Program-made: the position numbers and the translations under genes
From: Macrostomum lignano
Taxonomy: Eukaryota
Reading direction: 5' to 3'
Length of the DNA stretch: 64,000 nucleotides
Assembly: GCA_002269645.1 (NCBI GenBank)
Contig: NIVC01000251.1
Coordinates: 496,001-560,000 of the forward strand
Shown here: positions 1 to 64,000 of the stretch, piece by piece
Numbering within the stretch: the first letter of the stretch is position 1
How the letters are laid out: every line of letters starts with the position of its first letter
The notes under the pieces: generated by a model
What the model was told of the DNA's origin: nothing
The model's input: the letters and a program-made list of their open reading frames with translations, nothing else
Database searches by the model: none

Positions 1-481
1 TGACTGACTGACTGACTGACTGACTGACTGACTGACTGACTGACTGACTGACTGACTGACTGACTGACTGACTGACTTAAGTGAATGGGTGACTGACTGA
101 CTGACTGACTGACTGACTGACTGACTGACTGACTGACTGACTGACTGACTGACTGACTGACTGACTTAAGTGAATGGGTGACTGACTGACTCACTGACTG
201 ACTGACTGACTTAAGTGAATGGGTGACTGACTGACTCACTGACTGACTGACTGACTTAAGTGAATGGGTGACTGACTGACTCACTGACTGACTGACTGAC
301 TGACTGACTCACTGACTGACTGACTGACTGACTGACTGACTGACTGACTGACTGACTGACTGACTGACTGACTGACTGACTGACTGACTGGCTGACTGAC
401 TGACTGACTGACTGACTGACTGACTGACTGACTGACTGACTGACTGACTGACTGACTGGCTGACTGACTGACTGACTGACT
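1..481. repeat. (TGAC)n microsatellite with four embedded TTAAGTGAATGGG interruptions
   Basis: Direct reading. Interruptions start at 77, 166, 211 and 256. The SQSV ORFs at 256-534 are artefacts of this repeat. Confidence 0.97.
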
Positions 482-880
482 GAATTGGCCGAAATTGACA
501 AAGCATAGAAAAAAATGACAATGCAAACATGCAATTACTAGTATTTCACAATACGTAGCTGTGATTTTATTTGAAGTACTGAGTTTATTTGAATAGTATT
601 TTAAATCAATTTTCTGTTATCAGAAAGTTGAAAGAAACAGTTAAACAACGGATCTCACAAAGCAGAAAAGTGGATAGTGGGCAGTTAGTTTTCTATGTTA
701 TCGTATCGTTGAAAATACGAAATACATGCAGATAGCTATAAATAGAGTTGTGATTCAATGTGCTTGCTTCAGGCTGAGTCTGAAAAGGATAAACTAAACG
801 TTTTGCGGATTTATTTATCAGCAATTATATGTGCAGACTGCAGTCTTCTATGGTGTTCAACGTTTGAATTAAAAATGAAC

Positions 881-1352
881 TCATAGTAAGCCGAGCTGCT
901 GGCGGAGTCGCCTGCGAATGAAGTTGAACAGAGGAATGTAGGACGGTCGGCTCAGTCTGTTCGAGAGTCCTGCGTAGGTATTGTAAGGTTTTTAGAAATT
1001 AGCATTGCTAGAGGATTTTAAAGAAACATGAAAAAGCCGCACCTTTCTTGTCTCGCCTTCCAGCAGCAATCGATGACTTGTTGGCAGTCCCGCCGCCTTC
1101 TTTGCGATGCTGCTGCAAACCGCGTAAAATTTCGATGCACAATCGCATGGCAACCAGTTTGTCCACGGTAGCTTTCGTTGAGGCCATCAACTTGTTGATG
1201 ACATCGTCCGGTGACCACCAATCAGCTCGTTCAACGTCGATCTTGTCCATTTTCATCAAAGGCTGGCTGATGGCGATGGGCAGGGCGATGGCAGAAGCGA
1301 CCGCCACTGCGGCGACGCTGACCAGGGCGAATATGACAAGAAATTTTACCAT
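881..1352 (-). CDS. Secreted peptide precursor, paralog P1 (2 exons, 132 aa)
   Basis: Exon 1 is 1352-1043 (signal peptide MVKFLVIFALVSVAAVAVASAIA..., ending RRDKK). A phase-1 intron occupies 1042-970 (GTGCGG...ACGCAG). Exon 2 is 969-881 and gives G-LSNRLSRPSYIPLFNFIRRRLRQQLGLL*. Minus-strand AATAAA at 815-810. Exon 2 is homologous to exon 2 of P2 and P3. Confidence 0.88.
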
Positions 1353-1414
1353 GGTTGCTTTCCGAGATTGCTAGCTTTTCTCAATGGGAATGCTTTCTAC
1401 TCATTTTCGAAAAC

Positions 1415-1421
1415 TTTTATA
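1415..1421 (-). promoter_or_regulatory. Candidate TATA box of P1
   Basis: TATAAAA on the minus strand about 63 nt upstream of the P1 ATG. The position is consistent, but function is inferred. Confidence 0.5.
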
Positions 1422-3675
1422 GGCGAATCCAAAGTGAAGGCGGCTTAACAGATTAAAATTGTGGGGGTGGCTTGAGGAAGATTGGCTGTCGACGATTTCC
1501 TGGGGGGGGGATGATTAGGCCTAAAAAATTGTGCAAAATTGTTTTGAAATAATAAACACGTGCATCGCACCGCACGCAGAACAGAACGTCTATCGATTAG
1601 GTAGAAGCGATGATCAAATCTCAGACTAATTACGACAGAGATAATCGAACACCTGCATGATTTCCCTGCCTAATATGTTTATTTCTCTACGCCAATATCG
1701 ATCCCTTCATTTGGAGCCAAATAGCTCCAAAATTGGAGCCAAAATCCCGTTATACCGAAAATATGGCGACAAATGCGATAAATGGGGATTTCATGTGATC
1801 GGAAACCTTCCTGTGCTATTTTCAGTTTAATACACGAACGTAGGTTTTCATTGTGCTTTTTTTCAGGACCTTCTAGCAGGCCACCATTTATGAAAAATTG
1901 CACTAAAACCTGACGCTAGTTACATGAGAACGCCTTAAGCTGTTGTTTTACGCATATCAATGTCTCAAATGTCTTGAGGACTTCTTTCAGTGTAGAAGAT
2001 AGATTAATCACGAGATAAGGTAACAAGCATATACTGTGCAACGGTGTACAAAAATTACTCCGCACTTGTGGAGCCTTAAGTTCACATGAAATCCCAATTT
2101 ATCCCATTCTCCCCATAGAGATCGACAAATTCTAAAGTGGTCGATTTTCGATTTAATGGCTTCAAATATAGCAAAGACAGAGGCAAGCGGTCGAGTTGTG
2201 AATAGAGTCGGGTCGCTCTTTAACAAAAAGGATTTAAAAAAGGACACTAGACACAGCCTTTGAGTTGGCCCTAATAATGGGTGTGATGCGGATGGCACGG
2301 CAACACATCAGGCCAAATTTTGTGGCCGAGCAGGGTGAGGCTACTCTGCCCTCTACTGTCTGGCAAAGCAAAGGTATCGTACTACTAATATTAGCTAGAA
2401 TCGGTTGAGTGTGTCTAACCTTAGGCGTTTAAGGCTGCTCGCAATTTGCCATAACTGTCGATTCGTGCCTACTAAGTGAAAATCCCAGGTAAGTGCAAGT
2501 ACCATTCGTAGAGGATTTCGTAGGATTTTTTTGTTACTTTGTGTACAATGAACGTAAAAATACAGAAAGCTAGTGAATATCAAAATACAAAATACAACAG
2601 TTACAATCTCTTGAGTAAACGGAGTATTCAAGTTCATCATTTTTTTCTGCACCGATATGAAGTCGAATTGCAGTTGCCTTCTAGCTTGCGTGTTGTCTTT
2701 GATGAATTTTGCCAGAATTTCCATCTTGATCCACTGGAGTAAGGTTTTTTAATATTCGAAACCTTATATCCAAGATGTCCTGTTTAAATTGGTCACCGAG
2801 AGCACTATGTAGTTCCAACTGCATTTAAACAGGGGCGAACTTAAATTTCTATACCCTCACATGGCCCTTTGGGCAGTCGTTAGTCTCATTCTAAAGTTAT
2901 ATGATTTTGTATAAAGTTCTTTCTCATATTTTTTTATTGGTTGGCAGGATCATCACAAGATAATTGATATAGATGTAAACAAAATTCACAGCATTATCGG
3001 TTATGCTGGTCGCCACACCTTGTAATATTACATTTTGTTATAACGCGCAGAAGCTTCCAGAATATTCCGATACTCTCGCAGCACAAACTAAAACTACCGC
3101 CGATCGCTCTTTCGACATCCGCGACACGAAACGTCAGTCCTCGCTGGTTGGACGCCTGAAGCGATAACAGCAGTACCTCCTGCTGTTAATTCCTAATTCA
3201 TATTTTTTTGTCGACAAAACAAGCAGGCTAAAACACCGTCATAATTGCCGTAGCTAGATTGCTTGACTTCAGCCGTAAATTTAACTCGGCTTCGAAGAGT
3301 TTAAACCCGTTTTATTTATTAGTAGACAACGTTTAGACAAGTAATAAAATTCTGGTTACAGGGCTTTGGGATAAGAATCGGTAGAGAGCCTAAGGAATTA
3401 GCATAGCATCACTACAACAAATATAGTTAATTTTGAATTGCAACACATAGTTTTTTATTTGGGTTTAAAATTATATTTCTCTTTATAATCTCTTCAAGGG
3501 ATGCATATATAGCTTTATAAATGTATACTTCTGAAACAGAGTGGGCCGAGTTTTTAACTTTTTTTAGAGACACTTGGATTTTTGAGACAAAAAAGTCGTT
3601 CAACTACACAGTACTATTTTAAAATCTAAAATTTTTACTCGTCCGTAACGCCCAAGCATCAAAATGGTTGCTTGA

Positions 3676-4089
3676 TTACTGCAGCTCGATGCGAAGCGCG
3701 CCGCGTAGAAAGTTGAACATTGGAATGTAAGAGTGCCGGTGCATATAGTGTTCCATACCTGTGGGAGACAAAAAAATGAATAAACAATTATACAATATGA
3801 CTAGATTCGAATGCAGTTTCAAAGCGTAGAGACCAACGGTAAAAAAGGTGCACATACCTTTCTTGATTCGGCTGACGGATTCAATTTTGTTGGATGCTTC
3901 GCTAGCAGGTTTTTCACCAGCAGGCAAGTTCTGCTGCAGCTGGGGCATCAGAAAGACCCTCATGAAATAGTTGGTCAGCCGACTGGCCAGCTGGTCGATG
4001 GCAGCGTTCGGCATCGGCCGACCACTGGCCCCACCAATGGCCACTGCAGACAAGCAGACGAAAGCGACAATCATGATCCGGTGATGCAT
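3676..4089 (-). CDS. Secreted peptide precursor, paralog P2 (2 exons, 104 aa)
   Basis: ATG at 4089 (MHHRIMIVAFVCLSAVAIGGASG signal). Exon 1 is 4089-3858, ending RIKK. A phase-1 intron occupies 3857-3759 (GTATGT...CCACAG). Exon 2 is 3758-3676 and gives G-MEHYMHRHSYIPMFNFLRGALRIELQ*. Confidence 0.9.
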   Translation of the reverse strand: MHHRIMIVAFVCLSAVAIGGASGRPMPNAAIDQLASRLTNYFMRVFLMPQLQQNLPAGEKPASEASNKIESVSRIKKGMCTFFTVGLYALKLHSNLVILYNCLFIFLSPTGMEHYMHRHSYIPMFNFLRGALRIELQ

Positions 4090-4178
4090 ATTGCTGCAAA
4101 ACAAATTCTTAAGTCAGAGTTGAGCTGTAAGTTCGCGCCGGCACAACTTCACAGTGGTTGTTTTTTCAGGGTTCCGTA

Positions 4179-4198
4179 TCGGCCTTGCTTATATAGAC
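4179..4198 (-). promoter_or_regulatory. TATA-containing promoter motif of P2 (GTCTATATAAGCAAGGCCGA)
   Basis: Matches the motif upstream of P3 (17265-17283) apart from a 1-nt indel, and contains TATATAA. Confidence 0.65.
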
Positions 4199-5820
4199 GG
4201 ATTCATCGGTCGGTGCGCTGAGATTGGCTTGCGACATCTGTTAAGTTTTCCTGGTAGAAAAATAGCTCAATTTGGATGGACTCTTCGCTGCTTCACATCG
4301 ACGCAGGTGAATAATTAGCAATTTAACAAAAATTGCTCGAGCGCTGTTGCCAATTATAATTATAATTCGAAAACTACTGTCGCACGGGCTCTTCTATTCA
4401 ATTTTTTCCGACCGGTGAGACTTCACTTGCTTCAGCATTTTTCTCGTCAGCACGTTTTTCGGCAGCTGGCAAATTAGGGCTTTCTTGTGAGCCATCGAAA
4501 GTTACGGGGAAAATTTGAGGTAGCTGCCGAAGACAGCTTAGATCGAGATAGCTGTCGTTCCAGGCGGTGGACGAGACGGTGAGGTACTCGATTGACTTCT
4601 GCCGAGCGCCGGGCCACCTTCAAGATCGGTGACGAGCGAGTTTCAAAAGCGGTGGCACTTTCTCACCGCGCTAGCCTGGTCCATCCAAGCGATCTGTTGC
4701 GCCGTTGGCGACTCCAGCTGGCAAGCCTTGCGCACACTCGACTGCTGTTGTTGTTATTGTTTTGTTGGCCTAAGAAAAGGGGACGTCAACGAAGCGGTGA
4801 AATGGATCAGGACCAAACCGACTGGAATCAATAACTGACTGGACAAGTTGACTGCGTCTGTCTGTGATGGTGTCATCATCCGCCGCAACAGCGCCGTCTT
4901 CAACAATCTATGGTGGCCTCCTCACTTGCCATTTGGATTGGATTGGATCCCACTAAAAAAGCTTGGTCGGATTCCGATCGGAAATGCAGCTCGGAAACCG
5001 AGTGGAAATTTGTCCCGGGAAATCCATTCGGATTCTGATCGGATTTGACGATCGGACTCATCCAGAGCTTTTCGTTTCACTTTCCGAGCTGATATAAATG
5101 ACGAAGCACAAAGCGAGTACAAACATGCATGTGCTACAATGTAGCCGAAGATCAGTGTACACGCAGTCACGCATGTACATTTAGACAGCCCGATCCCGTC
5201 TGAAAATTCAATGACACAAAGACCGGGTGTGCATCATTTTACATCAAATACAAAATTGCTCAATGGCAGCAGATGGAAAGGAATAATAAGTGTTTATTTA
5301 GTGTTTACAAAATAGAACATTGCAGCAACGCGTGGTGGGCCACCAAAGCAGTCACTAATAGGGTGCAGGTTGGAGACAGTTCGACAAGTATTTTATAGTT
5401 GTTAGGTCAATTTGATTAGGCCTAGTGTAGTGCGGCTGAAAATGTTCTGTTAAAATTGCACTAAATATTTAATTGTTGCTATATAGTAACTATAGCAATT
5501 GCAAATAGCATTATTATGTTATTAATTTCTACTTTTTTGACCCTTGAAAATAAAGCAAATATTAATTATAAATTATTTTAATCGTTGTCTAATTAAAATA
5601 TAATCGCACCAGTTTGAAAAGCGCGCTGCAATCGAGTGAACAATTGTAAGGCGCTGCGCTGCGAGTGAACTGAAGACGTTAAATTGCTGTAGTGAAACTG
5701 TTCAAATTCGCGGCCTTCAAACCCAGTTGTACTACACTAGCATTTCGGTCTCGGAGCAGTTAAAATTTAAGTTAGCGCGAAGTTTCGACGAAAGGGACAA
5801 TTTTTTACTATGCCACCAAG

Positions 5821-8331
5821 TTACATATTTTCCTCGTCAGTGCTGTCGGATATGCGTTGCACTCGCATCGTCGAGCGACGCCTGCTTGGAGTGGGGGCGC
5901 CATGCCCGCCGGCCACGTCCGATTCAGCTGATCCCTCGTGGCTTCGACGCTTCCGGACGCCATCGAAGAACCGTTCGATTGCCTTATTGATGTCGTGCAG
6001 CGTAAATGAAGAGCCCAACGCGTCTGAAATTTGACAATCACAACATAAGCAGGTTGTCAAGTCCACAACTGTTGACCTGAGAGAAATACATGTATGAATT
6101 ACGGCATGAATACGTATGGTTATGGCAGTACCCACCCCGTACATTTATCAGTACGTTGTATCAGACAGTATATCACTATTGATATCACTATTAAGAATCA
6201 ACTCTGGTAATTGGTACATATGCGACAGTAAAGCATAACCTACCCTTCACAATCCCTCCAAAGCACTTGTCGAAAGACATCTTGGAGTTCTCTTGTTGGC
6301 CACGGCCTCGGGCATCCTTGCCGCCAGTGCGATTGAAGCGCTGCTGGAAGTCTCGCGCCAGAAGCTCGTTCATCGCATAGCGAACAGACTGAGTCACAGA
6401 AGGGCCCAGGCACTTTTTCTGAATGAACGAAGTCTAAAATTCACACATGAAAGCGTCTGGACCATTTCCCCGAGTCTACAGTACCGAAGTTCCGAACGCA
6501 TGGTGGAAGTTTAATAGTAAGAGAAATGCTCATAAGATATTAACTAACCAGCGCAGTCTTGGCCTCCGCACTGGCAGAAATCTTCTCGACTGCACTGTTG
6601 AGGTCGGCCTCGTTTGCGACAGGAAGCCCGAATGGAATTTCGAGCGTGGGTGCCGCAGCAGCTCCCCGGAGACTGGACGACTCAATCGTGGCCTTTAGCT
6701 TCATGAGTTCGCGAATGCTCAAGAGCTGCAGACAGTAGAGCCCTGAATAATGAGTTGAAAGTTGCATAGTAAATTAACTTCAATTTACGTGCCAGTTCCA
6801 AGCTAGACGCTGTCGATTTCATCCACCTAGCTGTTCAAGCAACGAGTGTGCGCTGGTCACCAGTTACATTTTGCGGCTGTTGTCAACTACTGCTATCTCA
6901 GCGTCAATAACAATAACTCCATTACCTTCAACAGATCCCCACGTGTACCCACAAGCCTCAACCTGGCTTCTGGCTTGCGTTTCCAGCTGAGGCAGAGCTG
7001 AAAACTGTGGATTAAATTTTCGTTAGAAACCGTGGCAAGTTCTGAAAAAAACTGTTGCAAGACTTCATGAAACGAGTTTTACAAATTACCTGCGCAGGCT
7101 GTCGCAGCTGTTCGCGCGAGAAGCTGGCTCTTGGGGCTGAAGTTGGAGTGCACGAAAACTGCCTAGACGGGTGTCGAGTAGGCGTCGAGCTTCCAGACGA
7201 ATTGAGAGCTGCTTGAGGGTGCAGTCGCTCAAAGGCTGGGCTGTCGATCGACTGCGGTTCTGGTGGAGGTGCCATGGAGGTGCGGTTCTGAAGTTTCCTG
7301 ACAGTGCTCTGCGCCATTGTGCCGTCGTAGGCCTGGGTTGGTAAAGAAATGATTAGAATAGATAATTTTTTTCTCAGCACGTTAATCTGTAACATAGTAG
7401 GAGAAATGATATACTCAACAGTAACCATACACGCATTGAATGAGATGATGCAGACATAACAGAGGTGTATAGATATAAACATAACAATGTGATGTGTGAC
7501 AACAAGCCGTCACGCTAGCCTGGCATTGGGGTGAGGTGAAGACAGTGTTAGATTAGAGAAATTAAAGAAAAGAATAAAATCCAAACTATTAAAACTGTCT
7601 CAATCATTTTGTAATATGTCTGGCAAACTGCCAAGTGCAATAATTTGAAATTAATAAGCATACTGTACTCCAAATGCATGAATACATAAAGACTATAAAT
7701 GCTTGACATTTTTAAATAGACACAAATGTAAGCACGTACTTCTGCAATTCCCGAAGCTTGCAGAGTTGGCAGTGGAGGGAGGCAAACAACACCAGAAGAC
7801 CCAGACAATGATTCACTTCTCTGTGTGGGACCCCGGTTGGCTTGTCCATGGCTGGCTGCATCAGCAACCTACAATTATATTATTTTATATTTTATATTAA
7901 CGCACGTGGCAGACCTTAGTTGTATACTAAATATTAAATTAAATATTATTTTACATTATACTTACAGCATCAATATCTGTTGCATCATTGTCTGTCTCAA
8001 GATTCTTCATAGGAGGAAATGTCTGTCTTTTGTTGGATCGAACACGATCTGGCAGAATTTTTAGTAGCTTGCTTGGACGATAGTGCTTCTCTTTGACCAC
8101 AGCTCGTAGCATGGCAACAGTGTCACTGGTGTCACAGGCATGTGGAACAACTTGCAAAACAATGCAATCTTCCAACTTGTCATTATATATTACCTGAATA
8201 TGAACTTCTTCAAGTTTGTCCACTTGCCTCCATTGCTCAATAGTCCACTTAGTAAAAGAGCCAAGAAGGCAATCTTCCTCATCAGCTTCTATTACTTCAT
8301 AGTCAGAGGTAAAATACACAATAAACTTCAT
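5821..8331 (-). CDS. Spliced accessory gene of the CACTA element with a C-terminal DUF4806/BEN-like domain
   Basis: Several ORF-track fragments join through GT-AG sites (about 8331-7965, 7870-7740, 7333-7090, 6745-6550, 6420-6245, 6024-5821). The C-terminal part reads VRYAMNELLARDFQQRFNRTGGK...KMSFDKCFGGIVK|DALGSSFTLHDINKAIERFF. Exons at 6790-7000 and 6430-6530 are not resolved, and the domain call is by resemblance. Confidence 0.6.
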
Positions 8332-9032
8332 TGAGTCACTGCAACAAGATTACTGAACTAAAGTTTTATTATTTAATGATTTAGCAACTGCACAAGACAC
8401 TGCATGTACTAAGAAGGACTATTTACTCATTGTGGTGTAATGTTGGCCAAGCAGTAACTAAAGTTTTTACAGCATAATATGGCACATAACATGTAATTAT
8501 TCCATTGGAACAAGTGAGTTACAAATTTAGAGGATACACAAAAAATGTTTATTGAATTGTTCATAGGGGCCTATTGCTACTTGCTAACTTACTAGTAGAC
8601 AACTTGTCAAAATACATTTACACTAGAATTCTGCCACAAAAATCATAAATAGTCTGACTAGGACATTCACATTGAAGGACACATTACTTAAATAATACGT
8701 ACTCATATTTGCAAGCACTTAGGAAGGTTATAATAAAGCATAGAAATTATACAAAACAATAATAATTGTTTTTTGTAATAAAATTAATTAATAATAATAA
8801 TAAAAATAATAATGATCATCTTATTTCATACCATGATCCGAACAAATGCTTTAGTTTGTTAATGGCTATAATGGCTATACTACTTCAATATTATATAATA
8901 TATATGGAATTATATATTTTTTTATTCTAGACCTAATTAAATTATATTTGCTGACTGTATACACAATTACATTTGTAAACAACTTAGGCAAGACACAATT
9001 ATGGACGATGGACTTCAGGCAAATAACTTGAT

Positions 9033-10943
9033 TTACTTGATGCAAGGAATGACCAGATAGTCTCCGCCAAAGGGAATTAGAATGGCCTTCTTAGAAGGTT
9101 GCAAGTTGGATACAAATGTCTTTGAATGCTTATAGTAGCCTATGCCAATTGATTTTGATGGATATGGATAGGAATAAAGGCTTCTATCAAATGTGAGAAC
9201 CTGGCCTGAAATAAGACCATCATTTAAATTGGTGACAATGACAACCTTTCCATCAACAATAGCACAGTTATTAGGACTCTTATTAGTAAAACCAATGTCA
9301 CCCAACTTGTCATTAGAATATAAAAATCTCACATTCAACAACTGGTTGACAGATTGGGCAAAAACATGATTGGTACAACGAATTCTCTTCTTGATCAATT
9401 GCAAGTAGTTTTCAAAAGGGAAAGCTGAAAACGTGTCAAGTGGGCCATACATTTGCACAAACTCAGGAAGGTGCAACAGAGCATGCCAATTATAAGAAAC
9501 TACACTGTTGTAATATAGGCTTGGTGCCTCAGCAACAAACTTTTTCAAACAAGCCTCAGCAGCATCAAAATAAATTTCACAGTACTCAGGTGAATTAAGG
9601 ACTGAAATTGACCAATGCAATAATAGATAATGATTAAAGTAGACCTTTGGCAAGGTATTCTTAAAAAGGAACGGACCAAAGTACAAAAGACATTGGCGGA
9701 ATTCCGTTGCTTTAAAGTATTCAATGTCAGCAAAAGTGCGAAGCCGTCTTTGAAAATCTGAAGGAACAAATTCCTTAATATACATTATTTTTCTATTTAT
9801 TTCCTCTTTTAATTGGGATGACAACTTGCAAGCAAGTCGAATGTGCTTTGCTCCAAGGAAGTAAAATTTGAGCAACTTCTTTACAACCCCTAAGTAGACA
9901 ATATGCATTGGGTCGGGTACAAAATTGGAATACATTGGAACAATCCTGGCTAGTGGAGAAATACCAAGTTGGTTATTTTCACGCCCTTGTTCATAATCTT
10001 GATTTGTTCGAGCCTCTGCAATGGTATTAGAAAAACAAATTCTGTCACCTGTGTAATTTCCTACTTGACGACACCAACTACAGCCAAGATAACTGGAATG
10101 ACCTTTCAAACATTGAATAAAGTTTCTAGCAGGTGTGTCACAGATAAAGACAATTGACTTAATAAAAATTCTTTTCATATTATAGTCAAAACCATTCTGT
10201 AGACCTGCAATTTCAGAACAAAACCTTTCTAAGAAGACATGTAGGTCAGGCTTTCCAATGCCACAAAAAAGGCCAAATGGCACAGGTCTAAAACAATTAT
10301 TTACTAGCATCAATATAGGCCAAAGATTGATTCTAGATGACTTGAATAAAGGAAGACCATCAACATTTACCCTTAAGGAAACAAAGAAGTTTGTAATTCC
10401 AGATGGAATTGTAAGGATTTTGGAATCAAGTAAAAATTTCAAATTGTCCACAATGGAGAGAAAGGCAACATGACCATTATTGACATTGAACCTCGTGATC
10501 TCTGTGCTTGGACACTGCCTCTTAAGCATGTAGACAGAAGTGGGTATGTCAGTGAAGAAACGAGCCAAAAGCCGAAGTAGGTAATTCATGGCAGCACTAG
10601 TAATATTGAATGTTATGTAAAACAATAGTAACTCTTGCACCAAAGTAAGTGGCGGAGGTCTATTATAGCCAAGAGAGTCATCTTGTTCTTCAACTTCTTC
10701 ATCCATTTCTTCCTCAAAAAGAGCATGCATTTGGCTATCAAAGTCCATTGGCATTGGACCCACTGCATCAAAGAATGTCTCTTCAGGCTCAGCATTGCTC
10801 TTTGTATCTTCATTTTGTCCCATCACATTTTCTAGATCTAGCCTAGCCTCAATATTTGTAGCCCCAATCGTCGGAAGCTCTTGTAGTATTTCTTGCATTT
10901 CCCTGGCTACCTGTCTATTTGATGCACGACTTGGCAAAGCCAT
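9033..10943 (-). CDS. CACTA/EnSpm-like DDE transposase, 636 aa, uninterrupted
   Basis: Motifs VNVDGLPLFKSS..LWPI, ICDTPAR..KGH.S..GC..C, DPMHIVYLGVVK, FKATEFRQ.LLY, YNWHALLH and GPL..FSAFPFENY are typical of CMC/EnSpm transposases. It lies between the TIRs. Confidence 0.9.
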   Translation of the reverse strand: MALPSRASNRQVAREMQEILQELPTIGATNIEARLDLENVMGQNEDTKSNAEPEETFFDAVGPMPMDFDSQMHALFEEEMDEEVEEQDDSLGYNRPPPLTLVQELLLFYITFNITSAAMNYLLRLLARFFTDIPTSVYMLKRQCPSTEITRFNVNNGHVAFLSIVDNLKFLLDSKILTIPSGITNFFVSLRVNVDGLPLFKSSRINLWPILMLVNNCFRPVPFGLFCGIGKPDLHVFLERFCSEIAGLQNGFDYNMKRIFIKSIVFICDTPARNFIQCLKGHSSYLGCSWCRQVGNYTGDRICFSNTIAEARTNQDYEQGRENNQLGISPLARIVPMYSNFVPDPMHIVYLGVVKKLLKFYFLGAKHIRLACKLSSQLKEEINRKIMYIKEFVPSDFQRRLRTFADIEYFKATEFRQCLLYFGPFLFKNTLPKVYFNHYLLLHWSISVLNSPEYCEIYFDAAEACLKKFVAEAPSLYYNSVVSYNWHALLHLPEFVQMYGPLDTFSAFPFENYLQLIKKRIRCTNHVFAQSVNQLLNVRFLYSNDKLGDIGFTNKSPNNCAIVDGKVVIVTNLNDGLISGQVLTFDRSLYSYPYPSKSIGIGYYKHSKTFVSNLQPSKKAILIPFGGDYLVIPCIK

Positions 10944-13522
10944 TAAATCAAATTAATCAATAAATGACAATACTTATTTATTATTAGAACTAGCTTTTGC
11001 CTTATATGTTTTTAGTACACAATGTAGTCAATTATTTTAATTTGCAGTCTCTTTCAATATGAGAAATCTAGGACTAGCACTAGATAGAATTTATAGAATT
11101 GGCCCTTGTTTACTACTTTGCGATGGTCTGAATTGAAACTGGCTATGAGTATAGTACAATGTCAGTATATATTATGTATAGCTGGACAATTGGTGCCTAT
11201 CATATACTGTACTCAAATATTAATAAGCTTCTGCAAGTGCCACTATGGTCAAAACTCACTATGCAGTATTGCAGTATACCAAATTGTTCTTTTTAGGTAT
11301 AGTATAATAGTTTTGGCTAGCTGTTATCACAAATAAACAATAATAATATATTTTATTACTGAAATTAGCGATTATATAGTCCGCCAGTAAAAAATTCAAG
11401 CATACAAGATAATAGGAGACTAAAGAAATGCACTAAATGAACGAAAGGAGTAGCATACTAGTATAGTATTTGCGTGTAACCACAGATGAAGTTGCAGAGA
11501 GTTCAAAGTTGTGGTCTCACTGTCCTGTGTTGGCTAAAGGAGCTGTGTTCAAAAGAGCTGATGTTCCAAGCGAGCGCAAATTAGTGAAAATGGAAGTGTG
11601 CAAATTAAACTGGTCAATAGCTTCAACACTTGATCGCGTAAAACAAAGCTTGCTAGCTGTTCTTCTTGCAAATTGCGAGGGCGCAGAATTCCCGTCTAAA
11701 AGAGTTTTTTCTTCAAAGTGGACAGTCATCATACTAGTTGATAAGTATGCTGATATTTTTGCGAAGCTTGCGTTCAAAATTATTGTCGGAAAGTGACGGC
11801 TCGGGTGCAGTGTAAATTCCGGTCGGAATATGGAGCCTCATATTCCGGTATGTTTCCGGGGTGCTTCCGAGAAGCAAAGAAAGCCAGGAAATACTTTGTG
11901 TAGTTTTTGGATGTCATTGGAGCACATTTTTCATCGTTTTTTTGCTTGCAAATCTAGTTCCACCAGATTCCGATTGCCCTGCTAAAATCCGGCCAGATTC
12001 CGATGTCAATCCGATAACCCGTTTTTAGTGGGATTGTCACTTGGATTGGCCTTATGGCTGCCAACAGATAAAGCAAAAACCTCCCAATAAATCTGGAAGG
12101 AATTTCTTTGCTTGCTTTGTCGATTCCGGAATTCGTTTGACTCAGTGTTGAGTCCGCACTCTTATTCCGATCAAAGTTTCACATCCATTGATCGATGTCG
12201 TCATTATTCGACTGTATCACGATCCTCAAGCTGCTGTTTTGGCTGTGGATTTCTAACTTTTTTCTGTTCAAATCTCGTCAGGTGCTCTACTGGGCGAAAT
12301 GCGTGCGTCATATTCCTCTTGGGCGCCTCAGCGTGCTGAGCTCATCCAAGTAGACTCACTCCTTTGTAGTCTTAGAAGATCGTTAGATGATAAAAAAAAT
12401 TGGGTTCACTACATGGAAGGATCAACCAGTATAAGCTTGGTAAAAGAAAGTCGGGAGATAAAACAGAAATTTTGTCGAGTATTTCCAACGACGGTACCCA
12501 CGGCACCGATTAGAGATGAGCAATTACTTCACCGCTTCTTTGTCCAATTCAATTGCTGAAGCGCAATTTCCTAAGCACAGCTGCAGTTGAATGCGCTGAG
12601 GGAAAATTATATCAAACGAACAGCATCTTGGGTTTTCTAAATCGTTGCCTTTGGGAGAAATTATCCATTTTTCATACACCTGAGCAAGAAAATAGCTTGC
12701 ATGAATTTCGCTTTTAGACAGCTCTGGGTGCTGACGCAACTTAGAGACTTGGTACTGCCGAGAGTATGGAGGGGTATTGCTGAAATGCTGTGGCTCGTTG
12801 GGGAGAATTTTCTGGGATGTCGAGGCTCATGATGCTGAAATGCGATGGAACTTTTTGCTGGCTCATGAAGGAGAACATGTTGGCTAACGCTCCCGACTGC
12901 CAGTAATCCCGCGCGGCTGTCCCCTGTCCTTTACCTGCCCAAGCTCGTCGGCAGTTTGGTCCTGGCGGTCCTACTGCAGAGCGTGACTGCAGAGTGTCGA
13001 CCCACGGCGACCCACAGCTACTGAACTACACGACTTATCTGGTTGAGGCTCGTCTGAGGTCGTATAATAACAGCTAAGCTAAAGAACTCGTTACCAAGAG
13101 GCTGAATTGAGATCGGGACTCAACAAAACGAGAAAACATAAAAAATAGCAACAAAAACTGTAAAGCCGGTGTAACAAAATTTGTGTTTTAAGGGGCTCCG
13201 TCGAGAGGGTCACAAAACTAGTTACCCAAACTTCGAAAACTAGCCGGTACCCACGGCAGAACTTCCTCTCATTCGAAGTGGAGTGATAAACCAGTACATG
13301 GTTACGCGTTCGCAGAGTTTGGAGTAGGGATCGAGACGCAGCCCCCTGATAAAGTTCAGCCCCAAATGCACTAAACCCCTGTGCCCTCTGGCGGAGTGGA
13401 GATCTTTAACGCATTGGTTGCGGTAGATTAGACTATATCCGATTCTCTTGAATCTCGATTCTCTTCTCTCTTGGCTTCTCTCCATCACGGTACTTTTAGT
13501 CCCTTCATCGTCAACAGAACAT

Positions 13523-14420
13523 GTCTTTTCCGTCGCCTTTTCTGTGGCCTTTTCTGAGGCCTTTTCTGTGGCCTTTTCTGTGGCCTTTTCTGTGGCCTTT
13601 TCTGTGGCCTTTTCTGTTGCCTTTTCCGAGGCCTTTTCTGTGGCCTTTTCTGTAGCCTTTTCTGAGGCCTTTTCTGAGGCCTTTTCTGTGGCCTTTTCTG
13701 AGGCCTTTTCTGTGGCCTTTTCTGTAGCCTTTTCTGAGTCCTTTACTGAGGCCTTTTCTGTGGCCTTTTTTGAGGCCTTTTCTGTGGCCTTTTCTGTAGC
13801 CTTTTCTGAGTCCTTTACTGAGGCCTTTTCTGTGGCCTTTTCTGTGGCCTTTTCTGTTGCCTTTTTTGAGGCCTTTTCTGTGGCCTTTTCTGTAGCCTTT
13901 TCTGAGTCCTTTACTGAGGCCTTTTCTGTGGCCTTTTTTGAGGCCTTTTCTGTGGCCTTTTCTGTAGCCTTTTCTGAGTCCTTTACTGAGGCCTTTTCTG
14001 TGGCCTTTTCTGAGTCCTTTACTGAGGCCTTTTCTGTGGCCTTTTCTGTGGCCTTTTCTGTAGCCTTTTCTGAGTCCTTTACTGAGGCCTTTTCTGTAGC
14101 CTTTTCTGAGTCCTTTACTGAGGCCTTTTCTGTGGCCTTTTCTGTTGCCTTTTTTGAGGCCTTTTCTGTGGCCTTTTCTGTAGCCTTTTCTGAGTCCTTT
14201 ACTGAGGCCTTTTCTGTGGCCTTTTCTGTTGCCTTTTCTGAGGCCTTTTCTGTGGCCTTTTCTGAGGCCTTTTCTGTGGCCTTTTCTGTGGCCTTTTCTG
14301 TAGCCTTTTCTGAGGCCTTTTCTGTGGCTTTTTCTGTGGCCTTTTCTGAAGCCTTTTCTGTGGCCTTTTCTGTGGCCTTTTCTAAAGCCTTTTCTGTGGC
14401 CTTTTCTGAGTCTTTTCCGT
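13523..14420. repeat. 12-bp minisatellite (GCCTTTTCTGTG and variants), about 74 units with higher-order blocks
   Basis: Direct reading. Variant units (GCCTTTTCTGAG, TCCTTTACTGAG, GCCTTTTTTGAG) recur in blocks. It produces the FSVA ORF on plus and the GHRK ORF on minus. Confidence 0.95.
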
Positions 14421-15781
14421 GGGCCGGTCCTCATATCCGGTTCTAGTAGCCGGTTCTGCTACAGGTCAATTTGGCTTGCTCAAATGAAGAGGGGACTTGG
14501 GGCACGTCCTGCTGTTTCTATCTGCTTTGCACTTCTCATCGCTGGCTTTTTTTCCCTTGTGGCTCTGGAGCTCTTCAATTCAAGCTTTTATGCATCCGTA
14601 GCGATCTGTTGGGACTTCACGAAGATTCCAGCGGTCAGACGGCATCATCCGCGAAGAGAACTTGCTTCCTTACAGCTAGCAGCGGAGGTGCTGCAGGAGC
14701 CACTCGGCGACTGCCTGTTGGATGGCGCCCCATGTCCGGTTGGCCCCCTGTGACGCTGCTCTGCCAGTTTCTTAAGACTGTCTGACTGCGTCGTTGGACT
14801 GATGGAAATTTACCTTACCGTAGAATAGTTGTTAAAACTCAAACGGCAGCAGAATTGGTCCAACTGATATTCATGTCAAAAAAGCTTCGTGTCTTTAACT
14901 TCAAACTTCGTACGTCTCTTGTTTAAATTATGAGACAGATCACTCCTAATACTAAAACTGACGTTTGTCTGTCTGTCCTAATACTAAAACTGACGCGATG
15001 TTTGTCTGTGTGTGTGTGTATTGCAAGTGAACTCCTACAATACTTGCAAGTCAGCGTCGAAATTTATATGGGAAAACTGCAAATTTTCCGGAGCAGGCTT
15101 TAGGCTATTTTAAGAGATGAGAGGAGAGACAGGAGAGACTAGATATAAGATAGCAAAGAAAAGAGAGCAGAGATGAGAGACTAGAGATGGAAAGCAGATT
15201 AGAGAGAAGAGATAAGAGACTACACTGTAGAGATGAGAGGGCAAAGAGGAGAGCAAAAAAGGCTTTACAGAGGATTTGGAGATGATTTGGAAGATGGGAT
15301 TCAAGTCATGGAGTTTCAGCTGATGGATTTCAGGCAATGGAATTCCGGTGATGGGATTTCTTCCCCTATCTCCTCCGGAGGAGGAGTTCCACTCGTTTTT
15401 TTATGAAACTGAAATAATCTTAGTCAACAAGATGATTTGCATAAAATTCCATCCTTCAAAAAAATTCAAATTTGTATCTATAAAATTTAATATATATTAA
15501 AGCAAATTTTACAAGCGTAGTAAGCATGATCGCAAAATCGATTCGTCTTTTTATTCGCGTGAAACAGAAAATTCGTATTCGGGACAGTCAAATACTTCTT
15601 CAGTAGACAAGAAAGAATTTTTAAATCAAATACAGTTTTGAACTTATTCAGAGCTTTCAATTCAAATTTGAATCAGCAATGATAATGTAATATTAAATAG
15701 GATTTCGATGAAAATTTAAAAATCAAGCCGCGTTCACTCCAGTCAGAGGCACAATGTATGCAACTGACTTGGATGGGGTGA

Positions 15782-16747
15782 ACAATCAAGGTCACAAAAA
15801 TAAAGGAGACAGATCGTTTTACAATCAAGGTCACAAAAATAAAGGAGATAGATCGTTTTACAATCAAGGTCACAAAAATAAAGGAGATAGATCGTTTTAC
15901 AATCAAGGTCACAAAAATAAAGGAGATAGATCGTTTTACAATCAAGGTCACAAAAATAAAGGAGATGGATCGTTTTACAATCAAGGTCACAAAAATAAAG
16001 GAGATAGATCGTTTTACAATCAAGGTCACAAAAATAAAGGAGATAGATCGTTTTACAATCAAGGTCACAAAAATAAAGGAGATAGATCGTTTTACAATCA
16101 AGGTCACAAAAATAAAGGAGATAGATCGTTTTACAATCAAGGTCACAAAAATAAAGGAGATAGATCGTTTTACAATCAAGGTCACAAAAATAAAGGAGAT
16201 AGATCGTTTTACAATCAAGGTCACAAAAATAAAGGAGATAGATCGTTTTACAATCAAGGTCACAAAAATAAAGGAGATAGATCGTTTTACAATCAAGGTC
16301 ACAAAAATAAAGGAGATAGATCGTTTTACAATCAAGGTCACAAAAATAAAGGGGATAGATCGTTTTACAATCAAGGTCACAAAAATAAAGGAGATAGATC
16401 GTTTTACAATCAAGGTCACAAAAATAAAGGAGATAGATCGTTTTACAATCAAGGTCACAAAAATAAAGGAGATAGATCGTTTTACAATCAAGGTCACAAA
16501 AATAAAAGAGATAGATCGTTTTACAATCAAGGTCACAAAAATAAAGGAGATAGATCGTTTTACAATCAAGGTCACAAAAATAAAAGAGATAGATCGTTTT
16601 ACAATCAAGGTCACAAAAATAAAGGAGATAGATCGTTTTACAATCAAGGTCACAAAAATAAAAGAGATAGATCGTTTTACAATCAAGGTCACAAAAATAA
16701 AGAAGATAGATCGTTTTACAATCAAGGTCACAAAAATAAAGGAGATA
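15782..16747. repeat. 39-bp tandem repeat, 24 full units plus 1 partial, near-identical
   Basis: Unit ACAATCAAGGTCACAAAAATAAAGGAGATAGATCGTTTT with only scattered single substitutions. It ends 41 nt from the P3 stop codon. Confidence 0.97.
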
Positions 16748-16788
16748 CTCGTACGTAGATCGTTTTTATCAGTCTATCTTGCCAAACT

Positions 16789-17208
16789 TCATTTGATTTT
16801 GTAGCGAAGCGTTCCGCGGAGAAAGTTGAACAACGGAATGTAGGAATTTCGGCTCAGGTTCTGATCAGTATCTGCGGTAGGAGGTCAGATTTGCAACAGT
16901 TGAAACTTTTGTTGTTGAAGCATCAAAATGCTCGCACAATGAATAAGATACTCACTTTTCTTAGCCCGACGAGAGTTGCGTTCTGGTTGGGGTATTTTCT
17001 CCAGGTTGTTCAGTTGTTCAACCACGTAAGCTTTAATGATCTCGCTTGCCAGCTGAATAGCCATTTGGTTTAACACTGTTTCCAACTGTACCAACTTGTT
17101 GTTAGTAGCTGTAGGCCTCTTCAGTCCCTCTTCGACTGGTAGAGCAATGGCCGAAGACACCACAGCCGAGAAGACCACTAGAGCCAGAAGGATGGATCGA
17201 TGGTGCAT
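16789..17208 (-). CDS. Secreted peptide precursor, paralog P3 (2 exons, 111 aa)
   Basis: Exon 1 is 17208-16956 (MHHRSILLALVVFSAVVSSAIA signal, ending RRAKK). A phase-1 intron occupies 16955-16872 (GTGAGT...CCGCAG). Exon 2 is 16871-16789 and gives N-TDQNLSRNSYIPLFNFLRGTLRYKIK*. Confidence 0.9.
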
Positions 17209-17264
17209 GGTCGATCTTTAGCTTTGGAGCTTTGTTACAAACCTGCAATTGAAACCTGCAAAAA

Positions 17265-17283
17265 TCGGCTTGCTTATATAGAC
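17265..17283 (-). promoter_or_regulatory. TATA-containing promoter motif of P3 (GTCTATATAAGCAAGCCGA)
   Basis: Near-identical to 4179-4198 upstream of P2. Confidence 0.65.
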
Positions 17284-17633
17284 AACATTGACACTTAATT
17301 GGGCTTGGCCTTGGGCCCGGGATTGGTCCAGCAGATCAGCGGTAATTTTGCGGCGCTGTTAAACGGCAGTTCTGGAGGCAGCTGCAGACGCATAGAGCTA
17401 TTAAATCCAACAATCACCTGTGGTGCTCAAGATAATAGTTAACCATCCTTGATCACCGGGGTATGGGTGGGCAGGCATTCTACAGTATTCAAAGATAAGG
17501 CCCAAAACTTTAAAATAAAATAACACTTCGCCGCGCATTTGCGTCAAGAAAAGCAATTTTCTCTGTTAGATTGGAAGAATTAAAAAAGATTGCAGATGAT
17601 TGTTGAAGTTATTTGGCACCTGGGCTAAAATAA

Positions 17634-18188
17634 TTATCCAGGTTCCCGACTGGAGGGACAGTGAAGAAATACGCCAACAGATTTTTCAGGTACCGAGACT
17701 GATTTTTTTAGCGACGAACGCCAAAATTCGTCTTCATTTTTCTGCGTCTTTAAAGCGGCTTCTTCAACACTACGGATGATAGTCGGGTACCTTTCCCTTA
17801 CTTTTCCTATACTTGATACAGTACATGTAGATTTTCTGCAACGTAAAACTATCATGATAAGCATGCGTTTCTCAAAGCATTTTTGAGAAACGGATAGATA
17901 TAAAATGTTTGAGTAGATGTTGATAGAACGACAGTTTTCTTGAGTAATTTGCCTGTTTGCTCGATCGAGCTCGTAGGTTTCATTAACTCAAGGACGTGAC
18001 AGTCTCTTCTAACTTTTGACGCGTGTCCTATCTTCAACTAACAAATGAGTTGATCTTCACGATGATCAGACAAGAGACACTCGTGATTCGAAAGGTCACA
18101 GGTTTTTTGAAGATCAAAACACATGGTTTTTGTAACTACATTCACAAATACCCATGAGAGCCAAGCCCAGAACAAACAGGGTGTTCAT
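17634..18188 (-). pseudogene. Possible disrupted gene for a small secreted Cys-containing protein
   Basis: The ATG at 18188 gives the signal-like MNTLFVLGLALMGICECS. Continuing the reading requires a frameshift in an A5 run, passing one TAG and a second frameshift (..MCFDLQKTCDLSNHECLL..IC*..DCHV../VNETYELDRANRQITQENCRSINIY..KCFEKRM..). No homology was recognised. Confidence 0.3.
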
Positions 18189-18486
18189 GCCTGATGATTA
18201 GAAAGTTAGGGTAGCTGTAACACCCTGTACTGGGCGTGTGTACGAGTGCGAACCTGCGTACAGTATTGGTGCGCTATTGTATGTGCTCACTTAGCAGAAT
18301 GGGTAGAATCGTCTCATCACTGGTTGTGACACGTCAATGCCGCAGAAGGTGCATGTTGCGCCAGGGTGCCTTGACCCTAAAAAGTTTTGTTGTGAACTGA
18401 AGTCGCCAAAACGCCACTGCTGTCCATTATGATTTTGGGAGAGTTACGGACCCGGTCACTTAAAAACGGTACTTAAGGCCAAGAAG

Positions 18487-18774
18487 CAGGGGCGGCGTCA
18501 CCGGGGGAGGAGGGGACATGTCCCCCTAGTAAAAGCTATGGGGGGACATGCCAAAGCTTTGTCCCCCCCCAGGCCCGTTTAGAATATGAATAATTTTGCT
18601 TCAGGGCGACAAAACAGGGTCTGCGGCGCTAAAATGAGTGCCCGCGGCGCTAAAATAAGCGCTGACAACACCAATTCTCAAAAAATTGTACATATAGGAA
18701 TTTAGTCATGTACATGTACATGCAGAATTCTTGGCTTTGTCCACCCCACCATAAAATCCATGGCGACGCCAGTG
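18487..18774. mobile_element. hAT-like MITE, 288 bp, 8-bp TSD CCAAGAAG
   Basis: TSD at 18479-18486 and 18775-18782. Imperfect termini CAGGGGCGGCGTC / GACGCCAGTG. A related copy lies at 24023-24211. Confidence 0.75.
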
Positions 18775-18913
18775 CCAAGAAGCGTCCCAGAGTCCCTTAC
18801 CGACTCGTTGTAAGTAATACGTAAAATAGGAAAGAAGTGACTCTGCCTTGGTTTGCTCTGAGGCGCGCTTATCTTCCGGCTCTCGCTAACCTTAGTCAAT
18901 TTTTTGCTGAATC

Positions 18914-21900
18914 ATGTCTGACTCTGTTAAAGTCCTACGTGAGAGGCTGCAAGGTCTTGGCTTGCCAACGTATGGCAATAAGGGTGAACTGATAGAACGC
19001 CTATTTCAGCATTGTCACACACTGGCCTCTGAACTGCAAAGTGAAGAAGCGGAGGCATCAGACCATCCAGTACGTGAGCGGGGCGAGATCGACGGTAGAA
19101 AAAGGGAACGAGGCGGCCGAGCTACCGAGCGACGCGGGGCAGCGGCGGCAACCGGAGGCCCAGGGTCTGGCGCGGCTGGAGGCCTGGAAGCGGAGCAACG
19201 GATCCGCCTGTTGAAGCTGCCAAAAGAGGAGGTCTGCTCCAGGCGGAGGTCAGCCAGCTCCAGCAACAGCCGGCCACCTCAGAGCTCCATGGTGAGTTCT
19301 TCGATGCCTTTATGTCGGAGGAGGCGCATACTAGGAAGCAGGAGATAGGGCTTAGAAAAGTCAGTCCCAACCGCATCACTGAGTTTATCAGTTAAGCGTA
19401 AGCAGCAGGACGCTGGTGTCACGCAGTCCGTGGACAGGTCGGGGAAGGTGGTCTTCAAGGTGAAGGAGGCTGCGGTGGAGACGTTGACGATGGGAGACTG
19501 GGTAGCTGGCAATGCACGCATCATGCTGAGAATGCTAGATGATGGCAGACTGGTGAAGTGATGGTGGTTGCCCTGATATGTCGGAGCTACGTGACTATCT
19601 GCACTACACTGTTCGCATCGGTGAGCTGTTCTACCTCCGTTTCGAGAAGGCGCGGGTGCTGAGATTCGACAATGAGTGCCGGCTTGGTGACTCGCCTGGG
19701 AGGCGCGTGGTTCAGACATCGGCCTGGTGTCCACGTACTTGATGGCGCCACAAAAGAGCGAGGTCGCTGCAGAGAGACCGGTTAGGAGGGGCCAGGGCAT
19801 CTGTTTCGATTTCAACAAGGAGGCTGGGTGCTGCAGGAGGAACTGCCGGTTTTCTCATCGGTGCCGGCAATGTGGTCAAGGCCATTCGAAAGCGGCCGTG
19901 CACGGGGGCCCGGCTGCGGAGGCGGCAGGGCTTCGACACAGACTGAATGGCGGTGAAGTTTTTAATTCCCGGATTTTATCTACCCACATGAACCTGACGG
20001 AGTGTAAGGAGAAGCTGAGTGTTGTAGATGTGCCGCGGGATCATAAGAGTTTCATTTTGGATGGAATGACCAGTGGGTTTCGTATCACTAACGTTCCGGC
20101 CAGCAGCAGTGATAGGATCGAAGTCAGCAACTACAACTCTATCAATGTTTTTATGGAGGCGGTGGAGAAGCAGATCGGCAGAGAGGTTGAGCTGGGCCGT
20201 TACCGCCTGTGCCCGAAGGGGCAGCGGCCTGAGATTGTGAGTGCCATCGGTGTCTTGCCGAAAGACAACGAACGGGTGCGCCTGATTCACGACTGTAGCC
20301 GGCCGCCCAGTGGCTGTGTCAACTCGATGTGGTCGGTCAGGAGAAGCTGCACTTTTCTTGCGCGGAAAACTTTGCCAGGAAGTTGACTAGAGGGTGCTGG
20401 ATGACCAAAGTCGACCTGAGAGAAGCTTATCGCGTGCGGTTGGTGTGCACCCTGACGACTTCAGCCGGACTGGAATCAAGTTTCGCGCTTTCGGAACTCC
20501 AACACTGCGTCCTACATGTACGACACAAGGCTACCCTTTGGAGCGGCGGCTTCGGTGACGTGCTTTCACCGGCTCAGCGAGCGATGAAGCTGATGATGGT
20601 GCGGAGAGGTTTCATCAGGACTGAGGCGTACTTGGATGACTTTGCCTTTTGTGGTTCGCGTGAGGACTGTCAGAAATTTTCCGATTAGATGGCTGACCTC
20701 GTGACTCGCTTGGGATTTACTTTCAACTGGGGCTAGTGTCAGCGGCCCTCTCAGCGTATGTCCTTCTTGGGTGTCGAGTTTGACACTCACCGGGGTGAAG
20801 AAACTGTCGGATGAGAAGGTGGAGAAGCTTGTCTGTCTGCTGGAGCTGGAAGCGGAAAAAAACAGAATTTGTCGGCGGTCACTGCAGCATGTGATTGGTA
20901 AGCTCGGTTGGGGGGCGCAGGTTATCTGTTCTGGGCGCACGTTCATGCGGGAGTTGATCGATTGTTGCAAATGCTCTTCAGCCAGGGCAGCGGATGAAAA
21001 CTATCGATGTGCGGCTGCGGAGCTTTTTTCAGTGGTGGACAGTCTCGTTGAAGTTGTGTTGGTGGTCGAAGTTGTGGCCATCGAGTTGAATGATGTTGCC
21101 ATCGAGTCGGATGCTTGCGGAAGAGGCAGTGCGGCGGTGCTGCGAATGCCCAATGGATTCTGGGACTGGTGCTATGTGGACTGGTTGATGGATGCGGACT
21201 TGGCGTTTGTAGAGCTGCCCATCAACTACAAAGAAGCGGTGGCACCGCTGCTGGGCGTCATCCGCTAGAGGGAGCAGCTCAGGGCTCCAGGAGCAGCATC
21301 TATTGCGACAACCAAGCCGCCTGCCACATTATCAGCAAGGGCGTTTCCAATTGTGCGCCACTGCAGCGGCTGCTGCAGACGGTGGCACTCACGTGCCTGC
21401 GTTATGGGATGAGTGTTCGTGCTTTCCCCGTGTCGAGCGAGTTCCAGATTTTTGCGGATGCGGCTTCTCGGCTGCATGAGCCTAGCCAGTTGTTAAACTT
21501 TGTCATGGTTCTGTGTGCCAGTGGGCGCTGGCGCCTCTGCACGTGCATGCTTTCTGCCCCGCACCGCCGCCTCCCTTCATTTACAGGCCGCCAAGCTGCG
21601 TCGGACCCTCTCAGCCACCGCGCCGCCTCGCTGCTGAGCGCCTCGTATGCGCCATCATCAAGGAGAGCCATCAACAGACACGTCCTGGAGTGGCGTGAGT
21701 TCTGCCTGCGATCTGGTTGGGACTCGGTCCACTGCCCTGTGGTAGCATATTGCTCAACTATCTGGCTGACCTTGTGGGCACCCGGATGCGCTCCTTCAGC
21801 GGTGTTTCCTCGCTGGCCAGCTCCCTGTCGCTCTGGTTCCGAGTCAACTCTGCGCCATGGACCTGACCATGCATGCTACAACGGCACTGCTTCTAGTTGG

Positions 21901-22430
21901 GACTGCGAGCTATCAAGAAGCGGCCGGTATCCCCCTTTATGCTGGTTCCAGCTGGCTTGCTTGGCGGTAGTCTTCTGCTGCTGGTGGGGTATGCTCCGCG
22001 CAAGTCTAGTCTGCTTCCCCGCAGAGCTAAGGGCACAGAGCTCATGCAGCGCTCCAACCTGCAGAGGTACCCCAGGGGTCTTGTCCTGCGCTGCCATCGG
22101 ACAGTTTAAGGACCATCGGACAGTTTAAGGAGCGCGTGCATCTGTTCCTTCTTCCAAGACTGGCTCGGCGGTTGGCAAATGGAGCAAACACACATGGGAA
22201 GGAATCGGTTTGCGCGCAGTGTTCAGCCTGGCTAACATTAGTCTATGGCCAAAACTTGTGTTGAAATCAACAGGCTCTTATGGATTCTTGTGCAGTCAGC
22301 TTTCATGGGAGAGTCAATTGCTTGTTTGTCTTTTCCTCACTTTTTTTCTCTAACCTTTATGTACATAACACTGGCCTGTTCACACGCGCTCCTTCGAATA
22401 AACTTTTTCTTGACCACATCATGGAGCTGA
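18914..22430 (+). mobile_element. Degenerate DIRS/Ngaro-type tyrosine-recombinase retrotransposon
   Basis: In order: gag-like ORF with a SAP-like motif (LRERLQGLGLPTYGNKGELIERL) and a CCCH-type finger (ICFDFNKEAGCCRRNCRFSHRC); RT (RLIHDCSRP, KVDLREAYR, RLPFG, YLDDF); RNase H (IESDAC, INYKE, YCDNQA, ADAASR); start of a YR integrase (SLLSASYAPSS.., WGMLRAS). There are many frameshifts and stops, YR is truncated near a 19-bp duplication at 22094-22131, and AATAAA is at about 22397. Ends are approximate. Confidence 0.88.
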
Positions 22431-24022
22431 GATCCGCAGCTTTCATTTGAATCAAGTTACAATTGAAACGGACTGAAATTATGTCCGCTAGAAGACATCG
22501 TAGCAAGGGTTCCGGAACTTTTGACGGACAGTATATTTCCTAGATAAGCCACTCAGCGAGTAGCGACCACAAGCATGCCCATAGAGCCTTTGTATTTCTT
22601 AAAATTTTTGCGACCACGGTATCAGGTCAGTAGCTTGTGCGCGTATCAAGGGATTTTTATGGCAAATTAGCTATTTTCAGGAAAATTCTTATTCAAACGA
22701 AACAGTTAAACATGTAAACGAAATGTAAGAAACAATAAACATCAGAAAGTTTAAATTGAGAGTGGGAGCAGGAGAATCGCCTATTGAGAGTGGCCTATCT
22801 AGGGAATAAGATCTATGCGCTCTGTCTGTCTATCTGTCTAGAGTTACTAAACATGAGTCGTCTTAAAAGTCCTTAAAAATTCTAGAAAGAGTCGCTGGAG
22901 TCACTATAATGAGCTGTTTGTAATGGTAGATTATGTAGTAGGTCACGGAGGTAAATAATGGCCGAAACACGAGTGCACATAGTGCGTGAGTGACTTACGG
23001 ACGTTACTGTGAACTCCGAAGAGGCTAGAGCTCTGTTTGGGAGAGAGAAGAAGCATAGAAGGTTTGCCGAGGGCCAAAATTTCAGCAGAGTACGTGGGTC
23101 GAACCATAGACAAAAAGCGAAGAAATGCTTGATATGAAAAGGTTCAAGTAACGTAACTTAAGTTAAGAAATACCAGTCAAGGAGTTCTAACAATAGAACT
23201 CCCTGGCCAGATCATGGTGCTTAATGCGCGTTCTAGGGTTAGAAGTTCGAGGCGAGCGAAGCGAGATCTGATATGAAATCTGAATTGCCTTTTTGTAGCT
23301 TTCTATCGAGCCGCACGCACTGAATGCGGCGCAAGCCTTTGGGGGCGGGGCGAATCCCCGACTCCCCCGCATTTCAACCATAGACAAATTTTCAATAAAG
23401 TTAAGAATCATTAATGCAAAAATAGTATAGGATTACATATTCCTCGGCTACACTTGATGGCCTTCATTTCGGAGCCCATTCAACGGGTCAGCACTGCTGT
23501 CCAGTAGGATTCAGGCTTGGTGCACACAAATTATAGGGATTAGAGAAAGCTAATTAATATAAGAAGAATAAACCAACAAACAACACATTACAACTAATTT
23601 TTAAGCGTCGATAAAAAGAGCATTATCGAATAATGTGTAATAATGTAGTCGCTGTGCACGAATATGTATTTAGACACACGCATGTTTATATATGCATAGA
23701 AGACCAATTTAAGACGCTTGAAAGATTAAAAGAGCTTATATAAAAAAAGATTTACACATACATCAGGCCAATTCAATTAGTTAAATTATCAATCAAAATC
23801 TGAATTAAATAATTAAAACAATATCCAGATAATAATGGTAGGTTTTCAACTACTGAGAAGCGTAAATTTAGCACACCAATTAGAAATAGTGCCTGTATCA
23901 ATAGTCCTAGAATATATAATATATAGCTAAATCAACTGGAATATTATATAGCAATCTATCAAATTTATTGAGGCATCATAATAAGTTTATAAATAAACAT
24001 TAGTTAGTGCTTAGTAACAAAT

Positions 24023-24211
24023 CAGGGACTTCGCCACCGGGGGGGACATACCAATGCTTTGTCTCCCCCACCCCAACTTGTTAACCCGTTATGGAAATTT
24101 ATAATTTTGCTTTAGGGCGCCAAAATGACGCCAAAACGCCACAATCTAGTCATGTACATGTACAATTCTCGGCTTTGTCCCCCCCCCATAAAATCCATGG
24201 GGACGCCCCCG
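24023..24211. mobile_element. Second copy of the hAT-like MITE (shorter)
   Basis: Shares GGGGGACAT, CTTTGTCCCC and CATAAAATCCATGG.GACGCC with 18487-18774. Flanks TAACAAAT / TAACCAAT form a 7/8 TSD. Confidence 0.65.
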
Positions 24212-24431
24212 TAACCAATAATTATGAAAAGAGATAATATTAATAGTGCAACAGGCTTATTATAACAGTGATAATGACTCCCCAAATAATACACTGGATA
24301 ATGGAAATTCAGCGAACATATTCCTTATTAATATGTAATTTGTTTTTGCCATTATTTGCAAACAGCAGCACCACCCTTTCACTTCATTTCAATGAATCCA
24401 AAAGTGAACGCCAAGCCAGGCAGATTAGACG

Positions 24432-27400
24432 TTAATCCCGACGGAAAGTCCTACCGGACATTGTCTTCTTCTCCTTCTGCTCATTGGCATAGGACGGCCT
24501 GGCTCTATTAAGGATGGACAAGAACTCGTTAGTCTTGGCCCGCATCCGCATATGAATGTAGACCTTGCTGCACTTGATATGATAGTGCAGATAGTTGCGG
24601 AACATGTGCACCAAGTCGATGGTCTTGTCGCGAGCCTCCGGCGATGTGTGCCGAGGAAACAGCACGAAGGTGACGTAGGCGACATTGTCAGCAACCAGAG
24701 CGTCAGTGCCGGCAATGCTCGACGGCGGATTCTTATGAGAATAGAGCACCTGCGGCGCCTGGTTGAAATCTCTGCGCGATTCAACAAACTCTTGAAGGAA
24801 CACTTTGCCAACAATGATATCGTCGGGGTCGCGGAAAACCACGCTAAAGATGACGGTGACGCGGTCTGGGAGCGCCTCGACGTACCTGAATAGATGGGGA
24901 AGGTAAAAATATAACACCTTACTTACACCTGCAACTAAAATACCCCCAGCCCCACCGGACACTCAACGGCCAGAAAATTGTTCGTATAGGGGGAGTGCCT
25001 GTGCCAAGTCGCACCTGAACCGGTTTAATTAGTTCTCCCTGAGATAGATATGTATAGATACACGTTTGCGCTTCTACTGTGGGACTTACCCCATGCCATC
25101 CCATTCTTCAGGCTCTTGAGTATGATGACACCCCATCCTTCATGTTCTTTAATGTGAGTGAAACCCCATCCTTCAGGTTCTTCAGTGTGAGTGACACCTC
25201 ATCCTTCAGGTTCTTCAGTGTGAGTGACACCCCATCCTTCAGGTTCTTCAGTGTGAGTGACACCCCATCCTTCAGGTTCTTTAGTGTGAGTGACACCTCA
25301 TCCTTCAGGTTCTTCAGTGTGAGTGACACCCCATCCTTCAGGTTCTTCAGTGTGAGTGACACCCCATCCTTCAGGTTCTTCAGTGTGAGTGACACCCCAT
25401 CCTTCAGGTTCTTCAGTGTGAGTGACACCTCATCCTTCAGGTTCTTCAGTGTGAGTGACACCCCATCCTTCAGGTTCATCAGTGTGAGTGACACCCCATC
25501 CTTCAGGTTCTTCAGTGTGAGTGACACCCCATCCTTCAGGTTCTTCAGTGTGAGTGAAACCCCATCCTTCGGGTTCTTCAGTGTGAGTGAAACCCATCCT
25601 TCAGGTTCTTCAGTGTGAGTGAAACCCTATCCTTCAGGCTCTTCAGTGTGAGTGAAACCCCATCCTTCAGGTTCTTCAGTGAGAGTGACACTTCGTCCTT
25701 CAGTGAGAGTGACACTTTATCCTTTAGTGAGAGTGACATTTTATCCTTCAGACTGAGTGACATCCCATCCTTCAGTGTGAGTGCACCCCATCCTTCAGGT
25801 TCTTCAGTGTGAGTGAAACCCTATACTTCAGTGAGAGTGACACTTCGTCCTTCAGTGAGAGTGACACTCCATCCTTTAGTGAGAGTGACATCTTATCCTT
25901 CAGAGTGAGTGACACTTCATCCTTCAGTGAGAGTGACACTTCATACTTCAGTGAGAGTGACACCCCATCCTTCAGTGTGTAACACCCTATCCTTCAGTGC
26001 GAGTGACACCCCATCCTTCAGTGTGAGTGACACCCTATCCTTCAGTGCGAGTGACACCCCATCCTTCAGTGTGAGTGACACCCATCCTTCAGTGTGAGTG
26101 ACACCCTATCCTTCAGTGAGAGTGACACCCTATCCTTCAGTGTGAGTGACACCCCATCCTTCAGTGTTAGTGACACCCTATCCTTCAGTGTGAGTGACAC
26201 CCTATCCTTCAGTGAGAGTGACACCCTATCCTTCAGTGTGAGTGACACCCCATCCTTCAGTGTGAGTGACACCCTATCCTTCAGTGTGAGTGACACTTCA
26301 TCCTTCAGTGATGGTGACACTTCATCCTTCAGTGAGAGTGACACCCCATCCTTCAGTGAGAGTGACACCCTATCCTTCAGTGTGAGTGACACCCCATCCT
26401 TCAGTGTGAGTGACACCCTATCCTTCAGTGTGAGTGACACTTCATCCTTCAGTGATGGTGACACTTCATCCTTCAGTGATGGTGACACTTCATCCTTCAG
26501 TGAGAGTGACACCCTATCCTTCAGTGTGAGTGACACCCTATCCTTCAGTGAGAGTGACACCCCATCCTTCAGTGAGAGGCACGGGACTCCAACGCAGAAT
26601 AACTCACAGGGTCTCATCATCACGATAGTGAATCACAGCCCTCTGCTCGGCGTCTCCACCAGCGGCTTGCAGATTAAAATATTTTTCAAAAACGCAGGCA
26701 AAACAGTTGCGCTTAAGCATAGACGCCTGCATAACGAGTTCTTTGTAGTTGTCTGGCAGATCGGTTAGGCGATAGCAAAGCGTCACATTGTAGCCTGGTT
26801 CGGTAGTGTCCAGCAGATAGTTGCCATATCTGGCTTTCAACAGATCGTGGGCACCATGGTCCTCCAGTTCCTTGAAGAATTTCAAGCTAATGCTCACCTG
26901 CATGTAGATTTTGTTTGATTTTACATACGATGAAAACGGGACTTTGACCAGAATCGTTGCAGGTAACACAGGTAAAATAGGAAATAAGTGACTCTAGACG
27001 ACTCTAAAACGACAAGATGTCTCGGCAAAAGTCACTAAAAACTCGCCTAAGCATACATGCGCAACAGTCGGCCGAGTCGGCCGACCGATTTGGCGGCCAA
27101 TCAAGGAAGTCGCAAAAATGCGACTTTTTTGGTAGTAAAAAGTACTAAGTAGTAGTACTAAGTAGCTGACGAGGCATTTTGACTTAATAAGACAGTCATA
27201 GTTACTCTTGCCGTTCACCCAAAGGGTTTTTTACATGTAAGTCGCATTTTGGCCAAAAACTACGTCGCATTTTTGTTAAAACTAAGTCGCATGGCCAACC
27301 GAATTTTGGAGGTTGCGCATGTATGCGCCTAAGAGTCAATTTGAGGCTTTTTGAATTAGAATCGCATTTTGCAATTTTAATGTCAACTCCGATTCTTGTC

Positions 27401-30400
27401 ATACTAACGCCTTCAATTGGAATCACAAGATAAAGCATTTCAACTCACCCAGATGACAAAACGATCCTGACCAGGATTGCTAATATGATAGATGGCGCCA
27501 TCAAAGTCGGCCACTTTGATGTCCACACTGTCAGGTTTGGAGCTGTTTGGAAGTAAAATTGAGTGACAAAGAATTTTCTTATTTCAGGTTTTTGCTTTAC
27601 CAGGATGCCAGGTAACATTAGTCCATAAGTTCAACAGTACCCTTTTACACTGCTGAGCCTGTCTGACCCAAAAAAGTTTGCAGAATTCATGTACTTACAG
27701 ATTACTTTAAATTTGGCAATTGATAGAAGTCTTGACATCCTAATAATTATAAAACTATTGGTAGTAAACTAATTATTAAATTTTGAAGAATTGAACCCTA
27801 AATCAAATAAAAAACTTAAATTAAATTTGATCTAGGTTAGATCCTAAATTTAGGATTTAAATTTAGGATACTAAATTAATGTTGATATATTCTAACATGC
27901 TATAGCAAAAAATCTAGTTGGCAAGTCTAAAATAAACTAGTTATATATTTTATAGACTTATGATACCTAGGACTTTCAGAAGAGCTCAATATATATAATC
28001 TAGCCTATCTGGCTAAGTTAAGACTATATTCTAGCCATAGATCAAATCAGATTTGGGCCTAATTAGATTTTGAAATATAATAGAAAAAATACAAATGGCC
28101 TAAACACTTGTAATGTGTTAGTATAAGCTGCCACACCACTGGTACTATTTTGCTTTGATTGCCCAAACTGACACCCCATATTGCACAAAAGGTATCCTGT
28201 TGGAAAAGTTATGCACTTGTGTAGGCATAAAAGGTGAGAGAGGTGCACAAAAGAGGCACTTTAGTGGCCTATTTTGTGTGTGTTTTGGAAATGCAACTGA
28301 GTGCACCTTTTATGCCTAAATGTTACCAATATTTTTTAAAAGAGGCATGAAAGATGTACAATCAGTAAAGTGGTCAGGCATTAGGGGAATTATCATTTCG
28401 AAATTTTGGTTATATTTTAACAATTTAGACATTGATGATCATGCTACACAAGAAAGAAAATCTATAGGAAGTGAAAGGAAGTGCGGTTCAAAGACTCAGT
28501 GGGGAGGTGAGAATTGCATTTTCTACAAAAAAAGATTGTGCGGGGCACACTGTTCCAGGCCTTGTGCTACACCCACCTCAACCTCCACAAGCCCACTGGC
28601 TGAACTCATCGGCGTGGATTTTAATTGGCTAAAGACTTAAAGCCTTAATGAAATGGATATAGGCTACTTGCATCTAGATCTTCAGCTTAAACAGTGGTGA
28701 AGTATAATACAACTTCTACTATATTTCTATGTACAAGTGTATAATACATATAATACACCAGCATTTTCTATTTCGTATTTTTAAAGTAAATTAAATCTTA
28801 AGTATTCTGGTTTAAACATATCAAAGATACTTTTTATAAAACATGTAAGCTTATACATGCAGAGGCAAGGTGTTAACCTTTTTGCATGATTAGTGAAAAA
28901 GTAAAAATTTGTTAAGCTCAAAAATTTCGATTTTGATTCTAAGGAACCAAAAATTTTGATTTCGATTTCGATTTGAAAAATAATTTCAATCCATCACTAC
29001 ATTAGTGAGGAAAAGTTTCAAATCTTTCCAAAGAATAGTGAGAAATAGTAGCAAAGCACTTTTGCAAGTTGGAATGCCCCTTGCATTGCTTCTATGCCTA
29101 AAATGCCCACTGTGCACCTTTTGTGCCTCCAATGCACACTATATACATTTTTATGTACCTCTACTATAGTGCAACTTTTGTTTACCTTTCACTCTATTAA
29201 TACCCCCAATTCCTACTTTGTTCACCTTTTGTGTCTCCAATGCATACTGTGCACCTTTAATTCACCCAACTCCCCTATGACACCTGTGCCCCTACCACCT
29301 ACTTTGTTACGTTCCAAAATCAAAATTGAAATTGAAATTTTATGAAATCAAAATTCAGAAAAACAAAGTATAGCATGACAAACACTCACTTTTTACTATT
29401 TATTTACTGCTCATGCAAAACAAAATACACGTATATATAGTGGAAATTAGTTTATTTTCAGCCACTGAATAAGTAGAATCTCTCATTGCCACTTTGAATA
29501 CAAAAACTTTTTTAACATGAAAACTATATATAACCATTGCTGCCCAGTTGTATGTATACATAATGCAATCTAGTATATACATGTAGTACCCATTGAATTT
29601 TGAGTTTTTAAAGTAGGCATGAAAGGTGAAGAGTTTTACACCTTCTGCCTCACTTTCACCTCTTTTATGCCTATTTTGTGCCACTTGTGCACCGCGTGTT
29701 CACCTGAGTGGCTCTGCAAGGTCAGAAGGTGAATATAGGGCACGAAATAGGTGGTAGGGGCACAGGTGTCATAGGGGAGTTTGGTGTATTAAAGGTGCAC
29801 AGTGTGCATTAGAGGCACAAAAGGTGAACAAAGTAGGAATTGGGGGCATTGGTGGAGTGAAAGGTGAAAAAAAGGTGCGCTGTGGTGGAGGTGCATAAAA
29901 AGTGTACCTGGTGTGCACTGGAGGTACGAAAGGTGAATAAAGGTGCACAGTGTGCATTGGAGGCACAAAAGGTAAACAAATGGTGCACAGTGGGCACTTT
30001 AAGTGTAGAGGCAATGCAAGGGGCGTTCCAACTTGCGAAAGTTCTTTGCTACTTTTTCTTATTATTCTTTAAACAGATTCAAAGCTTTTCATCATTTTTC
30101 GGAACTTTTTTGAGTATTTGAAAGTTATTAAAACTTATCAGTATAGGAAATGTTTACTTTTGTGGTTTGTCAGGATCAGGAAGGGGATAGCAGCGATTAG
30201 TATAGGTATAAATAAAGCTTTTCTATGTTCAATCTGTGTGTGAAATGTACGAGTATGTAACTCTCAGTTAATTTTTGTTACTGATTATTAATGCGTTAAT
30301 TTGTGCATAGGCATGAAAGGTGAGCGAGGTGCACAGAAGAGGACTTTTGGGGTCTATTTCGAGCGTGTTTTGGAAATGCACCTGTATACATATTTACGCT

Positions 30401-33400
30401 GCAACATGTACACCTTATACACCTCTAATTCACCTTTTGTGCACTTTCTGCGCCCCTTCAGCACCTTTACTGCCCTTACCGCAGCCAATCAAAATTGAGA
30501 ATTCACCTACTGCCTGACCACTTCACCAATTTTACACCTTTCATGCCTCTTTTCAAAAATATTGGTGACATTTAGGCATAAAAGGTGCACTCAGGTGCAT
30601 TTCCAAAACACACACGAAATAGGCCACCAAAGTGCCTCTTTTGTGCACCTCGCTCACCTTTTGTGCCTCTGCAGGTGCATAACTTTTACAACGGGGTAGT
30701 GGTAACTGTATGAAAGGATAGATAACTGCATGAACTATATGGAGGTTGTGCATGTATATCATAGAAGCAAGCAGTAATATATATGTATTGATTACCATAT
30801 GACAACTAGCAATAATTGTGATAGTGTAAATCATACTCATGTTTAGGCGTAACCTTGGGATTTACTCAGCCATTTCTATTGGCAACACACACATGTAAGT
30901 TGCTATTGGATGGAATAGTAGTCACATGATTGCTCTTAGCCAATAGTGACTTGAATGTGTATATTGTCAATAGAAACAGCCAGATGATTCCCAAAGTTAC
31001 GCATGTATGACCATACTGCATGTATAGGCCCTATGTATATTTTGTATATATTTCATGGCAGAATAGCCAACTCTCAGTTCAAATACATGCACTCTATACT
31101 TGTGGCAATCGGGTTGCCACTTCGATTTTTTGGCCGAGCCCCTGCCAGCCATGGCTGCTATTGATGTGGAAAGTGCAAGGTTTTGCAGATTTTTTTGTAG
31201 GGCATCCCCACGCATGTGGCAGTTGCCACTTCGATTTTTAAAAATTACTTTAATAATTTTTGCATTCAATTTACTAAGTTTTTATGAATTTAATTGCATG
31301 CCCCAACTCCCAGAAATTTTTGCATATTGTTTTCCAATAGTTGTTTATTTAGTCACTTTCCCGTATGTTGTCCTTTGTCCCAATTTTTGTTCCTCCAATT
31401 TGTCCCACCTATAAATCCATGTTTCCCCACTCTTGTTTGTTATTTTCTTTTCTTTAAATTTCTGTGTAAAACTGCCTTTGCTCAACCTTGTGCCCACTCC
31501 TTTGCCCAACCAGCTGCCTAGCTACCCGTCCAAGTTTCGCCCCTATAGTTGAAATTTATACTAACTATTTATATTTCACGTTTCAAGCGCTGCTAATTCA
31601 GACTTGCTCTTTCTCTCTCACACTCACTCTCTTTTTATTCTTGCATTTTTAGTTTGTTCATCTACCTTACTCCGGCTTTGCTTGTCAAATAATTTTGATT
31701 GCCTGCTAAATATTATTTTAATACTCAGTTAATAATAATAATTAATATTAAGCAATAATACTTTCATTAACTAATAAGAAGCCTATAGCCTATTTTGAGT
31801 CTTTTGCCCATGGGGCATAAAATAACCAAAGTCTCATCTCAAAGAAAGCTCTAAGACCATACATTCCATAATATGTAAATTATGGTGGTGGCGGCAACTA
31901 CCCTACTGAAAGTAACAAGCTCAACAAGCCAACGCATTAGATTACAGTGTCAGAATCTCCGGTGTTTATCAATTGAACGACCGCACCACTATACAACCGC
32001 TCTGCTACAATTGCAACTACCCTCCCCCCAGAACTTGAGGACCTGGCTGTCGGAGTAAAACAGGAGAAAGTAATTTGTTGTGATTCTTTTGCGTGATTTT
32101 CTAGAACCATTTGTGCAAACTCAATGCTGGCGACAATTCAAACGTGGAATCCACCTCACCTCACTGGTGTTAGCAACTAATTTTCAAATAAACCCATTCC
32201 AAAAAAAACTTTCTCTGCCTCTACCTTATACGGTAATATGCAATATATTAGCAAATGCTTTTATAGCTATTTAAAGTTCTACAAAATTTATGAAAATTTA
32301 CTGTTTCAAAAACTGCATGTATGCAAGCTCAAAGAAATAGCGGCAATCTTCAAGTTTCATTTGTTAAATTATTTTTTCAATGATTTCTGAACTATCTTGC
32401 TCTGAGATGATTATTTTCGAGCTCTCCAGTGTACCCAGCCTTTTCCTAGCTGAGAAAGTAGCAGCTTTGTTAATATTAACCTCTAAGGTACCATAAAGCC
32501 GGAAATATAAGATGCAAACAAGCAAAGCTAACATGTAACGCTGAGTACAAACAGACAGAAATAGTAACACAGTGGGGTACAACAGGGGCAGTAGTAGCAG
32601 TCCAGTTCAGTAGCAACATAAAGCACATAGAACTCAATGCTTAGACATTATAGTAATGTGCAATCCAGTATAGGATGCTACTGGTACAATAAAAGTGGGT
32701 GCCGCTGGTCATCCTGCCATAGTGTATTAGTCTTATAGTCCATACTCAGGAAGGTGGCCTGCACACAGGAATTTTCCCGCGTACACAAGCCACACTAAAA
32801 TTTTGGCGTGCAAATAGGGGTCTCAAGCCACGCCTAAATTTTCAGCGTACAAGTTTTTTACTTGGCGTGTAACCTTGGCGTGCAATAGAGGTTGGACGGG
32901 ATTGAAATCTTCGGGCGGGATCGGGATTGGGAATAATTTTTTTCTCGGGATCGGGATTCGGGAATCGGGATCAGGTCTTTTAGTGTATTGTCCATGTAAA
33001 GTTGAACAAAATTGAGAAAAGATTGTAAAGATCAAGAAGTAAAACACAACGAAATTGATATGAAGTTTTGTAACCAACAAAGTAAATAATGTAGCGAGTA
33101 CAAGTTAGAGCAAAATACCTTCAAGTAATCACTAATTCTATAAATTTTTAATCAAAAGACCTGTTCCCGAATCTCGAGTTTTTTAGGGTCGGGAGTCTGG
33201 TCCCGCGGGAATTCAATTTTCCTCAGGATCCCGAGATTTCGGGATCAGGATCGGGATCCTCTCCGACCTCTAGCGTGCAATTACAAACTGACAGTATATC
33301 AACAAGTCAAATATAGATGTATACACTATATATATACAATATATAAAGTTAAACGTGAACAATTGAATTTGAATATTGATTAAACCAACTAGTTGAGGCT

Positions 33401-35586
33401 ACAGCCTAGCCTACAGCCAGGCCTACACTCTACAGCCTACATTAAAATTAAAATATCCAATAACTTTTAAACACTCTTATTTTGTGACTCTTGTAAACTT
33501 TTAGTTTATTTGTTTCTTGAAATGTGAAGAAAAAGTTTTTGATACTCACTATGTTCTTTGTAGCAAATTTCCTTTTTTTATATAAACTTTGTTTAACATA
33601 AGTAGAAAATTTATTTAAAAATAGTACCTAATATGGTTAATATTCAAATCACACATACATGAGGCGTACATGATTTTTGGTATTCAAGATTTTTGGCGTG
33701 CAACAGAAACGTCATGTTAAGGGTTTTAAAAAATTGGCGTACATTGGCGTGCACCAAGGATTTTTCCATAAATTGATTCCCGCGTGCACTTGCCACCTTC
33801 TTGACTATGGCTTATAGTGTATTAGCTACTTGTCTATTAACTGCTTATGATATTATTATTAAATTACTATTATTTACTATTACTATTAAAATGCCACGTC
33901 AGTGAAAGCCACGCCATCATTACGTTATCGTAATATAGGCCATAGACATTCCTTTGCCTACCAACGGCTTTACGGTACATTCAGTGTTGGGCACTTCCGT
34001 TACCGAGTAACTTGCAAATGGTAACGCAAGTTACTTTTTCGTAAAGCGTTCCTTACGCAAGTTACTTTTTTATTTTAGTAACGGAGTAACGGTAAGTTAC
34101 TCAAATTTCGGAAGTCCGTTACAGTTACTTTGCAACAATCGCAATATTTAAATTTAAAACTGAAATGCTTAGCTATTACGCCGGTTGTCACATGTTTTTG
34201 CATTTTTCATTACTAAATTCAAAATTAAGTGAATAGTATCACATAGTATTGCGCTTAATTAATGAAGAAATACTTGAAACATGTTTTACTTTGTTAATTT
34301 CGGTAAAATATTTTCGCCTTTCATTTTTAAGTTACTAAAAATTTTCAAGGTTGATTCAAACAAGCAACCAAAGAAAGAAATTCATCTGTAGCCTCCACAA
34401 GACCCTCCACTGGCACTGCAGTACACTACACCATTTTATACAGTTCTATTTATTTTAATCTATTGAATTATTGATATTCGTTTATTTTATCATTCATAAT
34501 TTTAATTATTGATTGCCATTGCTCATTGGTCCTTACTTGCCTCACATCGTGTCGCCAATTTCTGTCTCTGTCTGTTAATCGGTTAATCCCAATGCCCAAT
34601 GGCAAATTTCGGTAACAACAATGTGAAAAAATGTGCAATGTGAAAAAAGCAGAAAATTTTGTTAATAATATGGGTAACGGAAGTGAGTAACGGACAGTAA
34701 CTTAAAAGTTACCGGGTTTTTGTCTAAAGTTACTAGGCTAACGTAAGTTACTTTTTAAAAATTGGTAACTTAAGTTACAGTAACGCAAGTTACTTTTTTT
34801 GAGTAACTTGCCCAACACTGGGTACATTAGATATATAATATTAACAAAACTGCTACTTTCTCAACTAGGAAAGGGCTGGGTACACTGGAGAGCTCGAAAA
34901 TAATCATCTCAGAGCAAGATAGTTCAGAAATCATTGAAAAAATAATTTAACGAACGAAACTTGAAGATTGCCGAAATAGCTCATTAAAAATTGTTTTTTG
35001 ACTAGGACCTAGGTTCAAAGCTAACCTATTGAAAAAGTTAGCTTTGAAACAATGAAAATTGTCTTTTGAGCTTATGCTGTATCTATTACAAAAGATTTGT
35101 TAAGAATTGAAAAAAGTATATTATATTATTATGTTTGCATATTAATGACTTTGTCTTTAGTTTAATGCTAGTAATAATAGTATAGAAAGTACTTGTTTTA
35201 TTTGTTTTAACAATATATAAAAGCCTCTATTTTGTGAGAAAGGGCTTTTATAAGTCTTCTAGAAGTCTTTTTTATGAAAAATATTATATAGTTTGTTTTT
35301 GTTATTATCTTAAACTTGATTTTACATTAAATGAATAACTATTTGGGGGCCAATATAAGCTCTAGTAACTTTATGATATTTGATTTAATAATAAAGAGCA
35401 CTTAGTTACACAAGCCATAACTAGAAATACCAATAAAATAAGCAGCATTGACTTAGTCTAAGAGAGAAAGTATGAATGAAATAAATTAATTAAAAAGATT
35501 ACTCACTTAGGGTCCTGTCTAACTGACTCGATTCTAGGGATCAAAGTTTCAACGACGCATTGGTTATTAACTTCTAGCAAAATCAT
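24432..35586 (-). CDS. ARPC2: Actin-related protein 2/3 complex subunit 2 (p34-Arc), 4 exons, 305 aa
   Basis: Exons: 35586-35507 ([26 protein letters not shown]), 27542-27449 (..[13 protein letters not shown]..), 26897-26608 ([33 protein letters not shown]) and 24885-24432 ([35 protein letters not shown]..). All junctions are GT-AG and in phase. It matches the recognised ARPC2 sequence throughout. Confidence 0.97.
25120..26580. repeat. Minisatellite in ARPC2 intron 3: 33-bp units grading into 24-bp units
   Basis: GTGAGTGACACCCCATCCTTCAGGTTCTTCAGT (33 bp) to about 25680, a mixed zone, then GTGAGTGACACCCTATCCTTCAGT (24 bp). Confidence 0.95.
28203..30692. repeat. Nested inverted-repeat (foldback-like) structure in ARPC2 intron 1
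   Basis: Outer IR about 28203-28385 vs 30500-30692. Inner IR about 29035-29306 vs 29744-30068. A further copy at about 30308-30380 is inverted to 30595-30672. The arms are built from GTGCAC/AAAAGG modules, and boundaries are approximate. Confidence 0.7.
32740..33810. mobile_element. Non-autonomous TIR element with 8-bp TSD CTTATAGT
   Basis: TIR CCATACTCAGGAAGGTGGC vs GCCACCTTCTTGACTATGG (2 mismatches). TSD at 32732-32739 and 33811-33818. Confidence 0.8.
32886..33272. mobile_element. hAT-type MITE, 387 bp, 8-bp TSD GCGTGCAA
   Basis: Termini TAGAGGTTGGA / TCCGACCTCTA and many subterminal CGGGAT repeats. TSD at 32878-32885 and 33273-33280. Confidence 0.85.
33982..34820. mobile_element. hAT-type non-autonomous element, 839 bp, 8-bp TSD GGTACATT
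   Basis: Termini CAGTGTTGGGCA / TGCCCAACACTG and subterminal GTAAC/GTTAC repeats. TSD at 33974-33981 and 34821-34828. Confidence 0.88.
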
Positions 35587-36047
35587 TTTGAGCTGAATGC
35601 TAAGCTATGCAGTCTCCTAAACTCCACAAAAAAGAAGTTCAGTTATCGGTATATAAGATTATATATTCGACCTTACTAAAATTGTTAGGAGTTCTCTGCA
35701 GTTAAAAAACAGTGGTAGTAGATTTTTATTAAAAATCACTAAATTTACAACTAAAAATAATATTTAAGGACAGTTCTACTGTCGTAATAAGATTATTAAA
35801 ATAAACATTGCATTTTTTCTTATAGTTGCTTTAACAAAAAAATAATCCCTAATGGTTTTGTTAAAATGCGTTAAACTTTAAATTACTATGCCGAACAATG
35901 AGATTCCTCATTCTCAAGCGTTAATACTTTGTAAGATAGGCCGGTACATACTATACCAGCATACTTAAGTTTTAAAACGCATCCTGAAACTTTACTTGTA
36001 TGCGATTTTGCACTTTGTTTTGTTTCCTGTCATATGCCGAAAGACGA

Positions 36048-36270
36048 AGGACGAAGAAACCTCGTTTTCTTTAAAAATTTTAGGAGGCGGGTTTTCCTAA
36101 AAAAATACACTACGGAGATAGGAAGTTTTCATTTTTCGGCACAAAAGTTGTTAATGATTTCGATAGGAGGCAGGACCTAGAATAATAATCTTTTGATTCG
36201 TCAGTGTATTTTGACGGAAAAACCGGCCTCCTACATGTAAAACTTTCTAAGAAACGAGGTTTCCCGTCCT
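36048..36270. mobile_element. Small inverted-repeat element (possible MITE) upstream of ARPC2
   Basis: AGGACGAAGAAACCTCGTTTTC..TAGGAGGCGGGTTTTCC is mirrored by GGAAAAACCGGCCTCCTA..GAAACGAGGTTTCCCGTCCT. No TSD was seen. Confidence 0.45.
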
Positions 36271-38118
36271 ACTTGATGGAGTAGTCCGATCATATATGTC
36301 CTGTCCTGTCAAATCGCATCCTGCCATTCCCCCAGATCCCGGCCGTTGAATACGAATCATGTGCCGGACAATTTGTCGTGTCTGTCCTGCATGGTTAAAT
36401 GGCCCTGCAGTGGACTTTTCGAATAGTCCACCTACTCATGCATAGCGATGCGCCTACTGCGAGTAAAAGTATGTGCTATTTACAAGTAAAGTTTATACTG
36501 ACTTTTCTAAGAAAAGAAAAGGTTGTCTAAAAGTTTATTTTTCGTAGACATCTTTAAGAATTATCCTACCAAAGTTGCCTTTTTTATTATTTTTGCCTAA
36601 TAGACACATTAAAGAAATCTCAATGAAAATTCAATATGACTTTTAGACCAAAATTTTTAGCAGAGTCGTCTGCCGGCCGGGTGCTAGTGAAGATGCTTCG
36701 GTGGCAAAAGTTTTGACGACAGATTGCATGATAGGAGAGTTCTAGATTGAATTGTTATGGCAGACTCTTTATGTATATATCCAGCGATAGATACAAACAC
36801 AACAAACAAAGCTTTGTTTCTTCAAAAAAATTTTCGAAAGTTGTTTCAATAGGAATGAAACCATCTGCCTATACACTGTAGCTATCCTTGTGTCGATAGC
36901 TACAGTGTATAGGCATTTGTTGACGAATGCACCTTAAATTATATAGATTACATGTAGTTCTCCCAGGAGTACAACAACGTACAATAAATGGACATCGTCA
37001 AGTACATTTATATTTGAGCAACTACTTTTACGCATAATTCATAAATTAGGGGGAGCTCAAAACTAAATGATCAAATGGAAAACCCCTACTACAGTCTAGC
37101 GGAAAAACCCGTCTCAAGACCTCATAATCGCACAATCTTAAATTCAATTAGCCCCCTCTTCATTTTATCACAAACCATTATAACTTCACAATCACTCAAA
37201 ATGTTTTTCATGCAAACAGAGAACCTTTTACATGTAAAGTTACATGCATTTATTGTGTATAATATAAATGTCAATTGAGTTTCATTAACGCGACTAAACC
37301 ATCTTCTATAGCATAATCATGCAGTAGCTAAAAATGCATTGATGATTAAATCAAACAAAATTAAATGTAATGCGTAATGCGTTCTACGTCTAGCTTTAAT
37401 TCGCGAGCTTAACCATGCATGCAGAGCAAACAGCAGTGAGCAGGACCAAAATTTGCCACGCCAATTTGAGTCAATATCCATCTAATAATTACCTGTGTTT
37501 ACCAGCTTAGCATAGACGTCAATGTTCACGCTTACAGGTCGTACACTACTACGAGTATATATCAATCAGCCAGCAACCAACTCTGCATCCAATATACTGT
37601 AAATTAATTACCTCGGGCACACGCAAAAGCAGTTTCGAAAATTTTGCTAATGAAAACTAAATTTACAGTATAAACATATATATGTACATGTAATAATACA
37701 TACAAATCAGCCGTTGCATTAGTTAGGTTAACAGGATGTTAGCTATTTGAGCGCGTCAATCAAGCAAAAAACCGCGTCAGCACTAATGATCACTATTTGT
37801 TCTGCAAAAAACCCAGAAAACTTACCGTGTATTCCACACAGGGATATATTCGCCAATGCAAATAGTAGCTCGATCGTATATTGTGGGAAAAATCAAGCCA
37901 ATGTATTTATCTCAGTATCATTTCTGAATCGACTGTCATGGGCAACTAAATTTGAAGGACGCTACATTCGATTTTGTTAGAAATGATCTGGGGGCCGTAG
38001 GGAACGTAAATATTTGGTATACAGTATATAGTATAGCATTTAGTAAGTAGAACGTATATACGTGCAGTTAGCGGATTTAGCATGCTCTACAGCAGACATC
38101 GGCAAACTACCTCCAGGG

Positions 38119-38513
38119 CATGGATGAATGAATAGAATGGATTGCTATTCTGGCTCTGGCTATTTTCGTTTTTGACTCTTTTGCATCCGGTTCCCCCCCG
38201 TGCCTTTTCATTGGGTGATGATTGCCATAGACAATTTTCGGCCTTCGCCCCTTTCTTTCGATGCACAAGCGCTTTCGCTCGTGTTTTGAAATAAAGGGGG
38301 AAGACCTACAAGCACGATTCGAGAGTCGATTCGTCTACAATAAAATCAGTTCTTTGCGCTTGTGCATCGAAAGAAAGGGGCGAAGGCCGAAAATTGTCTA
38401 TGGCAATCATCAACCAATGAAAAGGCACGGGGGGGGGGGAACCGGATGCAAAAGAGTCAAAAACGAAAATAGCCAGAGCCAGAATAGCAATCCATTCTAT
38501 TCATTCATCCATG
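38119..38513. mobile_element. P-element-like palindromic MITE, copy 1 (395 bp, TSD CTCCAGGG)
   Basis: About 155-bp near-perfect TIRs beginning CATGGATGAATGAATAG. 8-bp TSD at 38111-38118 and 38514-38521. Confidence 0.88.
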
Positions 38514-38905
38514 CTCCAGGGCCAGATAGAGAACCTACACATATAGCGCTTGACTGCGGACCAGAGGATGAGGAAAGAAAAGAGAAGAGAGAGAAGATTG
38601 GAGAGAAGGGAAATGAGAAAAGAAAATCTAATCTCAGATATCTCAGGGCCAGATTGCTATTGTGAAGTTTCAAAAACCCGAGTGATAGAAAGGCTTTGCG
38701 AGCCGTGGCCTACGGGCCGGGGTTTCCCGACCCCTGCTCTATAGAGGAATCGAAAATCTGTTCGGAAATTTTCCTGAGGCCTGCCGTGCGATTCGTGTGC
38801 CCTATCAGGGCCAGTGTCGCATGCCTGTGCGTTTGAGTTTAGTTGAGTTGAGTTTGCAGGTAGAATCGAGAAAGTAGAATTCTTTGTAATAAAACTGTCA
38901 AATTA

Positions 38906-39886
38906 CGAGGGGTGTCCGGAAAATAGTGTTACTTTTTACTTGGAGCAGACGGTTGGTAAGTTGCATTGACACAAGTTTGGTGTCGTTTGAAAGCGGCAAG
39001 TTTCTTGTTTAAAATGATTTACATGTAAGCTGCAATAGATTTGGATTGATATTTTAAGAGATATGTGCACTTAAGTAGAGGGAGATTGGTCATAGACTTA
39101 CAAAATCTAGACACAAGCCTTCTGTACTGACGATCCAGCTTCATGTCCTCAGTGAGCCATCAGGGAACCCAACGGGCACTCAGCTTGACATGAATCATCT
39201 TCTGCAGACACTTCTAAACTGTGGACTTCGAGCAATCTGGTCTATCGTCTATTTCGCGGATGCTTTGGTGGCAGTCTTCATCAATCAAGTCGAGAATGGA
39301 TCCGAGAACGAGGCCGCCGCTGGCATGGATCTCGGTCGTCCTGACCTTCAGTCGGTTCAGTTCCAGTTCATGTCAGTTCTTCCACCCCTGATCTCGTTCA
39401 CCCACTGTTCACTGTCATCGTGCCGACGGAATGGTCTCCATGCGCAGTTCAGAGTTGCCATGAATATCAGCTGCTTTGCACCCGGAGCTCCAAAGTGTAA
39501 ATATGGCATGTCGCTTCCCAGTCTGAATGCACGTCCATTTGCCGATTGATGGATCAAAATTTGAGCACAGTGAAGATTTTTCTACACAACTGGTTCAGCC
39601 GCATTCTTTTGAGAAAGCTTTTCACTGTGCCACATTTGACCATAAAACAACTCATACATTAAAAAAATATCGATTGCCATTGAGCAGAAGGCTAATTTTA
39701 GCAGATACGCTTGTATTTGAGCTTCTGTAAGTCTATCACCAATCTCCCTCTACTTAAGTGCACTTATCTCTTAAAATATAAATCCAAATCGATCGCAGCT
39801 TAAGTCATTTTTGAGAAGAAACTTGCCACTTTCAAACAACACCAAACCTCCAAGCAAAAGTAACACTATTTTCCGGACACCCCTCG
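38906..39886 (-). mobile_element. Mariner-family element with internally deleted transposase (981 bp, TA TSD)
   Basis: TA|CGAGGGGTGTCCGGAAAATAGTGTTACTTTT ... AAAAGTAACACTATTTTCCGGACACCCCTCG|TA, with long imperfect TIRs. A minus-strand remnant reads SGRPRS..LIDED..SIREI..SKSTV..KLSARWVP*WLTEDMK. It is inserted just 3' of the stop of channel gene A. Confidence 0.9.
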
Positions 39887-39939
39887 TATAATCAAGAACT
39901 TCGTACTAGCGATGGCATGCATTTAATTCACTGATATTG

Positions 39940-41691
39940 TTAGACTTGCTCGACCACCAAAGTGGCGTCGAAGGTTTCAGCTTTGCAGCCGGAATTCGTA
40001 TTGCCGCGCGTTCCACTTCTGGCCGGATCGTTCTTGTCCTCTTCGTCGTCGCCTGTCCGAGGCGCCACAGCTCCGGTCCCGACGGAACAGCAGCCGAGCA
40101 GGCAGTCGTGCAGCAGCTCGAGCACCTCCAGCACAGTCAGCAGAGAGCAGCCCATGTAGAGGCCCAGAATGCCGCCAGCATCCGACACGAGGTTAGCCAA
40201 CTCGTAGCTGCGCTCGATTGTGACTGTCGGCCCCAAGGATTTTCCGGCTTTGACCTTGATTTGCATCAGCTGGTCCTGCATATAGTTGCTGGCGATCAGA
40301 CTGCGTTCTGAAGTCCTGTTATCAAGAATCTCCGTAATGATAGACTCCAATTCAACATATCCGGGATGCGTTTCGTTAGATAAACGACCTCTATTGACTG
40401 TCATTAGGATGCTCCATAATGATGCGACCTGATTAGAGGAAAAAATTCTAGGCCAGGTACCAGATGAATACGTGAAGGTGTAGCTCCATGTTTCGCAAGG
40501 ACGTCTGTTTTTGCAGTATCTTTGAATTTTCCTCTGATCAAGCGATTCGTAAAAATAGTCATTTTCATTCAGAAATGTTTTATTTCTCTGATAGTTACTT
40601 TTGAATAGTGGTCCATTAGTGTTCAAGCATCCGAGGGCGCTTTCGAATCTTTTGCTTCTCGGCAGCAGGTGGTTCACGCAGCCGCTATGCTTCATCAACA
40701 ACTCGTTTATTCTCTCAGAGCGGCAAAGGTACTGGCTGTACTGGTAAGCCGTCTCGGACCCGTTGTACGGACTAACAATCCTCATGGGCTCGAGATCAGA
40801 GAGGCACTGCATCCCCTTGGACAGTGTCAGCTTCTCCATCTCCAGGTTAATTGTGTACTCTTTTCCAGAGCTCAGCTGCAGAACTGAGTCAGGACTCGGG
40901 TAGTGACCTCGTTTAGCAAAGTACAAGTTGACTCCACTCCAACCCTTCAAATTGATACCCCAGGTAAGATCCCAGGTAAGAAAGTCGAAACCGGATTGCT
41001 TTTCCAAAGGCACCGGAGCGATATCAATCGTCTTGGAAAACTTGATGAAGGTACCATCTACAAACAACATTATTTCCAGATAATTGTTCTCAATGCTCAG
41101 AGCTGCTCTCTGCTCATCTGTGGGCTCGAAGCGGACACAGTTAAGCTCGGACGGGCTGTAGAAGGTGCTGAAGTGAACCTTTTCTCGACCCATTCCATTG
41201 ATTGCGGTTCGCATAACAAGCTGATCGGCTCTGTGACCCAATCTGTCACTGAGCAGCCGATATGGCAAGGTTGCCATCAGAGATTGGGCAAATTTACGAG
41301 AAGCATGTTGATGAGATGGTATGCCAAAGAGTTCATTGGTTTTGTTCACATAGCTGTTGATTTCTGACACTTGTTGTGAGTCCTGCATGTAGGGATAACT
41401 TCCTGACACAATGTTCGTGCTGCAGATGACCAGGTCCGGGAACTCGAACTCCACCGAGTCCTCCTGCAGAGTGGTCGTCTGCGGCTTTTCATGGTACTTG
41501 TTCACAAAGACTTGCACCTGGATGACAAAGATCGTCATGAATGAGGCGAAAACCAGAAGCCAAATTAGTTTGATGTAGATTGGTCGCTGACCAGAGAGTC
41601 TGCTCAAACCGTGAGCAGATGTGCTCGACAGCCAAGCTTGAAAAGGTAGCAGAATTGCTGCCTTGTGGACTGCGGTTGGTTTCTCTGTCAT
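39940..41691 (-). CDS. DEG/ENaC (ASIC/degenerin) family channel subunit, copy A, intronless, 583 aa
   Basis: Pre-TM1 HG motif (STSAHGL), TM1 IWLLVFASFMTIFVIQV, post-TM1 EFPDLVICS, and TM2 LVSDAGGILGLYMGCSLLTVLE with a G-x-S filter. Confidence 0.95.
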   Translation of the reverse strand: MTEKPTAVHKAAILLPFQAWLSSTSAHGLSRLSGQRPIYIKLIWLLVFASFMTIFVIQVQVFVNKYHEKPQTTTLQEDSVEFEFPDLVICSTNIVSGSYPYMQDSQQVSEINSYVNKTNELFGIPSHQHASRKFAQSLMATLPYRLLSDRLGHRADQLVMRTAINGMGREKVHFSTFYSPSELNCVRFEPTDEQRAALSIENNYLEIMLFVDGTFIKFSKTIDIAPVPLEKQSGFDFLTWDLTWGINLKGWSGVNLYFAKRGHYPSPDSVLQLSSGKEYTINLEMEKLTLSKGMQCLSDLEPMRIVSPYNGSETAYQYSQYLCRSERINELLMKHSGCVNHLLPRSKRFESALGCLNTNGPLFKSNYQRNKTFLNENDYFYESLDQRKIQRYCKNRRPCETWSYTFTYSSGTWPRIFSSNQVASLWSILMTVNRGRLSNETHPGYVELESIITEILDNRTSERSLIASNYMQDQLMQIKVKAGKSLGPTVTIERSYELANLVSDAGGILGLYMGCSLLTVLEVLELLHDCLLGCCSVGTGAVAPRTGDDEEDKNDPARSGTRGNTNSGCKAETFDATLVVEQV

Positions 41692-42145
41692 CTTTTTGGG
41701 TCAAGATTCAAAGCCGCATGTATAAGACTGTATTAACTCAACAAGGAATACCGACCTTAGTCCCGTAGGTTCTCTCTTTTCTGACCGCAGTCGTCACCGA
41801 TATCTCAAGAGCGCAGTATGATGAATCTGTCAATCCAGAATTGAAAATGCGGACTTCCCTACATTTACATGTGTATGTAACGTAAATGTTCTGACTGGGA
41901 ATTTAGCTAGAATGTCAGCCATTGGCTGATGTGGCTCTTCAAGTCAACTTGGTCTGTGATTCAGTACAATGGCAGCATTTGTCCGGCAAATTCTACTAGT
42001 ATAACCATTCCGTAATATTCATACTACATGCACATAGTCATATTCAACTGAAAGCAGTAGTATGTAGTGCGCATATTTACGAGCGTATTATTGATTTGTT
42101 AACTAGCAGTAATAGCCCCCCCTCCTTGCGGCGGCAAAAGATGAT

Positions 42146-43772
42146 GGAATAGGACTTTCCTTTGGCATCTCAGCATTCCTTTTTTAACCTTGGCAGCCTG
42201 GACAGGCCTGCAATGACATTATTTAGCTTAGCAATATGAACTTTATGAAGCTATAAACAGTCCAGAGTTGGTACTAAAGACTGTGCATCAGTTCCAGGGG
42301 GTTGGTAGTCGCCTATTGCGCTTTAGATCTTTAGGCCCCAATCCTGCTGAACTCCTAAGAAAAGCCAAAGATGTTGTGGGTAAATTTGCGAATTTTACCT
42401 CGCGAAGAAACTATAACCACCCGAGTATCCTTCCAAATATACTTTTCTAGCATTCGTTAAGTTACCTAAAACTCGGAATTGGCAGCAGTTATAGTATAAA
42501 TCCGCCCATCTTATTTGACAGAGTAGCAGCCGTGTTAGAAACAAGGGAGCACGACAAGGGAGCTGGAGCTTCTTTATAAGAAGTCCATGGTCGGGTTGCA
42601 GTCCTTTGAAGCAGGGAGGCTGTCTTTGAGCAATCCATCCATCAAAACTGGTTGGGGTTTCCAGTGGACGTCAGGCTGACGTGGAAGCGCCGACGCAGAT
42701 TAGAGGCGCTGGGCTCGCAATCAGAGAGGATGTTAAGGGTAATAAAATCGGCTAAGACCTTGTCTCTGAAGTTGAGATAAATATACCAGCGTATGACAAA
42801 AGCTATCGTCAATCATGAGGTTTGTCAAGTTTAAAATGGACACCGGCTTCGAGTAGTCGACGAGTCGTCTTAAAAGCCTTGTAGCGTACTTTAATAACTT
42901 TCTCGAAATTTCGTTAGATTTCTAAAGTCAAAAAGATTTATATTTCCAGAAACTTATTCAAGTTAGCATCTTATCTATAACATACGCATATAAATAGTAA
43001 ATAATTATTTATTACTTAACTGTTAATATTCTACTCGTATTTGCGTAACGTATATAATTAAGTGTTTAATCGCTTTGTTAAGATGCGCTCAATCTTTCTA
43101 GAAATTTCCGGAAGACAGTTACAAATCTATAAATATACGGCGACGGCAGTGACACGAATCACTCTCCCCTTGTTTTCTCTTCGATCTGATTTCCGTTGAT
43201 AAACTACTAAATGAACCACCGCCTTGCTCTCATTCAATAACCAACAAAGACATCTACAGCCTCGCCGAGGACGAATTGATATCCTGTTTAAAATACCTTG
43301 AAGTAGGCCTTCATCTTAAGTCCTCAGCGGACACTGTCCGACCAAGGTCCCTCCTTCCGATAGTCCTAAGACTAGCAACAGGGCTGATACTCTCTATATT
43401 GAATGAGAGGGGTACTCTATATTGAATCTGCTCACTGTTTCCACTTCCGAGCTGTAAAGTGTTTTAAATAGGCCTGTAGTATTTTAAAAGGCCTAGTTTC
43501 TCGGCGAAATTCTTTTCAAGCAAAGATCTCGCATTGCAGTAAGGACCCTCGGACTTGCCTGTCTGGTCTCGCACCTTTTCTTCAAGTGGTCTAAAGCGCA
43601 ATGGACGGCTCCCATCACCCCTGGAACTGATGCACAGTCTTTAGTACCAACTCTGGACTGTTTATAGCTTCATAAAGTTCATATTGCTGAGCTAAATAAT
43701 GTCATTGCAAGCCTGTCCAGGCTGCTAAGGTTCAAAAAGGAATGCTGAGATGCCAAAAGAAAGTTCTATTCC
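42146..43772. mobile_element. Non-coding 1.6-kb element with about 155-bp TIRs (GGAATAG..CTATTCC), no TSD found
   Basis: 42146-42300 is the reverse complement of 43617-43772 with few mismatches. No transposase was recognised inside. Confidence 0.75.
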
Positions 43773-43888
43773 TGGCATTCTTCTCGAATCGTTTGTTAAA
43801 CTATTTTTTCAATGTTTTTCCCACTTTCTCCACCTGAGAAGCTTATTTTAGCATTTTTTGACATCCCCAAGCTATTAAAACAGTAAAA

Positions 43889-44095
43889 TTAACAACTTTG
43901 TTTTTTGCACTTCCAGTCCGGAACAACGACCATCATGCACTTTGTTGAACCACGCTCCGCCATGCCGAGCACCCACTGACCAGGTTGGAAGGCACCCTGA
44001 TGAAACTTACAGTGCATGAAGTAGGACTTGTCGACCTCCACATCAACATCAGGGCCACCAAGCTGGACCAAGGTGGTCCTCCAGCACCTGGGCAC
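43889..44095 (-). pseudogene. Merlin/ISXO2-like (IS1595 family) transposase fragment
   Basis: VEVDKSYF..KFHQG..GQWVLGMAERGSTKCMMVVVPD resembles the VEIDES..KY.RG..QWVFG.IER..KC..V.VPDR motif. Only a short fragment is present. Confidence 0.7.
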
Positions 44096-46682
44096 ACACG
44101 TCGGGAATAAATTTGTGTAGTGAGTTCATACACAGACAATTTCACGAGTGGCGAAGCCACGAGTGACTAAAATTTATCATTGTCTATGACAAAACAATAT
44201 ACACAAACACATTGTCTCATGAATGTATTTTTAGAAGCCTAAAATAATGATTCCTAAGCGTGGAATAATGAGCGTACAGCATGACACAATGCATTGTCTG
44301 TAGGATCGTCAATGATTATTTATCCATTAACACTCAAAAATAGTGCAGTAGAAACATTGCTATGCGCTTTCGTCTATGGCATTAGTTGGCGCCGGAAGAA
44401 GTCGAGGAGGGGGGAGAGTGAGAATGGGGGTGTGGGGGCGAAGCCCCCACTTTCTAAAATGAAATATAAATAAATTTTAGTCTATGGCCCACATCGACAT
44501 TAATATGCACTGTAGTTTTTTGATCCTATAAAGAGGGAGACAGAAGGTTTAAGAGAGCTGAGTAGAAAGACAGCAGATTTGATTTCTTGCATCTTTCAGT
44601 TACGCAAACAAAATCGCCATGGCTGACGCAGAGCCAACTACAGTGGCAGAAGTTCTGCCTCCTCTATTTAACTACGGAGCTATGCCGAATGGGGAGATTT
44701 CAGGAGTAACATCCGGCGAGTTCGACTTGATTTGCACGTCATTGGATCATGCCCAAGGTCATTAGACCGTCGAGATGCAGCGAACCGCTATAGATTCTCC
44801 GAGAAAAGCTGCAAGAGACTTTCGCTTTCTTCTTGAGTTTATGAAGAACGTCAGTGAGAAAGCAGGCCTTACTAAGGTGTACACCGACCGCTGCATATGG
44901 TAGGTAGTTTGACCTGTACTTTTTCCCACCATATTCATGTGTCTCTGTGAAAACATTTGAATCTAGACAAATCAGTTGCCAAATTTTCCTAAACTGCAGA
45001 GTAACTAGAGCGTGCCACCTGGATACCTGTGGCCAGACTATCCAGGAAATCATGCTCATCACTGGGCGAAAGTGTGAGCGGACTGTTAAGCGCTACTTAT
45101 CGAGGCGACGGGATCGCAGTTGTATAGGGCATCTCTGGCTGTGGATCAGGCCGAAACTAATGTCATTAATGTCATTAATTAACTGATTAACATACGATTT
45201 CTTTGTTGAACAGTTTTTGATGTTTTTCTAACATAAAAAAATAAATTTTTTTCTTTGTTATTGTTTAAATTGCCGTTGCGTGTTAATGTCCAAAATGACA
45301 TTAACACGTATCCCACGCGCGTGTTATTTTCACCAAAAAAGCATAGCAATGTTCATACTCTAGAGTGCTCATACTTCCCCTCTATCTAACCAACTCATCC
45401 CTTTGGACCATAGACATTCTTATTTGATCCAGCGTGCAAGAATGCTTTGGAAGTCGCCATATGCGTGCAGAAATGCAAGTTTCTATGGTAAAAGCACCTT
45501 GAATTTACATGTGCACTCCGTGCAGAAATGTCTATCGTGCAAGAATGTAACGCGCAATGTTTCTATATTTAGCATAACAGCCATAGACTACAAGCATAAT
45601 CTTCTTTCCATCGTGCAAGAATGTTCAGACTAGCTCGCGCATATTTTGTCTATGGTTCAAGTCTAACTCCACACCCCCAGCTCCACCCTTGTCTACTTTA
45701 GCCACACATGTTGGATCAAATAAGAACGGGAATCAAGCACTTTGACTTGTCCGTCTATGGTAAAAACCCTCGTGCGCTACGCGCACTCGTGTTTCAGCCA
45801 TTGACGCACTCGTCAGCGTGCTAGATTCCTCCATTGTCGGCTGATTTTCCATGCAAGAATGGCATTCTTGCACTCTTTTGCGTGCAGGAATGGATGTCTA
45901 TGGTAAAATCTCACTGAAAAAGCATTAGGCGCAGAAATGCATTCCTGCACGGTTTTGTGCATTCCTGCACGATGAATCATCCGACAATGGAATTCCTTCA
46001 CGTTCACTCGTGCGTGAAGGACATCGTGCACTCGTGTTTCAGCCATTGACGCACTCGTCAGCGTGCTAGATTCCTCCAGTCCCAAGCATCAGTACCACGT
46101 CAGACAACACGATTCCCGCGTTTTCGCACCAATCTGAAATAAAAAACTTCGAAACTTCAAATTGTTAGGAATCGTTAGGCATTGCTAGACGACAAAAGTG
46201 TCATCATCCGTTGCCGCCGCAAGGAAGGGGCTATTACTGCTAGTTAGCAAAGCAACAATAAATATGCGCACCACATACTACTGTTTTCAGCTGAATATGA
46301 ATATGTCGTATGAATATGAATATGAATATGAATATGAATATTTCGTTACCGAATTGTTATAGAATTTGCCGGACAAATGATGCCATTGCACTGACTTGCT
46401 GAACAAATTGACTTTGAGAGCCACACCAGCCAATTGCTGACACTCTAGATGCCCAGCCAGAATATTTAGGTTCCATTCACACCTGAAATTTGGGAAGTCG
46501 GTAATTTTTCAATTCTGGATTGACAGACTCATCATACTGCGCTCTTTGGATATCGGTGACTTAAACTGCGGTCAGAAAAGCGAGTACCTAGCTACGGGAC
46601 TAAGGTCGCTATTCTTAGTTGCATTATTTTCGAAACGGTACATATATATACATGCATTCGCCCTGAATTCAGACACCCAAAC

Positions 46683-48410
46683 ATGCCTGACGAGAAACCA
46701 ACCGCAGTCCACAAGGCAGCAATTCTGCTACCTGTTCAAGCTTGGCTGTCGAGCACATCTGCTCACGGTTTGAGCAGACTCTCTGGTCAGCGACCAATCT
46801 ACATCAAACTAATTTGGCTTCTGGTTTTCGCCTCATTCATGACGATCTTTGTCATCCAGGTGCAAGTCTTTGTGAACAAGTACCATGAAAAGCCGCAGAC
46901 GACTACCCTACAGGAGGACTCGGTGGAGTTCGAGTTCCCGGACCTGGTCATCTGCAGCACGAACATTGTGTCAGGAAGTTATCCCTACTTGCTGGACTCA
47001 CAACAAGTGTCAGAAATCAACAGCTATGTGAATAAAACCAATAAACTTTTTGACACACCCAGTCGCCCATTTGCTTCACGTAAATTTGCCCAATCTCTGA
47101 TGGCGACCCTGCCTTATCGGCTGCTCAGTGACAATTTAGGCCACAGAGCCGATCAACTTGTTCTGCGAAACGCAATCAATGGAATGGGTCGAGAAAAGGT
47201 TCACTTCAGCACCTTCTACAGCCCGTCCGAGCTTAACTGTGTCCGCTTCGAGCCCACAGATGAGCAGAGAGCAGCTCTGAGCATTGAGAACAATTATCTG
47301 GAAATTATGTTGTTCTTGGATGGTACCTTCATCAAGTTTTCCAAGAAGATTGATATCGCTCCGGTGCCTTTGGAAAAGCAATCCGGTTTCGACTTTCTTA
47401 CCTGGGATCTTACCTGGGGTATCAATTTGAAGGGTTGGAGTGGAGTCAACTTGTACTTTGCTAAACGAGGTCACTACCCGAGTCCTGACTCTGTTCTGCA
47501 GCTGAGCTCTGGAAAAGTGTACACAATTAACCTGGAGATGGAGAAGCTGACACTTTCCAAGGGGATGCAGTGCCTCTCTGATCCCAAGCCCCTGAGGATT
47601 GTAAGTCCGTACAACGGGTCCGAGACGGCTTACCAGTACAGCCAGTACCTTTGCCGCTCTGAGAGAATAAACGAGTTGTTGATGAAGAAAAGCGGCTGCG
47701 TGAACCACCTGCTTCCGAGGAGCAAAAGATTCGAAAGCGCCCTCGGATGCTTGAACACTAATGGACCACTATTCAAAAGTAACTATCAGAAATATAATGC
47801 TCTATTGAACAGAAATGACCACTTTTACGGATCGCTTGACCAAAAGAAAATTCAAAGATACTGCAAAAATCGACGTCCTTGCGAAACATTTAGCTACACC
47901 CTCACGCATTCGTCTAGCACCTGGCCCAGGTTTTACTCGTCTAATCAAGTCACGTTACTAAGGAACCTTTTAAGGATAGTCAGAAAAGGTCGTAAACCTA
48001 AAGAAACGCATCCCGGATACGTTGACTTGGCGTCTATCCTTATGGAGATGCTAGACAACATGACCACAGAACGCAGTCTAATGGGCAGCAACTATATGCA
48101 GGACCAGCTGATGCGAATCAAAGTCAAAGCCGGAAAATCCTTTGGACCGACAGTCACAATCCAGCGCAGCTACGAGTTGGCTAACCTCGTGTCGGATGCT
48201 GGCGGCATTCTGGGCCTCTACATGGGCTGCTCTCTGCTGACTGTGCTGGAGGTGCTCGAGCTGCTGCACGACTGCCTGCTCGGCTACTGTTCCGTCTGGA
48301 CCGGAGCCGTGGCGCCTCGGACAGGCGACGACGAAGAGGACAAGAACGATGCGGCCGGAAGGGGGACGCGCGGCAATACGAATGCCATTTTGGTGGTCGA
48401 GCAAGTCTAA
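46683..48410 (+). CDS. DEG/ENaC family channel subunit, copy B, intronless, 575 aa
   Basis: Same signature motifs as copy A and a close paralog of it in inverted orientation. Confidence 0.95.
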   Translation: MPDEKPTAVHKAAILLPVQAWLSSTSAHGLSRLSGQRPIYIKLIWLLVFASFMTIFVIQVQVFVNKYHEKPQTTTLQEDSVEFEFPDLVICSTNIVSGSYPYLLDSQQVSEINSYVNKTNKLFDTPSRPFASRKFAQSLMATLPYRLLSDNLGHRADQLVLRNAINGMGREKVHFSTFYSPSELNCVRFEPTDEQRAALSIENNYLEIMLFLDGTFIKFSKKIDIAPVPLEKQSGFDFLTWDLTWGINLKGWSGVNLYFAKRGHYPSPDSVLQLSSGKVYTINLEMEKLTLSKGMQCLSDPKPLRIVSPYNGSETAYQYSQYLCRSERINELLMKKSGCVNHLLPRSKRFESALGCLNTNGPLFKSNYQKYNALLNRNDHFYGSLDQKKIQRYCKNRRPCETFSYTLTHSSSTWPRFYSSNQVTLLRNLLRIVRKGRKPKETHPGYVDLASILMEMLDNMTTERSLMGSNYMQDQLMRIKVKAGKSFGPTVTIQRSYELANLVSDAGGILGLYMGCSLLTVLEVLELLHDCLLGYCSVWTGAVAPRTGDDEEDKNDAAGRGTRGNTNAILVVEQV

Positions 48411-50247
48411 CAAAATCAGTGAATTACATGCATGCCATCGCTATAGTCTTGACTATTTTGTCGATCAATACGACAGCTTATTTACTAAGAATTCTATTTT
48501 CTCTATACTACAGTATATATTGTTTACAAACTCGCAAAGCATCTCTATCCGGCAATCTGGCCCGCTCAAGGTTTGTATCTCTTCTCAGCTCTCTTCTCTC
48601 TCTTCTCTTTTCTCTCCTCTTCTCTCCATCTTCTGCTCCGTTGTCTCTTCTCTTCTTCTCTGTGCCGCAGCCATGCGCTGGGTTCCCTATCTGACCTTTG
48701 AGGTATATTATATTTACATTGTCAAACGTATCCCTGAGGTGAATATATGGTTACTTTGTGTTTTAAGGACAAATATAGATTGATTGACGCGCTCAGATAG
48801 CATCATGTTAACCCCTAAAACGCAAAAATGGAATACAATTAAGATGTGTGTGCACTGTAAATTGATTTTCCATTACCAACATTTACGAAATTGCTGTATG
48901 TGTGCCTGTGTGTAATTCATTTATATTTGATGCTGAGTTAACTGCTGCATGCTAGCTGATCAATATCTGCGTGTACTGCAAATTTTACATTCATATAGCT
49001 ACTGCAAATTAAATATAGTATGGTCTTTAACCGCATGTATGACATATATAAGTATCGTACGCGAACATGCTGAAGTATACTAAGTATCGAATTTCAAGCT
49101 ACTTGCAATGTTTGCATCAGACCAACGAGTGTGGCAAATGTTGGTCCTGCTTACATGTATTTCTGTTTGCCGATGCACGGTAGCTAGCTCACAACTTAAT
49201 AGCATACTGTAGTAATTCAATCAATAGACATGGATAATAAATTTATGCTTTCAATTTAACGTAATTTGTTTGGTCAATGAATGCATTATTAGTTAATGTA
49301 TGCTATGTATGCTATAGAAATGTTAGTCGCTAAGCAGTAATGTAAATGGCATTAAGTTATAACTAATCGTACAATGCAGAGCGTTTGTTAAGAGTGCCTG
49401 CTTTTGTCAGCGTCCTCACTCTATGCTGGCTAGTATTAGTAGTAGGAAGAAACTCTTAATGTTTTTTGAAATTTGCAATCTATTGATTATCATATATTTG
49501 TTCTAAGCTAGTCCATGCCCTGCTCGGCCACTAACAATTGGCAGATTGGTTGTCATGCCATTCGCATCACACGACGTTATTTGTAATGTTAGCTTATATT
49601 TGTTAGCTCGAATGGCAAAGTTATAAAGTTAAGTTATGAATTCTAATAGCGGTAGGGTTCCATAGAGAATATGTCAATGTCAAGAGCTGGTCCAAGTAAA
49701 TTGAAGACTAAATAAATCTTAGAAAAAATTAATCCGACGATAAAGGTCCTGTACGATCCTCCAAACTCTTACGCCTAGACCGCGAACAAGCACACAGATG
49801 GGGAACACGACTTTAATAAATATTTAATTTGATCACCAAAAATTACGACACATAAGAAATCACATAGAAACTAAAAATAAGTACAAGTAACGACACTGTC
49901 ACAAGGGCCTCCTTCCTTACTCCATGGCAACCGTGTCTAGCGTCCTAAAATCTAAATTCTTTTGCTTTATCGTGCAGGTACCGGAGAGCAACCCAATTGA
50001 CTCTACAACACTCGACCAGTTCCTCCGTGTTACCACATGCGAGCTTCTGTCTCCGCTACCAAAGAAATGTCGCTGCAGGAAGTAACGGCGAACTTCCTTC
50101 CAGAGCTTGCAATTGTCTTTTGCTATGGCCTAGTATACGGCCTGATTTGGCCTAATGGGCGAGGCATCTTACCGCTACCTCCGTGCAGCAAAGTCAAGTA
50201 CATGTAGATGTAAGTCAGCTTGCTGATGGTAATTCCAGACTCAAATG

Positions 50248-50637
50248 CATGGATGAATGAATAGAATGGATTGCTATTCTGGCTCTGGCTATTTTCGTTT
50301 TTGACTCTTTTGCATCCGGTTCCCCCCCGTGCCTTTTCATTGGTTGATGATTGCCATAGACAATTTTCGGCCTTCGCCGCTTTCTTTCGATGCACAAGCG
50401 CTTTCGCTCGTGTTTTGAAATAAAGGGGGAAGACCTACGAGCGCTCGATATTCTCTGCAAGTAACTGACATTCTCAGTTCTTTTCGTTTGTGCATCGAAA
50501 GAAAGGGGCGAAGGCCGAAAATTGTCTATGGCAATCATCAACCAATGAAAAGGCACGGGGGGGAACCGGATGCAAAAGAGTCAAAAACGAAAATAGCCAG
50601 AGCCAGAATAGCAATCCATTCTATTCATTCATCCATG
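50248..50637. mobile_element. P-element-like palindromic MITE, copy 2 (390 bp, TSD CTCAAATG)
   Basis: Same TIRs as 38119-38513. TSD at 50240-50247 and 50638-50645. Confidence 0.88.
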
Positions 50638-51497
50638 CTCAAATGTCCTTGGCTCTGTAATCAGACAGGACTTTCTTAACACCCCCCCCCCCACCAACTT
50701 GCCAGATGTGGCAGCCAACGAACGGCTTGAGTCTACTTGTTGCTCAAGCGAGTTCCTCAGCGTCGTCTCAGCGTTATACGACAGCAGGAAGGTCTCGAAC
50801 ACCGCCTGGAATAACAGCAATTTTTTTAAGCTTTCTTCGGCAGCTACTTCTTTCTCGTATTTGTCCGTATCTTGGATGCCTCACAAGAAAAGCATAATTT
50901 GCCAGCTGCCGAAAAAATCTATTGCCGAGATAAATGCTGAAGCAATTAGAGTCTTGCTGGAAAGAGCCAAGGAGACAGTAGTTTTCGAATTGTTATAATT
51001 GGCACATTTAATTTTAATTGCTATTTAGACACTTGTGTCGATTTCAAGCAAAGAAGTCACCCAACACTAGACCGATGTCGCAGGCCAATCTCGGGGCGGC
51101 GACCCATGAGTTTTTCTATTTAGGCAAGGACGCTACAGAACCCAGGTAACTTTGGACAACCACTGCAAAGTTGTGCCGGCGCGAACTTACAGCAAAATAT
51201 TAAACTATCTAGTGTGAACTCAAAACAAAATAATAAAAAATATATTTTATTGGGCAGCTACTAAAAATATAGTTGTGCATTCAATTTTATATACAAATGT
51301 GTGTAGGCTTTGATTGATGTCAAGATCTTTCAGTTCTGAGTGAGCATCGCGCTCAATATTGCAAGCTACATATTAAATACACACCATGAGTGATAAAACT
51401 AAAGCTAAGTATATTTAAACGTGTAAAATTTTCAAGCATAATCGTGAAAATTAGAAATGTCAACGCAAAAATCCAAACAATGCAATGCTACACACAG

Positions 51498-54400
51498 TCA
51501 AACGCTACTGCAGTCAAATCTGATATCACTGAGGTTTGCAGGAAACTCTGCATTGGTATAATGCGTCATTTCGGCCACTGTTGCAGTCTCGTTTAAACCC
51601 GTGCTCAACTCTGAGCAACAACTGCTGCGTCCTCCGTTTATTACTGGCGAATTTTTGTTATCAAGCAGCTTGCTGCAACACCAGAAGCAGCAGCTGTATC
51701 GGCTACTGTCGCTCGATTCACCTGTCGATCTCGAACTGGATGGCAACCGATGTCTCCTAGGCTGATTGCGCCTCGGATGATGGTGGAACCTTCTAATTGT
51801 AGACTGCCTGTGCAAATAAGGCCTTCTACGGTTGTCACCGGCGGCTGGCAGTACCAAAGACTGAGTCCTCTTGTCAAACAGACTCTCCCCAATATCGTGC
51901 TCAACTAGATCGGCGCCCAACTCTTCGTGCTCCCGCGAGACGCGCAATCCGACGGTGAGGTCGATCAGCTTCAGCAGGACAAGCGATGTGACCGCCGACC
52001 AGGCCACGATTGCGACGACTGCGGCCAACTGAATGCCGAGCAGACGGAATCCGCCTCCCTGATGAAAGGTGCAAGTAATGCAGGCTGTTGTTGTTTTTGG
52101 TAAATAACACTAGTTTTGAGCCAGATAAACAAATTCAACCGATTTTTATCAATTATATAATCCATCAAAACAATATTAGCGTCCATTAGACCAACATTAG
52201 CATCCATTACACCAACATTAGCATCCATTACACCAACATTAGCACCCATTACACCAACATTAGCATCCATTACACCAACATTAGCATCCATTACACCAAC
52301 ATTACTGTCCATTACATCAACATTAGCATCCATTACACCAACATTAGCATCCATTACACCAACATTAGCATCCATTACACCAACATTAGCGGTCATTACA
52401 CCAACATTAGCACCCATTACACCAACATTAGCATCCATTACATCAACATTAGCATCCATTACATCAACATTAGCATCCATTACACCAACATTAGCATCCA
52501 TTTCACCAACATTAGAGTCTATTACACCAACATTAGAGTCTATTACACCAACATTAGAGTCTATTACACCAACATTAGCGGTCATTACACCAATATTTCT
52601 AAAGTTATAAAGTTCAATCTTGACCTCTTTGATAGATCTACATGTTGGTGTAAGAGTCATAATATTTTTTTCACTTGAATTCATCCATCTATAAGAAAGT
52701 CCACAGTCACCTTTAGACAGTCTGTGAAAAAAGCTTGAAAGTCCTAAGATAAACAGCCAGTTTTCCAAAGAAAACGACGAAGTTTACCAGTTCAAAGCCG
52801 GAAATCTCTTTCTTAGTAAACTGCTACATTCTCTTTAAAACGCAACTTTGAAGTTGTTATTTTGTTCTATAAAGTTCAAAAAGTGAAATAACTCTAAGGG
52901 TAAGATATCTTAGCATCCAGGGTATGATGAAACGATTCCCTGGTGACGGACAGACTATTGTCAATTCATATTCTTCAAAAGCACTCTATGCAGAATATGA
53001 ATTAGTTTGAATCAAGGTTAAAAAATCAAATAGAAGAAGGGTTCTGGAATTTAAATTAGCCGCTTCAGATAGAAATAAAATCATTATTAGCAGAAATACA
53101 ATAAAAAGGATGGGTTTAGGTTGCATGAAAAGGGGACCAGTTAACATACAGTAAGGGAGAGAAGGGGAGAGAGAAGAGATAGGTTAAAGGGCAAGAGGGA
53201 GAGGCAGGGTGAGAGGGAGAGAGAAGTCAAGAGGAGGAAAGATTGGGAGAGAGAGAGAGGTTGAGAGGGAGAGAGAAGTCAAGAGGAGGAAAGATTAGGA
53301 GAGAGAGGGGATGAGAGGGAGAGAGAGGGTGAGAGGGAGAGAGAGGGTGAGAGGGAGAGAGAGGGTGAGAGGGAGAGAGAGGGTGAGAGGGAGAGAGAGG
53401 GTGAGAGGGAGAGAGAGGGTGAGAGGGAGAGAGAGAGGGTGAGAGGGAGAGAGAGGTTGAGAGGGAGAGAGAGGTTGAAAGGGAGAGAGAGGTTGAGAGG
53501 GAGAGAGAGGGTGAGAGGGAGAGAGAGAGGGTGAGAGGGAGAGGGAGAGGTTGAGAGGGAGAGAGAGGGTGAGAGGGAGAGAGAGAGGGGTGCGATGGAG
53601 AGAGAAGTTAAGAGGAGGAGAGATTGGGAGAGAGAGGGTGAGAGGGAGAGAGAGAGAGGGTGAGAGGTAGAGAGAGAGGGTGAGAGGGAGAGAGAGGGTG
53701 AGAGGGAGAGAGAGGGTGAGAGGGAGAGAGAGAGGGTGAGAGGGAGAGAGAGGTTGAGAGGGAGAGAGAGGTTGAAAGGGAGAGAGAGGTTGAGAGGGAG
53801 AGAGAGGGTGAGAGGGAGAGAGAGAGGGTGAGAGGGAGAGGGAGAGGTTGAGAGGGAGAGAGAGGGTGAGAGGGAGAGAGAGAGAGGTTGAGAGGGAGAG
53901 AGAGAGGGGTGCGATGGAGAGAGAAGTTAAGAGGAGGAGAGATTGGGAGAGAGAGGGTGAGAGGGAGAGAGAGAGAGGGTGAGAGGTAGAGAGAGAGGGT
54001 GAGAGGGAGAGAGAGAGGGTGAGAGGAGGAGAGATTGGGAGAGAGAGGGTGAGAGGGAGAGAGAGAGGGTAAGAGGAGGAGAGATTGGGAGAGAGAGGGA
54101 GAGAGGGAGAGAGAGAAGTTAAGAGGAGAGATTGGCAGGGAGAGTGAGGGGTAAAAAGGAGAGTGACAGAGGACGACAAAGAGAATGCAGATTTAAACCA
54201 TGTAAGCCCAGTTCCCAGAATTCGAATTAAAAAAGTTTTTTTATTTTTTTAAATTTTTATAAATAAAATTTTTATAATTAATATTTATAAAATTTGAAAT
54301 TTAAATTTAAAATTAATAATTAATTAATAATAAGCAGCTGACCAACCAACGGCTCACATAGAACAGTCCGCTGTGATTGGTTGGCACGCCGAGTACATTC

Positions 54401-57400
54401 CAGTCTCTGTCTGGCAGAGCCATCAGACCCGGCGCCAGCAGGCCCCATATTGCTGCGGTGAAATGCACAGCTATCACGCCTGCAGTGAGGTGGAAAATCG
54501 GTTTAATGGTGCATTTTATTTCTGTAAAATAGGTCTGTAGATTCATCGGTACATGTGGTTATAGTGTCTTTACTTGGCTCTGTAGATGAGTCTGTAAATG
54601 ATTCTATAGATGTGTCTGTAAATAGCTCGTAGTTCTGTAGATGTGTCGGTAAATAGTTCTGTAGATACGATCGTAAATCGTTCTGTAGATGTGTCTGTAA
54701 ATAGTTCTGTAGATGAGTCTGTAAATGGTTCTATAGATGTGTCTGTAAATAGTTCTGTAGATGAGTCTGTAAATGGTTCTATAGATGTGTCTGTAAATAG
54801 TTCTGTAGATGAGTCTGTAAATGGTTCTGTAGATGTGTCTGTAAATAGTTCTGTAGATGAGTCTGTAAATGGTTCTGTAGATGAGTCTGTAAATGGTTCT
54901 GTAGAAGTGTCTACAAGATTTACAGATGGTACAGTATTTTTACATCACCAAATGGAATGAAAATTAGCGGTTAAAAATAACCTCAGCGCACGCACCAACT
55001 GGATCGTCGATCTGCAGCCTAGCAACCAGATTTTCCGTCAGGCAGGCCAGCAGAGCTCCAAGGACGCCGATCACGAAACCTTGCCAAGGTTCGGCGAGGG
55101 CGCACATGGCTGCGACATGCCGGCATGTTGGGTATGTTGGTAGATTGGTGTGGTATGTTGGTAGATTGGTGTGGTATGTTGGTAGATTGGTGTAGTATGT
55201 TGGTAGATTGGTGTGGTGTGTTGGTAGATTAGTGTAGTATGTTGGTAGATTGGTGTGGTGTGTTGGTAGATTGGTGTGGTATGTTGGTAGATTGGAGCAG
55301 TATGTTGGTAGATTAGTGTAGTATGTTGGTAGATTGGTGTGGTATATTGGTAGATTGGTGTGGTATGTTGGTAGATTGGTGTGGTATGTTGGTAGATTGG
55401 AGCAGTATGTTGGTAGATTAGTGTAGTATGTTGGTAGATTGGTGTGGTATATTGGTAGATTGGTGTGGTATGTTGGTAGATTGGTGTGGTATGTTGGTAG
55501 ATTGGTGTGGTATGTTGGTAGATTGGTGTGGTATGTTGGTAGATTGGTGTGGTATGTTGGTAGATTGGTGTGGTATATTGGTAGATTGGTGTGGTATGTT
55601 GGTAGATTGGTGTGGTATGTTGGTAGATTGGTGTGGTATGTTGGTAGATTGGTGTGGTATGTTGGTAGATTGGTGTGGTATGTTGGTAGATTGGTGTATT
55701 ATGTTGGTAGATTGGTGTAGTATGTTGGTAGATTGGAGCAGTATGTTGGTAGATTGGTGTGGTGTGTTGGTAGATTGGTACAGTGAGTTGGTAGATTGGT
55801 GTAGTATGTTGGTAGATTGGTGTGGTGTGTTGGTAGATTGGTATAGTGAGTTGGTAGACTGGTTTAGTATGTTGGTAGATTGGTTTGGTATAGCTGGTAG
55901 ATTAGTGTGGTATGTTGGTAGATTGGTGTAGTATGTTGGTAGATTGGTGTGATATGTTGGTAGATTGGTGTGGTATGTTGGTAGATTGGTGTAATAAGTT
56001 GGTAGATTGGTGTGGTATGTTGGTAGATTGGTGTAGTATATTGGTAGATTGGTGTAGTATATTAGTAGATTGGTGTAGTATGTTGGTAGATTGGTGTAAT
56101 ATATTGGTAGATTGGTGTAGTAAGATCGACGTTAGTTATAGCTGTTGTAATTTTGAATTCAGTCTGTAGATCTTCACTGTGCTCAAAGGGAAGGTACTCA
56201 CCGGTAATGGAAACTAGACTAGCCAAAATGCTATTAGTGATGAGGCTGATGTGAAACTTCCTGCCCCTAGTCAGATAGCTGAACATCATGCCGACCATTC
56301 CGCCTCCCATTGAGGCTATGATGGTTGACACTGCGGATCTGAATGTATTTTTTATTGTATAACAAATTGACTAAAACTCGTTTAATTAGTAAATAATATC
56401 TAACTGGCTACTCACCTGGCAGCCAGTTTCCATTTATCTCCACTGATGCCGAAGGTCGAACCGCAGTTGAATCCGAGCCAACCCCACCTGCAAAAACCAC
56501 ACAGTCAACTGTGTCTAACAGGTGTCAACTGTGTCTAACAGGTGTCGACTGTGTCTAACAGGTGTCAACTGTGTCTAACAGGTGTCAACTGTGTCTAACA
56601 GGTGTCGACTGTGTCTAACAGGTGTCAACTGTGTCTAACAGGTGTCGACTGTGTCTAACAGGTGTCGACTGTGTCTAACAGGTGTCAACTGTGTCTAACA
56701 GGTGTCGACTGTGTCTAACAGGTGTCGACTGTGTCTAACAAGTGTCAACTGTGTCTAACAAGTGTCAACTGTGTCTAACAGGTATCAACTGTGTCTAACA
56801 GGTGTCAACTGTGTCTAACAGGTGTCACACGTGTCTAACAGGTGTCAACTGTGTCTAACAGGTATCAACTGTGTCTAACAGGGGTCATACGTGTCTAACA
56901 GGTATCAACTGTGTCTAACAGGTGTCAACTGTGTCTAACAGGTATCAACTGTGTCTAACAGGTGTCAACTGTGTCTAACAGGCATCAACTGTGTCTAACA
57001 AGTGTCAACTGTGTCTAACAGGTATCAACTGTGTCTAACAGGTGTCAACTGTGTCTAACAGGTATCAACTGTGTCTAACAGGTGTCACACGTGTCTAACA
57101 GGTGTCACACGTGTCTGACATGTGTCAACTGTGTCTAACAGGTTTCATACATGCTAACAGGTTTCAACTGTGTCTGACAGGTGTCAACTGTGTCTAACAG
57201 GTGTCAACTGTGTCTAACAGGTGTCAACTGTGTCTGACATGTGTCAACTGTGTCTAACAGGGGTCATACGTGTCTAACAGGTGTCAACTGTGTCTAAAAG
57301 GTGTCACACGTGTCTAACAGGTTTCATACATGCTAACAGGTTTCAACTGTGTCTAACAGGTGTCAGCTGTGTCTAACAGGTGTCACACGTGTCTAACATG

Positions 57401-60400
57401 TGATAGAAGGCTCTCTCACCACAGCATGAACATGCCCAGCAGTGCATTAGTCGGGCTGCCCATTTGAGGTGGGTGACTCCCTGAGAACCTGTGCAACCTC
57501 GGCCTCAGCAACAGGGTAGCAACCATACCGGTGGTACCGCCAACCAGGTGAACAGGTCCAGCACCAGCAATGTCCATGCAATTCAATTTGTACAGAAAAC
57601 CATTTTCAGACCACATCCAATGCGCCGGGAAACAGAAGATGAAGGTATTCAAGAAGCTGAATAGCATGTACGCCTCTAGCTTAGTCCGTTCGGCCATGGC
57701 TCCAGAAACTATAGTTGTTGCTGTTGTAGCAAAAGACGCCTGAAAGAAGAATTTCGAATACACCCATCCCGTGTCGTTCCTCTCGGCTGCAACCAGGAAG
57801 TTGCCCCAGCCGCTGAAGTCGTTTGCTAAATCGCTGTTGCCGAAGGAGAAGGAGTAACCAACCAGCCAATAGGACAGTCCACCGAATACCACATCCGCCA
57901 CGTTCTTAACCATGATGTTCACCTCGTTCTTGGCGGTGCATGAGCCCGACTCCAGCAGGCCGAAGCCTGCCATAATGTGGCGAAACCCGTGATTAGTATC
58001 TAACAGGTCTTGATTCTGTATCTAATAGGTCTTGATTCTGTATCTAACAGGTCTTGATTCTGTATCTAACAGGTCTTGATACTGTATCTAACAGGTCTTG
58101 ATTCTGTATCTAACAGGTCTTGATTCTGTATCTAACAGGTCTTGATTCTGTCTGTAACAGGTCTTGATTCTGTATCTAACAGGTCTTGATTCTGTATCTA
58201 ACAGGTCTTGATTCTGTATCTAATAGGTCTTGATTCTGTATCTAACAGGTCTTGATTCTGTATCTAACAGGTCTTGATTCTGTATCTAACAGGTCTTGAT
58301 TCTGTATCTAACAGGTCTTGATTCTGTCTGTAACAGGTCTTGATTCTGTATCTAACAGGTCTTGATTCTGTATCTAACAGATCTTGATTCTGTCTGTAAC
58401 AGGTCTTGATTCTGTATCTAACAGGTCTTGATTCTGTATCTAACAGGTCTTGGTTCTGTATCTAACAGGTCTTGATTCTGTATTTAACAGGTCTTGATTC
58501 TGTATCTAACAGGTCTTGATTCTGTATCTAACAGGTCTTGATTCTGTATCTAACAGATCTTGATTCTGTATCTAACAGTTCTTGATTCTGTATCTAACAG
58601 TTCTTGATTCTGTATCTAACAGTTCTTGATTCTGTATCTAACAGATCTTGATTCTGTATCTAACAGATATTGATTCTGTATCTAACAGATCTCAGATTTG
58701 TATCTAAGAGTTCTCAGATTTGTATCTAAGAGTTCTCAGATTTGTATCTAAGAGTTCTCAGATTTGTATCTAAGAGTTCTCAGATTTGTATCTAAGAGTT
58801 CTCAGATTTGTATCTAAGAGTTCTCAGATTTGTATCTAAAATTTCTCAGATTTGTATCTAAGAGTTCTCAGATTTGTATCTAAGAGTTCTCAGATTTGTA
58901 TCTAAGAGTTCTCAGATTTGTATCTAAGAGTTCTCAGATTTGTATCTAACAGTTCTCAGATTTGTATCTAACAGTTCTCAGATTTGTATATAATAGGTCT
59001 CAGTTCTGTATCTAACATGTCTCACTTCTGTATCTAACAGCTCTCAGTTCTGCATCTAACAGTTCTTGATTCTGTATCTAATAGGTCTTGATTCTGTATC
59101 TAACAGGTCTTGATTCTGTATCTAACAGGTCTTGATACTGTATCTAACAGGTCTTGATTCTGTATCTAACAGGTCTTGATTCTGTATCTAACAGGTCTTG
59201 ATTCTGTATCTAACAGGTCTTGATTCTGTATCTAACAGATCTTGATTCTGTCTGTAACAGGTCTTGATTCTGTATCTAACAGGTCTTGATTCTGTATCTA
59301 ACAGGTCTTGATTCTGTATCTAACAGGTCTTGATTCTGTATCTAACAGGTCTTGATTCTGTATCTAACAGGTCTTGATTCTGTATCTAACAGGTCTTGAT
59401 TCTGTATCTAACAGGTCTTGATTCTGTATCTAACAGGTTTTGATTCTGTATCTAACAGGTTTTGATTCTGTATCTAACAGTTCTTGATTCTGTATCTAAC
59501 AGGTCTTGATTCTGTATCTAACAGGTCTTGATTCTGTATCTAACAGTTCTTGATTCTGTATCTAACAGGTCTTGATTCTGTATCAAACAGGTTTTGATTC
59601 TGTATCTAACAGTTCTTGATTCTGTCTGTAACAGGTCTTGATTCTGTATCTAACAGGTCTCAGTTCTGTATCTAACAGGTCTCAGTTCTGTATCTAACAG
59701 GTCTCAGTTCTGTATCTAACAGGTCTCAGTTCTGTATCTAACAGGTCTCAGTTCTGTATCTAACAGGTCTCAGTTCTGTATCTAACAGGTCTCAGTTCTG
59801 TATCTAACAGGTCTCAGTTCTGTATGTAACAGGTCTCAGTTCTGTATCTAACAGGTCTCAGTTCTGTATCTAACAGGTCTCAGTTCTGTATCTAACAGGT
59901 CTCAGTTCTGTATGTAACAGGTCTCAGTTCTGTATCTAACAGGTCTCAGTTCTGTATCTAACAGGTCTCAGTTCTGTATCTAACAGGTCTCAGTTCTGTA
60001 TCTAACAGGTCTCAGTTCTGTATCTAACATGTCTCAGTTCTGTATCTAACAGGTCTCAGTTCTGTATCTAACAGTTTTCAGTTCTGCAGTCTCATATCAA
60101 ATCTCATTCCAGTTGTCATAGCGGGCTCCTGTCCTCGAGCGTCATAAACAGGTCTCATTCTAGGCGCTGAACCTACCAAAGACGACACTTACCGCTCTGC
60201 ATAGTAAAAATGATGAAAGTGGCCGACAAGATCCATATTGCATCGCTCTGCGGTTCTGGCGAAAATGCCACGGCTCTACTAGCGACATCTGACCTCCTTG
60301 CTGACATCTTTTCAGTTTACGTATATAAATTGTTTATTTCACCTTATTTACAGTTAGGAAGCTCATTTGATTTCCTTGGCAACTGTGCTATAATTATTGA

Positions 60401-61643
60401 CTGAGCGCGAGGTAAGCCAGCCAACTCGTATGGGGTAGATATAGAAAAGAGGAAGTGCGCATGCAGTTCAAATCCCACGAGAATTGAACTTTCCTAGAAA
60501 AGTTATTTCCGCATTGCCTTTCATTATTGGCCGAGAGAGAAAAGTTTTCTAAAAAAATTATCGATTTAAAATAGTCGCAAATATACTACTATTTATTTTC
60601 CGGTGTTAAGTAGCTTAAATCTGGTTGGAAAATGAAAAACAAAATAATAATTCAAACTTTTGAAAAAGCGATTAAAATTGCTCCCTATCGATCTGGGAGC
60701 TTCCATTTAATTGGTTGTTTTGATATAATTCAAAGTTTTTTCAATTCTATTTTTAAAAATCAATGTGATATTAACAAAAGAAGTTTTTTGTTTAAAGATC
60801 CTTAGACAAAAGCCTAGCTGGATTATTGACCTGCGGTTGATTTGAGCATTGTAGAAGGCAAAGAAATTTTAATAACTCACCGAGCATTCTCCTGGTATTG
60901 ACACGGGGTGAAGCTCTCTTATTATTTTGGCTGTTATAGTCATCACGTCTTATTCTTTTCTCTGATACCATCTCATCTCATCTTCTCACATCTCTCTTCC
61001 TATTTTGTCTCATCACATCTCTTCTCCCCATAATCACATTTCATATCCTACCATCGCATCTCATCTCATCTCATACCATATCATCTCGACCCATGTTCAA
61101 TATCTAGTTAGCATATCTTATCTTATCACATTCTATCTCATCGCATTCTACGCCCGTATCTCATCGCAATCTATCTCATCTCATTCTATCTTATCTCATT
61201 CCATCGCATCTCATGCTATCTCATCGCATTCCATCTCATCGCATCCCTTCTAATCTCATCTCATCTTGCCTCTTTTCGATCTATCTCTTCTCATCACATG
61301 ACATTTTATCTCATCTCATCTAATCTCATTATAATTCATCTTATCGCATTTTTTTCAATATGGCATGTGTCATCTTCATCATATGTCATCTTACCAAATA
61401 TCATCCTAAGTCTTCTTGTCTCGTCAATTTTCATAAAACTGTACCTCATCTAATCTCATCTCTGCTAATCACATCCCATCTCACTCAGGACTCTCACCAC
61501 CAGACACGCAAGATAAAAGTACATTGTGCCCAGCACTCACCGCTTTGCATGGTGAATATGATGAAGGCGGATGTTAAAATCCAGATCGCGTCAGCCTCAC
61601 CGCTGATGCCTTCATTGTAATGAGAATGCTGCTGCTGCTGCAT
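51498..61643 (-). CDS. amt: Ammonium transporter (Amt family), 551 or 555 aa depending on first exon
   Basis: Exons: 1a 61643-61541 or 1b 60307-60193; 57966-57420; 56487-56416; 56338-56202; 55109-54996; 54479-54358; 52058-51498. All are GT-AG and in phase. Motifs include FTMQSGFGLLESG, FQASFATTATTIVSGAMAER, DIAGAGPVH, WWGWLGFNCGS, IDDPVGVIAVH (twin-His pore). The C-terminus is CSSV. Confidence 0.95.
52186..52592. repeat. 21-bp minisatellite (CCATTACACCAACATTAGCAT) in Amt intron 6
   Basis: About 19 units by direct reading. It is the source of the GVMDANV ORF. Confidence 0.93.
53150..54150. repeat. GA-rich polypurine repeat (GGGTGAGAGGGAGAGAGA-like) in Amt intron 6
   Basis: Direct reading. 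Confidence 0.93.
54580..54910. repeat. 24-bp minisatellite (TTCTGTAGATGAGTCTGTAAATGG and variants) in Amt intron 5
   Basis: Direct reading. Confidence 0.9.
55132..56122. repeat. 21-bp minisatellite (GTATGTTGGTAGATTGGTGTG) in Amt intron 4
   Basis: About 47 units, filling most of the intron. Confidence 0.95.
56504..57399. repeat. 20-bp minisatellite (GTCTAACAGGTGTCAACTGT) in Amt intron 2
   Basis: About 45 units, occupying about 895 of the 932-nt intron. Confidence 0.95.
57996..60087. repeat. 22-bp minisatellite (TCTAACAGGTCTTGATTCTGTA, three subtypes) in Amt intron 1
   Basis: About 95 units in homogeneous blocks: ..CTTGATTCTGTA, TCTAAGAGTTCTCAGATTTGTA and ..CTCAGTTCTGTA. Confidence 0.95.
60193..60307 (-). 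CDS. amt: Amt alternative first coding exon 1b
   Basis: MSARRSDVASRAVAFSPEPQSDAIWILSATFIIFTMQS+G|GTAAGT, with a phase-1 donor. Confidence 0.85.
60965..61330. repeat. Degenerate (ATCTC)n low-complexity tract between Amt exons 1a and 1b
   Basis: Direct reading. Confidence 0.75.
61541..61643 (-). CDS. amt: Amt alternative first coding exon 1a
   Basis: MQQQQHSHYNEGISGEADAIWILTSAFIIFTMQS+G|GTGAGT, with a phase-1 donor. Confidence 0.85.
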
Positions 61644-62024
61644 GCTGATTGCGACTCTCGGAGCAACAAGTCTGTCTGTTTTGCTTTAGTTCGAAATTTT
61701 CTGTTTTATATTTGAGACAAAACTGACCCTACAGGATGCTCAAAGATTTGTGCACCACGACTGTCAGTTCTGATTGGCTCGGGTTTTGCTGTGCCAAAAT
61801 TATTATCTTGATTATTGTAAGCTACACGAATTGCACCATGTCCGGTGTCCAGTCCCGGTGCAGAGTGGCGGTGAATTACACTCGCTGATCCAATTTTATT
61901 AATCAAATTAGGCGTCACAACTAAATAATTCGTTTCTTAAATAAGAGAATTTCATACAGTACACAGATGACCTCACGCTATAGTACACAAGGAATAGTGT
62001 CACACCTGATAGACAAAGTCAATG

Positions 62025-62055
62025 TCTATCTATCTATCTATCTATTTATCTATCC

Positions 62056-62106
<51 letters not shown>

Positions 62107-62153
62107 GATCTATCTATCTGTTTATCTACCTACCTATCTGTCTGTCTATATAT

Positions 62154-62205
<52 letters not shown>
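62025..62205. repeat. (TATC)n microsatellite
   Basis: Direct reading. Confidence 0.95.
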
Positions 62206-62491
62206 ATAGTCTTTTTCGTTTAATCTTTTTTCTAAAAAGTCTTTCATCTAGTCTAGAAATACCATTGTAGAATTGAATTTTACCCAAATAAACGTTGCGA
62301 GTTGGCTTTTGCGCGTTTCATGCCAATGAAGGGACTAAAGTTACAGCATCTGCACTTCATTGCTGCATTCTACTCTCCTTGAAGCGCGATGAGTATAGAT
62401 TGAAAACGCAGTTAAATCTAATTAGCTATATTTCTATGCCTTTTTTCTAAATTCATCCAGTGCTTTGGACTGCAGTTCTTCAGGTTTCCCT

Positions 62492-62765
62492 CCTGTCTAA
62501 CAGGTGTGACATTATCCCCTGTCTAACAGGTGTGACACTATCCCCTGTCTAACAGGTGTGACACTATCCCCTGTCTAACAGGTGTGACACTATCCCCTGT
62601 CTAACAGGTGTGACACTATCTCCTGTCTAACAGGTGTGACACTATCCCCTGTCTAACAGGTGTGACACTATCCCCTGTCTAACAGGTGTGACACTACTCC
62701 TGTCTAACAGGTGTGACACTATCTCCTGTCTAACAGGTGTGACACTATCCCCTGTCTAACAGGTG
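62492..62765. repeat. 26-bp minisatellite (GTCTAACAGGTGTGACACTATCCCCT), about 10 units
   Basis: Direct reading. It shares its core with the 20- and 22-bp arrays. Confidence 0.93.
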
Positions 62766-63589
62766 CTACTCGAGTCTAACAGATTTTGTCATCAATGCAA
62801 CAACGACTAAAATAATACTAATAAAATCTATTCAGTATCTGTCCAAATCTAAGCTATCAAATGCAGCAATATATTCATAGGAGTTATAATTATTCGCCTG
62901 TCCACCTTGGACTTTTTAATTAAGCATCAATTTCATTATTTTGGGGCTACCTTGGTTTCCAAATTGAATACCTCAGTAGATGAAGCTGGGTCGAGGCTGC
63001 ACATTTCCTACTACTGCTGCTGAAGTGGCAAGAGGCAGACAGACCCTGTTTACACTGGCGCTGAAATAGCACCATCTGATAGTGAGCTATATATCGAACG
63101 AACAGTTTATTCTGTTCATTTTCATTTCTCTCTCTCTATTGTCTTGGTCTACCTATCCATGCAGAAGCTTGTTTGTGCTGGGGTAGGCACATACACACGA
63201 CTCTGCAGCCTCCTGCTCACTTCATCTCTGCCTCTCTCCCTCTCTCTCCTATCCATTTAACGATACCAACCTTAGAAGAGAAAGCTCTCCTTTTTAGCGA
63301 AGGTTTTTGCTATTTAAAAAAACGCAAATTTATTATAAGCTGCTAAAAAGCAATATTTAGAACACTGCAGAAGCGGCAAAGCTTGCAGTTCTGAAGACGA
63401 AAAACACAGATAAACATATTAGTTGATTTTTATCTACAAGTTGCCATTTGAAGTTTAGGTCCAAGGATTCATTGTCTGTTACGGAATATGCAAAAGTGAG
63501 TATTAAATTTGATTTTTTCTGCAAATGGGGCAGAAAATGCCAAACACGAAATTGAGATTGGGGTTTCTCGAAAGCTCTCATTTTCTCCA

Positions 63590-64000
63590 TTTTCTCTTCC
63601 CTCCCTCTCTCTCCCTTCCTCTCTCCCTTCTCCGCTCTCCAGCCCTCTCCCTTCCTCTCTCCCTTCCTCTTCCTTCCTCTCTCCCTCCCCTTCTCTCCCT
63701 CTCCCTCTCTCCCTTCCTGTCTCCCTCCCTTCCTCTCTCCCTTCCTCTCTTCCTTCCTCTCTCCCTTCCTCTCTCCCTCCCCTTCTCTCCCTCCCCCTCT
63801 CTCTCTCCCTTCCTCTCTCCCTTCCTCTCTCCCTCCCTCTCTCCCTTCCTCTCTCCCTCCCCTTCTCTCTCTCCCCCTCTCTCCCTCCCCCTCTCTCCCT
63901 TCTTCTCTCTCTTCCTAGCTCTCTCCCTTCGTGTCTCCCTTCCTCTCTCCCTTCGTCTCTCCCTCCCTCTTTCCCTTCCTCTCTCCCTCCCCTTCTCTCT
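63590..64000. repeat. CT-rich polypyrimidine low-complexity tract
   Basis: Direct reading. It runs to the window edge. Confidence 0.93.

What the first reader, a model, noticed from the sequence alone, without database searches (positions are those of the whole stretch)
881..17208. Hidden cluster of three secreted-peptide precursor genes sharing an SYIP[LM]FNF[IL]RxxLR mature peptide
Seen: three minus-strand two-exon genes, each with a signal peptide, a divergent pro-region, an R-x-(x)-K-K site and a phase-1 intron (73, 99 and 84 nt) directly after the KK codons. Exon 2 encodes the whole predicted mature peptide: GLSNRLSRPSYIPLFNFIRRRLRQQLGLL, GMEHYMHRHSYIPMFNFLRGALRIELQ and NTDQNLSRNSYIPLFNFLRGTLRYKIK. 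The pro-regions barely align, while the 14-residue core is strongly conserved, which points to selection on the released peptide. The peptides are Cys-free, lack a C-terminal amidation Gly, and are predicted to form an amphipathic helix after the Pro, with P1 and P3 net cationic. Established: signal-pro-dibasic-peptide is the architecture of peptide hormones, pheromones and linear antimicrobial peptides. Inference: this is a small bioactive peptide family I do not recognise, and ORF-based annotation would miss it.
Basis: partly seen in the sequence, partly recalled or inferred. Interest (0 to 1): 0.88.

Follow-up and report, generated by a model that had tools for sequence, protein, structure and literature searches.

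The report
Cluster of three secreted-peptide precursor genes
Three small neighbouring two-exon genes encode secreted precursor proteins that differ almost everywhere except a strictly conserved 16-residue tail, the pattern expected of an uncharacterised peptide-hormone-like family, whose only detectable relative is an unnamed flatworm protein.

Summary
Three minus-strand genes (132, 104 and 111 aa) each have a hydrophobic signal peptide, a divergent pro-region, an R-x-K-K site, a GT..AG phase-1 intron (73, 99, 84 nt) right after the KK codons, and a second exon carrying R-x-SYIP[LM]FNF-x-R-x-x-LR. The core is under strong purifying selection (dN/dS 0.11-0.17, synonymous sites near saturation), while the pro-regions barely align. 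Three of the window's four CTATAWAAG sites lie 62-106 nt upstream of the three start codons.

There is no Pfam match and no paper prints the motif. Very large protein searches found one relative: UniProt A0A1I8HG52, an unnamed 104-aa "Secreted protein" of the flatworm Macrostomum lignano. It has the same architecture and no intron-derived insertion. This, plus a 16% tandem-repeat content, suggests a Macrostomum-like flatworm rather than an insect.

My best reading is a lineage-restricted prohormone-type family releasing a 27-29-residue, non-amidated C-terminal ligand. Processing and function are inferred, not shown. The amphipathic-helix and antimicrobial readings are not supported. Resemblance to Drosophila limostatin is not significant. 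"Hidden from ORF-based annotation" is only partly true.

The parts
1043..1352 (-). P1 exon 1 (coding): signal peptide, 77-residue pro-region, RRDKK, first base of the split Gly codon
970..1042 (-). P1 intron, 73 nt, GTGCGG..CGCAG, phase 1, CTAAT branch-like motif
881..969 (-). P1 exon 2 coding part incl. stop: GLSNRLSRPSYIPLFNFIRRRLRQQLGLL (core RPSYIPLFNFIRRRLR = 902-949)
1414..1422 (-). P1 TATA box CTATAAAAG, 62 nt upstream of the ATG; CAAGCCA motif at 1468-1474
810..815 (-). P1 AATAAA polyadenylation hexamer, 66 nt after the stop
3858..4089 (-). P2 exon 1 (coding): signal peptide, pro-region, RIKK, first base of the split Gly codon
3759..3857 (-). P2 intron, 99 nt, GTATGT..CACAG, phase 1; stop-free and in frame, so the unspliced ORF also reads through
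3676..3758 (-). P2 exon 2 coding part incl. stop: GMEHYMHRHSYIPMFNFLRGALRIELQ (core 3691-3738)
4188..4196 (-). P2 TATA box CTATATAAG, 98 nt upstream of the ATG; CAAGCCA motif at 4225-4231
16956..17208 (-). P3 exon 1 (coding): signal peptide, pro-region, RRAKK, first base of the split Asn codon
16872..16955 (-). P3 intron, 84 nt, GTGAGT..CGCAG, phase 1
16789..16871 (-). P3 exon 2 coding part incl. stop: NTDQNLSRNSYIPLFNFLRGTLRYKIK (core 16804-16851)
17273..17281 (-). P3 TATA box CTATATAAG, 64 nt upstream of the ATG; CAAGGCCA motif at 17306-17313

Best explanation
P1, P2 and P3 are old tandem paralogues of a lineage-restricted prohormone-type gene family.

Shown:
- Each gene has its own TATA promoter.
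- Each has a two-exon coding region joined by a canonical phase-1 intron.
- Each has a strongly hydrophobic N-terminus with -3/-1 signal-peptidase sites.
- Each has a conserved R-x-K-K motif at the exon 1/exon 2 boundary.
- Each has a C-terminal core, R-x-SYIP[LM]FNF-x-R-x-x-LR, held by purifying selection while the rest of the protein has diverged almost beyond alignment.

Inferred:
- The precursor enters the secretory pathway.
- A subtilisin-like proprotein convertase cuts after R-x-K-K, and a carboxypeptidase trims the lysines.
- The 27-29-residue, Cys-free, non-amidated exon-2 peptide is released.
- The invariant SYIP[LM]FNF..R..LR segment is the receptor-contacting part of a signalling ligand (neuropeptide or hormone type). 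The three paralogues would deliver variants that differ in their flanks and charge.

The source genome is probably a Macrostomum-like flatworm.
For: - Gene structure and translations.
- Hydrophobic N-terminal regions (Kyte-Doolittle 2.9-3.3 over 10 residues) with several -3/-1 sites.
- R-x-K-K is invariant in P1-P3 and in the outside homologue P0001.
- Core dN/dS is 0.11-0.17 with pS 0.49-0.63, while pro-regions align at z 1.5-3.
- Only four CTATAWAAG sites occur in 64 kb (1.28 expected), and three sit 62-106 nt upstream of the three ATGs on the correct strand. A shared CAAGCCA-type motif lies 30-50 nt further upstream.
- P0001 (M. lignano A0A1I8HG52, 104 aa, 64-73% identical to P2) has the same layout. 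It reads ..SRSKKG|AVATYVSRRSYIPMFNFLRGAIR.. with no equivalent of the 33 residues that an unspliced P2 would add. This is independent support for the splice junction.
- The genes meet the operational criteria used to define flatworm prohormone genes (signal sequence, basic site flanking the peptide, under 200 aa; Collins et al. 2010, PMC2953531).
- A variable pro-region with an invariant mature core is the pattern expected of ligands constrained by a receptor. This last point rests on established knowledge, not a test here.
Against: - There is no transcript, peptide or expression evidence of any kind.
- Lys at P1 (K-K) is an uncommon convertase site, and there is no C-terminal amidation signal.
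- No second cleavage site is conserved, so the true mature form is unknown.
- Only one homologue was found in billions of proteins, so conservation rests on four sequences.
- P3 has no canonical polyadenylation hexamer within 400 nt, and a 39-bp minisatellite starts about 40 nt after its stop.
- The AlphaFold2 model of P2 has pLDDT 56 and neither supports nor excludes a folded, unprocessed protein.
Confidence: 0.5

Rival explanations
1. These are small secreted proteins that are not cleaved internally, for example gland, adhesive or seminal-fluid secretions. The conserved C-terminal tail would be a binding or sorting motif within the intact protein of about 80-110 residues. The R-x-K-K would be conserved for another reason, or because it straddles the splice site.
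For: - K-K is a poor convertase site.
- AlphaFold2 predicts three helices after the signal peptide that could form a small bundle, though at low confidence.
- The N-terminal pro-region block GRPMPNAAIDQ[LV]ASRLTN is also well conserved between P2 and P0001.
- Rapidly evolving secreted reproductive proteins are common in Macrostomum (PMC10468722).
Against: - Among the three paralogues only the tail and the basic site are conserved, and the rest is nearly unalignable. That is unusual for a folded domain.
- pLDDT is 56.
Confidence: 0.27
2. These are linear cationic host-defence (antimicrobial) peptides released from an anionic or neutral pro-piece. This was one of the first reader's options.
For: - The peptides are Cys-free.
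- Net charge is +6 (P1), +4 (P3) and +6 (P0001).
- The genes form a multi-copy cluster.
Against: - P2 is only +1.
- The hydrophobic moment is no higher than in shuffled sequences (17-37% of shuffles reach it).
- A strictly invariant 8-residue motif with a variable pro-region is the opposite of the usual antimicrobial-peptide pattern of conserved prepro-region and hypervariable mature peptide.
- dN/dS of 0.11-0.17 indicates constraint, not diversifying selection.
Confidence: 0.08
3. These are members of the dipteran limostatin (Lst) family, the decretin hormone of Drosophila, reported as Limostatin 1 and 2 in Aedes aegypti. The window would then be from a fly or mosquito.
For: - Lst-15 (AIVFRPLFVYKQQEI; PMC13460628) shares [FY]-x-P-L-F-x-[FY] with SYIPLFNF.
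- The Drosophila precursor is 139 aa.
- Its postulated convertase sites are described as unusual (PMC4888303).
- Aedes has two copies, AAEL008355 and AAEL008359.
Against: - The similarity is not significant: best ungapped score 15-18, shuffle p 0.15-0.38.
- In Aedes the two genes are numbered either side of spinster and ablim, and next to Rdl. None of these is in this window.
- The protein collection holds Drosophila proteomes, yet no insect protein matched the family.
- The only homologue is labelled as a flatworm protein.
- The full Lst sequence could not be fetched, so the test is incomplete.
Confidence: 0.06
4. This is not a functional feature: chance ORFs, pseudogenes or repeat-derived sequence.
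For: - The window is 16% tandem repeat, and repeats here do generate spurious long ORFs with false Pfam hits.
- P3 abuts a minisatellite and lacks a polyadenylation hexamer.
Against: - None of the three genes overlaps a tandem array.
- All three have intact ORFs, canonical splice sites in the same phase and TATA boxes.
- There is strong purifying selection on the core, and an annotated homologue exists in another genome.
Confidence: 0.03

Closest known systems
UniProt A0A1I8HG52 (UniRef100_A0A1I8HG52), 'Secreted protein', Macrostomum lignano, 104 aa, uncharacterised
   Same: It shares the MHHR start, the signal peptide, the GRPMPNAAIDQ.ASRLTN pro-block, R-x-K-K-G, R-x-SYIPMFNFLRGA[IL]R and the length. 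It is 64-73% identical to P2, with E 3.8e-19 and 1.1e-43 against the family profiles.
   Different: It is not identical to any of the three genes. Its C-terminus is 6 residues longer, and it has RR immediately before SYIP. It has no name, function, Pfam domain or genomic record in the collections searched.
Flatworm secreted-peptide prohormones (planarian spp/npp genes, including the clustered 'Planarin' family SPP-6/7/8/9/17; Collins et al. 2010, PMC2953531)
   Same: Both have a signal sequence, basic sites flanking the peptide, a length under 200 aa, paralogues lying close together in the genome, and introns placed at the processing site.
   Different: There is no sequence similarity: FNF, PLFN and YIPL/YIPM are absent from that paper's text. 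Those peptides were confirmed by mass spectrometry and by pc2 RNAi, and many are amidated or occur in several copies per precursor. Here there is one non-amidated C-terminal peptide and no experimental evidence.
Limostatin (Drosophila CG8317; Aedes AAEL008355/AAEL008359)
   Same: Both are small secreted precursors of similar size, with a short conserved Cys-free non-amidated peptide containing P-L-F flanked by aromatic residues. Both have unusual basic sites, and mosquitoes carry more than one copy.
   Different: The similarity is not above chance. The synteny markers are absent. There are no insect hits although insects are in the database. The window is probably not dipteran.

Membership tests
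Prohormone / secreted-peptide precursor (operational definition of Collins et al. 2010) | N-terminal signal sequence | tested here: met
   Hydrophobic regions with mean Kyte-Doolittle 2.9-3.3 within residues 4-18, plus -3/-1 rule sites at residues 19-23 in all four proteins. This is a heuristic; SignalP was not available.
Prohormone / secreted-peptide precursor (operational definition of Collins et al. 2010) | Basic cleavage site(s) flanking the predicted peptide | tested here: met
   R-x-K-K is invariant in P1, P2, P3 and P0001, immediately before exon 2. The stop codon bounds the peptide on the other side.
Prohormone / secreted-peptide precursor (operational definition of Collins et al. 2010) | Precursor shorter than 200 aa and not similar to a non-hormone family | tested here: met
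   132, 104 and 111 aa. No Pfam family at or near its cut-off.
Prohormone / secreted-peptide precursor (operational definition of Collins et al. 2010) | Processed peptide detected, or dependent on prohormone convertase | not testable with these tools
   Needs peptidomics or RNAi in the source organism.
Limostatin | Significant similarity to the conserved 15-residue Lst peptide | tested here: not met
   Best ungapped BLOSUM62 score 15-18. Shuffled Lst-15 reaches it in 15-38% of trials.
Limostatin | Full-length homology to CG8317 / AAEL008355 | not testable with these tools
   The sequences could not be obtained. The Lst-15 profile search returned no candidate, and the papers with alignments are not held.
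Limostatin | Genomic neighbourhood (Aedes: next to Rdl, spinster, ablim) | tested here: not met
   Neighbours here are ARPC2, two DEG/ENaC genes, Amt and a retroelement. This is a weak test, since 64 kb is short for a mosquito locus.
Linear cationic amphipathic antimicrobial peptides | Amphipathic helix (hydrophobic moment above that of shuffled sequence) | tested here: not met
   Hydrophobic moment 0.38-0.53. The fraction of shuffles reaching it is 0.17-0.37.
Linear cationic amphipathic antimicrobial peptides | Consistently high net positive charge | tested here: inconclusive
   +6, +1, +4 and +6.
Amidated neuropeptides | C-terminal Gly followed by basic residues or a stop | tested here: not met
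   The peptides end ..QQLGLL..RIELQ and ..RYKIK. The internal LRG is followed by A or T, not by a basic residue.

The most novel reading that the evidence does not exclude
This is a previously undescribed, lineage-restricted (Macrostomum-type flatworm) peptide-hormone family. Several paralogous genes each release one long, non-amidated C-terminal ligand built around SYIP[LM]FNF-x-R-x-x-LR. Release would use an R-x-K-K site encoded exactly at a conserved phase-1 exon junction. The ligands would act on an as yet orphan receptor.
Probability: 0.35. Interest if true: 0.6.

Novelty: new member of a known kind. Interest (0 to 1): 0.45.

Why it matters
If the peptides are real ligands, this adds an uncharacterised signalling-peptide family, with three paralogues in one locus, to an animal lineage whose peptide hormones are poorly catalogued. 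It also gives a concrete target for peptidomics, in situ hybridisation, RNAi and receptor de-orphanisation. More generally, it shows that a short conserved exon preceded by a basic site and a phase-conserved intron is a usable signature for finding small peptide genes that homology searches miss. It does not overturn any concept, because the architecture is the standard one for peptide precursors.

Tried and rejected
- **Pfam on the three proteins:** nothing near a cut-off.
- **Word-indexed protein searches:** P3 alone found nothing. The three-gene profile found only P0001.
- **Full HMMER scan of 1.84 billion representatives:** P0001, plus two repeat proteins that match the signal and pro-region by composition and are spurious.
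- **Exact look-ups and contig look-ups** for P0001 and several window ORFs: nothing on record.
- **Collection scans for the core motif:** metagenome contigs gave 26 chance matches, none with the flanking R..LR context. Bacterial and archaeal genome contigs, searched for host contamination, gave nothing.
- **Rfam and tRNA scans** for taxon markers: nothing.
- **Limostatin lead:**
  - The 15-residue peptide could not retrieve Drosophila Lst. Queries were too short or too word-poor, and a padded profile found no candidate, although Drosophila proteins are in the collection. This is unexplained. It may mean the word index cannot find proteins that share only a very short stretch, which also limits what can exclude.
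  - The direct similarity test was negative.
- **Aedes tweedledee/tweedledum** (PMC10076016): rejected. [quoted passage not shown]
- **'Yae1' neighbour gene:** rejected as a translated minisatellite.
- **M. lignano spliced-leader sequence:** absent from the window, which is uninformative.
- **Literature searches for six-residue pieces of the core:** zero papers.


Full report
**1. The observation**

Reading the minus strand at the three places and translating with the proposed junctions gives three complete reading frames.

| Gene | Exon 1 | Intron | Exon 2 (incl. stop) | Protein |
|---|---|---|---|---|
| P1 | 1352..1043 (310 nt) | 73 nt | 969..881 | 132 aa |
| P2 | 4089..3858 (232 nt) | 99 nt | 3758..3676 | 104 aa |
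| P3 | 17208..16956 (253 nt) | 84 nt | 16871..16789 | 111 aa |

- All introns begin with GT and end with CAG. All are phase 1 and lie directly after the two Lys codons.
- Without splicing, P1 and P3 run into stops after 11 and 22 extra codons. P2 stays in frame and gains 33 residues.
- The exon-2 peptides are exactly those quoted in the finding.
- A six-frame motif scan and a tblastn of all four family proteins against the window find these three copies only.
- P1 is 880 nt from the left edge of the window, so the cluster may continue outside it.

**2. More than chance, and protein-level selection**

The 16-codon core (R-x-SYIP[LM]FNF-x-R-x-x-LR) differs between paralogues mostly at synonymous positions. 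pS is 0.49-0.63, pN is 0.08-0.20, and dN/dS is 0.11-0.17. The duplicates are therefore old, and the conservation is of the peptide, not of the DNA. The pro-regions between the signal peptide and KK align with z-scores of only 1.5-3.0 against shuffles.

Upstream, each gene has a TATA box (CTATAAAAG or CTATATAAG) 62-106 nt before its ATG. A CAAGCCA-type motif lies 30-50 nt further up. The 9-mer CTATAWAAG occurs only four times in the 64 kb on either strand (1.28 expected), and three of the four are these.

P1 has AATAAA 66 nt after its stop. P2 has AGTAAA at +37 and AATAAA at +217. P3 has no canonical hexamer within 400 nt, because a 39-bp minisatellite begins about 40 nt after its stop.

**3. 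Protein features**

- All proteins start with a strongly hydrophobic stretch (mean Kyte-Doolittle 2.9-3.3 over ten residues), followed by several -3/-1 rule sites around residues 19-23. No SignalP was available, so this is a heuristic call.
- The basic site is uniformly R-x-K-K: RRDKK, RIKK, RRAKK, and RSKK in the outside homologue.
- After it come 27-29 residues with net charge +6, +1 and +4. They contain no Cys and no amidation signal.
- The claimed amphipathic helix is not supported. The helical hydrophobic moment of the 14 residues from the Pro is 0.38-0.53, and 17-37% of shuffles reach it.
- AlphaFold2 on P2, with a three-sequence alignment, gives pLDDT 56. It predicts helices at 28-53, 68-85 and 89-103. 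This is too weak to decide between a folded protein and a processed precursor.

**4. Relatives**

- Pfam has nothing.
- The word-indexed search of 5.8 billion proteins found nothing for P3 alone.
- With the three-gene profile it found one protein, P0001.
- A full HMMER scan of 1.84 billion cluster representatives found the same protein (E = 1.1e-43), plus two repeat proteins that are compositional artefacts.

P0001 is UniProt A0A1I8HG52, an unnamed 104-aa 'Secreted protein' of the flatworm Macrostomum lignano. It is 64-73% identical to P2 and has the same MHHR start, signal peptide, pro-block, R-x-K-K-G and RRSYIPMFNFLRGAIR. It has no insertion where P2's intron lies, so its independent gene model supports the splice junction.

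No paper in the library prints any six-residue piece of the core. Motif scans of metagenome contigs, and of bacterial genome contigs searched for host contamination, gave only chance matches.

**5. What organism?**

This is not settled. The evidence points away from my first impression of a mosquito-like insect.

- The protein collection does contain Drosophila melanogaster and many other Drosophila proteomes from NCBI, UniRef and EukProt (control look-up). Even so, no insect protein matched the family.
- None of the window's complete ORFs is in the collection, so the source genome has no deposited proteome there.
- Tandem repeats cover 10.3 kb of the 64 kb, or 16%. Simple and tandem repeats are reported to make up 15% of the M. 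lignano genome, with mean introns of 1.1-1.4 kb (PMC5730564).
- The only homologue is from M. lignano.

I estimate about 70% that the window is from a Macrostomum-like flatworm. It could be another species, or a paralogous locus of M. lignano itself. The alternative is that the UniProt entry is a contaminant.

The real neighbours are:
- ARPC2 (exons 26607-26993 and 24435-24962, minus strand);
- two 87%-identical intronless DEG/ENaC genes in inverted orientation;
- an ammonium transporter at 51.5-58 kb;
- a degenerate retroelement.

The 'Yae1' ORF between P2 and P3 is a translated minisatellite, not a gene.

**6. Mechanism**

The pattern is an invariant C-terminal core, a variable pro-region, a conserved basic site at a phase-conserved exon boundary, a signal peptide and a length under 200 aa. 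This meets the operational definition used for flatworm prohormone genes (PMC2953531). That paper also describes clustered paralogous prohormone genes and introns placed at processing sites.

I therefore favour a prohormone-type family whose exon-2 peptide is a receptor ligand (confidence 0.5).

- Shown: gene structure, promoters, selection, one outside homologue.
- Inferred: secretion, cleavage at K-K, the identity of the mature peptide, and signalling function.

K-K with Arg at P4 is an unusual site. An Arg three residues before SYIP is also invariant, and P1 has RRR after FNFI, so other processing products are possible.

**7. Rivals**

- *Unprocessed small secreted protein (0.27).* This cannot be excluded. 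P2 and P0001 also share a conserved N-terminal pro-block.
- *Antimicrobial peptide (0.08).* This is disfavoured by the failed amphipathicity test, by P2's +1 charge, and by an evolutionary pattern opposite to that of linear antimicrobial peptides.
- *Limostatin (0.06).* I pursued this because Lst-15 (AIVFRPLFVYKQQEI) shares [FY]-x-PLF-x-[FY] with the core, and because Aedes has two 'limostatin' genes. However:
  - the similarity is at chance level;
  - the Aedes neighbours (Rdl, spinster, ablim) are absent here;
  - no insect hit exists;
  - the full Lst sequence could not be retrieved, so the test is incomplete.
- *Artefact or pseudogene (0.03).*

**8. Caveat on search sensitivity**

The padded Lst-15 profile found no candidate, even though Drosophila proteomes are in the collection. 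The word index may therefore miss proteins that share only a stretch of 15 residues or fewer. The full HMMER scan needs roughly 45 bits to reach E = 0.001 in 1.84 billion sequences. Distant relatives that keep only the core could therefore exist undetected. Close orthologues would have been found.

**9. Verdict**

This is a genuine, well-formed cluster of three secreted-peptide precursor genes of an uncharacterised, apparently lineage-restricted family. It is a new member of a well-known kind. It is interesting as a candidate ligand family, but it has no functional evidence and one already deposited, unnamed homologue.

Noticed in passing
window 13525-14422: A 36/48-bp minisatellite (about 19-25 copies, 87-89% matches) creates ORFs of more than 300 aa on both strands. 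One of them gives a false Pfam Yae1_N hit (E 1e-13). It is not a gene.
   Followed up: yes
window 15782-16747: A 39-bp minisatellite with 24.8 copies at 98% identity starts about 40 nt after the P3 stop codon. It produces ORFs of 279-352 aa and a false Pentapeptide_2 hit. P3 has no canonical polyadenylation hexamer because of it.
   Followed up: partly
window 39940-41691 (-) and 46683-48410 (+): Two intronless DEG/ENaC (Pfam ASC) genes of 583 and 575 aa are 87% identical and in inverted orientation about 5 kb apart, which indicates a recent inverted duplication. They are only weakly similar to solved ASIC and FaNaC channels (E about 1e-11, mainly TM2).
   Followed up: partly
window 24435-26993 (-): An ARPC2 (p34-Arc) gene. 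The intron between two of its exons is almost entirely filled by 33-, 24- and 48-bp minisatellites (25100-26578). Exon 24435-24962 matches bovine and human ARPC2 in the PDB at E = 3.1e-63.
   Followed up: partly
window 51501-58021 (-) and on to 63988: An ammonium-transporter (Amt) gene whose introns and flank are packed with tandem arrays (periods 18-26). Three different arrays (56504-57402, 57996-60074, 62492-62765) share the core TCTAACAGGT. Overall 16% of the window is tandem repeat.
   Followed up: partly
window 18911-22125 (+): A degenerate retroelement-like region split over several frames. It includes an ORF with a SAP domain, a CCCH-type zinc-finger-like motif, and a reverse-transcriptase-like 'RVRLIHDCSRP' stretch. 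Pfam recognises only the SAP domain.
   Followed up: partly
window 9033-10943 (-): An intact 636-aa ORF between P2 and P3 with only a sub-threshold DUF4218 (transposase-associated) hit. It is possibly a transposase of an unclassified DNA element.
   Followed up: no
window 1-483: A (TGAC)n microsatellite of about 120 copies at the left edge, 400 nt downstream of the P1 3' end.
   Followed up: no
window 4090-4100 and 17240-17262 (-): TTGCAG motifs, which match the [T/C]TNCAG acceptor motif reported for spliced-leader trans-splicing in M. lignano, lie 4 nt (P2) and about 35-50 nt (P3) upstream of the ATGs. They could be trans-splice or 5'-UTR intron acceptors, or chance.
   Followed up: no

Follow-up and report, generated by a model that had tools for sequence, protein, structure and literature searches.

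Interlocus gene conversion is seen, for example, in the primate globin and RH genes. Caenorhabditis paralogues are an example of interlocus conversion with mosaic concerted evolution (PMC3966223): near-identical tracts alternate there with old divergence at silent sites. Among DEG/ENaC channels of solved structure, the FaNaCs (PDB 7yvb from Aplysia; 8on7–8ona from Malacoceros) have a peptide pocket composed of α1–α3, the β6–β7 loop, and α6 (PMC11993918). Here, we compare these systems with a pair of DEG/ENaC genes, A and B, found in a 64-kb window (the whole stretch of Macrostomum lignano DNA that was analyzed).

Gene A (39940–41691, minus strand) and gene B (46683–48410, plus strand; stop codons included) are intact, intronless DEG/ENaC open reading frames (ORFs) of 583 and 575 amino acids, respectively, with 508 of 581 positions identical (87%) and a single 9-aa gap in the BLASTP alignment. 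Both proteins cover positions 2–455 of the 455 positions of the Pfam ASC profile (PF00858), with E-values of 3.4e-47 for A and 4.4e-47 for B, and scores of 162 and 161.6 bits against a curated cut-off of 23.6. The HG gating motif is at residue 27 in A and 28 in B; the post-TM1 motif FPDLVIC, a variant of the FPxxTxCN-like motif with V replacing T, at 84 and 85; and the GCS triplet of the selectivity filter (G-x-S type, TM2) at 514 and 515. Eight ectodomain cysteines are retained in A and B alike; C296, C323, and C399 are invariant across the family alignment. The AlphaFold2 model of A (pLDDT 79.7, pTM 0.76) places helices at 38–68 and 498–538, that is, two TM helices around a large ectodomain that contains cysteines and folds into palm, finger, thumb, and knuckle, the last being extended and multi-helix. 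A and B are thus predicted to be full-length DEG/ENaC channel subunits in divergent orientation, and the head-to-head pair on inverted arms, as given in the preliminary description, is borne out by the ORFs, the Pfam ASC matches, and the inverted homology. Since both ORFs are intact and are under purifying selection (see below), each presumably yields a functional subunit of a trimeric Na+ channel of FaNaC/ASIC-like type, ligand-gated or mechanically gated.

FaNaC is the best profile match of the pair (E = 1.3e-119, family profile) and the best fold match (Foldseek E = 7e-25, TM-score 0.55–0.67); the best 50 Foldseek matches of the A model in the PDB are all FaNaC, ASIC, or ENaC, with FaNaC and ASIC at the top. 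The likeness includes two TM helices and a finger/thumb/palm/knuckle architecture with an extended multi-helix knuckle; in addition, the diverged islands of the pair, described below, overlap the α1–α3 and α6 elements of the peptide pocket. However, the pair and the FaNaC structures share only 17–18% identity, and the pair has only eight ectodomain cysteines, GCS in the filter where FaNaC has GAS, and a 40-residue loop at 211–252, modeled in A with low confidence. By profile and fold, FaNaC is the closest solved structure; we do not assign the pair to the FaNaC subfamily. ASIC1 (2qts, 6ave) shares the superfamily and the fold, and aligns well in TM2 and pre-TM2 (E ~6e-11, single sequence); however, similarity is weak outside TM2 and the N-terminal region, and membership in the ASIC clade is unsupported by the tests run. 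A word-indexed protein search with the pair gives no match at E ≤ 1e-10, while an exhaustive HMMER search of 1.8 billion proteins yields a best identity of ~32%, the top seven matches all coming from Macrostomum lignano. The nearest sequences are uncharacterized DEG/ENaC proteins of the same species (26–32% identity). The pair probably belongs to an uncharacterized, fast-evolving flatworm DEG/ENaC clade, with the peptide-gated FaNaCs as its nearest solved relatives. No third DEG/ENaC copy, fragment, or pseudogene was found across the window.

The inverted arms extend from ~37290 to 42146 (A) and from 46202 to ~49330 (B). Strong inverted homology is seen between A 42146–39907 and B 46202–48443 (88.8% over 2202 columns) and includes 455–481 bp 5′ of each ATG. 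The upstream copy of A, with the putative promoter and 5′UTR (41692–42146, minus strand), is in a high-divergence state, with ~17% substitutions plus indels relative to the upstream copy of B (46202–46682, plus strand); the latter carries a (TGAATA)n microsatellite at 46292–46341, and a 55-nt block upstream of A (41793–41847) is 95% identical to B 46506–46560. Overall, 16.7% of upstream sites differ, in addition to indels (K 0.19). As each gene has its own duplicated upstream copy of 455–480 bp, the shared bidirectional control region suggested earlier is unnecessary.

The 3′ flanks are diverged but matching: that of A (37290–39906, minus strand) is interrupted by two mobile-element insertions, and that of B occupies 48444–49330 (plus strand). 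Aligned globally with MAFFT, the 3′ flanks are too diverged to be informative; hence, chained local alignments with shuffle controls were used. Once the two A-arm insertions are removed, the flanks form a colinear chain of matches at 68–77% identity, the best of which score 80 and 75 bits, compared to a maximum of 31 bits in 100 dinucleotide shuffles. Half of the flank can be aligned; over this half, the arms differ at 20.5% of sites, and 60 of ~530 columns are gaps (K 0.24). The other half is unalignable between A and B. The outer arms initially drawn to 36950 and 49400 are also real, but weak, with 3′ homology traced to ~37290 and ~49330. Past the inner breakpoints (A from 43773 onward against B below 46201), no homology is found (best E-value 0.15). 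A retrocopy origin was also considered and rejected, since the duplicated unit takes in ~0.9 kb of 3′ flank and a poly(A) tract is absent at its end.

Arm A carries two mobile elements in its 3′ flank. One of them, TE1 (38904–39888; 985 bp), is non-autonomous, has terminal inverted repeats with perfect 32-nt termini, and is flanked by TA on both sides; it is present only in this flank, and once it is excised, the flank aligns to B 48411–48511 over 101 nt without a break. A foldback MITE-like element (38118–38516), with a 7-bp target duplication CTCCAGG, is absent from arm B; its second copy (50247–50640) falls outside the colinear order of the arms. Another element with terminal inverted repeats, 1.6 kb long, lies among other repeats in the ~4 kb that separate the upstream copies. 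This element, TE2 (42146–43772; 1627 bp), has 183-nt terminal inverted repeats (42146–42327/43772–43590, 93%); its left end lies at most 1 nt from the inner breakpoint of arm A, and A/B homology is absent beyond it. It is a possibility that TE2, abutting the breakpoint, generated the inverted duplication. The unique, repeat-rich spacer between the arms (43773–46201) is enriched in the motif GTCTATGG and has no Pfam-recognizable ORF; two spacer ORFs looked like transposase or tyrosine-recombinase fragments, a reading that was dropped, as they have no significant Pfam match. An Rfam scan of the whole window gives zero families at threshold.

Divergence between A and B is strongly heterogeneous along the arms. 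A two-state HMM (p_low = 0.029, p_high = 0.187) outperforms a one-state model (2ΔlogL = 113) and produces six segments alternating high, low, high, low, high, low, with B-side boundaries at 47032/47033, 47170/47171, 47787/47788, and 48089/48090. The first putative conversion tract (A 41345–41682, minus strand; B 46695–47032, plus strand) covers the N-terminus, TM1, and β1–β2, with 6 differences per 338 nt and dS = 0.051; it is followed by the first candidate unconverted island (A 41207–41344; B 47033–47170) in finger α1–α3, with 24 differences per 138 nt. The second tract (A 40590–41206; B 47171–47787) comprises the β-ball, palm, and thumb α4, with 16 differences per 617 nt and dS = 0.065; the second island (A 40288–40589; B 47788–48089) comprises thumb α5, β10, and the knuckle helices, with 65 differences per 302 nt. 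The third tract (A 39907–40287; B 48090–48443; 354 nt) covers β11–β12, TM2, and the C-terminal tail, and holds a 27-nt in-frame indel (A 39967–39993). The tracts differ at 1.8–4.2% of sites (2.8% overall), and the islands at 17–22%, about the divergence level of the flanks. Low-divergence tracts end at the edges of the coding sequence, the third running 33 nt beyond the stop codon.

Several tests agree with this mosaic. Synonymous divergence is dS = 0.391 in the divergent blocks (38/124.7 synonymous sites) vs. 0.054 elsewhere (13.5/260.2; Fisher p = 1e-10), and the binned dispersion test for synonymous differences gives p = 0.001. Identical runs of 123–169 nt occur in the low-divergence parts; the longest one (169 nt) has p = 0.0003, and the sum-of-squares run test yields p = 5e-5. 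GC3 is 0.65 in the tracts and 0.47–0.49 in the islands (Fisher p = 5e-5 for A, 2e-4 for B) and is negatively correlated with divergence (Spearman −0.55, p = 0.015), a trend absent from codon positions 1 and 2. The GC3 rise could be a signature of GC-biased conversion, or could be explained by codon usage in conserved domains. At 0.39, the island dS is above K both upstream (0.19) and in the part of the 3′ flank that aligns (0.24); partial constraint or earlier conversion of the flanks may account for this, or else the Nei–Gojobori method may overestimate dS on ~125 sites. As the searches gave no relative above ~32% identity, conversion is inferred here from two sequences, by heterogeneity along A/B rather than by phylogenetic incongruence.

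The counts made by eye in the preliminary description agree well with the alignment. Residues ~18–101, reported as identical, show no difference in columns 19–102, and TM2 is identical in A and B; 7 differences are observed in the mid-ectodomain (columns 166–368; ~7 by eye), 12 in the block after YPY (columns 103–165; ~11 by eye), and 39 in the block before TM2 (columns 369–495; ~39 by eye), including the charge shift WSILMTVNRGRLSNE vs. RNLLRIVRKGRKPKE. The 9-aa C-terminal indel corresponds to the 27-nt indel of the third tract, and VEQV ends both proteins. In the A model, the two blocks map, as had been proposed, to the finger and to the thumb, β10, and knuckle. Gene conversion on the inverted repeat, also proposed there, is supported by the mosaic dS, the flanks diverged to the level of the blocks, and the raised GC3 in the tracts.

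The same description had suggested that ligand-facing surfaces diversify. As stated, this is not supported, since the blocks show no surplus of amino acid change relative to silent change: dN is 0.143 in the divergent blocks and 0.020 elsewhere, with dN/dS of 0.37 in each partition, and non-synonymous and synonymous differences stand in equal proportion inside and outside (Fisher p = 0.68). Of the two patterns sought along the gene, non-uniform synonymous divergence is thus present, while an amino acid excess in the blocks is absent. Taken separately, block 1 (columns 103–165) has dS = 0.306 and dN = 0.111 (ratio 0.36), and block 2 (columns 369–495) has dS = 0.442 and dN = 0.159 (ratio 0.36); non-synonymous changes are below the neutral expectation in both (p = 0.024 and p = 0.0007, respectively). 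A search for positive selection in the blocks finds dN/dS neither above 1 nor above that of the rest of the gene; the hottest 18 codons, with a ratio of ~1.1, are indistinguishable from neutrality (p = 0.58), and no window is significantly above 1. Polarized against the distant family alignment, B is closer in 28 differences and A in 16, with 17 ties, which is not significant and is unreliable at ~20% identity. Both copies are under purifying selection, and the patchiness gives no sign of adaptive protein change, although equal dN/dS would still be compatible with a few adaptive substitutions in the islands.

We consider the locus, with a probability of about 0.8, to be an old inverted duplication partly homogenized by interlocus gene conversion, with purifying selection acting on both copies. 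An inverted copy of an ancestral intronless DEG/ENaC gene would have arisen, carrying with it ~0.46 kb from upstream and ~0.9 kb from downstream of the gene; the non-coding flanks would then have diverged freely, and mobile elements would have entered arm A. Recent intrachromosomal conversion between the loci would have re-homogenized coding stretches of 338, 617, and 354 nt, while the islands of 138 and 302 nt would have escaped it, retaining the divergence accumulated since duplication. The duplication itself is considered old because both flanks of the coding region are highly diverged, with many indels and arm-specific mobile-element insertions; neutral divergence is estimated at ~0.25–0.4 substitutions per site. 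Patchy amino acid differences would follow from blocks of unequal age, with the protein evolving at one rate throughout (dN/dS 0.37). The tracts may stop at the coding edges because only selectively conserved sequence remained similar enough for heteroduplex formation. The islands may persist by chance and mismatch-dependent anti-recombination, or by selection against conversion of the diverged finger and knuckle surfaces. Coding-limited tracts, more diverged flanks, and GC-enriched converted tracts are shared with known systems of concerted evolution; the pair is not unusual among these, tracts of 0.3–0.6 kb and inverted orientation being typical, and novelty is confined to the gene family and the host lineage.

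The role of selection in keeping the islands apart is a more tentative matter. Conversion over diverged ligand or gating surfaces (finger α1–α3, knuckle α6) might have been purged, yielding different specificity or gating, or a two-pocket heterotrimer; we regard this as possible, with odds clearly below even. Such selection would add to conversion of an old duplication rather than exclude it, and the pattern expected from it is that of a neutral mosaic. The positions of the islands are suggestive: the first coincides with the finger helices at 105–151 (105–122, 132–141, 144–151), and the second with thumb α5, β10, and the knuckle helices at 419–474, while α1–α3, the β6–β7 loop, and α6 make up the pocket of FaNaC, the closest solved structure (PMC11993918). 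Nine of the 16 residues of helix α6 differ between A and B, with the net charge of a 15-residue stretch changing from +1 to +6; two extra N-glycosylation sequons of A, N370 and N439, lie in the second island; and purifying selection within the islands of both copies would mean that the differences are being maintained. On the other hand, dN/dS in the islands equals that elsewhere, the islands constitute 33% of the protein, so that overlap with both pocket elements has a chance of ~1 in 10, and the family is in any case most variable in the finger and knuckle. Functional divergence of A and B is plausible by analogy. The more specific scheme, in which the islands are held by selection as a FaNaC-like pocket (finger α1–α3 plus knuckle α6, +5 charge), so that one channel would be split into two subunits of differing peptide or ligand specificity, with pore and assembly interfaces kept interchangeable by conversion, is somewhat more doubtful still.

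Explanations that dispense with an old, partly converted duplication fare considerably worse. A young duplication (~3–5% divergence), with the blocks pasted into one copy from a distant third paralogue by ectopic conversion, would likewise yield a mosaic with raised dS and dN in the blocks, and the island dS nominally exceeds the flank K; but the diverged flanks with indels and arm-specific insertions speak for an old duplication, and the donor has no trace in the window or, above ~32% identity, among the 1.8 billion proteins, making this origin improbable. Slightly less probable again is a single age without conversion, with the sevenfold variation at silent sites caused by the local mutation rate or by selection on synonymous sites (codon bias, RNA structure). 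The GC3 difference (0.65 vs. 0.48) could indeed reflect selection on codon usage; still, dS jumps sevenfold within a few hundred bases, the boundaries are sharp, and the identical runs are long, all of which far exceeds what codon bias usually does, and the low-divergence state reaches 33 nt of non-coding sequence past the stop codon. Flatworm genomes of this group are rich in repeats and partly polyploid, so the arms might be allelic haplotypes or a chimeric palindromic read misjoined in the assembly; this we find hardly credible, as 4 kb of unique sequence separates the arms, the three mobile-element insertions, the 27-nt in-frame indel, and the 17–22% divergence of islands and flanks exceed the allelic level, and the divergence of the arms is unlike a perfect palindrome artifact.

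The A/B pair leaves the current understanding unchallenged and, as an old duplication partly homogenized by conversion, would be a clean small-scale case of concerted evolution. Amino acid patchiness here would stem from segments of unequal age rather than from adaptation; by-eye comparison of paralogues often falls into this trap. If A and B differ in ligand or gating, the candidates are already narrowed to ~50 residues in two structural elements, which would make mapping with chimeras easy; and if the pocket is indeed maintained by selection, the pair would amount to a natural "domain-swap" experiment, indicating which residues determine the ligand in an uncharacterized DEG/ENaC clade.

The gene pair consists of two long ORFs in divergent orientation, A (39940–41691, minus strand, 583 aa) and B (46683–48410, plus strand, 575 aa), with an ATG-to-ATG distance of 4991 bp; both ORFs are uninterrupted, hence the genes appear intronless in their coding part. 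Each protein covers positions 2–455 of 455 in the Pfam profile ASC (amiloride-sensitive sodium channel, PF00858; E ~4e-47), and both retain the N-terminal HG motif, the post-TM1 motif FPDLVIC, the GCS triplet at the selectivity-filter position of TM2, and eight ectodomain cysteines. Both proteins come out as members of the DEG/ENaC superfamily in every sequence and fold test. Their identity is 508/581 (87%, BLASTP), with one 9-residue gap near the C-terminus. Against a library of 1.84 billion proteins, A has Macrostomum lignano DEG/ENaC proteins as its seven top matches (26–32% identity); the pair is a member of a fast-evolving lineage-specific clade. The C-termini of A (39940–39966) and B (48384–48410) both read LVVEQV, despite the neighbouring 9-aa indel; an E-x-V terminus is compatible with the class III PDZ-ligand consensus, and the shared end hints at a conserved scaffolding interaction.

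Self-BLAST reveals a single strong inverted match (A 39994–42146 vs. B 48383–46202, 88.8% over 2202 columns), and a short extension takes the strong homology to A 39907 and B 48443. The match spans upstream sequence, so each gene has its own copy of it (~455–480 bp). Past the stop codon, homology between the arms, i.e., the inverted stretches carrying A and B, seems to end after 33 nt, because two insertions break arm A: a 985-bp element (38904–39888), bordered by TA, whose 32-nt terminal inverted repeats are perfect, and an internally palindromic, foldback MITE-like element of ~400 bp (38118–38516) with a 7-bp target duplication, CTCCAGG. In silico removal of both yields a continuous 101-nt alignment with B 48411–48511 and, beyond it, a colinear chain of matches (68–77% identity) out to A ~37290 and B ~49330; the best 3′ flank matches score 80 and 75 bits, and none of 100 dinucleotide shuffles exceeded 31 bits. 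Therefore, the arm limits in the preliminary description (36950–42146 and 46200–49400) are essentially right. The duplicated unit is a complete gene in an old inverted duplication. A second foldback copy (50247–50640), 93% identical to the first and with its own 7-bp target duplication, CTCAAAT, places one copy on either side of the gene pair; the two are not colinear with the arms, hence they are independent insertions. A haplotype or assembly artefact is in practice excluded: the spacer is unique, insertions are arm-specific, the 27-nt indel keeps the reading frame, and islands and flanks are 17–22% diverged.

On the inner side, the homology of arm A ends at most 1 nt from the left end of a 1627-bp element (42146–43772) with 183-nt terminal inverted repeats (93% identical), no long ORF, and no evident target-site duplication; no A/B homology resumes on its far side. 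This element may have helped to create the inverted duplication; alternatively, sequence next to it may have been deleted later. The ~4 kb separating the upstream copies contains this 1.6-kb element and repeat-rich sequence with no recognisable gene. A 55-nt block (41793–41847/46506–46560), ~100–150 bp before each ATG, is 95% identical within upstream copies that are otherwise ~83% identical, and could be a conserved promoter or 5′UTR element, or a small conversion tract. As proximal upstream sequence, including this block, is duplicated at each gene, the shared bidirectional control region proposed earlier is unneeded; co-regulation via the duplicated promoters is plausible. The octamer GTCTATGG is present in 15 copies across the window vs. 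1.3 expected (0/100 shuffles reached 15): at 22241–23385, at 33940, within the foldback elements (four copies), and in the spacer (44372–45903; seven copies, often close to a GTGCAAGAATG-like motif). A mobile-element family may carry it as a subterminal repeat motif.

Elsewhere in the window, an ammonium-transporter exon (57416–57973, minus strand; Pfam Ammonium_transp, E = 1e-51) is 85% identical to an M. lignano Amt, the next best match being 68%; it is directly adjoined by a 2.1-kb tandem array with a 22-nt step (57990–60086). Further long minisatellite arrays lie at 13448–14446, 15673–16804 (with a 39-nt period and copies 98–99% identical at 15782–16747), 25094–26578, 52160–52597, 53295–54179, and 55131–56122; these arrays give rise to spurious long ORFs on either strand and to a pronounced GC skew (0.42–0.59 at 52–56 kb). 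A 636-aa ORF (9033–10943, minus strand), with a weak, sub-threshold DUF4218 match (E = 0.009), is probably a mobile-element transposase. The GC-rich stretch 19727–22128 (53–56% vs. ~42% in the window), whose two ORFs (219 and 337 aa) have no Pfam match, may be a mobile-element remnant.

Divergence between A and B is patchy. TM2 and alignment columns 19–102 are identical and columns 166–368 hold 7 amino-acid differences, while columns 103–165 and 369–495, the two blocks defined on such differences, hold 12 and 39; checked by alignment columns, the earlier manual counts are accurate. Nei–Gojobori estimates are dS 0.147 and dN 0.059 (dN/dS 0.40) for the whole gene, 0.391 and 0.143 (0.37) for the blocks combined, and 0.054 and 0.020 (0.37) outside them. 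Synonymous differences are 7.7-fold denser in the blocks (odds ratio; Fisher p = 1e-10), a test independent of block choice, since the blocks were set by amino-acid differences. The balance of non-synonymous and synonymous changes is no different in the blocks and in the rest (Fisher p = 0.68), and the blocks hold significantly fewer non-synonymous changes than expected under neutrality (p = 0.024 for block 1 and 0.0007 for block 2). At the hottest 18 codons (helix α6 and the following loop), 14 non-synonymous and 4 synonymous changes give dN/dS = 1.1, which is not distinguishable from neutrality (p = 0.58). Both genes are intact and under purifying selection; the comparison of dN/dS between the blocks and the rest lends no support to the adaptive reading of the preliminary description, diversification of ligand-facing surfaces.

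A two-state HMM over 2193 ungapped arm columns prefers two divergence classes, 2.9% and 18.7% (2ΔlogL = 113). The upstream segment (A 42146–41683; 0.167 of sites differ) is in the high state, as are two coding islands (41344–41207, 0.174; 40589–40288, 0.215), and these alternate with three low-state tracts (41682–41345, 0.018; 41206–40590, 0.026; 40287–39907, 0.042). The second island starts at 47788 in B, in agreement with the 47790 described previously. Uniform divergence would rarely produce identical runs as long as the longest ones here (169, 144, 135, and 123 nt; p = 0.0003, and p = 5e-5 by the sum-of-squares test).

Between the upstream copies, 16.7% of sites differ and indels are numerous. 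Of the 3′ flank, half can be aligned between the arms (20.5% of sites differing, 60 gap columns out of ~530) and the rest cannot. Together with the three mobile-element insertions by which the arms differ, this indicates an old duplication, roughly of the age that the islands' divergence implies. Of the two states, the low-divergence one in the coding tracts is derived: three tracts, limited to coding sequence, are young, and the two islands are old. A young duplication with imported patches is argued against by the old, diverged flanks; the 64-kb window holds no third DEG/ENaC copy. The alternation of low-dS tracts with old islands, between old flanks, supports the proposed gene conversion on an inverted repeat, and we put the probability that a conversion mosaic explains the A/B pattern at roughly 0.8. 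GC3 is 0.65 in the low tracts vs. 0.47–0.49 in the islands of both genes (Fisher p = 5e-5 and 2e-4) and, along the gene, declines as divergence rises (Spearman −0.55, p = 0.015); GC at the first two codon positions shows no such correlation. GC-biased gene conversion would be expected to leave this signature, although codon usage could contribute.

The young tracts would have arisen by non-reciprocal interlocus conversion between the inverted arms, and they probably stop at coding-sequence edges because only sequence kept similar by purifying selection stays a recombination substrate. The islands may survive by chance, aided by mismatch-dependent heteroduplex suppression at high divergence, or else because conversion across them is deleterious. 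Active maintenance of the islands by selection is compatible with the conversion mosaic, and we regard it as rather unlikely.

For A, AlphaFold2 modelling from an alignment that included 41 distant relatives (mean pLDDT 79.7, pTM 0.76) places TM1 at residues 38–68, the finger helices at 99–158, the thumb helices at 320–336 and 363–394, β10 at 400–412, three knuckle helices at 419–474, β11–β12 at 475–494, and TM2 at 498–538. The model's top PDB fold matches are Aplysia and Malacoceros FaNaC, then ASIC1, ASIC5, and ENaC, and the alignment profile matches FaNaC with E = 1e-119; A and B are left outside FaNaC and ASIC, because identity is only 17–18%. Island 1 encodes finger helices α1–α3 and their loops; island 2, thumb helix α5, β10, and the knuckle helices. 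In α6, a knuckle helix (residues 419–434), 9/16 residues differ, the net charge of a 15-residue stretch shifts from +1 to +6 between the copies, and N-glycosylation sequons N370 and N439 are present in A but not in B. In FaNaC structures, finger α1–α3, the β6–β7 loop, and knuckle α6 build the pocket for the neuropeptide (PMC11993918), hence ligand-facing islands are reasonable by analogy; the overlap itself is only suggestive, because the islands span one-third of the protein, and the family is least conserved in finger and knuckle. The identical TM1, palm, and TM2 regions would be compatible with heterotrimer formation.

For inverted or tandem paralogues, mosaic concerted evolution that includes coding-limited conversion and GC enrichment is well documented, e.g., in Caenorhabditis (PMC3966223), and the A/B pair is a tidy further case; its interest would rise if the islands functionally determine ligand specificity.
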